From Ophelia neglecta (lineage: Eukaryota): 64,000 bases of DNA. This document shows, in pieces, positions 1-64,000 of the stretch (the first letter of the stretch is position 1; the number at the start of each line of letters is the position of its first letter). The stretch is taken from positions 97,526,001 through 97,590,000 of the forward strand of contig OZ260662.1 of the NCBI GenBank assembly GCA_965285935.1, in the 5' to 3' direction. Position numbers and translations under genes: made by a program. The notes below the pieces were generated by a model. It did not search any database and was not told the origin of the DNA. It saw only the letters and a list, made by a program, of their open reading frames with translations.

Positions 1-998
1 GGGACCAATTAATGGAGTGGTATATACATACAGTTTAACTTGTAACTGGGGTGTTTGTGTTTTTAATGATATAACCCTGTTGGTGTTGGGCTGGGGTTGG
101 AGGTGTCTAGAGGTGGATTATTCTTTGAAGTTAGGCCCAAAACAATTCTAATTCTTTTTATAACAACCATTTTATTATTATTTCATGCAGTGTTTATATC
201 CAATGGCAAGCATGAGTGACGCAATTACTAATATGACAGAATATTACAAAGGGACACACAGAATATGTTTCACTGTGTCAGTCAGAACTTTATTGGGCCT
301 CCTCACAGAGAGGACCAAGATACCCTAAGCCCTCTAAAAGCCCTGCATGGGTCATCATACGTAATGGCATATGACATGCATGTAAATCAGGATATTCTTG
401 ACAGGACACAACTTTTATATTTTCTGATACCAATCAGAATTTTAACATGCCTGCTTGCATGAGGCAATAAAAAAATGCTTATGTCAGGACTTGTAAGATT
501 TGCTCCTTTATTTTCAATTCTACAGTACATTTTGTATGTTTTCAAGGTATCGGTATACTAACTGTGCTTTGGTACACAAGAGCAGCCATCTTGAAACATA
601 ATGATGGATCTGATTGTTTTTCCAACCGACTATCTTCCTACTTGTGCAGTTAGAAAACTGGCAGGAAGAAAATTGTTTGAATTTTCATGATACTGAGACT
701 GGATAGACTCACTTCTTTACAGTACACTTTAACATTAAAAACTTATTTTGAAGTTTCCATCAGTTACTGTTTCCCTGATAGCTTGTGTGGTTCTATGTAT
801 GCTTTCCTTCAATGACTATCAGGTATCTTGCCCTTTTTTTAAGGCATTTTGCACTCTTGTGCACTATAAAGCATTTGCTATCGGCCATGAAATTTGGGCT
901 GGCTATAAATGTGGCCCAGTAACAATAAAACATTTAATTTCAATGGAATTTAGATGCTCTCCCAGCTAGTAGTGCTGATTTCTTTTATATTGACACTA

Positions 999-1180
999 CA
1001 GTGAAACCTGTGTTTGTGGTCATCATGATAAGGTCACCTGTCTACTAAGGTCACTTAATAACACTCCAAACCCCATTTATGCCTGTGTTAACTGACCTGC
1101 CTATTAAGGTCACTTACATAATGTACACGTGGTCTGTTTTTTCCAGTCCCTTGACTGACCTGATAAGACTGGTTTCACTG
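999..1180. mobile_element. MITE family A (Tc1/mariner-type), diverged copy
   Basis: TA|CAGTGAAACC...GGTTTCACTG|TA, 182 bp, TA duplication, no coding capacity. The right end (ttccagtccctt) resembles the 19434 copy, so the orientation is the same. Confidence 0.85.
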
Positions 1181-1900
1181 TATTTAATTCTACGAAAGGT
1201 AGATTCTCTGCTGAATTAATCCACCGGCAGGATATTCATACAAAGTATGTTTGGGCCTGTTAATATTTGTTGTCTGTTAATAGAAAATCTTGCTCCCAAG
1301 TTTACCATTGAACTAGGCTGTCGTTTTTTAACTATTAGTGGCCATTTGACTTGTTATTCATATACTTACAAACAAAATAAGTGTATTTTGAATTCAATGA
1401 ATATTATCTTGCTTGTGATAATATATGTAAGTGCTGACAGTTAGGTCTATAAACCAACACATCAAAAATGTTCTAGAACTAATTTGGCAGGAATGAACCC
1501 GTTCAATAGGCTTTCAGCGCTTCTAGTGCGATCTGTACAAATATACATGTACTTACGTTACATGATACATACGCTTATTCAATATTCGGGGAAGTCCTGT
1601 GAGTTTTGTGTGCACTGTTCATGTATTCAGCCACTTCATCTTCACCTAATTGAACAGTAATGTTTGTACTTCAGACCGCCCGGATACCTCGATGAGCTGT
1701 ATTGAACAACTGTCAGGAAAGGCGCTCTGTTAATCATGCACAGATAAAGGGAAAAACATCTAGGGTTTTTATGCGTTTTTTTTACCATTAAGATAATGGT
1801 GTTTTCATAACTAATCCTGGAGAAAGCAATAACTTTAATATTTAAATTGTATTATAGGTTCCCAAACACTCCAGGGCTTCTTCTACTGGGTAAAAAAGGT

Positions 1901-2320
1901 GAGATCTAACTCTTAGTCATGAAAGAGTCATGGTTTTTCATGGCTTAAAAGTGATTAGATCTAACTCAAAATTATGAATGAGTCATGGTTTTTCATGGCC
2001 TATAAAAAGATTAGATCTAACCCATTGTTATCAATAATTCATGTTTTTTTCATGGCCAAAAAAATTAGTTTCATTCTTAGTTATGAATGAGTCATGGCTT
2101 TCGTGGCCTAAAAAATATTAGATCTAATTCTTAGTTATGAATGATTCATGGTTTTTCATGGCTTAAAAACATAAGATTTAAATCTTAGTTATGAATGAGT
2201 CATGGTTTTTCATGGCCTATAAAAAGATTAGATCTATCTCTTAGTTTTGAATATTTCAAGATTTTTTCATGGCCTAAAAAAGATAAGATCTGACTCTTAA
2301 ATAAGTCATGGTTTTCATGG
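1901..2320. repeat. Tandem array, ~55-bp unit, about 8 copies
   Basis: Recurrent AGATCTAACTCTTAGTTATGAATGAGTCATGGTTTTTCATGGCCTAAAAA unit. Confidence 0.9.
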
Positions 2321-4706
2321 AATAAAATGTTGGCTTTTTATAAAACCCATAAAATGACACAATATTGGATTTAAAACATGCCCATTTGATAGTTACCTTT
2401 GATATTAGACTTGATTGTGTGTACAAAGATTCAAAGACCCAATTTACACTGGCAGTCTGACTAGATTGACATTTGAAATCTGACTTAGACATTTATATTA
2501 GTTCTGTCACCGCGTCTGCCAGCTTAACAGGGCAGAATTCCATTTAGTTCACACATAACTTGGCAGAAAGATACTGGGGGAGAGGTGATGAGAACAGCAT
2601 AGGGGGGGAGGGGATGGATGGGAAAAGGACCCGGCCCTGAATGTGCCCCAAGACCCCCATCTGGGAAGAGACCCGGCCAACACCCTCCCCTCCATAGCCC
2701 CCCCCCCCCCCAAAAAAAAAGCCCTGGATAACTCCTGGATAGAGGTTAAGAAGGAATTTAACGATAGAGGGTAATTGTACATGTAGGTACATGTATTTGT
2801 ACATGTGTATACTGTATATGACTCACCACAAAGTTTTGTATATGTGTTATCAGTTGTACCCATATAGCGACAAAACCAAGTAGGTCAACAGATATACAGT
2901 CCATTGGGGAATTAATGACCTTTTTTAGCAAAAATTTTGCTCGCTTTTGCTAACAACATTTTTGTTTGTCTTTTACTTGACTTTTGAAAACACTTGATTG
3001 TCTGCATATAACCTGTTTTTGTAGGGTGCTTGTGTGGGCCCAAATAATTTTATGTTGATACATGTAGCCTGATTTGTGGAATTTCCTATAAAACATTATT
3101 CTGATGCTTAAGTGATCCCCAGACCTTGTGTTAGTTGTTTGTGCAGTTTGTTTATAGGGCGTCTGATTTTGTAGCCCGATGAGGTGCAGTGGGCTTTTTG
3201 TGCAGACACCTTTTAATGGAGACTTATTATAAAAGGTTAATGTACATTTTATTTTGCAATGTAGACCAGTCCATTTTAAGGAACCTGGTCATTTTCGGAT
3301 TGACGGATAAACGTCACCAAAAATGTGATCTTGATAAATTTGTCCCAAGGAACCAATGGCAACCAATTACATGTGTAGGGTTTGGGATGAACTTTGTTCT
3401 CGTTCAACGGCAAAGTTTCCATTACCAGAAAATGAACTAGGAAAGAGTTCATGATAAACTAGGAATTTCCTGTCAATATTAATGTATGTAATATATTGTT
3501 TTTGAGCTTAAATTTCCTCCCCTGTCCACATTTCCTGTTGTTGTTTTTCAACTTCTCTTGGCACAGTAAATATTGGTCTATGAAGGAAATAGGTTTTAGG
3601 TCATAATATTTGTTTAATGCAGTTGTCAAGCAAAATACTTGATTACTTACTTATATATGTCTTACATAAAACTTAGACTCAGCCTGACAAATTCTTCCTG
3701 TAACTTTCTGTTCTACGTACTATGTTTATTAATTTTAAAAGAAGCTTCCAATGCCTGTCGTGTAGGCTGTAGCTAATGGTGCTCTCTTTGCCATGATTGG
3801 CCCAACCACTGGACCAGAACACTTGCCGTTAGCTGATGAGCTGCTTTATGGGGGGGGGGGGGGCTGGGTCGCCTGCTAAATGTATCAAGACTTGTCCAAT
3901 TAATACCCCGAACTGCTAACTTATTCAAGGGCCTTATCAAATAATAAATGTGACATATCTATAAATATGTTATAGCCAAAAACAAGTTTCTTTCTAGTAA
4001 GATGGTTACATGTATAGATTCTGGGTACAATACTGTATTTAGAGTATTTGTGCTATCTACATGTACTAATTCATATTGGTTCAGAAGGATCTAAATGGCA
4101 GTGAATAAACTCACATAGTAATCTACCAGATCTGGCAAAAGTTATAGAGGGTATTGTGCCTTAGTTCATTTTATACTAACAGTATACAGAAAAGGAGGGG
4201 AGATGCAGAAAATAACCCAGAATGCCTTGTTGGCCCAATTTTATCCTGATTATCGGTAGGGCCCCTACAGAGGAAGCAATGTCAGTTCCATCTTGTTTTG
4301 GGGTGAGCAATTTTTGCTTCTTCATTTTAATTAGTTTTCATGCTCAAAAGGGACACATCATAAAGGAAAAAAGATGGGAAATGCTGACACTGACTGATTT
4401 ATAATTCACATATGCAGACACGTGTAGGCCAAGCTATCCTATGTGTAAATGCCAATAAAGGTTAAAGCAGTACTTAGTTGTCATAAAACGGGCCGAATCA
4501 CAGGGTTAAAAGAAAAACCCAAGCAGTCATGGACACTTCTGGTGCCTCTCTTTCCTATCACTGCTAATATTGTATGTGATCTGTTTTAAGTATAAGGCTG
4601 CGACAATCTGCAAAGAATCTGTTGGATATGATTTTAATGACTCCTCAGTGAAATTTACTTTTGAACCTAGTAATTGTAGGTTTCCTACAGTATCAGCATT
4701 GCTATA

Positions 4707-4885
4707 CAGTGGTCCCTGCGATTTAGGGCCCCTCCGATGAAGGGCCACCTGCGATGGCAGGAAAGTTTTTGAATTCTCATGCCCAATCTTTATCATATTT
4801 AAATACCTACGATGAAAGATCGCCTGCAATGTAGGGCCACTTTTCCTTTGGATATAGGGGTGGCCCTACATCACAGGGACCACTG
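4707..4885 (+). mobile_element. MITE family B (Tc1/mariner-type)
   Basis: TA|CAGTGGTCCCTG...CAGGGACCACTG|TA, 179 bp, with internal AGGGCCAC / CCACCTGC(G/A)ATG repeats. Reference orientation. Confidence 0.93.
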
Positions 4886-7800
4886 TACTACTTCATGAGC
4901 TACCATTTACAGACAGTTTTCTACTGCTCCTTGTCTCACAGCTTTGGGCAGTTTTTTTTTAATTAAGAATATGTGCAAGTCTCCTGTTTAATTAATACTA
5001 CACATGTACATCTTTCCTGATATCAGTCGTGGCCAGACTAGACATGTACAGGTATATCAGTATATCCCTGCTGCTTTTCTAGGTCACCACCAACCAAAGC
5101 CGGTTGCCTGCAAACAAATGATGCCCCGTCTGCTACACGAGGGAGAATAAATTTAAATTATGATGGCATTGCCCACATTAAACTAAAAACCTTGTATATT
5201 TATTAAGAATAATAAATATCACTTCTGTCAGGCCACAGCTGTCTGCAATACTCTCACGCAGTTACACTAGTCAACTTTTTGCCAAGTTGACTAAACTGTC
5301 CCTGACGAAGGAAGTTTACCGGTTTCTCCTATATCTACCATCAAATGGCACGCCAAAAACTGTTTACCAAAAGAAGCAGTATTTATTGACCTTTCATACG
5401 ATGTGCAAGGTTTTTAGTTTAAAGTGTGCAGTACTTATTTTGAGTTTTCTAAGCTTTGAGTAGTAAGTGGCCCATTGCTTGTTTGCGGGTGTCATTTGGT
5501 CAGTTCTATAGTCATGGGTTACTGTAGTTAATATTTCAGACTTTTATAGGTAGATTTTTTGATCAATTTTTCAGTGATTGAAGGCCTCTCATGTGATAAT
5601 ATCGGGGTAAAGGATTTACTACCACAATGGGTGTACTCCATAAGGCAGAATATTTTCATGTGGTTATATTTGAATCTTCCTACAACTAGTTGTTTCTGTA
5701 GCAGAGTGGGTCAGGAGGAAGATAAACTGAAACAGCAAACAAAGTTGGCTAGCATTATCATATTTTTGATATGACTGTGTTGGGAGACCTACTTTCAGGA
5801 GCCATTGTAGGTAATTTTCCCTGGAGGGGCGGGCAGCAAGTCAACTGCTAATTCAGAGCAATTACCTTTTGAAAAACGACTGCCCCAGTCCAATTTGTAG
5901 TCTCTTGTTCAAATCTCTAGAGACTTTGTTTTTTGGTTACAATGCCATTACCGGCTATAAATCAAGTGTACATACACAGCCTCCAGAGGTAGTAGCCAGG
6001 TTCTATTTGGAGCTCGGTCTGACTGTAATATTAGCCGAGACTGCCTCCAGCACTGTACATCTTTAGTATCATCGTACCTTGGAGACACCTGTTTATCACA
6101 TAGATTTTACTGTCACAGCTCCTTTTGCTATTGGCAGTATAGGCTCGGTTGCAATGCGGTGCTAATTGCTTCATTATACCAAAACATGCCAAGCCAGAAA
6201 AAAGCATAATTACAAAGAGGCGGAATTATTTTTAGAGAAGGACTGTGATACATTATTAGCCTGTGTTAAGAAGATGACTATTTTTCCTTTGTTTTATAAA
6301 TCCTGCAGTGTTTGAGGGTCCTGTTGTATGATATGTTCCCGGCTGACATATCAAATGCATATAGAGCTGTTTATCAAGCAGCTAAGTCACGAGGAAAAAA
6401 CAGGTTTTTAACAATATTTATACTTTATATAAACGCTACCTTGTAAACATGTTGCAGGTTTGCCCAAGTTTTCTGCAGACTTTGGAACACCGTTCTACTG
6501 GCTGAACAAGTTATTGAATAGCTCACTGATAATTTATTACATTGTCTCATGGTGGCTCTGTAGTGACATTTTCAATCACCAGGGGGTCATGAAGTGCGTA
6601 CTAATGAGGATCCATCATTGTGGCCAATCAGAGCCACAATCTGACAGATTGGAAATGATTTGGGCAGATCTACTCCAGATCATCTTGGTAAACCTTGGGC
6701 ATGACTCCTACCAAATCCTTCATATAAAGATGTGATTTATTCAGTTTGCGTCCTCTGAATTGTCGTGGGCCGTGTAAAATGGATGTTTTAAGAGTTTTAC
6801 AAGCAGAGGCAGGTGCTTGGCGAATATTACGTAAATAAAACTAAAATTGGAAGATATGTTTTCAAGTACTAAATGAATCATATATTCATTTGGCATAATG
6901 CAGTCAACTGCAAATTCGGGGGAGATAGTTATTTAAGATGTATTGGCAACCTTTTTCCACTTTCATACTAATTATTGTTTTATTGGTCGGCTATAATGAT
7001 TCTGACATTTGCAGTTCTTATCTAAGTCCTCTACAACAATATGCTGAGTCTGACAGTGTATAATTACTGTGGTTTGTTTATTACGATTTGTTCTATTACT
7101 CATGGAATAATTATGAACTGTGAATTTATAGTCGGCCACATTTAAAACTCAGTTTCTGCCTAAACCCACAGAGATAGCATTTCAAAAAAGTCTGGCTTGG
7201 CATATCGGGGTCTTAGCTCACTTTGAAAACTGCCTCCCCGTTATTTGTTGGTGTTTTTTGTGTTGTTATGTATTAGCTAGCCGTTATTCATCTCACCAGA
7301 CTCTTCCATGTACATACATTTGGTGTGTGTTTGTGGCTTGGTTTGTGATATGCTTTTGTCTCGGAATCTCAATCTAATCCAGGATTCTCATTGTGTACTG
7401 ATCAACTTGGGACATAATAATTTTCTTCCCACAAGATTGTAACTGTTGGAAGGCCATCCCCCAAGAAATGAGATCATTTCACCAAGTTTAATTAGGCGTA
7501 ATTTAATCATATTGAATGAGAAATTTATATCGAAAGCAAAGAAAAAAAAAGAGATTAAATGACACTTCTGGGAACTTGAGTGGATAACTTTGACGTAAAT
7601 AGATCTCACAGCCTATGTGAACATGTAGACCAGCCAAGTGATCGACCGTCCCAGACCAAATCACTGGTCTTAAAAAGAGAAAAAAAATAGTTTATTAGTA
7701 TTTGGTTAGGAGATTGATTAGACATCACTCCATTGATGTTTACCTGTAGTTCCATAGATGAATCTGTTCCCGCCTCAGACATATGTCTTCATCTGGAGAA

Positions 7801-8184
7801 AGGAGCTTTATTAGACACTTTTGTTGATAAATCACTACTTGTATCTATACTGGTGTAGATGAAACATAATAAATAGATAATAAATAGAAATAGGGTATTT
7901 AAATGATGATCTCATTACTACTATCTTCCACAAGTTTCCAGAACAAATGAAAATGGTGATAGGCGAGGAACAAAGGCACTGACATTCTATGTATAGTCAA
8001 TAGGCCAGAATAACTGTTGTGCCCTCTGCCAATGGGTTCATGTTCTCAACAGGGAATGCTTTGGAATCTTAGACTCTGTGGCATCCAATGCCAATAATGT
8101 CATAAACCCTGTGTAAGAGGCTCGGTGGTGAAGGTAAGATGGTTTAGAAAGGATTTATGGTCATGTTGTCAGGAGGCCTTCATG

Positions 8185-8525
8185 GGTGTGGAGGGGAGGG
8201 GGAGGTGGGGCCAGGAGGGGAGGGGGAGGCAGGGAAGTGGACGGGAGGGGGAGGTGGGGCCTGGAGGGGAGGGGGAGGTGGGGCCGGGAGGGGAGGGGGA
8301 GGTGGGGCCTGGAGAGGCAGGGAAGTGGAGGGGCAAGAGGGGAGGTTGGGCCTGGGATAGAAGGGGGACAGTGGCAAACTGAGGAGGGGGAAGCAGGGAG
8401 GGTATTGGTGAGGGGATATCAAGCAGAGGAGGCAGTCAAGGGGGAGCCAGGTAGGGGGAGGGAAAGGGGCAAGGAGGAATGCAAGGCTATTATCTAGGCA
8501 AGAAGTTGGGAGGAGTGTGGGGTTG
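8185..8525. repeat. G-rich polypurine low-complexity tract with a 24-bp tandem unit
   Basis: GGAGGGGAGGGGGAGGTGGGGCC(T/G/A) repeated, with many G3-G5 runs on the + strand. Confidence 0.9.
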
Positions 8526-9919
8526 TTGAGGAAAAGCTATCCCAACTAAGGCCTCCCCCTGTTTAGCAATAAGCTAAGGGGGTATTGGGAACCTGTACCC
8601 CTCCCCCCCCCCCCCCCCCCAACCACGACCAAACCTCCACTCCTTAAATTTGCCCCTGGAGGAATTGGGTTTGCTCAGCAAGATTGATGGGGAAGCAAGG
8701 GAATCAGGGCTGCAGGACTGAGATAGTGATTGTTCCTGCTACAGCCAGCATTTATTGCCCTTGCTGTGTGCTGATAGCCTCTGTAAAGGCAGTGTTTAAG
8801 GTTTCTCTGTTGACCTGCCTGCACAGTAGCTGCCTTCAGAACCTAATGCTTGGTAATAGCCAATCTGGCTGTGTCCAGCCATGTGTGTGGATTACATCAC
8901 AGAGGGAAGCCATGTGAAGCTCTGATGTGTGGGCGGGTGCTGTGCTGTGGTGTTATATAAGTATTTGTGTTATTACATGGCTTGTCCTCAGCTAACCAGC
9001 CTGACCTGTTGCTGTCCTCACCAGCTGTCTGAGGTATGCAGCCCCACTATAGGCCTGCTGGGCATTATATAATCTGTCTGTCTGGCTGCCATACAGCACA
9101 GCCCCCAGCAGGAGGCCCAGCAGGAAGCCAGGGAGAGGCTGCAAGCAGCCCATTCATCATGCTCTCCCATCTCTGACAGGCGAGGCTGCTGACTTTTTGG
9201 CTGGTAGAGGGCATGCTTGTAGCTGAGCTTGGCCACGCTTTGCCTTCACGGGAGAACACCGGCCAATGGCGCGCACACTAAATATAGCACATTAATGACA
9301 TGTGACGTAGTGTCTGGCAAGAGATATACCAAAGCGAGGCTGTGTGCCACTGAGGTTACAGTTTGCCAGAGAGAGGCAAGCCAACAACGTGAGTGGTATT
9401 CAGTGGACATAGTGGACCCTAGTACATGTGTGTGTGAGTGAGCCTGTGTCAGACTGTCAGTAGCTCAGCCCTCGACAGGGATCATGGGGAGGTAAGTCTG
9501 ACTCCTACCTGTTTAATATCTACACTCCCAGATCCGAGAGATCTGTGTCAGCCCCTGTCCTGGACTCCTGGTTTGAAGTTTGTATCAGGCTATATGATTG
9601 GATCAGTGTGTGCTGAGATAAGGATGTAGTGTAGTCACAGTGCCTGAGGTATGCAGCTAGCCAACCATGTGCTTACCGGCACACCAGTGAGTAGACATTC
9701 TGTTTGTTGGCATAACTAGGTACCCATGTTCTTTTTTACTACCTTCAACTCATCGGCCATCTTGTTGTGGAGGTCTAGTGATATTGTTGTTGGGCTTGGT
9801 TGTTTGTCAGATGGTTAACTGCAAGTGCTCTTGTTTGTCAATGCCTACATACTTCTTATAGTGTGAGTCCATGACCCGAGATGACCTCATCTCAGAGAGT
9901 CCCAGTACAACCAGTATCT

Positions 9920-10108
9920 ACCACATGCGCATTTCTCTCCGCTAAACTGTGCTCTGTTGCGCATACTTGGCTGCTAGAATCTTTGTCATAACTTCCTGCA
10001 CGGCTATGAACGTAGTTTTGCCGGCACGCCACTGCGCAGTCGTTATTCTTGCCTCATTCTGGATACACATTGAATGGAAGAGAGAAGGCCTAACGCTTTT
10101 CTCCTAAG
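9920..10108 (+). promoter_or_regulatory. Candidate mbl promoter and short non-coding first exon
   Basis: Local CpG enrichment against a CpG-poor background. Three TGCGCA hexamers (about 9926, 9958, 10033; NRF1/EWG-like half sites). Initiator-like TCATTC at 10054-10059. Near-consensus donor AAG|GTAAGC at 10108/10109. Confidence 0.45.
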
Positions 10109-10802
10109 GTAAGCTGGGTCTCGGCATGTTTTCTGTTTGCTTTCACATTGTTCACATGGCGATATTGTATTTGTACAATTTGTCGATGGAAGAAACATGA
10201 TGAACATGTCTCACATTGTTTGTTTGCGGCAATTAATACAAAAAATACAATGCGAAGCGATTTCTGTCCGCGCCCTTGTCTCGTCGTTGGACGCACTATT
10301 TTCTTTCGAGAAAACTACTTATTTGTTACACTGCGCGTCAGTTGTAAGACATAATTTTTTGTCATGTTTTCATGGTTGAGAAACTCACCTGTGGCCTTAT
10401 GTTTAAATTCACAGCGAGTTTGGCCTCGTGGCCTTGATGGTGATGGTACTTGATAAACTCCGCCATAGATGTTTTGAACTTCTTCTCTGCTTTGTTTGTT
10501 CTGCGCTGATCTCTGCAGGCTTGCTTATGGCCCACCGCCTTAATATCTTGATTGGCATGTCTTGTTTGACCATTCACATATATGAAGTAGTGTATTGGCT
10601 TATTGGATTATTCTGTGTTAGTCTTACCCTTATTTCACCTGAGAACAAAACATTTACTTAGCCACACACCTATGTAAGCAGATCAATCCTTAGTTACATA
10701 ACCCTGGTGGCATGCTGAGGTTATCCAAAGTATTGATTTTGATTTTGTGCTGGGGTTGGTTTCCGTGCAGAGGCCATGTGGCTTGCCAGGGAAATGCCAA
10801 GG

Positions 10803-10849
10803 CCGCCCTACTCCACCGCCATGCCGCCCTACTCCACCGCCATGCCGCC
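10803..10849. repeat. 21-bp tandem duplication
   Basis: CCGCCCTACTCCACCGCCATG x2 plus a partial third copy. Confidence 0.85.
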
Positions 10850-12277
10850 AGCGTCAGTCAAGGCTACTCTCGTTTACATCTACATTAGGTCTGTACAACA
10901 TTCAGGCAGAACTAGTCAATCAAAAACATCTCTAGGAAAGGAATGTCGTAAAAAATGGTCTTGTCTTTTAAAGCGAATGAGATAAGAGGACTGTAAAAAA
11001 TGCATAAAAATATGGTTGGAACCAAGAAGGAAATGTGTGAAAAATGTTCCTTTGTGATAAGAATTGAGAAGTTATTAAACACTGGAAAATCTACTTCTCT
11101 CTGATAGGGCAAACTAGTGAAAAAATGCTTGTTTTCAAATAGAAAACCTGAAGAGTGCTAAAAAAATAGTCCTGCATGATGGAATGGGAAACAATTAGGC
11201 TGTTAAATATACTTTCTCTCCGAGATTGAGCTAGAAAACCTGTATAAGAAATACTCAGCCACGAGAGCTAGAGGTAAACCTTGTAATAAAAACTACTTGT
11301 AGTTAGAAGAAAGGCTTGTGTAAATGTCAATATACAAAAAATAATGACTGATGAAGAATAAAATGGAAATTTGTGAGAAAAAGATTCCTGTTTGCTAGAG
11401 AGGAGGTATTGCACTCAAATATCACTCTGGTTTAAATACTGGCCACTGCTTCTTGCTTTAGGTTCTCAAAATCCTGTTACATCTTAACTTAAATTAGGTA
11501 GATTGCATTTTGTGCGATGTCATATTTTTATAAAACGAAGAGTTTATTTGAGTTTTGCTACTGCAGATGACAAAAACAGACACAGACTTTGGTGTAACAG
11601 TTGAAATAAACATTCATGACAAAAGCACAGTTAGAGGAGCCGACTACTCTTCGCATTTATTATTTTCAACACCTTTGCTTCAATCTTTTTACCTCTAGTT
11701 GACAATTAAAGTACATGTGAAATAAAAATATCAAAGATTTGAATTTTCTTGGCAAGCGTTTGTGCTCGGTTTTGTCACAGTATATAACAAGACATACAGC
11801 GAGACTTGCCTAAAGATTCACATATTATAAGGGCATCATGGTGTTTTGCACACAGAAGCAGTGGTGGCGAAGAATTCCAGCCAAATCACAAATAGATGTG
11901 CACCAGGCGGCTTGAAAATACACGTAGTGCACAGCTAAAATCTGTGCTGATATTGTATAATCAGTCTCTCTAGGCTGATAAAATGTTGTGATTTTGTCCT
12001 ATTTTCATATGAAAATATGGTACATGTTATAATATAAATTTTTTGATTGACCTTCTCGTTGCCACTGTCTCTCTCCGTTTTGCGCACTGCAAAATTCAGC
12101 AGCAGAGCAGCGCGTAACGGAATAGTAGTATAACACAAACATCAGGGAATGACTAGTAAGTAGTTTGAACATATTTAGGCACCTACATGCTGAATGACCA
12201 ATTATAAATTGTCTGGGTTACTAATTATTCAGATAAATTTGAGAACAAAAGAGGAGAGGATTTAAGTCTGACTAATA

Positions 12278-12528
12278 CAGGGGTCTACACTAACTTTTCT
12301 CAGCACTTGCCCTGAGGGCAAGTAGCACCATGAAACTTCTTGCCCGCACCATAGGCTTACTGTCCCAAAAAATATTTGTACATATAAAATATACAAGATA
12401 TCCAACAATCGGCGATTTGGGGAATTTTAGCAGATTGCCCGGCGGGAAGTTAGTAACTAAAACCTTTGTGCCCGCTAGCAGATTTGAGGTGCCCCGGGAC
12501 GTCGGGCAGTAGTTAGTGTAGACCCCTG
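12278..12528. mobile_element. MITE with 18-bp perfect TIRs, hAT-like CAGGG ends and a 6-bp TSD
   Basis: CAGGGGTCTACACTAACT ... AGTTAGTGTAGACCCCTG, 251 bp, flanked on both sides by CTAATA (12272-12277, 12529-12534). Subterminal TGCCC/GGGCA motifs. Confidence 0.9.
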
Positions 12529-12814
12529 CTAATATGTCTCGTTATGATCCTAAAGGCTTGTGAAAATGTCACTGTGTTACAGATTATATGGCGCATCTTG
12601 TTTGTGCTCTGAAGTGGTTGAGATACATGCAAATAGAAGTTTTGACTATTTCTGGTCTTGTTTTTTTGTAGATGTGCTATGTTTTAACAGTAAATGTCAG
12701 TGCCACGGTAACCTACAACACACTAGAGCATTTACACAGAGTTGGGACTAGTGGCCAATGTGCCTAGTGAGACACTGGAGCTGTAGGAGAGCAGACTGGA
12801 GATATCTGCCAGCC

Positions 12815-13990
12815 CATTAGTTAGTCATATGTCAGACAAATTATCAGTCCAATATTTAGTGAGTCTGTCTGACAGTCATCAGTCCAATAGTGAGTCATGT
12901 CAGGCAAGCTGTCAGACCAATAGTTAGCCATTTGTCAGACAAATTATCCGTCCAATAGCGAGCTGTGTCTGACTGTTATCAGTTCATGTCTGACAAATTA
13001 TCAGTTTAATAGCAAGTCATGTCAGACAAGTTATCAGTCCAATAGTTAGTGGTGTCAGAAAATTGTAAGTCCAATAGTTGGTCATGTCTTACTAGTTATG
13101 ATCAGTACACTAGTCAGTTATGTCAATCCAATATTGAGGCTATCTTACAAGTTATCTGACCAATAGTTATTCTTGTCAAACAAGATGTAAGTCTACTAGT
13201 GAGTCAAGCTGACAATACAGCCGTTGATGATACAGCCGTTATTGTTATGCCAGATGTCGATACAAGTGATCTGTACAATAGTAAGCCATGTCGGTAGAAG
13301 TGATCTGTCCAACAGTAAGTCATGCCAGAACAAGTAATCAGCCCATTTAGTTAAAGAAGTCAGTATAATTAATCAGGCTGATAATAAGTAATGTCAAGGA
13401 AACGTCATCAAACTAGTAAATTTAGTCAGTACAAATTTCTAATATAAGTCTAATAGTGAGTCATGACTATAAGAAATCTCTCATGCATGTCATCAACAGC
13501 CACCAGTCCAACATATAATCATGTCAGTACAAACATATGTTATCAAGCCAGTTAAGGTGCTATCTGTTCAGTGTTAAATCATTCCAGTACAATATTTAAT
13601 CAATACAGTATTTGGCCATATCAGTATAATATTCATTCAGTAGAGTACTTATTCACATAAGTACAAAATTTTCATCACATCAATACCATATTTAATCATT
13701 ACCATCTAACAGAATGAGTACAATATTTCATTATGTCACAGCAAGCCGTCCATCCAATATTTAATCATACTGGTAAATATCAAGTCAGTATAAACGCTTG
13801 CCATCAATCCAACATTTAGTAATGTCAGAAGAAATTTTAATCATGTCAGCACAATATTTAGTGCTGCCAGTACAGTATTAATCATGTCTGTCCAATATAC
13901 AATCCAGCCAGTACAATATTTAATCACATCGTTACAAAGCATCAGTCATAATATTTAATCTTGTCACTCCAGTATTTCATTGTGTCAAGC
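12815..13990. repeat. Old degenerate minisatellite (~31-33-bp units grading into ~21-bp units)
   Basis: Recurrent TGTCAGACAAnTTATCAGTCCAATAGTTAGTCA at the left end, and CAGTACAATATTTAATCATGT-like units towards the right end. Confidence 0.8.
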
Positions 13991-16900
13991 CATTGCTAAT
14001 GGCTGGTGGCCTTTCCTGCACCTTGGCTCACTGTGGCAACGTAACCAAACATCCCGGGATTGGTTTACTTATCTCGTCTATATTTTGAAGGCTGGGCCAG
14101 TGTTTTTGTCTTGTCTCCTCATGCTAACCACTAGCTGTAGAGTGGTATTATAGATGGCAAACACCTGAAATGACCTTATCGAGGCTTCGCTGTATTGTGT
14201 GAAGCCGCGCAGAAGACTCGCACAGATAAAATGCCCGTCCCCAAGAGCGATTATCGGAAAAATGGTGAAGGATATATAGATTGAGGGTAGGAAGTCATAC
14301 CTAGATTAAACACAATAACACAGGTATTGATCGGGTCTTGGGCAAGCAGGTTTTCCTGAATGAATCGAGGACGCACAAGGCTTGTTGTGTAATTAATAGC
14401 CACAGAGAACACCAATGCCTCTAGCCACCCAAACCTGCCAATTGATCTACCCTCTGTTGAATATTCTCAGAGGAATCGAAGAAAATTTAGGATTTCTATT
14501 ATAAGCATTGAGTCTGAGAATCAGGAGGTATAATTCGCCGCTGCCCAGTAACATAAAGAAGACATGCCCTGGACGGTGGTATTGGCACAGCAATTGATAC
14601 GCATTTTGAATGGACCAGACGCCTGTTGCATCGGGGCCGGTCAGTATGCGCAACTGGTTATCACCAAATTGACCGTCTTTGGTGTGTTTGGCATTTGGAG
14701 CAGGGCATCTTTTGTCTGGGCTGGCAGCAAGCAAAATGAATGTGTGACTAACTCAATGGCAGTAGCGGACAAAAGCTGACTGCACAGTGTGCTAGATGAA
14801 CTGATATCGCCCATTGACTCACATACATGTACGCTGATCTAACAGGCTAAAGCAGGGATACACAGCTAAATATTATGTTTAATATGGTAATTGGTCAGTT
14901 CGGAGTTTGTTTGATGGTCATAATGGCAAGTCAGGTGCACAAAGGAAGATTACTCAGCCCCATTTGCATATTAATAACCATATTAATAACGGCAATGCCG
15001 GTAGGATAAACATGGATACCGTGCCAGACAATTAGCTCCAATCATTTTAATTTAATAACCATTGGCAAGCGTTAAAGCATCCTGCCAGCTTCAAGCATGC
15101 GCCAGCTTTAAGCATGCATGCGGGCACTGTCAGCTCCGTGGCAAATAATGGCTTTAAATCATCAACAGAGTGACAACTACTGGCTGAGGTGGCTAGCGTC
15201 CACATCAAAGAGGGGATGTCCGAGGGGTTATTGAGTCAGATACAGGCATTGTTTCACATTCAATCTGAAATGATTAGTTTGGCATTTGTTGGTCACTTTC
15301 TCATTATACAGTGGGCCATCATTGCATGTTCACATTATGAGTCTGTGACGTTTTTGGGTGGCTTTACTGGATGTTCAGTGTGCACCATAGTTTTCTGGTA
15401 TTGTCCTATATCCAGAGCAGAGAGGCTGTTTATTACTGTTCTTACTAAGGTATATTACATACTAAACTGATGTATTATGGGATAGAAGGCAGTTTCTAGT
15501 CAGGACTATTAAAGTGATGTATTCCCCCCTAGTGGTAACCTATACATACAACACAAAGGCCCCTTTTCCATATACCTGTCTAGTGGCTTCCCTAGGCCTT
15601 CCTGGCTATGGATTTACAACCCCCTACTGCCAGCTCACCCCTGTGCTAGACCGTCTGCAGAGCATCAGGCAGGGGACTGAGATACCTCCAGCGGCATACC
15701 TGGCTTCAGTTTTTTAAAGTTTAGCACAACCTCCAAAGTTAGCACCTTTTTATTTCCTATCCTTCCTCTTAGCAGACGACACTGACGGGATACCTCCCAG
15801 GCAGTTTTATATTGTATTAAGAGCAGGTCATCGAGCCCAAGGTCAATATCTCAAGGGCTTGAATTTTATGGCTTATTGTTGTTTTTATGTAGACTCATCC
15901 ATATAGTTTGGCATATGTTAAGCTCAGTTATTTCCACACAGAAGGATTACCAGAATTCAGCCAGACTAGGTAGTAATATATACCCATTCTTTATCTGCCT
16001 GGGACCATACACTACACTGATATCAAACTGGTAGTTTGATTATACAGTTGATAATATTATAATGTCTGTTCTGATATTGTGGATGGTGAATAATGTGCCC
16101 AGCTGGTGTCTGACATGATCCATAATTCATGAAAAAATGGATCATGCAGTCTCATCGTATTGTTCATTTTAATTGGTTGATTTATACCAGATAGATCCGT
16201 TTGTTCACTTAATAGGCATATTTAATTGTCAAACCAACAAAGAAACATTCGATAAATAGATGTAGTATAGAGGAAGTAGTTATTGCGATATATGGCAGTT
16301 GAAATTAAGTGAAAGAATTACATGTGAACGAGGAACAAAATAAGGTGATTATAATGTAATTATTAGAGGTCGAACCTTGAAATTCCGAAAAAAAAAAGAA
16401 AAAAGTAGCTCAGATCAAATCTTGTACACAAAGTACATGTAATTACTATTTGGGAAAGTAATTTTATTGATCTAAATATTCATCTGCTTAATTTGACCCG
16501 AGAGGATGATTAGTTTGGCTTAAAATCTACTTCATTTTCTTTTCCTGAACCAGTAGTGTTTTCAGTGCAAACAGGTGCAAACGGCAGAGATGATTGTGAC
16601 ATAGATATACAGCCTCTCCATTTTGTATGGATCTCAGCCTTCCTGCCCACTTTCTCAAGCAGGTTGTTTATATTGGCCAAATTCTTTGCACCTGTTTCTT
16701 TGACAAAGTGTAATTTAGATATTTTGGCAGATACTGTTGATTTCCCAAGTTTTTGTGAGTGTTCACCTTGTTATGAGTCATTCTATCAGCATGTCTTTTG
16801 GTAATGTACATGTACATGTGGATGCTGGGTAGATTTTATTAGAAAAGAGGTGAGAAAGAATTGTATAGACCAAGCCCTGTCATGCGTGGCAGCGCCCATT

Positions 16901-19433
16901 GCAGCTTTTATCCCCGGAGTGTAACCCGAACACAAAGTTCACGGCTGATTTATGCATGCTGTTACCCTGTTCTGTGTAAGTGATAGTAGCTGAGTCGTGT
17001 AAGCAGCTTAATCACCTAAAATGACTAAGATGCTAGTAGCAGGTACTGCCTTGCCGGCATGGCCTGCAGTCAGATGCAATGCATGACAGATTGAACAAAC
17101 CCTAAGATTGCATTGCCAAATAGGTGTGTGCACACGAGCGTGCCCGTCTGCCGATGGCCGTGCCTCTACCTGTCCTTTGATAGGACAGTCCTAGGCCCAA
17201 ACCATTTACAGTCGCTTGTGAAAAATATCCTCTCTTCCCTCTCAGCAATGTGTGCACACGCTTTTATCAGCCGTAAATGAATTAAGTCGAGAACGTGTCA
17301 GGAATGTTTACCTCTATTAAGGGTGTACACGGGACATGGCAGAGCCTTAAAAAGCAGTGAATGTAGCTACCACCGCTCTTAGCAAACACTACCCAGTGTG
17401 AACAGTTGTGTGCAGTGATAAGCCTAGCAGGATAGTATATCTTACTTAAAGGCGCTGCACACGCCTGTCAACAGGAGTACACACTTTCTGTCTGCAAATT
17501 TCAAAGTCCAATTCATAGGCAAGAGGAGAATGGTAAGGCTTACATCACTGAGTGGAGTCTCGTTCAGGCCTTGTTAACATAGATAAGCCAAGAGGATTTT
17601 TGTGTACATATACAGCGTAGGGTACATCACCGCTGCACTGTTTGAATAATTTCCACGCAATACTTGAAAAGAGGATATGCACATAGTGTTCACAATGAAA
17701 ACGAGGAAGTTTCTAGTGTAATCCAAGTAGCGATGTTTTAGGTATCACATGGTTTGTGAGATATAGCGTCGGCGTTTTTTACCAGGAGACTCGGGATACT
17801 TCGCTGTTCACTTTGGCATTTCCCAACTGCAGGCCGGTAGACACTTGTACAACAGCTCCTCTGAACACGAAAGTGCCTGCACCATGTTAAATCTGCCTTC
17901 TAGACCAATTTCATTGAGAATAAGACAGAAGCTTATTCAAATTTAGGGGATAAGTGAAGTATACTGGTATTAACCGGAGGACTGAACTGGAGAGTGTAAG
18001 ATTGATCTAGCAGTTTGTACCTGACAAAGTAAGTTATTCCTGCAGCCATGTGTTGTTTGCTCTGTATTGTATTTTTGTCTGTCACGTATACACTACCGCA
18101 GTATGGTGATATGGTGATATATGGATGGGATGGTGTCTTCCGCCGTAGTTAAAGGTCAAGCTGGGGTTATTAGTAACAAAAGTACTGACTCTAATTGGAA
18201 GAAAACTAGAGCTTTGTATTTATGTTCTACTGAATAATTAATCAAGACCTGATATATTTGTTCAGTCTGTGTCTGTTATATTACATGTACACCAGTGTAC
18301 ATGTAGGTATCTTGTGTCTGACGTAGTTTTGCAGACTGGCTATTCATTTTATTTTTCAATATGGTCCCATACTGAATGCAGTCTATGGAATCTATACATG
18401 TACATTTTACTTGTGTGTACATATTATCTGGGTAGGTTTCAGTCTGTGGGAAAGTACTAGCTGAGCTCAATGAATATTTAATCATTTGTCTGGTGGCTTC
18501 AAGGTTAGGCTCAAAGGCACTGTGAACAACTATTTTTTTTATTCATACACTCTTTTTTTCGACCCAAATTCTTTATGTGGCTTCTTTACCGACTGCGACC
18601 TGTTCTCACACAGTTTGGTTTGTGCGAAAACATTGTGGCAGTGACTTAAAAACCAGACCATTATGGCTTTTTTTTTTGCAGCACAGTCAACAGTAGAATT
18701 CAAGTTTAGGCGGAGAGCAAAGTTTGGTTGTTGGCTTGGCTGTTATGAAGGGGTGCATGAAGTCACTATAAATGAGGCTCTTTTCAGTGATAGGCAAGTT
18801 TTCATATTAGACAGTGTGAATAGGTTTGATGGTTTGTGGAATTGGCAATTTTTTTGTGGGTAATGTCTACGTACTTCATAATTTAAACACAGTGTTTTAT
18901 GGGCAAATAATGGCCAATTTAGCTTGGTAATGATAGTTGGCGGGCTTAAAAAGAAGTTATGGAGTGATTCAGTCCACAAACTTCAATTGGTTTGATAAGC
19001 AATTCCATCATGGCTGCGCCCTCAAATCAAAGGACTTCTCAGAATTGTTTGCACCCTATCGCACGCTCTTATTGCATTTGTACTGTGGGAAGCGTGGTTA
19101 TGATGTCATTGGTGTTTTTTAGGATAGTTGCCAGGTTTTTTTATTGGTTCGGCTGGAGTTAGTTTTCCTCCATATGTGGTCATTACATGTGTTCAGATAT
19201 TCTACACATGCATGGGGCACATGAAACCTGAAAAGTACAGTTTACTAGATGGATTTAAGACCAAGACTGATTTACTTTTGATAATGTATAGAAATACTGG
19301 CATACTCTAACTTTAATTAAGTTTCTGTGTCAGTTTGGAGGGTCTGAATATTGCTCTGATTCCAGTTGTTCAATTCAATAATTCAATTCATAAATAGCAC
19401 ATGCATATACTATCATAATGATTAATAATAATA

Positions 19434-19611
19434 CAGTGAAACCTGCCTAAAAGGCCACCTCTATAATCAGACCACCTGTACAATCAGACCACTAAAATGA
19501 AGATCATGCTGTATACTTTCAGTGTTAAATAACCTGTCTAAACAGACCACCCTGAAAATCAGACCAGTATTTTTCAGTCCCTTTGGTGGTCTTAATTCAC
19601 AGGTTTCACTG
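19434..19611 (+). mobile_element. MITE family A (Tc1/mariner-type)
   Basis: TA|CAGTGAAACCTG...CAGGTTTCACTG|TA, 178 bp, with internal (A/G)GACCAC sub-repeats. Strand is assigned arbitrarily as the reference orientation. Confidence 0.93.
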
Positions 19612-20162
19612 TAGATAATCAGAACCTAATGATATCTGATCAAAATTTTAACATTATCTAGGTATCGAGATATTGGATTATAACACTGTACCAAAGAGAG
19701 AACTAGTGGTTTTCTGGTGTTCTATTTGGTTATAGTATAGCTAGGTGCTTTGTTTGCAGACTTTCGGTTGTTAATAACTAGCCACTCACACTTCCAATAC
19801 TGTATTTCTCATTCTGGCCACAATCATTTGAAAACATTGATAAGCCTGGATGGTGTTTGGGGTGTCGGGAGACCCAGGGATTAATAAAGCCGTATCCCTG
19901 TATGGTATGGACAGTGTTGACACAGCCCCATTGCTCTGTCTGTGACCGTGATAATGTAGTTTGACCCTGGCTTTGTAGTGGGTTCATAGCCGGGTCTGTT
20001 CTAGGGTCATCTACGGGACACTTGGCTGATCTTGTAAAGCCTACGTACAGGCTAGGTGATACAGGCTAGGTGACAGGCCAGATCCAGCCCAGAGTGAGGA
20101 GGACAACTGTACAAGTACGGATTGGGTAAGGTGACTACATAATGGGGTCTTATCTTAGGCTC

Positions 20163-20211
20163 TGATGATGATGATGATGATGCTGATGATGATGATGATG
20201 ATGATGATGCT
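20163..20211. repeat. (TGA)n microsatellite with TGC interruptions
   Basis: Read directly; it accounts for the poly-His stretch in the ORF on the - strand. Confidence 0.95.
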
Positions 20212-22537
20212 GGTGAATCCAACTTGTCATATCTGCTATCAGTGAAACAAAGGTTTTGTCCTTGTAAATGTGCCCTTTGTGATATACATGTATGATGTAA
20301 TCATGTAACAGCAACTTGTGGCATGCATATTGCTGGACAAAGTTGGATAATAATATTTGCACTCTTGATAATAAAAGTTAATTTGTCTCAGTCCAGATCC
20401 TGTGTGAGACGTGCTGTACCTAGTTGTTAAGTAGTTAGGACTAATTATAGCCCTTGTATGTGAATTCTTTGAGGAGAAGGCTGTGGTTGTGGTGCTTCAT
20501 TGATTGTTGTGTGTGTGGATCGGATGTAAGCTTCACCTCCCACCACTGATTGACCATGACGGTGTGGATCCACCCCAGGGGCACTGACCCTCAGCATGAC
20601 CCCCACACTGAAAATATGCATTTAATATCACTCTTTGTTAGTGCTGACTAGGTCCTATATTATTACTGACATTCACTGGGGAGTTTTAGGTCACTGTTCA
20701 TGTAGCAATTTATACCTGGATACTTGGACTGCATGTAGCAGGAGTGTGTATTATAAATCTTATGCCTTGGATTGAAGTGAACTTACTTTCACTTTGCTGC
20801 TGTGTAGTACATGTCATGGTGTGTTAGGCTGACCTGGTATTGATGAGAAGTGATGTAGTGCAGGGCTGGTTTACGGTGTAGTGCAGCCTGCTGGTTACAT
20901 AGACATCTAGGGTAAGCTATGTACAGGAGATGAATACCTGGTAGTGTGTGAGCAGGGATTTCAAACGGATTAGAATTGATAGCATATCTTATTAGTGTTA
21001 CTCATCGCAAAATAATTGGGTGTTTGGAAAACTGCATCAAAGCGTAAAGTGTATTGTAGAGGATGTCATACTGCGGAGAATAGTTATTCATTTGATTGTA
21101 TTTGTAGAGGACAGCTGTCGCTGTCTTTAATGTCTCCGTGCAAATCCAATCAGTTAGCTGACTGTCATTTGTCAGTGAGCCGGGGCTGGCTGTAAGAGGA
21201 GCCATGACAGTCTATCAGACGGCCATGGCTGGCAACGGACTTTCTAAATATGAAATAAAACAGCTGTAGTGTTCATTGTATTGTGATGGCAATGGCTATT
21301 TAATATGAACCAGCCACGTTTAAGTAGATCTCTTACAGTTGTCTAGCCTCCTCGATTTGGAGTTTTGCATCAGTGTAAGTACTTGGCTTTAATGCCATTA
21401 AATTTGCCGGTTGCAGGGCCAGTTGGCCTTGAGAACAGTCATTAAAACTGCACTGTGTACACTGACAGGGTTAAGTGTGAAACCTGGGAGTACAATTCAG
21501 TACATTACCCTGATGTGGCCTGTCCAGTAGCAGTATCTCCAATGAGTACCAGGGAAAGAGAATCTGAATGTTTATAGCCACCCAGACCCTGTGTACCTGG
21601 TGAAAAGTGTGGAAATCTGAGCCACTGGCAGATTTATCTTAAATTTCAAAAGAAGTGTCAGATATCAGGCTATGGGCAAATTTGTTGGCCCATGAAAATA
21701 CAAGTTATTGCCTGCGTTAGATAAATTAGGTACATAATAACTTTATTTTAATAATTATGTGAATTATGTGTATAAATTATATTTATTTATAGTTATAATA
21801 GTACGATTGTTTCTTACATGTAGAAAGAACGTGACATTATCCTTTGATGTGTGAGGTGTTTTGATGGATGCATTTTACATTATAGCAAAACATAACCCTC
21901 AACAGTTTCTTTTATGGAGGGAAGACGGGATGTGTCTTGCTGAGGTATTGTCCCAGACGGTTTTGTCCCGCAGCGCGACAGAGCCGCTCCATGGCTGTAG
22001 ATATTCTCTATAGCGAGCCACAAAGGCATCAGGCGGTGTTGATAGGAGTGGTTTCTACACATCAGCACCCCATTGTCACTTTCTATTAATCTTCCATTAC
22101 TTCGCTTCAACACTTCTAGCCGGAGCTACCAATTTAGTGGTGGTTTTAGTCAGTTTTTTGTGGTAGCATCCTCATGACAGGGTGCCTGATGGTGAGGTGG
22201 GAGAAGGCTGTACTGTGGCAGGAGAGCATAGCCAATACCTCTGTAATGTGCCAGAGAAAGGACACGGGCTTAGCCAGCAATCAATAGTTAAGAGGCCGTG
22301 TGATGTGATCTATGGGGTCTGCGATTAGCCTTCTTCAGCACGCAGCGATGTCTGTGAGGCTAAATCCAGTTAACGTATACCTCCCACTGACCCTCCGCTC
22401 AGCCACGCAATCTAATTAGCCCCAATTAAATCGCTCATCTTTCTGAATTATTTGCAGTACATGTTGAATCTGTGAAAGGAGAGTACAGACAGAATACTGT
22501 GCCTAGTGGCTTTCCATGATCAACTCAGTATTTGAGT

Positions 22538-22640
22538 GATTGGGATATGGTGGAGTGGCCGATTGGGACTTATTGGGGATTTTGCCCCGATTGGGATATA
22601 GTGAATTGGGCCCAAATTGGGATGTGGTGGATTGGGTCCT
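22538..22640. repeat. Degenerate ATTGGG-rich short repeat
   Basis: About seven ATTGGG motifs in ~100 bp. Confidence 0.6.
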
Positions 22641-24136
22641 GCTCGGTGAGGGGCTGAAGGTTTGGAGTCTGGCTGTGACTCAGTCTGTGAACGTATCCAT
22701 GCCTCCTTCTGTGTGTACAATCACCGGGTTGACATAAGGCCTAAAGGCAGTCTTCAAGCCATACTATTGTATCTTTGTAAATTCTTCCTGCTTGAATCCT
22801 AACTTTCAAATTCAGCAGGCCACTTTCAAATTCAGCAGGGCCTGAAAATTTGACACAAAAATGTGCAGCTAAAATGTATTGGCCCGCTCGGCTGGGAAGG
22901 TAGAATTCTAATAGGCCCGTCGCTAAAGTGATAGGCCTGGGCTTTTGGGCCCATGCTTATTTCTTTCCCTCTTTAAGGTTAAAAAAGATTGGCCAGTTCT
23001 CTGAAAATGATGAGGCTTCTTGTTGGCTGCTAAATATTTTTGTGGTGATACGTTAGTTCTTTTGTTTAGTTGCTTTCTTTCCTTCCTAAGGAAGTGCTTG
23101 ACTCACATTGAGTAATCCAACACATTTCAGGGCAGAATGTGCACAGGTTGTTAGTGCAAGTGAGTGCAAAGAATGAGCCATTTGCCAAGGATGCCACTTT
23201 ACATAGTATATCTACCATGAAAAATTCCTTGTCTACTGCCATTTGGAAAACCATTTGTGTATGACCTTGAGGGATTCTTGGTAGGCATAAAGATGGGTGG
23301 CATTCTTTTCCACACAAGCCAATAAACTGATTAACCCTCAATCGATAGGAGCCGTTTCAAATGCTGCTGATACCCAGTGATTGAAATTAGCAGATTTAGG
23401 GTTTTTCCTGTCTGGGTTGAAGAGGGATTACTATTTTATCCTGTCAGTTGACAACCTGAGCATACATTGTATCTATTTATCGCTACTTTCCGAGTCAGAT
23501 TTTCCAATGTGCTGAATTATATTAAGCTAGTGGAATCTCTAAATGAATTTGGCTTTGGCTGTAAATATCTGCTGAAGCTTTTAAGCCAGGACTGAAGTGG
23601 TGTTGGGTGGTGAATCTGGGGGGTGATTTTGGAATGTTTGGGGTGGAGATCAACAGGCGTTGTCGTCTGCTCCCTTACAGTTGCTTGGTAACCCTATAGT
23701 TCCAGCCCCAATGACAGGTTGATGGTAATTTGCTAGCGACAACCCATCCTTTTCTGGCTGGGTCATATGAACAGTGATTCTAAGGGACCTTGAATACCAT
23801 GTATTGTGTTTTATGTGTGCACAAGGCACAACCCACCTCTTAATGTGGGTCGTAATAGTACCTGTCTGCACGGAAAACGACCCACGTGTCCCACCTGGTT
23901 ACACCTGGGACTGGAGAGTTAACCAGTACATACATGAAACTCACTCATATGGAAGACTTTTTAACCGTTTTTTAGCCCGGATAATTATAAAATGTCAAAT
24001 GTAACTTACCACATCGGCTATAATTGCAGTTTAGTTAATAATTGATGTGATTAATGATGTTTCCTAATTGCATGTCATGTCAACTTGGTTAGATGTTTGA
24101 ATAATGGTAATAAACATGTATTTTTTCTCATTTCAG

Positions 24137-24812
24137 GTTCAGCCTTTTGAGGATAGACTCGTACCAAGTTCTATGATTCCATGCCAGTCGCCAAATCCTG
24201 AATAAAGTATCACATAGGTCAATTTTTTGTATCTAAAAACTGACAAAAGTACAAAAAAACAACATATATTTTTATACGTCCTGGGTCTTTAATGCCCAAT
24301 TGATTTTATCTTTGGTTTGCATTTCAATTTTTATCCTGCGAGTCTTTCAGTAGTAGTTTTGTATACTTTCTGACATACAAAACTGATTTATTAGCGCCAC
24401 TGTGAATTCACGAGAGTGACTTTTATGAACATTGAACACTATAGTAAGTAGCATATGAACTGACTTGCCTCGCACCCCGAGAAACGAACAGGAACTAGAA
24501 ATCCTGCTCGCCCACCAATCAGACTGCTAGAATTCATCACCGTGACGACAGTCACCATAGAAACCAATAAGCATCGTCCAGGTATCCATATTTAGTATGG
24601 CCATGGTCAACCCTATGAACAGTGCTGCCGTCATCAACCCCGCCATGTTTAACCCCAACGGGAAGGACTCGCGCTGGCTGACATTGGAGGTGTGCCGTGA
24701 ATACACCCGCCAGAAATGTACCCGCACCGACACCGAGTGCAAGTTTGCACATCCCCCTCCCCACGTGGAGGTACAGAACGGACGTGTGACATGCTGCTTC
24801 GACTCGATAAAG
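24137..24812 (+). other. mbl: Full mbl start-codon exon (676 nt: 460 nt 5'UTR + 216 nt CDS)
   Basis: Strong acceptor tattttttctcatttcag|G at 24136/24137 with about 40 AG-free nt upstream, and a donor at 24812/24813. A large UTR-plus-ATG exon matches the known structure of fly mbl and vertebrate MBNL1. The 5' boundary is predicted and has no transcript support. Confidence 0.75.
24597..24812 (+). CDS. mbl: Muscleblind/MBNL first coding exon (partial CDS, 72 codons; CCCH ZnF1 and start of ZnF2)
   Basis: The translation MAMVNP...[50 protein letters not shown] has the muscleblind WLxLEVCRE motif, C-x7-C-x6-C-x3-H spacing and the NGRVxxCFDS linker. The ATG has good context (agtATGG). Similarity ends exactly at a phase-0 donor, AAG|GTCAGC (24812/24813), the position of the conserved Mbl/MBNL intron after ...DS(I/L)K. 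Confidence 0.97.
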
Positions 24813-27800
24813 GTCAGCACATTTTTATATTACTTGATATTATACTTCATGTATACTACTTCATGGGTTTACTACTTATAGCTGTGATCTATTTTATCTG
24901 TTTTTAATATCCGACAGCTACGCAAATCCCTTTTTGCTAGCACGATTTCAAATCAAAGAATCAGGACAAAGCACAATAATTCACTCCTAACACCCAGTTG
25001 TCAATTTTTATGCTTTGGGCGGATTTTAGTTTGGTAAAAATTAGCATAACCCTAGTTTCACTGTGTATTTCTGTATAGTATATGTATGGGGTGTGTTAGT
25101 TATAAATAGAGTCATATGGAAGAGTCATATGATGTCAATAGAGTCACACTAGAGTCACATTAAAAAGAGCTAGATTATATAGATCATAGCTTTACATTCT
25201 TGTCTAAATAGTGCCCTGATTTGTAAATTGAATAGATTATGGCTATGTTATTGGTTGCTAAACATATATTAGTATATCCCCCAAAAAATTATAGTAATAT
25301 ATAGAGCATATTTTAAATGTTTATGCTGCTAACTTGAGTAGAACAAAAGAACTCCTGATTTTGTTGACCACATTTTGTGTACTCTTAAATTTGGATATTG
25401 TGTTTTGATTGTATGTGTGATATTTAGGTTTGTTATTGTTCTCCAATATGATGGTTATATTTAGGGGTGAGTGGTAACCTTGACGATGAGAGACAGATTG
25501 GGATGGTAGATTTATGTTATCACCAGTTATGATTGTTGTTTTAATGTAAGCGGGTGCAGTAATAACATCTGTTATCAGAGTTCTGCCGGAGGCTGTGTGC
25601 CTACCTGTCTCTCAGTTTGTCTGGATGTGTGTTTGTCTGTGTGTTTGTCTGTGTTGTCTGACTGTCAAATGAGCTAGTCACATTATGGTCAGATCATATA
25701 CATATTTAAACAATAACCGGTGGTCATCAGCACTAGGGATGAGGTGTATTAGTCACCATATGCTGTCATTGTCAGCTAACTGATAGAACATGCCCCATAA
25801 CCAAATACAACGTGCAGGACACATAACGTCAAATTCATGTCCGAAGGCTGTCATTAACCTTATATGTGCCAGAATATGTTTGATTAATTGATCGTGACAC
25901 GGGACATCCACCAACCTTATGTCATGACAGGTCACAGGTTTACTGTAATATCCCAGTTGATTTTTCTACATGTGCGCGAAAACAGACACAGCATTACTCC
26001 TATGTGCTATTAAATATCACCTGGCCGTGATCTTTTAAAGTTAATTACCTATCATCTGCCTTTTGTAGTTAATGACTTATAGGAGTGGTTGTTAGTCATT
26101 TTCATTTAATTATCCAAGCACATAACATGCAGGAATGAACAGTCTTAGGTCAAAAGTGAGGCCTTCTTTTCAGATTTACGTGTCGGCTTGCATGGGAAAA
26201 TGTCATTTTTATGTGTATTTCTATTTAAATATTGTTTAGGTGATGTATGACTGTCTTGATTTATGCTCTCGATGCTATCTCTGTCTGATTTTGGAAAATG
26301 TGGAGAATATTTGCTGCTCGTAAATCTCGCGAGCATTAACAGCCATGTCAGCGAAGTCCAAGTCCGTCTGCCTGCAGGATCTCTTATATATGTATCTGTC
26401 GATCTGCTCGTAATTAATCTGTTGTGGCCATGAAGATGTCAGCTCTGACGCATATCTAGGCTATAGTGTCTCACATATTGGTTGGATTGTATATGTTTAT
26501 GATCAAAAGTTTTTAGCTTTTTGTGTTGTTGATTGCCTGTTCTCTTGAGATATAAAAGTCCTTCCTGATGTGGCTAGACTCCACTCTGCACGGCAAATTA
26601 CCAAAAACAACTACCTTGAGAATGCTGCCTGATCACTACATTATTGCAGAAGGCTAAAAACTTGGACAAAATTTGGCAGTAGATAATACAGTTAGCTGTT
26701 GTTAGGAAAACTGTGTAATAAAGTGAGTGTAGATAGATATGCTAGCTTGATTAATGTCTGGGGGTGAGATGAGCATGGCGGCACGTAGCCTGCATATTTT
26801 AAAACCCCGAGTCGGAGACGTGCAAGAAAGGGCTATCTCGATGCCCTCGCAATCCTCCAAGGGGAAAAAATGACTTTCTTCCATCCTTACGCAATTAATA
26901 ATACTTTATCTAGGGTGCTTGTCTCTATGAAATGATAGGAACATCTGCACAGCTCCATCAAAATATGTGTAGTTGTTATCTCAGCAGACAGAGATGTTGT
27001 CTGAGAAATGCCCGCCTATTGGATCACATTGCAGGATTTGTCAAAGTAAATTGACTTCAGACTAGCAAAATACTGACGCAAAAGAAAAATGCAAAACTCC
27101 TCCAAAAATGGTATTAGTTAGGGATAAATGGGCCCTTCCGTATTGGGGCCGCCCAGATGAAAAAGGTAATCCTGCTATGGTTGATGGGGGCTGGACTTTT
27201 CTGTTTTATGTTAATTGGCTAAAATGCTGTGTACCATATTTGATTATTTCTTATTAATGTCAGTGTTTTCTTAGATGATAAATTCATCAGCTTGATCAGT
27301 AGTTCTGTTTATTACCAGTCAAATATCTAGCTGCTCTTTGAAATGACACAGACTGTAAAGTTGCATATTGACACTTCCCATAAAGTAGGGGTGTGGCTCG
27401 GTTGAAATCATGTGGTTCACTCTCGTATGCAGAAATAAATTGTGAAAACATCCTTTTATTAAGTAATGAAGAAATTTTATTGAATTTCATTGAATAGGGC
27501 TGACAATCAATAACCAAATGTTTGATTTATACATGATTTATATCTGATTTATATCTGATTTATGGTGAAACACAAATTTATTGAAGAAATGCGCTTTCTT
27601 CTGTCTAATTTCTCCACCAGCAATTTAACCAGCATTTATGTCGGCTCTTGGGCAATAAAAGCAGTGCGGAGGGATCATTAAACTAGTTGGTGAAGTACAC
27701 ATATTCTAGCGGGAAGTAGTGGAGGAGAGCTTTGATAGCTCAATCGCCTTATGTACCGGTAGATTGTGTTTACAAGACCTTGACTCCAATGCACCCAGCC

Positions 27801-29903
27801 AACCGGTGGCCAGAGGGAGCACTGTTCTGAAATTGCAGACTGTTCTATTCTTGCATGGGGGAGGGGGGGGGGCAGCTTGCTCTAGACCATGTTTCCACGC
27901 CCTAGGTATGATTGTTTCTACCCCCTTCCTTCTGTGCCCTACCCCACCAACCCATTTAACCATGACCATGTACATATGCCCTTTCTTAAATGCCGCACCC
28001 AAAACTTGGAAATGCCATTCACTCACACCAGCCCCTCCCCTGCAACATAACTCTGACTGAATAACATTTATTCCTCCAGATGGTTTAAAGAGATAACTCT
28101 AAAATGGGTATATCTTTCCTGCCGCTGAGAACAAACTCTGTGCTATATGTTACAGAGGCTTGTAATAAGAGACATGACAACTGACTAGCTCCTGGCTTGC
28201 CAGCTCATGTGATTATATTTCCTGTAAAACTTTACGACCTGTGCCGTGTGCAGCATGTCTGCTACAACTTATAAATTGCAAACAGACCTGCTTATCACCA
28301 GTTTTTTTTTACCTGAATGTTTTTTTATGTTTTGTGAGTGTTCAAAGTGTTGTGCGACACATCTCCCACACTTAGACTTTGAAGCCCAGCAACCCCAGAA
28401 ATACTGAACCAATTTAATTGAGGTAAATTTGTGTGTGGGCTTATTACCTATAATTAGAGGCATGCACCCAAGCTAAGTTAGACAGCAATCCTCAGGGCTC
28501 TGTACACAGTAGAAAAGGGCAAAACTAAGGGTGCCAAGTGATGAAAGGGCTCCAATTTATAGCCTCCAAAATTTCCTGGATAACAGTAGATGGTCTTTGC
28601 TTGTTTTGAGGGATTTGGTCACATGTCATGGACATAATTTTCATCAGTAAAGTATTGCTTGGTTTTCTGAGTCTTTGTATATACTTGTCAGTTTTGTGAT
28701 ACAAGTAGACGCTTTCATTCGGTTTAATTCCTATCTTGCAGATAAATTGCTAACAACACATTTGGGATTGTTTAAATTGCAGTATCATACAGAGGAGATC
28801 CTTTTCCAGTCCCCATTTCATCATCAATAATCGTTTTCGGTCCAGACCCTGCCGTCCCATCTAATCTGGCTCACACTCCCGGTAGGTTTCCCATGAGCTT
28901 TATGAGGTTTCCCATGAGCTTTGCTGTTTTCTGATTTGCTGCCTGACAATGCCCACTTTAGCCGTATAGCTTTTTCGATTACACAATATCGCAGCACACA
29001 AGCCGAAATTGCTTCTGACAAGTCAAATCGCAACTGCTGCTACTAGAAATGTATTGATTCTGGTATTTTTTCTCTGCCTAAAACATGATTTAATAGCTTT
29101 GCACAGTGCACTCCTTCCTAGCTGGCTCCATTGTCCCTTTGTATTTGCAGTTAGATGGTCTAAGCCTCAACAGGTGACCCTGTCAGAGCAGGCGATCACA
29201 GTGCTGGTTTATTTTAATGGTTTAATGTATCTTCTCAACAGAATCCTTTCATGCACACTCATGTCATAAATCTGCTTAATACCGCTAAACTAGAATTGAC
29301 GAGGGTCGTCTCTTCATAGAGACCCGAGATGTATAATAGACAGTTATCATGTTATCGAATAAAGCGGATTACCGAGAGATAGATGGAGCTGAAAGCTATC
29401 GTAGATGTTTATATGGTATAGAGGACTCATCAGTCCCACTGCTCTGAGCCTCTGGACCAAATGAGGAATTCACAGCACATATTAAATATGACAATTAGGG
29501 CTTGTGTTATTGGTAAGGTGGTTAGGGCAGCTGATCAAAGCAGCCTGTCATCCCCTCGGTGCTACTCTATCCATACCGATTACAGCCTCTCCATGGAAAT
29601 GTGGTTACACTCAATAATATAGAACATCAATATCTATCAGGCTGATACTCTCATCCAAGAAACTTCAACAGCAGCGAAACTTTACAGATTGTGTTTTACC
29701 GAATATTTATGAATATTTACGACCTCAAATGTTTCAGTTGCTGAGAACAGAGAGTGACTTACAATTGCTAAATAATTAAGGCTGAGTCGGAATGTCTCAA
29801 GCAGGAAATAGTTGCAATAATTGCGAAATGGGCAAAACATTTTTGCTCACAAAATATTCCTGATAAACAGTAAGTGAAAGCGTAAAAGGGGTATATTAGG
29901 CTT

Positions 29904-30359
29904 CTGTGATAACAGGCTGACTACAGGGTATCCTGTGATAACAGGCTGACTACAGGGTATTCTGTGATAGCAGGCTGACTACAGGGTATTCTGTGATAGC
30001 AGGCTGACTACAGGGTATTCTGTGATAGCAGGGTGACTGACTACAGGGTATTCTGTGATAGCAGGGTGACTACAGGGTATTCTGTGATAGCAGGGTGACT
30101 ACAGGGTATTCTGTGATAGCAGGCTGACTACAGGGTATTCTGTGATAGCAGGCTGACTACAGGGTATTCTGTGATAGCAGGGTGACTGACTACAGGGTAT
30201 TCTGTGATAGCAGGCTGACTACAGGGTATTCTGTGATAGCAGGGTGACTGACTACAGGGTATTCTGTGATAGCAGGGTGACTGACTACAGGGTATTCTGT
30301 GATAGCAGGGTGACTGACTACAGGGTATTCTGTGATAGCAGGGTGACTGACTACAGGGT
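29904..30359. repeat. Homogeneous minisatellite, 15 copies of 29/33-bp units
   Basis: CTGTGATAGCAGG(C/G)TGAC[TGAC]TACAGGGTATT; nine 29-bp and six 33-bp units. Confidence 0.97.
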
Positions 30360-31199
30360 TCTTTGAATCTTTATAAATTAAATACAGTTCTCTTTTTGAA
30401 TATATATGTTAAATAATTCTATATATATATATAAAGCTAAATGTCTTACTTAGCAATAAAATAAGATGTGTATACATACCTTGTTTATTAGATAGTCTTG
30501 TAGATTTCTATATTAGTCAGTTTGGTGTGTTTAAGGTGGTAGTTCTCAGTTACAGTTTACAACTCATCTGTTTGTTATAAATGAGTTGGAGACGTAGACC
30601 TTCTCAAAGACTGGGTTTCATCATAGAAGCTTGTTTTACATTCTGTTGATTGAAAGATCACGGGCGCCCCGACGTGTATAAATGCTTCAAGGAAATGGAG
30701 AAAGCAAAACTAGGAGAAACGGAAATGGAGGCCCTCACGTGAACTGCCTATGATGAATGTAACTCCTTATGAGTGTGTTAGATGACAAGGCTCGCCGTTT
30801 GTCTGTGGCGGCCATTGTAAATCAATCACTGACGATAACCATTTAGATCTTTATCAACTTAAATAGAACAATTGGCAGTGATTTAAATTCCAAACAATCG
30901 TACAAGGGACCTGGCAGTGCAAAGAGGCCAAGAAATACAAGGAGGAAAGTTACAAAGTGAGCTGAGGCTTGCCAGTTTGGATTCCCTCAATCAAATCAGC
31001 GTGTTTTGGATTAGGAAGGAAAACAAACTTGCCATTCCAAAATGACGTCTAGTCAATACTGGAGAAAACAAACTTGTCGCTCCCGACTGACTTGTAGTCA
31101 ATACCAGCCCCTCTGGCTGAGAGCTAGACCAACCAACCCAGTTGTTATCTAATTTTCGGATTGCGAATGGCCTTGACAGCTACTGAGGACTGAATGGGA

Positions 31200-31730
31200 A
31201 CCTGGCGCTCTGCTTAACAGGGCCAACTGAGTATCCATTCTCTGGGACTAGGGACAGATTGGGGACTGACTAGGGACCAGGCACATGGCTTGACAGGGCC
31301 TACTGAGTATCCCTTCCCTGGGACTAGGGTCTGATTGGGGACTGACTAGGGACCAGGCACATGGCTTGACAGGGCCTACTGAGTATCCCTTCCCTGGGAC
31401 TAGGGTCTGATTGGGGACTGACTAGGGACCAGACACATGGCTTGACAGGCTCTGATTGGGGCGCTTGGCTTTACAGGTCCTACCGGGTATCCATTCCAGT
31501 CTAGGGACTGACTGGGGACTGCAAGATTGATTAGGGACTGACTGGGGACTGATTAAGGGACTAACTCAGGACCTGGCACTTGGGTTGACAGAACCTACTG
31601 CCAGTAGGTTCTGTCAACCCAAGTGGGTGTCCATTCCTGTCAAGGGATTGACTGGGGACGGACTAAGCAAACCATTGACTGGGTACTGATTAAGGAATGA
31701 CTGGGTACTTGGCTTGACAGAGCCTACCAC
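31200..31730. repeat. 76-bp tandem repeat (about 3 close copies, then degenerate copies)
   Basis: CTGGGACTAGGG recurs at 31242, 31318 and 31394; GGCTTGACAG..CCTAC and GGGGACTGA motifs continue to about 31730. Confidence 0.9.
31577..31625. repeat. Perfect inverted repeat, 24-bp arms with a 1-nt spacer
   Basis: CACTTGGGTTGACAGAACCTACTG-C-CAGTAGGTTCTGTCAACCCAAGTG. Confidence 0.97.
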
Positions 31731-34700
31731 TGCTTGGCATGTTGACATACTGTATATGTACTGGGCTCTTTATTGACCTATCATAACTAGGATCACTGTG
31801 ACTAAGCCAGTAGTTCTGTTAGCCTTAGGTTTGAGTGTAGAAGCCAGCTCCCTAGACAGACTGTCTGATTCAGGCTTACAGTCTGTGTATTGTTAAACAA
31901 ACAGTTATGTCTTATGAAATTCATGTGAAATTGAGGAATACATTTTTAAGCACATACTTTTTTTTAGTAAATTGGTGATTTTAGAGATTAATGATGGTTC
32001 CTGGATGTGGCCAGCTGGTCTCGGGCTGGGCTGTCTACCCTGGTGAGGTTGTAGTAAGTGTGTGTGTGTGTGCCTTGAGAGTGTTATGGTGGCCTATGAC
32101 AGCAGCCACTGAAGGTTGTTTGATAATGGAAGGGCCCCTCTGGACATTGATACTTCTACTGAGTGTTAACTACTCAGTGACATGCGGGAATCCCAGGTAT
32201 GATCAACAAACAGGGATCCTCGGTACCTCGCCAGCCGCCCAGACTCCATAGAGATAGACTCCATAAAGATAGACCCCAGAGAGGTAGACTCTCAGGCCTA
32301 CAGGTATCAGGGCTACATCTTCTAGAACTATAGAAATATATATATCTAATGGGGGGGATTTGCCGAATGGGTGTAAAGTGTAGGGTAAGCCTGTAACCTA
32401 TATATTTATCTTCCATACAACTGTTTAGCATCTCCAGACAGTTTATAAACTGGACACTCCCTCCTGACCTGAACTGTGTACACATGTATTGACAGGCCAG
32501 GATGACCTGTAAGCTGGGGACACACTGATTGTGGTACCATGGGAAAGGTATAACCTTCTACACAGGACACCCAGCGTCCAACTGGTCCTAGTCAGCCCGC
32601 TGATGTGTGTACAAATGTGTGGAATGTCTACGCCCAGCCTCTCTGTCCATCTAAGATGTCTCCCACTGTTATGACTGATGCTAACCCCACCTTAAGTCAC
32701 TACTAACCACATGTCTGTTGATTCAAATAAATTAGATTGCCCATCAGTGCATGCAACAAAAATCATGCAATGTCTAAGTTATATTGACATTCTGGTTGTC
32801 TGCTGGCTTTACAGATGTATGATAAACAGAGCTGGTTCCCTGCAGATCCACGCTAGTTCCCTGCAAATGCTGGCGATGTCTGAGCATGTGTGCCTGACAC
32901 TCACAAAGCCTGCTCTGATGTGATTTTTATTGAGGGACTGGGATCATGAGAATGGCAGGGAACAAGCCGGCCATTACAATGTCCTAAATATGCTTTTCAC
33001 TGGGTGGATTTGCAGGCAGGGGAATAAAAAAGACAACTTGGTTGTCATTTTCAATAGTTTTTTTGATAGTTTACGGCCCAGTGCCTAACAGTCTTTGCCT
33101 GGGAGAGATATGTGGCCATTTATCAGCAATATATTCAAATTGACCTGCCTAAGAAATGCATTTCAAATGGAAATTAGCGGCGACCTAGGCAGACGTGTTA
33201 GTGAGGTTGTGTTATTTCTATGATTTAGGACCTAAGTGACCCTGGCTGTAGAGATAAAAGTCAGCAGAATAATGATCTGGACCCGTAAATGTCTGTCGAT
33301 AGCGGTAGATCAGGATAAGCACAGCATATTAATTTGGATGGCATGAGACGGGGCCATCAATATGGTGTCTGGAAGTGGGTATTCCCTCTCCCTGCCCTAG
33401 CCTTTCTGACCCCATACCTCTCGGCTCTCTTATCAACTCCATTAGAGCCTCTATCGCTAGCTTTCTATTTATACTGTAAGCTTCATACAGAATGTTTGTA
33501 GTTTTAATGCCACCAAATCCATCGCTAGCACATAATATTTTATTACCGCAGAGGTTTTATCACGGAATGCGAATGCAACCATCCACTGCCTGGAGCATGC
33601 AAAGATGGATTCACATTCCGATAATGAAAGGGCACCCCGTTGCATTTATCTTCTTAAAGTTGATTCAACAATGCAGTGCGGAAAATAAAAATGCACAATA
33701 GGCGGCATTGACTGGCTCTCTTGCAGAGCTTGGGTTTTGCTAACATTTACTTGTCATGGGGGTATAAATTCCATCTGGTGAAATTGATTTGAATGGCTGG
33801 TTTGTAGAGGGGGTCTATCTCTTCCAGAAGTCTGCCTATCTGATTCTCAACGTCTGCTGTTCTGGGCAAACCTGGCCTGAACAGCTGAATCCGATAACAA
33901 TAGGGTGCTGCTTTAATAGCAGAGTGCTGAGGATTTGCGCCCTCAGCGACCAGACGCTAGTAAAGTTTGCTGCCATCGTAGAGAAGATTAACATGAGTTT
34001 TATACTGTTTCTTGTGCCGTGGTATCTTGTCTGGGAGCAGACTGACTCAGAACTGGAGCTGCATATGAGCCACCCTGCCTCAGGTGACACCAGCAATGCC
34101 ATAAATTGACTGTGGCCAATTCTATAAATTGGGTACGGAGCATGCCGGCAACCATCTCTCCCGTGAGTAAAACCAAAGATGGAATTCCTCCTGTGTAAAG
34201 ACAGAAAACTCCGTCAAAGTACCTCAGGAACTCCCATCTCTGTGGAGTTTCAGTTGGTTTTATTGTGTGAACAAGCATTGGGACACAGTACAACTAGGTC
34301 AGATTTAAATAAAACCCCAAACAGGTTAAAACCGGCTAACAGACTGAATCTACCCAATTGTATTCAGGACACGACACATTTTTTCTTTGCTTCCTGCAAG
34401 GGATCTGTCCATGCATACAAGATGGGTCTCGATGTGCTTCTCTGTATGGCAGTCTGTAGGTTCACATAGCAGGGTGTTAAATATGGGATTCGCCTTCTTA
34501 CTAGCTTTCCCTTGACGACGTCTGTTTGTGAGACACCCACTTAGTTTGTATAATCTAAATATATCACCAGACTAATTAAAAGTACTAAACATGGCTGATA
34601 TAGGTCTAATTTATAGACAACATTTCTGTAGAAGATGCTCCCGTTCCTCACAGGTCTGCAGGTTTTTATCAGTCCTACCACAGAACTGCACAGCTCGTAT

Positions 34701-37700
34701 CAGGGCTGAAAACAACACTGATTAGGAGATCTACCCAGTGGGGTAGGGTCATGGCAATAACAATATTAGGCAGATATGTCTTTTTGCAATAATCAATGTA
34801 TTTTGTTTCAATTTTTTCATCATTTTCTAGATATTTATTAGTTTCGGACATTCTAATTGGTTGATATTGGTGGCATTCAATTAGGCCAACGTCTACCTGC
34901 AAGACTTCCTTATTAAGTTGTTTGTGTGCATTTTCAGTGATACACATGAGAATGGAGGCTGAGTCAGTGAGGTGAATGTGTCAGACAATATGCGTCTGTG
35001 TTTATTAGCTGGGTAGGCTTTGTGGCCGGGTCAGAATTCATCAGAGGGTGTATATCACACACTATTTAACACATTAAGCAGAGGGGAGGGATTAGATATT
35101 CTAGGCAGCATATGGATAGGAGGTCATTAGGGTGTTGAATGCTACCTAAACAGATGCTCCCTGGCTGTAAACAAGAGGCGGCAGACGACCAGGGAATCAT
35201 CGGCCACATACAACACTTGTTATCAGTGATTATTATAGGCAGACTTGTGTCAGATTCCTCGGTTTAACAAATACACTAGGGTGGTTTATTTGGGAATGGA
35301 TGAGTAAAAACGTGCTGCTGCTAGCTGTGGTAATCCTGTTAGAGCCAGGACGCTGTACCCTGCATCAAGGCTTTTGGTAGAGAGTATTTGTGATCTAGGG
35401 AGATTTTTTTTTGGGGGGGGGAACCACCTAGTGCACGCACCCAGTGGATTTCTAGATCACATCTTGAGAGCCATTTGGAGAGTTAGGGGGGGATGCTGAC
35501 AGCCCCACCCCTCCTCACCGCCCCATAGACTGCCTGTAGTGTCTAGCCTGTAGTGTGGGGGAGTGCCTCATTGTCAGGAGATCTGAGAGTTGTATGTAGT
35601 ATGTGAGCCCAGAAATGTAAGATGGAAACCAATTACAGCCTGGGAGACCACACCAACTCGGCATTCCTCTCTCACGGCCACAATGGCTGAATTGATGGAA
35701 ATGTGTTGTTTGGTCGAAGGCGGAATGAGGGAATTGGTGATTGGTGATGTATTGAACAGCACTTAGAGGGTTTACTAGCAGCCGTGTGTGTCTGATTGGC
35801 TGATTATTCAGGTCACACAATTCATTACTGTCTAGTTAGTAACCTAAAAGAGCCCTTGGCCTCTCAATACCTCCCATTCTGATGCCCGGACATGAATTCA
35901 TGGGGGGGGGGGGGGGGGGGTTAGTAGCCTTAAAGACAACCCAAAACCTGGGGGGGGGGGGGGATTATTGTGTTGTCCACATAACTCAGTGATACTAAAA
36001 GTTGATTGGCCAATGTATTACACAGGCTGGAAAGAAGGCAAAGGTGGTTATAATAGGTGCCATAAAAGGAGACGAGTTACCCAGGGTACCCCTGTAATGA
36101 CCTACTTTATTGCTGTTGGGCTACATCTGTCTAATAACTTTTCATTAGGGCTCACACAATTATGTCCTTCCTTCCAATATGGCATGTTCCCCAGAATGGG
36201 GTCCTGCCTTCCATGGCACCCACAATGAGGTCCAGCCCACTATGGCATCCCAGAATGAGGTCCCAAACGCCTTCCATGGCACACACCTCACTATGAGATC
36301 CTTCCTTCCTTAGCTGGCTATTGTAGTGGGTACTTAGACCTCAGCCATCTGGGTAAGTGGCAGCAAACTAGGAGACTGGTCAAACACTGGCCTACAGCTC
36401 AAGTAGTAGTAAAATAGTACATCCACAGCTTCCCAAGTTGAACTTCTCTCATCTTTACTGGAGAGGTAAAAACAAGCAAATTCATATACTTCCTCCAGTG
36501 ATGAGGAATCCATTTGGTATATTGGCCTATTGTTGTCTTCGGAAACTGCTGGAAGGGTAGATTTTTATGCCTATTCTAGGAAGCACTCACCGTTTGGGCC
36601 TGGAGATTTGAGCCACACAATACAGTGATATTTGTGTTCTTAAAGCTACCCAGGCTAGTCTTGAGCATGCCGAATAGAGCCTCACATCTATAGATTTGAC
36701 GATCTCCCCGAGGCTATCCGTTGCTAGTAAATTCATGGCAAGGCCTGTGAGTTGATCCTTGACATGGCAGGAATCTTTCTCCGGCTACAGCCATTTTTCA
36801 ATGAATTCTTTTGCCAATTTGCGCCAGTTTTGCAGAGAAAAGCGCCAGAGGACTTTTGGCTTGTGATTGGGCAGAGGCTGTTCTACATGCTGATGTATCA
36901 TTTCTGTCATTTAGGCCAACTTAAAACAGCTGTGAAGCTTTCTAAAGCAACCTTTGTCTGCAATTTATCTCTCCGCCAGACCATGGCTGAGGCTGCCGAT
37001 ATATGTATGACTTGAACTGCGTACATATTGTAAAACAGAATACGCTTGGAGGCAAATTTGGCAAATATAGCTCAGGATTGATCATCGACATGAATTGTAT
37101 GCTGACGGACTCGAGCCAGGAAGTTTTCCCTACGTAAAGTGGAAGCGGAATGTAAATTTCACAAAGGATATTTATACAAACAGGAAATATATTTGTTAAT
37201 TTCGCAATTCAAGAAATAATGTCCTGCTCTTGACAATTTTGTTATTTACAGTAGTGATGTGGCTGAAAATGCCAGAGCAAGCCATATATTCTCCTCACTC
37301 TGTGCCCAACTCATCTAAATTCACCTAATCTATCACAGCCGTTTCCTGACCTAAATTTTTATAGGACAAAAATGAAGCCGGCGACGGAGTTTTGATGGTG
37401 ATATACAGTATGTGGGTTTGCTGGGTTTGATGGATATGCCGTCAAAAGCTACCCGAGATATTTCATCAGAGGGAATATGCTTATATAAAGGCTCTATCTG
37501 TCTTGTGGAAGACTTGCACTTGGTAATCTGGATTTCAGCCCTCCAGCTTTAAATAAGGCATAGCATATTACTGCATGGTGCACTGCCAAAAATATACATG
37601 AAAACAGCATAGCAGCATAGTTTGCTTTATGGTGGAGTTTTTTCATATCGTTAAGATTTTCGGAGATGGACTGAAATAGGATGTCTAGATATAGGTGACT

Positions 37701-40700
37701 GTGTGACAATCAGGGAAGAAGGGGACAGCTCACAGGGAGGGTACGGGAGGGGCGGCTCCTCATCCTTAGAATACCGCCCATTGAAATGGCTGGCCCCTAG
37801 CTGCTCCACCACTTAGGTGAGTGCTCCCTCCCTGCAGGGAACTCTCCATCGCTTTCATCTCATCCACTAGGAATTGTCTACATCAAGGAGGGTGCTTGAC
37901 ATTTAAATGAACAGCCAGTCTCCTGTGACCAATCTGAATGGCAAGCCAGACAGTTGAGTCTATCAAACCATCCACCCCGCTGCATTTGAACTTCAAATGA
38001 ATCGGTGATTTCAAGTGGGAAAAAAAGCTAGCTTTCTAGTACCAACCCCATTTTACATTGATTGTCACCTGGTTGATGAACTATTACCTGTTTATCGGCC
38101 AGTCTGCCTTATTTACGACAGTCCCGTCTCAGAGTGGGCTTTTGAGAATGATTGTTACGTTCTTTACAGCCTAGATGACATTCCCCAATGATTCACTGCT
38201 GTGTTTTGTGCCGTTTTTTGCAAATCAATTTTCGTGCCCAGACACTTTTTTAGCCACCTACAGGCTTTGAAGCTGCTCGCCCACTTAACCTAGTAGAGAA
38301 TATTGCTATATTAAATTTGGTTATGGATGTGTTTTTAATACATATACTGGGAGAATTTTTCACAACTCTATGACATAGATAGAGCTGGTTGCCAGGCTCC
38401 TACGGCCTTAATCTTATTGATGTTACCCCTTCCCGTGGTGCAATGTCTGTCTCACTTGTGTTGAAGTAGATCAGTTCGTACTAGTTCTGAGGGTTTTTTT
38501 TGGGGGGTTAAGATTACTGTATTAGGGTGGGATCTATTGGTTAACCCTTTCTTATTAATGGACCACCCTATGGGGCACCCTTAGTGACAAATAAAAGAGA
38601 TATCTATATATTGTAAGAGAAAAACAAAAACTGACCAGAGCATTAATGAACTCATTGACAAATATAAAATGTAGTTTGTGTGCAACTCTCATTGCAAATA
38701 AACAATTGTGCACCTGAGCGTTTTTATTAAAACTACACATGGATTCCTTTCAGAGTAAATTGCGCCTATATAACATTTGGCACGATTGCCCTGGTGAAAA
38801 GAAACGCATCTGGTGAGGCGCATGTTTCTTGTGTCAAAATATTGATTGCCAAAAATATCTTATCTTTGACATCTGGGCCGCTCTCTGAAGGAGGGTCTGG
38901 ACATCATTGGCCCCTTCAAAAGGACAGTTCGGACATCTATGCCCCCCTCAAAAGGAGGGAACTGGCATCTGTTCCCCTCTAAATGAGTGTCATGTGACAT
39001 CCCTGCCCCCTCTAAAATCCTCGAGCACTATTAAATAGCTAGGACTCTCAACAGGGTAAAGATGACAATGCGTGGGTTGGGATGGGTTCAATACTGTCTC
39101 TTTCCTAAGTAATTTACTGTTGTTTGGTCTCATCCTTGATGCTGTCCACTCAAGCAAGGCATTGACCCATCCCAGCTCATTCCATGCAGGAGGGTCTGCA
39201 GGACTTGCTTGCAATAACAAATTAATTGCTTTGTGTGAGCTGGACTTCTGGTCAGTTTGTCACTAGTGTACTACCAAGGTGAAAAGACCAAGTACAAACT
39301 GCATACAGCAGAATACAGCTCCTTGGGGGGTATCCTGGAAACCCATATGTCCATACTATATCTATATGATTCCAATGGGTTTTTGACTTTGCTGGGATTC
39401 AAACTCACAACACAATATTAAGTATGGTTAGTAGAAGTTAGCCTTGACATGGGGTAAATGTGAGAAGGTGCCCACTGGGCATCATAACATGAATAACTGC
39501 TAGATGTACAGATAAGACTTACGAAAATTGCACCATGAAATTCTATCAGTCACCCATTCTCCCGCTCTAAGGATTTTGTTATCTCTGTAATCATGGTGGT
39601 TTGTGTTTGTGCCTGAGGTGATTGATTCTTGTCATATTTTTCCGATTTACAAGTTATTTGAGTTGGGTAAGGTGTACTGATGTTAATGTGTACCACAGCA
39701 CTGCCTGAGGATGTAAAACCCGGATGAGCCTAAACCCGGACCAAGGGTTCGGCAGCCAGCTCAGCCCAGCAAGCTTAACCCGAGGTAACCGAGATAATCG
39801 GACCGGTTCATTATAACCAGATCCTGGAGCATGGCCCATTACCGTGGTAACCAGACAAGTAATAACCTTGAAACACATCAGCCAGTCATTATTTATGGTC
39901 AACTTTCTCAGCGTTTAGCTGGTTTTCATGCCATTTTAACACAATACAGACACATATAGCCCCTGCCAGGATCTGGCTATGTGTTTATTATGCCTGCTGA
40001 TGCAGCTGGAATGACTTCTGCATGTTTTCATTGGGCTATGTTTCTTTTTACCAAGTGTGTGTCATGCGTGTCCAATGTTAGGACTTGTTGAACTTAATTT
40101 ACTTACCCAAATAGCCATTTGAGTGTCCCCTGACCTTGGTATAAATGATATAACAGTATACCTGACTATGTAAATTCTACCTGGTAACAGTCAGACGAAT
40201 CTTGATGGACTTCATGCTTGAATGTCTTGTGAGTCTAGTATAATACATTTAATGTTCATTTGATTTTTTTCCTATAGTACCAAATGCTTTGATAAATATC
40301 ATTTTAATGGATCTTTGGGGGACTGTTTGACAATGAAGCAAATGATTTATATTCCCCGTCCTGGCCCTTGTGTTATTTGAATCCAGACATGTTGAAAGCT
40401 GCACGTGTGTAGACAAAATTTGGCTGACCCATTTTGGACCAATCATCACTGGCTCTATGCCATAGTACCTTCAATTCTTGACAATAAAATGTACTTTTGG
40501 ACTAAAGTTCATTGATATGCAAATGTTGTACTAATATTTGTTGGGAGCGAAAAAGGTTGGGGATAAAGCTTCCTACTGGAGATAACTATGTTTGCATAGT
40601 GGTACTCCTGCAGGAAATGAATATTTGCAAATACAGACGGAAATTTCCTTGATAACTTTTATCATTTTTGCCATTGTAAGTATAATGCTGGCGGGCAAGC

Positions 40701-43700
40701 TCAACAGATTATATCAACTGTGATATCAGATAAAGCACTGTGTTTTATTCTACTTTCAATATCTTCGGTTACATATAGAATAAAATGAAACTTAGTGCAA
40801 CATTACAGGAAAAGCGATGGTTTATTTTGTCGAAACCTTTGAACTCATTGACTGCTGAAGTAGCTGTTATGTCCCTTAGCTCAGGATGTTTGCATTCATC
40901 TGTGTTACTTAATGAGTTAATAAATTACTCCATAACATAATAGGTGATAATTTTGTTTGATTGCTTTTTCATTGGGAATGCATTTAAGTCATCTTCCTAT
41001 GATAGAGATAGAAGTTTGTGTAAGTACTTTCAGCGTGCATCTGCATCCAATCAAATGTGAAACCAAAAGTGTAGGTAAATTTGTACAATATGAATAGCAT
41101 GCCATTAATACTGGTAAGTTGATGCAAGCCCAGCCGTGTGGAAATGTTGAGGGTTTAAGGCCGCTATGTGGACCTGGCCTACCGCAATATGTCCTGTTTT
41201 CTCGAAGATCTGTTTTCTGAATAACAACTGAGATTATATGCTCAGGTCCAATTCTGTGGGGGTGTGACTGAATGTTCCCAGAAGGCAAATCACACTCAGG
41301 TCTCCGTGATAAATGCCCCTCTTTGGTGTGTCCCTGAAAATAATCTGTCTTCTGCCTTGAAACCAGCGTATTCTGCTGTCAGCAGATGTTTCATTCAGGC
41401 TTCAGTCATCTATTTCTGAATATTTTCCTTATATGATATAGGTTTCCCACAGATATATTGGTTTTTTGTGAGAGCAACAGCGTTAAAATATTGCTCCATT
41501 TTTCATGTCAACGGATACCTCCATAATTTGAGTTTTAGTCCAATATTTATGTCCAGCTTTACTTTCTGTATGTTGCAAGCTATCTTTATTCCTCCATTGG
41601 CTCCAGCTGAGGCGGTTAAACTTGGTGCATAACATCTATAGAACATTCAGATTAAACGGCAATTGATAGAGCTTATTTTTCATTCCTTGAATTTCAAGTG
41701 CATCAATCTGTCACTGACTTCCGATGTCAGACTTGGCCGTTTTATTGATAGTAAGGAGAGGTATTAGGCTCCGTTGATAGCTATGCATCGTTAATCACAC
41801 TGTGTCAGAAATTGGGAAATTCTTGCTAAGATTGGAAATTCTTACACAAGATGGAAAGAAGGCAATAAAGAAACGGTAATCAAACTCTGTGAAGATGTGT
41901 AATATACTGTAAGATACCAGAAAATTTGTTTGACTGAAATATGAGAAGAGTATTAATAGTCTGTTTTATTTGTGAATAGTGTTGTTTATCAGTGTAGGAG
42001 TTGGTATTTTGTTGGGTGTGATATGAAGATTGTCTACATACCATGGATATGCCAATGATGAGATTCAAAGTCTACACAATATGAATTAGGATGCAACAAC
42101 CAATTGGATCAAATGTTTGGTGTAATAAGTGACAAGTCAAATTGCTGGAGTTGAACGTGGTATGATATTTGACCAGGAGTGAGTGTTCTGGAAAATGGGA
42201 TGAATTAAATAAATAGGGTGATAAATGGATCTGTGGATCCATTTAAAATCAGGTCCCATACCATATGTCAGTTCAAAAAAGGTCAAATACAGAGTAGAAG
42301 GGTGCAGACAGCAGCTCACACGTTGATCAGCTACCCCCCTACCCACCCTCCTGACCTCTCCCTTGCTAGCTCCCTGACCCTCAATCCTGGGACAGTCCCT
42401 ACTGCCCTCAACAAACATCAAGTAGGTATGGTTAGTTTCTTACTTGCCATGTTTACATGTATCTATGTACATGTACTGACTTGGCTCATGGACCATAATA
42501 ACAACATTAGCCTTGTACATTCACTAGCCTGCCCTTGTCTATCCTGAGCCAAGGTCATGGTGTAATACCCACATTCCTGGCCTCATTCCTAGCTAATGAG
42601 GCCAGGAAGATGGACATACAACTTGACCTATTTTGTGTTGAGCTTTTAGCTCAATATGCCAGCCCAACAGATTGTGCCACTACAAGTATCTTTTTGATGT
42701 ATAACTGGCTGTTGATGGCAGTTGTGGTGAGATGTCGGACACCGGCTATTTGGCAATGTTTACATACTAGTCAGTAGCATTCTGGTGTGAACAGTCATAT
42801 CTCAAGTACAGCCAGCTTGTGACTTACCACCATCTGTGTGCCCTGCGTAAAGCTCAAGGACACCCACCTAACGTGTGTCGTCCCAGACCTGACACCAGAG
42901 GGCAGTCTTATCATTTGTATGGTCTTTCAGTAGTTTATGACCTCCGGCTGCTACTCCACATCAATTTATTTAATACTTCTGTTAGTTTCACAATTTTAAA
43001 GTCATGAAAAGTTTGCCGGACTTGCATTTCATGTATTGGTGAAAACCCCAATTTACCTGGTAGTCTGGTAAACATGAAGAGTATTTGATGATAAGATAGC
43101 GGCTTGAATTCCTGATATTTCATATGTTCCTCATTTACCAACATTTTGTGCACTAGGCTATTAAATGAAAAGATTTGACAATTTAGGAAGACTAATTGTA
43201 TGCTAAATAACTTGTTGCAGCCGACATTTTGAAATCAACCTAAAGGTAGTTTTACTGTACGAGTGACATTGACATACATTGACATTGCCGTTGGGTTTGT
43301 GTATATCTCTGGTCCTCTTTCTCAGTTGGGACATCTACCAAGTCTAGACTTTGAAACTCTACCAAGAGTATATATCCTGTAGCCACACACATAGCTCCGG
43401 TGTCTAGACAGAATGCACAAAGTAACCATATCAGAAGGCTCAACTGCCAGCTACAAGCCAGGTTTTTGCCACTTTTTCCAACGCCGTATGTATGCGAGCC
43501 CAAAAGTCATAAGTAAAGTAGACGATCTCTTTGTAAGTGAATTCCGAAGCGCAGGTGTAATTACTTAGCTTCCCTGCAGGAATTTGAACCAAAACGTTGG
43601 AGCGTCTGCCGAATGGGGACAGCTAGAGAAATGAAGTACCCCAACAGGATGATTATGATTAAACAGACGTGTACGTTTTTCTGAGATTCAATGGCACAGT

Positions 43701-46700
43701 GTGATGAGTGATAATCTGTACATGTACGAGTACATGTCAGAGGAAAAGGGCGGGATGATTACAGGAAAATTGATCCGGCCCCAGATTAAATCTCAACGCA
43801 CTGACATAGGTTATGGGAGTGTACAGTGATAAAAGGCAGGCAGCCGACACTGTCTAATAGCCACTTGAGCCACCAGAGATCCTATTGGCTGGGCTTAAAA
43901 AGTTTTAAAATTGTTGTTAGTTCTTTTACCTTAATCTTGATGAGGTCAGTAAAATTTTAGCTAGCTAGAAGGCTCTCACCCATTGTAGATCCCCATGATT
44001 TGACTAGGGTTTAGACAGTGTTTAAATGAATTAAGTTGAATGCAGGTGCAATGAAGCTCTGTATTTGGTTTCACAGGCTTTGTATGTTACATTTATGTGT
44101 TCTGACCCCATTGACAGATTAATCAGAAGTCACCATGGTAATTATTAGGTTCTGTGATGTCTAATTACAAGCATTTTATTGTTGAGTCTCTTATTTTAGT
44201 CACTTTTCTTTTAGTATCTTTATGACTTACTGTGTGGTTATTGTCTTCACCCAAAAGGCAAAAAAAAAACAAGGCCAGAAATGTAATCTTTATTATGTGT
44301 CTTGTGAATATTTATTGCTTATTAAATATATAGTTATGAACTATCTTTTCCATTAGGCTCAGTAATGTACTGAGTTGTTTGTTGCCTGCACCTCAGTAGC
44401 AGTATGGTATCTCCCCGGGGACTTGCTAACGGCTAGCCCAGCTCTATATTTGTGCACATTTCCATATGGGTGATAAATACTCATCCCTGGCATTTACCAA
44501 TGTGACAAGGGGCATTTGTATCAACAAATGTAGATTAGGAGTTGATCAAATGAGAGCATAGCTCCCCACCCCCCTGCTAATGACAGACATAATCGCTTTG
44601 CACATGATTGGAAATTGGGAATTTTACCATCAAAAGCGGGAATATTGACTGGATAAATACAGTTAATTTCCCCTGTGCAGTCTAGTCAAATTATTGCAAT
44701 GAATTGTGAGAAAATAGTGGCCTGCATATTTCCATTATTTGAACATTACAGTGGCTTCAGAATTGTTATTACACTTTGTGCAGTAGGGTGTTATTTCCAT
44801 CTGACCAGTATGTACTAATGACAGACAGCAGACGTACGTGTACATAAAACAAGAGATGTATCTTGATCACCAAGCAAGTGCCTTTCTCCCTGTGGTAGCT
44901 TCTGGACACTTCTGATAGATTACAAAGCTTGGTTGAGCACAAGTCAACAACCAATATCTGTCTTGTGTGAACAGAGAGATAGCGCTGACAGATTTCCTGT
45001 TCATGGGTAGATAAGACAATGCTGTGATATCATTGGAGTGCAGTATTGACCAGGTATTATTAAACAAGACCAGACACAATGAAAGTCAGAGTTAATTAGC
45101 AAACTTGCAAAGCTTTAGTCTAAATACTTGAAGCAAGGACTAAGTGTTTTTTCATGTCTTACCTTCAAAACAGAAGATAAATGTGAGTTGTTGGCTATCA
45201 CCTGATTAGCCTGATAGCCTTATGACATATCACCTTCAGGCTAGGCCGCTGCCCTCCCTGTACACCTGACATTTTACAACAGAACTGCCAGGATGACATT
45301 CTAGTCCAAAATGAATGTTATTTTTTTACCCCAGTTCATGTTACAGTATTGTATTAGCCCGTGGAGGGGGCATAGAACAATAGAATTATCCTACTTTATC
45401 CTGTTTTTCAGCCTTTTCATGTTATAAATGTTGATATTATAACTTCTGTTTTGCAATGACATTAGTAGAGTTACCCCAGTTGTGCTTGGTCCCCTTCATC
45501 TTAATTCTCAGCCAGATAAGTGGGTACTAGGTATTATCATGACCTGATGTCTGGCCATTTGACTAGTTCATGGCCTCTCTTTATGGATGTGATATCTATA
45601 TGGTTAAGCAGTGACATAAAACCTTAGTAGAATTTGCATAAGGTCCATTGTACAGGGTTCTTTGGGGACTGTGGTCTCCTTAAAGGACACCAGGGAGCCC
45701 TCCGGGAGTATGGGCCCTGTCTGATATATATGTACTAAGGCTATATTTTTGATATTTTTGCACTGTCCTGCATAAGAATGTATTCTGTTCCGTTTGACTC
45801 GAATGGTCTTGGAAAATTTCTCAAAGCTCTGACCGGTCATTATGTGATCTCTCCTGAATCTATCACTGCCAAAGTCATCTAAGAAACTGAAAAACTGGCT
45901 CACGAGACTGGTGATTTGGCTTGCTTTTTTTTTCAGTCGTAAACTGTCTGGGTCTTGTTTTTCTACCTCCTTTATTTGTCAGGAGAAGAGAATGTGGAGG
46001 AGGTTGATCGGACCGAGATTTTCTCAATGGTGATTTGCTTTTAGTGAGACATCCTGAAATTATCCAGAGTAATGCCTATTTGGTCGTAAATCGGCAAGAA
46101 AATGGAAAGTAGTTTTCCGGCCGGCGGGGAATAGCCATGTAGCTAATGGGCAGGCTCCATTATGATGGGTTACACAGTCACATAGAAGGTTTACTAAGCT
46201 TAGGCCCCTCTTACACAGACAATGTTAAAAGATATCAAACTACCGACAGACCCGTCTGCTAACATGAAGAATCCCACTCGGCAGAATGACTGAACGCCCT
46301 AAACTAATGAATGACACTATAAAGTTCCATTCCAGTTGGCTGGCTTCATGTTTGTCTGGAGATCTTACATCAAGCATACATCATCCCTCTCGTCCTGTCT
46401 GCTTGAAGGCGTTGAGGACCACCAGAGACATATTGGAATTGCTAGCTTTTTTCGCTAGTGGTGTCCGTCATGATACTTAGCTATCACCCTGTTAAGCAGC
46501 CGGATTTCCTGCCATTGTACCGGCCACAGAGTTAATGGCATTGTGCTGGCCACAGAATGAATGGCATATCTTGTGAATTTAACTGTACTAGCCTGCGGCT
46601 GACCAAGCATTCACTCTCCACTTGATAACATCTTTCTGTCAACTGTAGATATAGAGCTGTTGACCAGAGACTTGTTGCTGTCAGTCAGCCAGGCCTGGAT

Positions 46701-47848
46701 CGCTGGCCGGCCATCTGGCCCTAATCTCACCCTGGCTATCACCCTCGGCTCATTGATTTCCAGTGTTTGATGAAGGAGATGGGCTTGCCTCACAGATCCC
46801 ATTGCTCAGGGCCCTATGATTTTATTGATAGCTCTCCTTGTAACTGATACTCATTGATAGCATTAGGCTGATGTCCTTGTAACTCGCTGGACCCCTGATA
46901 TGTAGTCACAATTGGTTGGAGATGATTTGACCCGTCAGGCGCCTACTATACTTGTATCTACATAACCGATCAGGCTCAAATCCCGGCCAGGCTTAAAGTC
47001 TCAACAGCACATGTTGTTAACTGTCTTTCACCAGAAGGAGAATTGAATTTCAGCTGTTTGTTAAGCTATGGTAAAGGCTGTGCACTTTATCACCCGCTGA
47101 TGGGCATTTCTGGCCTGTCCTCAGAGCATTGACGGAATCAATGCTGAGCGTCCAAGTCCTCCTCTCATTTTACAACCGCTCTGAGGATGAATAGAAATAG
47201 AAACAGCATTAACACTTTGAAAATACACAGCTGAATATACCCAGCTGAGCTGCATGCTGCAGGAGACGGGCAAAGCTTCAAACAAAGCCTGATAGTTGTA
47301 GGATGATGGATTGGGAGGGTTCTGATCTCCGATTCATCAAGGAGGCCATCTAGCTGTATCCACTCATGTGACCACTTTCAAAAGCAGTTTGATCTGGCCC
47401 CAACAATATTATGGACCGATAGGACCAACAACTACTGCCCCCCTCCTCCTTCCCCCTACCCTACTCTCCAGGAGGGGAAGGTTGGGCAACAGAAAATTCT
47501 GTTGAACCATTCTCGGTAACATGAAATGGTTTTATAAAGAGGCCTTGGCCAGGGCCTTGGTTGAGTGGCAGCCAGCCGGGCAGCCAGCCGGTCCCACAAT
47601 CAGCTGGTCCCACAATCAGGGTGCCCTCAGGCATGGCGTGCCAGCGAGCAGAGAACCATAGACAATACAGTGCCAGCCTACTCATGCCAACTCCTCATTG
47701 AGTAGATTTACTGCAGACTACCTGACGCTAAAGTCCGATCAGCAGGTCAGGTGGATCCTTCCTGGAGGACTCAAGTGTTCTTGGGGGAGAGAGATATAGA
47801 GCGGAGGGGGAAGGGGTGGCCTTAAAACCTCTTTACTTTTACCCATTA

Positions 47849-47956
47849 CAGTGGTCCCTGCGATGTAGCCCCCCCCCCCCCTTAAATCCAAGGAAAAGTG
47901 ACCCTACATTGCAGGTGGCACTTCATTGGAGGGGCCCTACATCGCAGGGACCACTG
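47849..47956 (-). mobile_element. MITE family B, internally deleted, inverted copy
   Basis: Same TIRs and TA duplication, 108 bp. The reverse complement matches the 4707 and 55951 copies but lacks the ~70 bp between the two CCACCTGC(G/A)ATG repeats. Confidence 0.9.
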
Positions 47957-50900
47957 TATCTGAATATTTTACACATATAGACATACACATATTTCTCTAA
48001 GCATTGTAAAGTGTTTGTATACATGATGAGGGAGGATGCAGCAGTTACATATGCCACCTTATGTCTTATGCCCATCACAATGCACTTAACAGTAGTAAGG
48101 TAAAGGGGATCTACAGTGTGGCTAATGTATTGGTGAACCCACCAGGAGCGATGCTGCCCTTCAAAACTTAACATGGCTCTGAGAGATATTGGTAAATTAT
48201 TAAATTATCAATGTGGTTTTGGTAGATCTATGACAATGTCTGATCTTTGTGGCATGTAACAGGTTGGTGTCCCATCATTGATTACACAGTAGAGAGCTGT
48301 GATGGCTTCAGCCAGCCCTATAGGAGCTCTGTGTACAGTCTGCCCGGTGGACAGCCTGCCTGGCAGCAGCCAGCCACAAATCATGTGTGCTGGCCAGCAG
48401 ACTCCCTGGGTAGCTTCCCACTCCTGACTTCCTCCACACTGTTGACAGAAGATGGTCATTGGTGATTCACACACTGTCTAGTCACAGAGTAAGCCTGTTT
48501 TGATTGGCCTTCATGTAAGCCACATGTGATTCTATCATGTAGCTGCACGGCCTCTGTGACCACGCCCTTTTAGGGTCACCAGATTCACCTGTTTGTCACT
48601 GCATGTGGCTCCATGTGACCTACAATGGAGGAAGCGACCATTTTCAAAGTCTCTCCTACATAATAATTGTTTGTGTGTTAACCACACACTAGTGACAGGG
48701 CGAGCCACCGTGTAACATTTCTACCCTTCTCCAGACAAGGCACCATGGTACAGATTATTAATATCCCATTATTAGTGAACATGGGAGAAGACCAGGATAG
48801 GTTGTTCAGCTACATTGTGGCCTTTAGTGCAGTGGTATCCCCAGTTTATCCTTGTTAGATATCAAATAATCACAATGTAAGTTGAGGCTAGCCCCCAGTA
48901 TGCTTCTAAGTCGCTGTACCTTATTACAGAAATGTCATGCTGGACTTGTTGTCTCTAGATAACAGACATTTCAATGAATGATTTCTCAGTATTGTATCCA
49001 ATAAAGGTCAATTGTCCCAAAGAGATAATCATGGGATCACCTGTCTTCTTGGGGATAATCTTGGTGCATGTATATTTCCCTGGGGTCTTTCCATGGCAAT
49101 TGGTTGCCCAGTCTACCTGCTCAATTCCTCTACCTCACCTCCCCCTCCCCCCCCCCCCCCCCCCCCCCACACACACAGACATTGGTTTTGTGGTTAACTT
49201 AGAACAGATGCAGAATAAGTGCAGAAGGGTTAGAATTGAGGCAAAGAAGCTGTACATTGGCCACGGCCATGTGTCTAGGGCCCAGGTCCAATGATAAAAT
49301 ACTCTCATCACTACAACCAAGGCTCAATTTTGACCAGAGCAGTAGACTTTTATCCAGTGAAACAGGAAGCCCACTGCTCTCAGGTTTCAGGGGACCCTTG
49401 CACACTGACTGGAATGACAGCGCTCAAAGATGACCATGACCTAGATATTTTCCGAGAGCCGGTTGTAGATTGAGCTGGGTCCCTGTAGGAATGGGCAGTT
49501 AGCGTGTGAGTGACTATCACCAGCTGACCAGCAGCCATTAAACACTCCATAATGTTATCAATTCCAGGGTAACATGATAGAGGCCGGCTCCCGGCCAGGA
49601 TCTGACCAGGGTAGTTGTCCTGTGTAGTCTCCTCAAGCAGTTAGTCACAGTCCACTGAGTAGCCAATGAGGCATGTTAATTGAGAGGAAATGCATTGGTT
49701 GTGGACTGCCCGTTGGTGATCTGATCTGTCTTGAGCTGTACTCCCCTTGTGTACTCCCCTCGGGAGGTGGGGGAGAAGTGCTGTGCTGTTTATCTGAGAC
49801 TTGTGAGTGATGTTGCTCCAGGCTGTTGATTGATGGGAGTTACCAGTGGTCTTTGTGTATTTAACCCTCCCCTAATGTGTGTCTCACTCTATATATAGGT
49901 GTAACCATTCATTCACCTTTTAGTTTTTATAATATCAAATCATGTTTACAGATATTTATTCAATAGAGTGTGTATCTTCTGAATTAAATGCTGATGACAT
50001 CTGTTTTCAGCTGCTTACAGGACTACATGTACATGTATATTTGAAGGTTGCTCTAACTGTGGTTTGCCCGTTGTCATTTATGGACATGGTCATTTATGGA
50101 CACAAGTTTGAGGGCCTCTCTCGGTCTGTGGTGTATGGCTGCCTAACCTCCAATCACCTTAATCAGTAGTATGGCCCGGGTAATAAGAGGCTTGTGTAGT
50201 TTTATTGCTTCATGTTATAAAAGTGAGCTCAACTGACTTGAGCTTGAATCATTGTGGTCTGCTCAATGGCCAGAAAGTACTCTCTGTATAATGGTTCTAA
50301 GGGGACTCACTATTCAAGGGATTTTAAGGGTTATGATCTAGGTGGGAGGGGGGCAGTCAATATCCAGGGAGGTCATGGGGCTTAGCCAACCTTTCTGTCT
50401 CCAAGTAGGTGGAAAGGGTCTCCTATCTAGGTCAAAGGAGGGAGGGGTGCTTCCTGTACCTTTTAGGGGGGGGGGTCGCCCCCACAGAGGATGGGGATAT
50501 GGAGATTAGTCTCCTGTAGCCTCTCTGGTAGGAGACACCTTTCCCACTGCCTAACTAAGAAACCAGATCCAGTGTCAAATTGGAATTGGCCAATCATCAG
50601 AGGGCAGCCCATGGAGAGGAGGGCCCCATTAAAGGGGCTACAAATCCAATTTATGATGTGTGGGTTCTTTTAACTGATAGATCACATTAGTGAACGTGGG
50701 CAGCACCTTCAAGCATGGTGGTACTAATATCTAGGGTGATTTGATCACCTGAAGGAAATCCTTCTTACCATCAATCTCTACTCACCAACCTGCTATAGGT
50801 GTGAACAGAATGCCTCCCTCTATTAGCATCTGGAGAATCCAAGTTAACGCCTGCAGCTTTAACTAAGTGGTGCTGATTTGCCACCCAGTATGTACATGAT

Positions 50901-53900
50901 GCAGGCGGCAGGTGGTAAAGCCGTTTTAATATGAGCCGTGATTGGCAGAGTAATCATTAGGACTAAGAAGTTGGGTATCACATGGGACTAGCACTGGATT
51001 GTGTTCCTTCATGGTTTCAGTTACAGATGATACTGACAAAACTCGGTGTAGTGATACACAGTATTTGCCAGGCAGTAATGTGCCTGTTTATTTATTAGCC
51101 AGCTGTGGGAGATGTTCATTAGTTGTGTTGATTAACTTCTTGTCTCCAATAGACAAACACCTTGTATGGTATGTTTGTATGAACTATCAGGCATGGTATT
51201 TCTGTCCTACAGGTCAGTCATGGTCAATTCTAATAGATAGAAGATCTATCTATTGTTCATCAAGGTCAACCTGAAGTTCAATGTGATAATGGCACAGTGT
51301 TAGGAAATATTCTCAGGCAATTTTCATATTAGAAGTTGGTAATCCTGGGAAATATATAGCAGAGAAATGGATAGCTTACAAGTTGGTGGTGTGAAATGAC
51401 CCCATGGAGTTTGATAGCCACAGTGTTGACAATACAGTATGTACTGTTTAAGGCTTCATCGGCTGGAACCATCATTTTGTTGCCAAGTTCTCGTGACGCT
51501 CTGATAGCTCGCCTGTCATTCCGACATCCATTGGGTTGCAGGTTCCTTGTAGGATTTTATAAAGTCATATCGCCTTAATAAGAACATAGTGATAAATATT
51601 TAATAGTGGTGGACAGAAAACAGCTCAGACAGCTTTATTTCAAATGTATTTTCCTTCTGGCCAAATGGCTTTCTGAGACCCAACGGCTTCCATGGGCTTT
51701 CCCCGAATCCCAGTGTAAACTGGTCATGAAAATCTGGCCGTAAGCCGAAGTGGAAATCCATTCATCGATCAGCAAGGTTGTACCATGCCTTGTAATTGGA
51801 CTACAAAGGTGGATTATTGTATGGCATGCCTGGAAAGTGGTCAGGCTGATAAGTGACACCTAGTTAACCATGTTAACCAGTGGCCAGGCCTCCCAGCTTT
51901 TGTAACTGTCAGCTCAGTGCTGTAATTGGTTAACCACTGGTATTAAAACCACTTGAACCCTGTCTACATGTACATGTACAATGTCACATTATCACAAGTG
52001 ACCATTATTTCATGTGTCCATTCATAACCAGATTCAAACTGAGTGTGGACAGTGGGCGGATGTTAATTGTAATCAACAGGACACAGTCATTTATGGTTAT
52101 GCATGTGCTAGTGCCAGTTGTCTCACTTTCACAGCAGTTGCGCTTGTCTGCAAATGCTACCCTGAAAATTTGCATCCACAATTTCTTTCTTTTTTTCTTT
52201 TTTTTTTACAGAAACCATATTATTATAGCCCTTGGCTGACTTGTTTTGACTGTGTACTATATTTCATTGCAGGGGTTGATTGGGGAGAAATTGTCCAACA
52301 CACAGAAGTCTTATCCCAATCAAGTGATAAGATTGTTTTCTCTTTACCCTAAGGGGCTTGCTTCAGGTTTTACACAATTTATGAAGCTGTGTTAAAACTG
52401 CTTCATGTTGTCAGGGGTTCAATGACTATAATTTGGTATAGTTTTTCTGTAAACTGCATAATCTTTGATTGCTGCTCAAGTTGTTTTCCCCGTGTCTGGA
52501 TGGGCGTTGGAGAGCCAAACAGCTTATTTGGCTGTCAAATGTTTGAATTTCCTATGGCCAGCCAGCCAAATGACACGTGCATGTCTACTTTTGTCAAGAG
52601 TTGAACCTGTCGTGTCATGTTCAGACTTTTTAGTCGGCAGGACGCCAAATTTTCCTATTTGAAACTGGTGGGTGTGTCTAGAATAAGATTTGTAAGGAAC
52701 ACAAAACACAGACGGGTTTTGTGATCGCAAAGAATACTTTACTTTTTGGAAATACCTTCAATATACATGTTAATGTACTTGAAAATATACAAACTTCAAG
52801 TGTTTAGGCAGCCAAGAACCTGTCGCCAACCCTCTAATTGTCTTCATATTTGTTAAACTATTCGACAAACATTTCTAAGTCATTAATGTTCATATGAATG
52901 AAGTCACAGGCTTAAAGTTTTAGACAATTAATTTGTTATTTTCTAAAACCAAGTTCTAAAAACTTTATAACTACTACTTATTTGAATACTTAATTAATAA
53001 TTATCACCACAGGTGGGTTTTAAACACATGCATTCTCTCCTTGTACTCCAAAAGGAATCTGTAGAAGATGAAAGACCCTATTATGGAACGACTGAATCAA
53101 GGATTTCTAATAACCTGAATACCCTGTGTTCTCCTTTAAATTACCCCCACTAAGGTTGGCTAGCTCGATAAAATAAAATACCCCACTATCAATGACCCCA
53201 TATCACATGATGTCCTCAACTTAATATGGCGAGAGGGTTCACAAACTTAGTTGAACATTCAATCTTTTCACCTGAAGTGACTATATGTTTACCAAAGCTT
53301 TTATAAAAGATTGGCATAAAGGAAAAAAATTGTTTAAATTATATGATAGACTGTTTATTGTTTAGGGACTAAAGTATTCATTTAGTGTTGTGAGTTGACT
53401 ATAAATGTACTTCTTGACAGTTTTCAAGGCTGTACTGGTGTTATAATGAAGTTCATGCATAATTAAAAAATACCGTATCAAAAGGACATCCAATTTACTA
53501 CTGACTTTAATATAATCAGTTGGGTCGTGAAAAAAGGTATGTATATAAGTCTAGATATATGATTAAAATCTCCACCAGAAATGTAGAGCCCCTGACAAGA
53601 AATGACAGAACTTGTACACTTTAATAATGTGCTATTTGGAGTTTTATCAGAATATAATAACAAGATCTATTGAGTGGTTTGAAGCTTGGGAGTATAGCTG
53701 AGTGGCGTTGTTTACCCGCCGTGACCTTTCACCCCTGCCCCTTCAGAGCCTGTCCATGTCCTGTGATATTGACGGGTCTGGAGTATTGATTCAGTCTTTG
53801 TATTGAGACATGCTGTAGTCAAGGAGTGAGTGCCTCCTGTAATATCATACCTCACTACACCGCCATCTGATGTGTCTTTTATTGCTTTAAGTCAACAACT

Positions 53901-55950
53901 GCCTTTAAACTTGGACAAATACAAGCCTGGCACATTCAAAGAGTAAGCCCATATATAAAACCATGTTATCTCACGTCAACAGCACTACACAGTGTTACCC
54001 CACCAGCCTGGGGCTCTCCACCCCTCTGTTCTCACTGTCACTAGAAGGGTAACTACCTGACTCTGAGCCCCTTGAGGTGAACCCTCCTCTCCTAACAGGT
54101 GTCGCTCTTTCCACCAATACACCACATATGTGGTTCTTTGCACAAAGGGATCTTTCAGGAGGAGAGACCAAATTAGTCTTTTTGCACCTTTTTAAATTTA
54201 CTGGAATCAAAATCTTTCAAGTCTGCCTGTCATCCCCTCCCCCTCCCCCAGAGCCCATTTTACTGTTTCTAGGTACATACTGCCTGCTCATTCAAAGCCC
54301 CCCACCCCCGTCTCCCAGCCCCAGTCCCCTGTGATCAACCCTTGATATTACCAGTGAGTGCACAGTACACTGTTGAATGTCATACCTGTAAACAGATATC
54401 TACCCTTTCCCTGGGCCTTGTCATTCCAAGGCCACTATCTCATTATGAATGCAAGAAGTATATGGTCAGTACCAGCGATAAACTACTTATAGGTATGACA
54501 ACCATTAAACATTCAGGAAGCTTCTAGCTGTCAACAAGGCAGCACTTCTCAGAGTAGATATAGCTAGATCTCTGTTTGCCAGTGTAGTATTAAATGGGGG
54601 ATGCAAACATAGGAAGAAAAACAACAGTCTTTGTGCCATAATCCACTTAAATTCATGATGTGTACACATATATTTAGTTCTATAGGATGTATACATGCTG
54701 TATACACCTTTAGCGGTTGTCTCATGTCTATAGTTCTATACTAGTGTAGCTCATCTGTGTATTATTCAACAGGCTTACCAGGAAGTTGTTTATCCAGAAT
54801 AAAATATTAAGCATTCATATTTATCAGATGTTAGTAGGTAACAAATTATAGATTAAATCTATGATGGAATGGGGAAGTAAATTAAATGGATACAAAGCAT
54901 AGCTCCCATCATTATCAAGGCCTTTACCAGGGCTGTGTATTTTTGTGCCTGGAAGAAGCAGCAGATCACTTAGAAATTCACTGATAGTGTGAAATGATTT
55001 TTTTGTGAGAAAAATGAAGGGAAGCAGGGAATTGCATTCCATCACTAAATTAGCAAGTGAATGAAAAAGGAGTTAAATCAGCTGCGATATCATGAAAAAT
55101 AGAGTGACTCTATAAATAATGTAATTAATTGGTCCCCAAATGCCTAATTTCATGGTGAATAGGCAATCCTCCAGAAGAATTACTATTTAAAAACATCTGG
55201 CTTTTTTTCTGAATCTATCAACAAGAGATTATTTTAATATTTATAGTCCACAAAAATGGCTGTGAACTTCACCTCAGAAAGATTTGCATGCAATAATTAG
55301 CTGCAGATTATAATGGTAAATATGAACTGCTTGTGTAGGACGTATGGATGGTATGGATAGTTGTAGTAATTGGTGCCGATGTTAGGGATTCTGAGTCGTC
55401 CTACCAGCTGTTACTTTGACTTCTCATACAGGCTGAAATTTGATATCAATTCAACTTTAAAAAGCTAATGAACTAGTTGTATAGCAATAATTTGTTGCTT
55501 AACTAATGTTTACCTTTATATACAAAAATAATAATAACTAATGAATTGAGAAGGGACCAGACATAATTTTATTTACTTGACACTGAGGAATCAACTGTCT
55601 TCAAGCGTTTTGACACAGCATGTTTTAATGTTGTGACGGATACTGAGAGAGTTTATGTCACAAGTCTGATATGATAGCTCGGTGTACTGCGCTAATAATG
55701 GACTGAGAACAAAGCGTTGTTTTTTCTTTACCTAAGAAAAACCCCACATCTAAAGAAATAGAATAGGATCTTTATATAAATAAAACCAATAGCAAGAAAT
55801 TATGCATTATTCTGAAGGGAAAGTGGTATCAAAGAAAGGAAATGTGGTTTTTATATAGCTTTATTTTTGTCTTTAGTTTTATTCCATTAAAAGGAATCAT
55901 TACTGAGTCATGGTGAACAGTGTTAAAAGAACCATATACATGTACATGTA

Positions 55951-56128
55951 CAGTGGTCCCTGCCATGTAGGGCCCCTCCGATGAAGGGCCACCTGCGATG
56001 GCAGGACAGTTTTTGAATTCCCATGTCCTATCTTTTCCATGTTAAAGTACCTCCGATGGAGGGCCACCTGCAATGTAGGGCCACTTTTCCTTGGATTTAG
56101 GGGTGGCCTTACATCACAGGGACCACTG
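55951..56128 (+). mobile_element. MITE family B
   Basis: TA|CAGTGGTCCCTG...CAGGGACCACTG|TA, 178 bp, colinear with and highly similar to 4707-4885. Preceded by TACATGTACATGTA. Confidence 0.93.
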
Positions 56129-59100
56129 TACATCTACATACTAACACACCAAGGGTATACTTACAAAGTACATAGTTACATAATATGCATATAGAAATTA
56201 AATGAGATACTAACTAATTGATATGTGAGAGAAGTCATCTCTGTAAAGAAACAGCAAGTCTACCAGCTTTTCATTTCTGCTGATAAAACCATTAGTAGTG
56301 TCTAGTGCCTGTAGGAATTGGTTCTTGAGTGGTAGTACAATAGTGTCTGATAGAATCTATTGTGAAATGATGGCTAATCTTAGTATTACACTTACCCCAT
56401 GTATTAAAACACAGCCACAGGGCTGGTGCCAGACAGTCACATGTGGTTACATAACCCCCCCCCAGGCAGCTACACTGTGTGTTGTGTCTGGCTACCAGAC
56501 AGCCACCTCTGAACCAAAATACACACAGACAGCCATGCACAAAGAACCAGGTCACTGCGAGGTCAGCTCAGGTCGCCAGCTTGGCTGATGGGTGTGGGAG
56601 GAGATGAGAGGGTCGGAAATATGTAATGGACTGCTATTGTTTCTCTCTTGGGGGGGGGGGCTTTAGGCAAACACTCCCTAAGCATACATTCTCAAAAGAA
56701 TGTACCCAGCATAGTTCATATATTCTTCACCAATGAAAAACGGGAGTGGACATCTGGAACAGGATATAAAGCAGTAATCAGGAATATCCATTAAATCATC
56801 AACCATCAGCTGCAGGCCCACAAACACCAATCTCCAGCTTCCTGTGAATAAGCTCATAGGGAAATAAATGTCATTTCAATTAGTGTCAAAACACTTTAAC
56901 ATAGAGGAGGATTATTTGCGCCTAGATAGATCGTCTAGTCACGTACAGTCCTGAAATTTAAGGATTCTTACTTTCAAAACTGTATTGTTTTTAGGAGTTG
57001 AGCAGCCATGTGGTGAGAAGTAAAAGATAAATTTGCAGCTCAGTAGGAGCCCAGTTGATATCTGCGGTGGTTTATTGCTCCACATTCTTGTACATTGCCT
57101 CCCTGGGAGATGCTAGCTAGCTGCTTGGTCAATATGTTATCACTCTGTGTGTAATCCTAACCAAATTCTTGGCCCTAATCTGCCAAAATTGTTCGAAGAT
57201 AGCTGGATTTCGACTGGTGGCCGACTGATTAGTTAAGAGATTTATTACGGCTTCAGAGATGTTCTTTAATTCATACATGTTTCTATGTCAGGTTTGGGTT
57301 ATGTCGAAAACAGGAAACGGTTTTATCACCTCCCAAGCTTTATCTTCTGCTCTTGAATAAAAAATTCACAATTTTTTTGTAAAAAGAACTATTGAAGGGT
57401 GTATATATACGACTGCTCTGACTCAGAAAGAACGGAAAATGAGATCAACACTGTCATTTATTTTGGAAGATATAGTTATCGTCAAGATAAGACAATGTTT
57501 TCACCCAGTGAATCATAATATGTATTGGTTTACCACATGTTTTCCATCCCCTATTATCACCCATATCAGCTTGTAGATGTCTTCAATTTCATATTCCTGT
57601 TGAATTGAGTTTGATATTTGAGTAATATTTTGTCAAAGGGACTGCACTCAACACAGCCAGTTTAGACATGCATCAGAAGGGTAACCGATATTACAGACAG
57701 GCTGCTCTCAATGATTGTCAGATCCGCTTTAAATGGCATTTGCTGGGAATAAAACAACGCCTCGGTGTGTACCATCGAGGGCACATGTAGGAATTAGTCT
57801 ACTGATGAATAATAGATTACATAGTCTTGGAACGTCTAGACAGTGTAGATTGGGTATGAGGTGTGGGACTGAAATGGACTCTACCAGGTGACTCTAGGGC
57901 ATGGGGCCCCATCCCATTTTTAATATTTCTACAACACTGCGGCATGCATACTTGGCTCATATTGGCGAGGGTTGGAGACGCCTTCCATGCTGTATTGTTG
58001 ATCCTAGGTGTTATTTATTTCAGAGACATTGGCCTTAACTTGTCTCAGGTTTTATTACATGCTGCCAGAACATTCTGAAGCCAGTTGCTTGAGGAATGCT
58101 TTGTTGTCTTTCTTATTAAACCACCACCCATTCTCTCAAACGTGGCCATTGTGGTCATCACGTCAGACCTTGACTTGTTAGGTTCCCGATCTCCTATGAA
58201 TTGTCTCTCCTAACTTAACTCTCGGACTCCCTGCCCTGCCATTGAAACACCCCACCCCAAGCCATAGAACACTTCCAAGATCATCCCCTCCCCCCTCCCT
58301 CCCCCCCCCCCCCCTGCAAGCCTCCAAGCTCCACACTCTTATAATGGTACCCCTAAGCCATCCCCTCACATTAGCTGGGCGTTCCAGGCTCCTGAAATGT
58401 GATATGTTGATTACCTAGGTAAGATTTAAGAGCTAGTAGATATGGCCTTGGCTGGGCTCTCTCAGCAGGCTGATCACAGACACCACACCTGAATCCTCAA
58501 GGTCTGTCTCCTACCAGCTATGTTTACATACATCGGGCTCTGTCACACCAGATACATTAAACATACCTGGCCCCTGGCTCTTCTGATTACCCATGAAAAT
58601 CTTATAAGGGGCATGAAAGTGATGTTACAGGTATTCTGCAGCTATTCTGATAATCTGATTGGTGTTAGTGACGTCTACTAAGATCTCTAGGATCAAGGTG
58701 AGCGTCTGCCGGAGATCTCTATTTTTCTAAATGCTGAATTCTGATATATTCATGTAAGACTGCTCAGGTACAGTAACAGTTGTAAAATGTAAAAAATAGT
58801 GGAAGGTATTATTCCTGATAGGTGTTTTTCTTTAGAAAGTAATATTTTTGGGTGTTCTTGTATTCACAGGCTCTGAACTCTTTTTACGCCGTTGTGGAAT
58901 GTAACTTGATGATAATTAGGTTAGAAAAAGATTAAGAAATTTGAAAATAGCAACATTTTCACCAGCATCTGATGTGAGAGAAAAGTCATATTTAAAAAAA
59001 GCACAGCTGGTTTTTTTTTAGCGCTTTAAAGTCAAAAGTTGCCTGGCTGCTTGACTTGACTAAGTAACTCCGAGAGCTGTGTTGTGCAAACTGCAGTTGC

Positions 59101-60287
59101 CGAGGAAAGATGAAAACAGGGTAGGTTTTACTAGAGCCGAAGGTTGTGGAAAAAATTAGAAGTGTTTGGAGAAGACTAGTGGATCTCAGATAAAGGGCAT
59201 TGAGAGGGGGGGGGGGGTGTATTAGATCTAGGAGGTTGGGGGGGGGGGGTTGTGAGATCTAGGGGGTTAAGGGGTTCAGGGGCTGTTCTCTTATTTCAGT
59301 GCCATCTTTTACAGGTAAAATACATGTGAATACTAGGATTTACCCCAGCATGTTAGCATGCTTTAAAACTCCCACCTATGTTCAGCTGTAAAATGTTTAA
59401 ACTCTGTAGCTAAAGAATCAACTCCATTGGATTACTGGCATCCACTTCCTTGAAATACAGGCATATAGACAAAGTCATATATTTAGATTGTTTTCTCACT
59501 GAAGATTTGGTGGGTAAAATGCAGTTGCTGTATTTGTGTGTAGCTCAGGGCTGAATCTGTTGATGAGCTTGTTACCCTCTGGCCTGTCCTTTGACCTGCC
59601 GTATGACCTGCCCCCTGAGGAGCTCTCCAGTCTGTCATTCAACAGACAATATAACTGAGACATTGACTGTCCGGGACAGGCCTTTACATAGCCTTCTCAC
59701 ACAGGACAATAATTTATACTTGTGTCCTCACTCCTTGGTATTACTTCCTCTCACCACAGCTGTCCAGAGCACAGGTCCTTGTGCACACCCAGGGCTTCGG
59801 GCATGCTCAGCTAAGAAGCCGGGCAGGCTCTCAGTGATGTCGTACCTCTCAATAAACCAAGGGAAATGTCAGCCTCATTGTCAGAGGTGTTCACCACGAT
59901 GCCAACAGGCCCTGTCTCTCACCCTAACATTTTTATCATCCAGGCCCTGTGTTCTGTGACAAAAACAAGGCTGTTTGGAGTGATAGCATCCGCTGCTCTT
60001 CTGTCAGTTTTATTGACCACTTTTTGCCTCATTTTGCAAATTGAAAAAGAAATAGTGACAATCATTTGAGGTTTTACTTGGAGCTATACAGTTGATGTGT
60101 TGTACTATATATATATCTATGTGTATATTTCTTGCATAGAATAACTGTTTGCAACGAAGAAGTGTGTGCAAACAGTCTGCGGTGATTTTTATATAGTTAA
60201 AATGGGCCTTGCGTGTAAGTTGGAGAAACAGTATGGTAAAGTACATCTGCCTTGACCTTAGAGTGACAAATGATACAGTGGGCCCAG

Positions 60288-60356
60288 AATGTTAGAATGG
60301 GCCCCATTGGTGATTTTTGAATGTTAGAATGGGCCCCATTGGTGATTCTTGAATGT
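60288..60356. repeat. 32-bp tandem duplication
   Basis: AATGTTAGAATGGGCCCCATTGGTGATT(T/C)TTG x2. Confidence 0.9.
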
Positions 60357-61712
60357 TCAAAAACGCATGCTTTTCCCATATCCTCTGAATGATCTTTGCA
60401 GCAATTTGTGCCCTGCACCAATTTGTTCTCTCTGGCTTGATTTATGGACAAAAAGCATGACCAGCCCTGCTAGATCACCCCCAACCCCCACAAATGCCCA
60501 GGGCGTGGGACCTCCTTAGTACCACCAATGAGCCCAGTCTTTGACCCATGCTTCATAGCTGGCAACTAGTGTGTCTGTCTGTGTTGCCAAGAAACAGACC
60601 AATTGCTTGGCAACCAGGCAAAACCAAGCAATAATGAGGCATTTTTGCAATATCCCTCGAGATATTATGGCACTGTTGTGAAAAATTGTGCAATTTACGG
60701 ACCTTAAAATAGCCCAGGTTTTCTGGAATGTTTGAGATACTTGTGCAGTCTGGTAGTAAATATCTTTGAACCACACCATTACTTTTTTCGAAAACTTTAA
60801 TTAGCTCTGGTTTAAAAGAGGCATAAACTTTGATTGTGCGGGAGAAGTATCAATAATACATGAAATGGGCACTTTGTGTGTTTGGTGATTTAGTGAACCG
60901 GGCCCTCTACACATTAACTTATACTACATTGATCAGGTAAAATTCAATTACCAATGGCACAAGAACATGGATCAAAAGTGAAAAAAATCTAACTTATTTG
61001 ATTGTTAGGTCCCAGCAGGGAAAGGTAATTGTCCTACCAAGGACAAATCAAATCACAGGGAGAGAGTAATTGGTGTGGTGCTAGCCAGCCGGGGGACGCG
61101 AGTTTCTATCAGGAAGATCGCCAGTTTCTATCAGGATGATAAGGCAGAAACTTTTGGTGATAAAAGCTGGCAGTGTATTTGTGGCTAAACTCTTATAAAC
61201 TTTGTCTTATGTTATTGATGAATCCTGTTTTTATAGTCACAGCTTGACTTCATTGATGGGTAAAACTCATTATGTGTCTAATGAAGTTAACTCAAGATGG
61301 ATGCATCATGATTTTTATATTCAATACTTGTCTATATTTTTAAGAATTAATTTACTTATGTAGATCAGCATTCATTGATGAATCACTTATGCAATTGTAG
61401 CAATATATTTTCAAAATAAGGCAAAACACCTCGTATATCAAATTTCGGCAGGCAAGCCTGTATTAAGCAGAACTTCATGAATTTCCCTTCATCATGAAGA
61501 CAAATTTGTTATTTATCCAAAGTTTTGTCTTATTTTCCAAATCAGTTATGAATATAAATCAGTGGTGTCCTGAGAACTGGTCGGGCTATCTTAGTAGTTA
61601 CCTGAAAGGTATTCGTCCCATCCAGCATCAATACGCTTCCCATCTAGGCTGTTATCTTACAGGAATATCACACAGGCACCTTCTTGACTGATGTGTATAC
61701 ATTTTTTAAGTA

Positions 61713-61890
61713 CAGAGAAACCTGTGAATTAAGACCACCCAAGGGACTGGAAAATGCTGGTCTGATTTCGGAGCTGGTCTGTTTAGACAGGTTATTTAAC
61801 ATTGAAAGTATAAAGCATAGTCTTCATATTAGTGGTCTGAATTGACAGGTGCTCTGATTACAGAGGTGGTCTTTAAGGCAGGTTTCACTG
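61713..61890 (-). mobile_element. MITE family A, inverted relative to the 19434 copy
   Basis: TA|CAGAGAAACCTG...CAGGTTTCACTG|TA, 178 bp. Its reverse complement aligns without gaps to 19434-19611 with 21 mismatches by hand count (about 88%). Confidence 0.93.
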
Positions 61891-63215
61891 TACATGTATT
61901 ATAAATGTAGGGTGTTTTGAAATGTTTCTGGTGAGACGGGTGTTCATACTCATCTGATCACTGGTTATGACAGCCTGGTTGTGTGAAGCATATGACAAGA
62001 TGGGTGACTTTGGGTCACCCTGGGGCAGACTTTGGACCGGCTTGGGGCGAGAGTAACCTGTGATACTCTAGTTTTACCTGTGTTACTAGTGCTTCCAGAT
62101 CCGGCAGAAGTGACGGCGACATTTGCGCCTGTTTATGCCCTTAGTTAGGGCATACCTCTAGTAACAGGAATAACCAGTGTGTCTTGTGTAAGCTCACCCC
62201 AAGTCACCTCTGCTACTGACATGCCCATTTTTCACCCAAGGCACTGCAGTTTTATACAAGTTGCATGTTTGTGTGAATTTTATGCTCTCACCGTGCCAGC
62301 GAGTCTTGCCATATGTATGTTTGGATATTAACAGCTCCCTAATGTTGGATTACTGGCCCGGGAGGATATGTCACAAGGGAATATATAGCCTGGTCTTTAA
62401 GACTGCCAAATGTCCAACCACCAATTATATTGTTGAGCCATACGCCACCTGCCTGCAAATAAACTTGTGTATGAATTATTAGGTAGTGCTAAAACTTCAA
62501 GGTCTCTTCTGGCACTCTGTCTGATAACCTATAATTAGAAGGTGGCTCCTTGAAATATTTTCCCAATGGCCCAATTGCAATAGATTTTTAAAGCCAAATT
62601 TTACATTCTCCAAACTCCAGCATGGTGTTTTAATACAGTGAGCGTATAATAACACTACTTTCTGTCAGCAATACAGTTGTATACTACTGTCGGTCCACCA
62701 TGACGCTTCAGAGGTTGGGGCAGGGTCAGTTCAGGTGTGGAGATGGGGGAGGTTGGTAGGTGTGTCTAGAAAGTGTCCCCTTAACATAACTGTATCATCA
62801 AAAGGACCAGCACATGTGTTAACATGGATGGCCAAATTACTGGGTACCTTGACTTGAACTTAAGAAGTGTATTGTAGTCAAGGCTTCTGTTTTTTGTGAG
62901 AACACTGTTAATGCAGATCATTCCAGCTGTACATGTAAGGTGGAGACAGTATGTTAGTAGTTTTTTTTAGTACCTCTCGGTTTTCTCATTCAGAAACATG
63001 CACAATTTGACATTTATGTATAAAAACAATGCTGGGAAATTGGCAAAAACTGCATTGTTGATGGGCGTTATAGAAAGACCCAGGAGATAAGGATAAATGT
63101 GTCTGGTTCCTGGTCTGAGCAGACAACTATCATTGTCTATTACCTTGATGAAAGACCACTCACTCATTACTCATCAGACAAAACATTGTGGCAACAAAAG
63201 GAGGGTGTACATTTG

Positions 63216-63316
63216 TAGAGGTGTCTCTAGAGGTTGTCTCATGGATCTAGAGGTGTCTCGAGCGTCTAGAGCGGTCTGGCCTCTAGAGGTGTCTCACCCG
63301 TCTCGAGATGTGTCTC
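63216..63316. repeat. Degenerate TCTAGAGGTGTC short repeat
   Basis: Several TCTAGAG/TCTCGAG-GTGTC units in 100 bp. Confidence 0.7.
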
Positions 63317-64000
63317 CTGTTCTATTTAAGTCATTTTTTGTCTCCCCTACCTGCTGTTAACTTGATGGTGGATGAAGGGCATGGCTTGTTATGTTGTATG
63401 CAAGTTCACCTGATGTACATGATGAATGTCCACATGTAGCCGTCTGCCGATACGGCCACTACTTTTAGATCTAGGTGTTCACTGGGTGCCGAATCTCTAT
63501 CATTAAACATAGGTAGTACAGCCCAATTGACCATCAAGGGCAAGCCATAAAGAGGAGGGTTTGCCTCTAGGGGCTCCAAGTCAGATTATGATATACCATT
63601 TCCTCTAGAGGGACAGAGTGAAAAAAGTGAAGTGGGCAGCACCACTGGGACTGGTTCTAGTCTTAATTAGACTCACTTTTGAATATTGGTAAAAGTACAG
63701 GGCTTTCTGGCTCCTGCAGAGGTCAGCCATTAAAACAGAAAAGTTTGGAAGAAGATGGCTCATGGATTTGTTGCTGATACCTTCATTGTAATCATAATTA
63801 CTGGATGGCATCATATTATCAGTTATTAAACTGTACATTTCAGGGAGCTCTCCACTCGTCCCATTGCCTTGAGTGGTGAGCTGCAGTACATAACCTTCTC
63901 CTGTGGCCTTGGCAACAGGCTGTTCTTTTTTGAACTGGACAGGGCATTATCTAAGTTGACAGTTAAAACAAGGCCGTCTGCTCTATTGGCGCCGGTTGTA

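Follow-up and report, generated by a model that had tools for sequence, protein, structure and literature searches.

Muscleblind start-codon exon

The window, a 64,000-nt stretch of genomic DNA from Ophelia neglecta, contains the beginning of a muscleblind (mbl) coding sequence on its forward strand, with these two features.

24137..24812, + strand: predicted muscleblind start-codon exon of 676 nt (460 nt of 5'UTR and 216 nt of coding sequence), homologous to the circMbl exon
24597..24812, + strand: Muscleblind codons 1-72 (ZnF1, the linker and the first Cys of ZnF2), placed by PF22628, structure matches and homologs

A T-rich tract precedes the AG at 24135-24136. The coding sequence opens with the ATG at 24597 and extends over 216 nt to 24812, where a GT follows in phase 0. 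The 72 encoded residues matched Pfam family PF22628 (E 9.7e-11) and the MBNL1/2 ZnF1-2 structures 3d2n, 5u6h and 2rpp (E 7e-23 to 5e-22). The search returned 1099 homologs, which were longer proteins. The best matches that carry names were muscleblind from molluscs, from a nemertean, from a brachiopod and from annelids, with the Capitella protein at 94% over 69% of the 72-aa query; this pattern of matches probably marks the gene as lophotrochozoan. A search of the same genome gave two matches, both within this muscleblind gene, and the 5'UTR of the exon was single-copy. All four ligands of ZnF1 are present (C33, C41, C48, H52), while ZnF2 keeps C67 only within the exon and loses three of its four ligands, in agreement with an earlier sequence-only reading that had described an intact ZnF1 and a broken ZnF2. 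Downstream exons carry ZnF2, ZnF3-4 and a third finger pair, with tandem CCCH spacing of CX7CX6CX3H / CX7CX4CX3H, which agrees with the spacing given in the available text of PMC9780971. Judged by homology, the region 24137-24812, with its predicted 5' boundary, is the start exon of an invertebrate muscleblind gene.

The third CCCH pair (ZnF5-6) was located on two downstream exons, at window-equivalent positions 90358-90442 and 91060-91178 (L069). Six fingers were present in 34 of 120 long homologs; a third pair is ordinary for invertebrate Mbl.

Contigs of three sequencing runs spanned the region continuously, as genomic DNA would, with no joint listed at the start exon, and are uninformative on splicing. 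Among the contigs listed, X1 (20836-25072) had three differences, all outside the start exon. Inside the 5'UTR, donor-like signals were seen at 24443-24449 and 24579-24587, together with a weak AG at 24580-24581. None of these weak signals, at 24443, 24581 and 24582, was accepted as a splice site, the pyrimidine tract being poor. A hypothetical 231-nt exon starting at 24582 would give an endless frame if circularized.

Splice donor and predicted acceptor

The boundaries of the exon were assigned to the following sites.

24813..64000 and past the window end, + strand: phase-0 donor and intron leading to the exon that completes ZnF2, placed by homology
24112..24136, + strand: predicted 3' splice site (T-rich tract, CAG), heuristic score 12.8
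24143, + strand: alternative tandem acceptor, in frame and 6 nt downstream, giving a 20-aa tail, score 7.6

The donor was surveyed in 64 related loci, 61 of which had the exon-end motif. A GT stood right after the same codon in 52 of the 61, eight were already spliced to the next exon, and one had GC. The donor at 24812 is secure. All eight spliced related contigs joined the normal next exon. A repeat of a contig's own upstream sequence, which would be a sign of back-splicing, was found in none of the nine related contigs lacking the GT, a comparison in which linear assemblies are uninformative. The downstream intron is 44,777 nt long, and the ZnF2-completing exon begins at window-equivalent position 69590. 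Long introns are described as typical of start-codon (AUG) circRNAs in the part of PMC6487579 available to us.

Candidate acceptors were ranked with a simple home-made heuristic. By this measure the acceptor before 24137 ranked 13th among the 4091 AGs in the window and first within 1 kb of the ATG. It outscored seven of the eight homology-placed acceptors of the same gene, two of the eight having uncertain boundaries, and sites scoring this high occurred in 6 of 44 intron windows of 1 kb. The score is suggestive only. A further candidate lay at 23681 (score 12.1). A GC/CpG scan located no upstream exon or promoter within 54 kb upstream.

Sixteen related loci were also scored, with a band of 360-460 nt upstream of the ATG picked after looking. 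Four loci sharing a similar N-terminus had acceptor-like sites at comparable distances from the ATG (L003, 372 nt; L006, 395 nt; L008, 380 nt; L011, 360 nt), and the site was the best-scoring one in three and second in L011; the intron background was 0.18-0.61 such sites per kb. No top-scoring acceptor lay in this band in L009, L012, L015 and L018, and eight of the 16 loci, belonging to a more divergent group, differed in acceptor pattern.

UGCAUG, which we take to be an Rbfox-type motif, was noticed post hoc upstream of the predicted acceptor in three of five loci, at 24069-24074 in the window and 101-151 nt before the acceptor in L003 and L008. In the window alone, its occurrence upstream of the acceptor was not significant (p 0.21).

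Reading frame across the predicted junction

Joining the donor back to the predicted acceptor brings two overlapping reading frames of the 5'UTR into consideration.

24137..24205, + strand: 22 open codons and a TAA that back-splicing would append, from the in silico join
24173..24205, + strand: uORF of 10 codons that shares frame and stop with the circle tail, its start being one of five upstream ATGs in the UTR

A scripted join of 24812 to 24137 reproduced what had been reported from the sequence, namely a 676-nt circle with a phase-0 donor and a 94-aa product made of 72 Mbl residues and 22 residues from the 5'UTR, closed by the TAA at 24203-24205. The tail contains a single Cys and lacks His. 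The caution that 22 open codons are not unusual was well founded, as 17-28% of control positions did as well. Runs of at least 22 open codons started from 16.6% of 459 UTR positions and were present in 24% of UTR shuffles; among 4022 AGs of the window, 27.6% preceded such a run. The control median was 9-11 codons.

The frame and stop conservation proposed as a check was not seen at the exon start: the predicted tails in four distant relatives (L003, L006, L008 and L011) were 15, 42, 1 and 13 aa long and mutually unlike. Fifty alignments of exon starts against UTRs gave a best p of 0.01, and none survived correction; a likeness between the exon starts of L003 and L005 (p 0.03 among 50 tests) was rejected. 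Among these relatives, all of them distant species with predicted acceptors, we found no conservation of frame, stop or sequence after the junction; constraint specific to the Ophelia lineage may still exist. Because the length of the open run is at control level and the tails of relatives are unrelated, the 22-residue tail looks like chance, and it probably arises as a by-product, free of selection, when the frame runs on into the 5'UTR. Genome-wide, according to the consulted portion of PMC6487579, the ORFs past the junction of human and mouse AUG circRNAs have the length expected by chance (median 10 aa) and show no conservation, and functional circle ORFs are expected to show codon-like conservation according to the available text by Hansen (bioRxiv 10.1101/2020.12.10.418848).

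Two further groups from other lineages, each made up of closely related loci, allowed a finer comparison. In 24 loci (19 distinct) representing a divergent mbl copy (L025-L030, L032, L034-L036, L040-L044, L047, L049 and L054-L060), only 9-12 nt separate the acceptor from the ATG; circularization would produce a stop-free frame in 18 of them and a five-residue tail in the other six. In 12 loci (10 distinct) with a conserved acceptor-like site (L031, L033, L037-L039, L045, L046, L048 and L050-L053), the predicted tails were 24-71 aa long. The 12-locus group also had two short conserved non-coding blocks about 285-345 nt before the ATG, one of which resembles an acceptor, with a conserved 20-mer that includes an ATG just behind it. 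The window matches that block over 13 nt at about 23987-23999, probably by chance.

The description of the tail as circle-specific was only partly sustained. The 22 residues would indeed be appended by the back-splice, but the uORF of the linear mRNA at 24173 comprises the last 10 codons and the stop, and three longer predicted circles would share the end. Pamudurti et al. raise a confound of this linear uORF type for circle stop codons (PMC5387669, in the part seen). The longer nested circles of 841, 1027 and 1270 nt, with exon boundaries taken from homology and some alternative exons left out, were all in phase 0 and would encode 149, 211 and 292 aa on the same 22-residue end. Their predicted products retain whole finger pairs. 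The peptides proposed for mass spectrometry (MS) turned out not to be diagnostic, as the tryptic site behind K72 coincides with the junction and both peptides lie wholly in the UTR-encoded part; Asp-N would release a nonapeptide (residues 69-77) that crosses it. The post-donor part begins with V in 106 of 120 short homologs, as donor read-through predicts. One homolog, P0151, resembles the tail start in five of six residues, eight residues past the donor, which was treated as chance.

YGCY sites, RNA structure and flanking repeats

The exon contains 16 YGCY motifs against 8.3 +/- 1.9 in shuffles (p 0.005), and its 5'UTR alone has eight where about four are expected (p 0.02-0.04). The sites are dispersed across the exon, with just two of the 16 in the first 100 nt. 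Neither the flanking introns (0.5-kb and 2-kb flanks) nor the four genomic relatives, compared by their UTRs (p 0.14-0.55), showed enrichment; one of three related transcripts was marginally enriched (p 0.048). The enrichment in the window is modest, several regions having been tested. The linear fold of the exon was unremarkable (z = -0.29), and Rfam gave no match within 20000-30000.

The nearest inverted repeat pair around the exon involves the following element.

19421..19613, no strand assigned: high-copy repeat whose inverted counterpart lies at 61711-61906 (196 nt, 87%), the nearest inverted pair flanking the exon

This repeat is roughly 190 nt long, very high-copy, interspersed and MITE- or SINE-sized, with a summed contig depth of about 164,000 against about 25 alongside; another copy lies about 13.4 kb upstream of the window start. 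The repeat pairs flanking the exon comprised three inverted and two direct ones, and the nearest inverted pair, 4.5 kb and 37 kb away, is high-copy. Inverted repeats were rejected as a circularization signal, being distant, high-copy and not commoner than direct pairs, and the nearest pair is probably incidental. Elsewhere in the window, tandem repeat arrays occur at 1887-2328, 12806-13206, 29902-30359 and 31184-31449, and near-perfect palindromes at 31577-31625 and 42552-42629. The stretch 8001-10000 is GC-rich (52%), strongly CpG-poor and G-skewed, in surroundings of 37-44% GC.

Comparison with known start-exon circles

The fly circMbl analogy held for gene structure. Drosophila circMbl (circMbl1, mbl exon 2) and the Ophelia locus have in common the start exon, a donor inside ZnF2 and a long downstream intron, as far as the available portions of PMC5387669, PMC9352392 and bioRxiv 10.1101/2025.10.31.685782 describe the fly gene. 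In the same partly available sources the fly circle is observed, abundant and ribosome-associated, whereas that of Ophelia is predicted only. The flanking introns here also lack YGCY enrichment, and the tail has no detectable counterpart in the relatives compared. The multi-exon circMbl3 of Drosophila (PMC5387669, seen in part) resembles the longer circles here in that these too close in frame and keep finger pairs, by prediction.

Mammalian MBNL1 exon 1, the source of circMBNL1, is a homologous exon with an equal coding end (query residues 23-72 align to the MBNL1 ZnF1-linker) and is likewise YGCY-rich. In the text of PMC5389549 at hand, nine conserved YGCY sites cluster at the 5' end of that exon with CLIP support, whereas the 16 sites here are dispersed and their binding is predicted. 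The AUG circRNA class of PMC6487579, as described in the part consulted, shares the start-codon exon, a long intron (here the downstream one) and a closed ORF ending a chance distance past the junction (median 10 aa); that class rests on junctions sequenced in human, mouse and fly, and the Ophelia case is a sequence prediction.

According to the accessible text of PMC9352392, which cites Ashwal-Fluss 2014, flies and mammals both produce circMbl from the start exon, and MBL promotes its formation. Mostly on such prior knowledge, we think it fairly probable that the Ophelia start exon back-splices into a circMbl-type circle. This is a prediction by analogy, of a kind possible for almost any animal mbl gene. 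In titles and abstract openings, we found no report of circMbl in molluscs or annelids.

Folding and translation of the predicted product

An AF2 model of the 72-aa fragment had a mean pLDDT of 51, with about 60 over ZnF1. A homolog with an intact tandem, modeled at equal alignment depth, scored about 90 across its two fingers. Sequence and alignment both vary between the runs, pLDDT is not stability, and the modeled part is the first 72 of 94 residues; the contrast between fragment and intact tandem may be read as a hint only. ZnF1-2 form one compact unit via a beta-sheet linker, according to the part of PMC9780971 available, and the one-finger fragment would probably be poorly folded and short-lived.

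The 5'UTR has AU-rich patches of up to 75% AU in 40-nt blocks, and its five upstream ATGs would also lie on the predicted circle. In the available part of bioRxiv 10.1101/2025.10.31.685782, fly circMbl is translated in lysates and cells, the 43S complex is proposed to land in vitro on AU-rich UTR patches, and the circMbl UTR drives about 60-300x less reporter than linear mRNA. The portion of PMC5387669 seen reports footprints at the stop codon of fly circMbl and, from synaptosomes and from starved flies, a band of roughly 10 kDa; there, MS did not pick up the junction peptide of circMbl1, and the longer circMbl3 (37 kDa product) has MS support. Because fly circMbl is translated in lysates and cells and has footprints at its stop, some translation of a circle here is plausible.

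A proposed autoregulatory RNA or a possible selected product

We lean toward the reading that the start exon forms a circMbl-type autoregulatory RNA and that the tail is an unselected by-product. On the model of MBL/MBNL1 in flies and mammals, Mbl would recognize the YGCY sites of the exon that carries its start codon and favor skipping or circularization of that exon; MBNL1 is reported, in the part of PMC5389549 consulted, to bind YGCY in its own start exon and induce exon skipping. Either outcome would remove the start codon from the linear message, diverting pre-mRNA from protein and damping Mbl levels, and the result would be a negative feedback loop on Mbl. Translation, if any, would proceed by weak cap-independent initiation at the host ATG and yield a one-finger fragment.

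It is possible, at a clearly lower probability, that the exon is merely linear or skipped, or that it begins elsewhere, at another acceptor or at a promoter that would make it the first exon; no 676-nt circle would then exist, and the 94 aa would be a paper construct. The acceptor is a prediction of a quality matched in 6 of the 44 intron windows, with competitors at 23681 and 24143. The 54-kb GC/CpG scan yielded no upstream exon, the eight spliced related contigs are all linear, close inverted repeats are absent and the flanks lack YGCY enrichment. Against this stand the acceptor-like sites at similar distances in four relatives and the conservation of the circle between flies and mammals (PMC9352392, as far as available), and the eight linear joins say little because assembled contigs would seldom reveal a circle. 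It is very improbable that the open stretch reflects a regulatory uORF of the linear mRNA, beginning at ATG 24173 or in an upstream exon, instead of a circle. The in-frame ATG with its shared stop would fit such a uORF, as would the in-frame ATGs in the predicted tail of L011 and the confound that Pamudurti et al. raise (PMC5387669, in the part seen), but no ATG occurs inside the predicted tails of L003, L006 and L008, and a 10-codon uORF is common by chance.

We regard as improbable a translated circle whose one-finger product of 94 aa (or, in the case of the two-exon circle, 149-aa product with intact ZnF1-2) has been selected as a decoy or modulator of Mbl. The closed ORF from the host ATG would suit it, as would the AU-rich patches, similar to those where the 43S complex is proposed to land in fly circMbl, the fly band of roughly 10 kDa with the MS support for circMbl3 (PMC5387669, in the text available) and the phase 0 and common tail of all four nested circles tested. 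The chance-level, unconserved tail argues the other way, as do the folding of ZnF1-2 as one unit and the poor model of the fragment, the five upstream ATGs on the circle, translation about 60-300x below linear mRNA from the circMbl UTR and, in the portions of the sources at hand, the circMbl1 junction peptide that MS did not identify (PMC5387669). Another MBNL1 truncation, a different one with two fingers, lacked stability and exerted no dominant-negative effect, according to the part of PMC5389549 seen. The decoy or modulator step, where the fly analogy ended, found no support here. The tail has a chance length and no likeness to the tails of distant relatives, and the fragment is the broken half of a two-finger module. 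An extended form, in which the nested circles of 676, 841, 1027 and 1270 nt give a ladder of one-, two- and four-finger Mbl truncations on the common 22-residue end, with the 149-aa form competing with full-length Mbl, seems a long shot; if true, translated circMbl would reach into the third great branch of the bilaterians, the spiralian one.

On whether circMbl peptides matter, the donor is fixed across animals while the frame after the junction shows free variation; this speaks for conservation of the RNA loop and not of the peptide tail. If the circle were confirmed, circMbl feedback would operate in a lophotrochozoan as in flies and mammals, and would date to the bilaterian ancestor.
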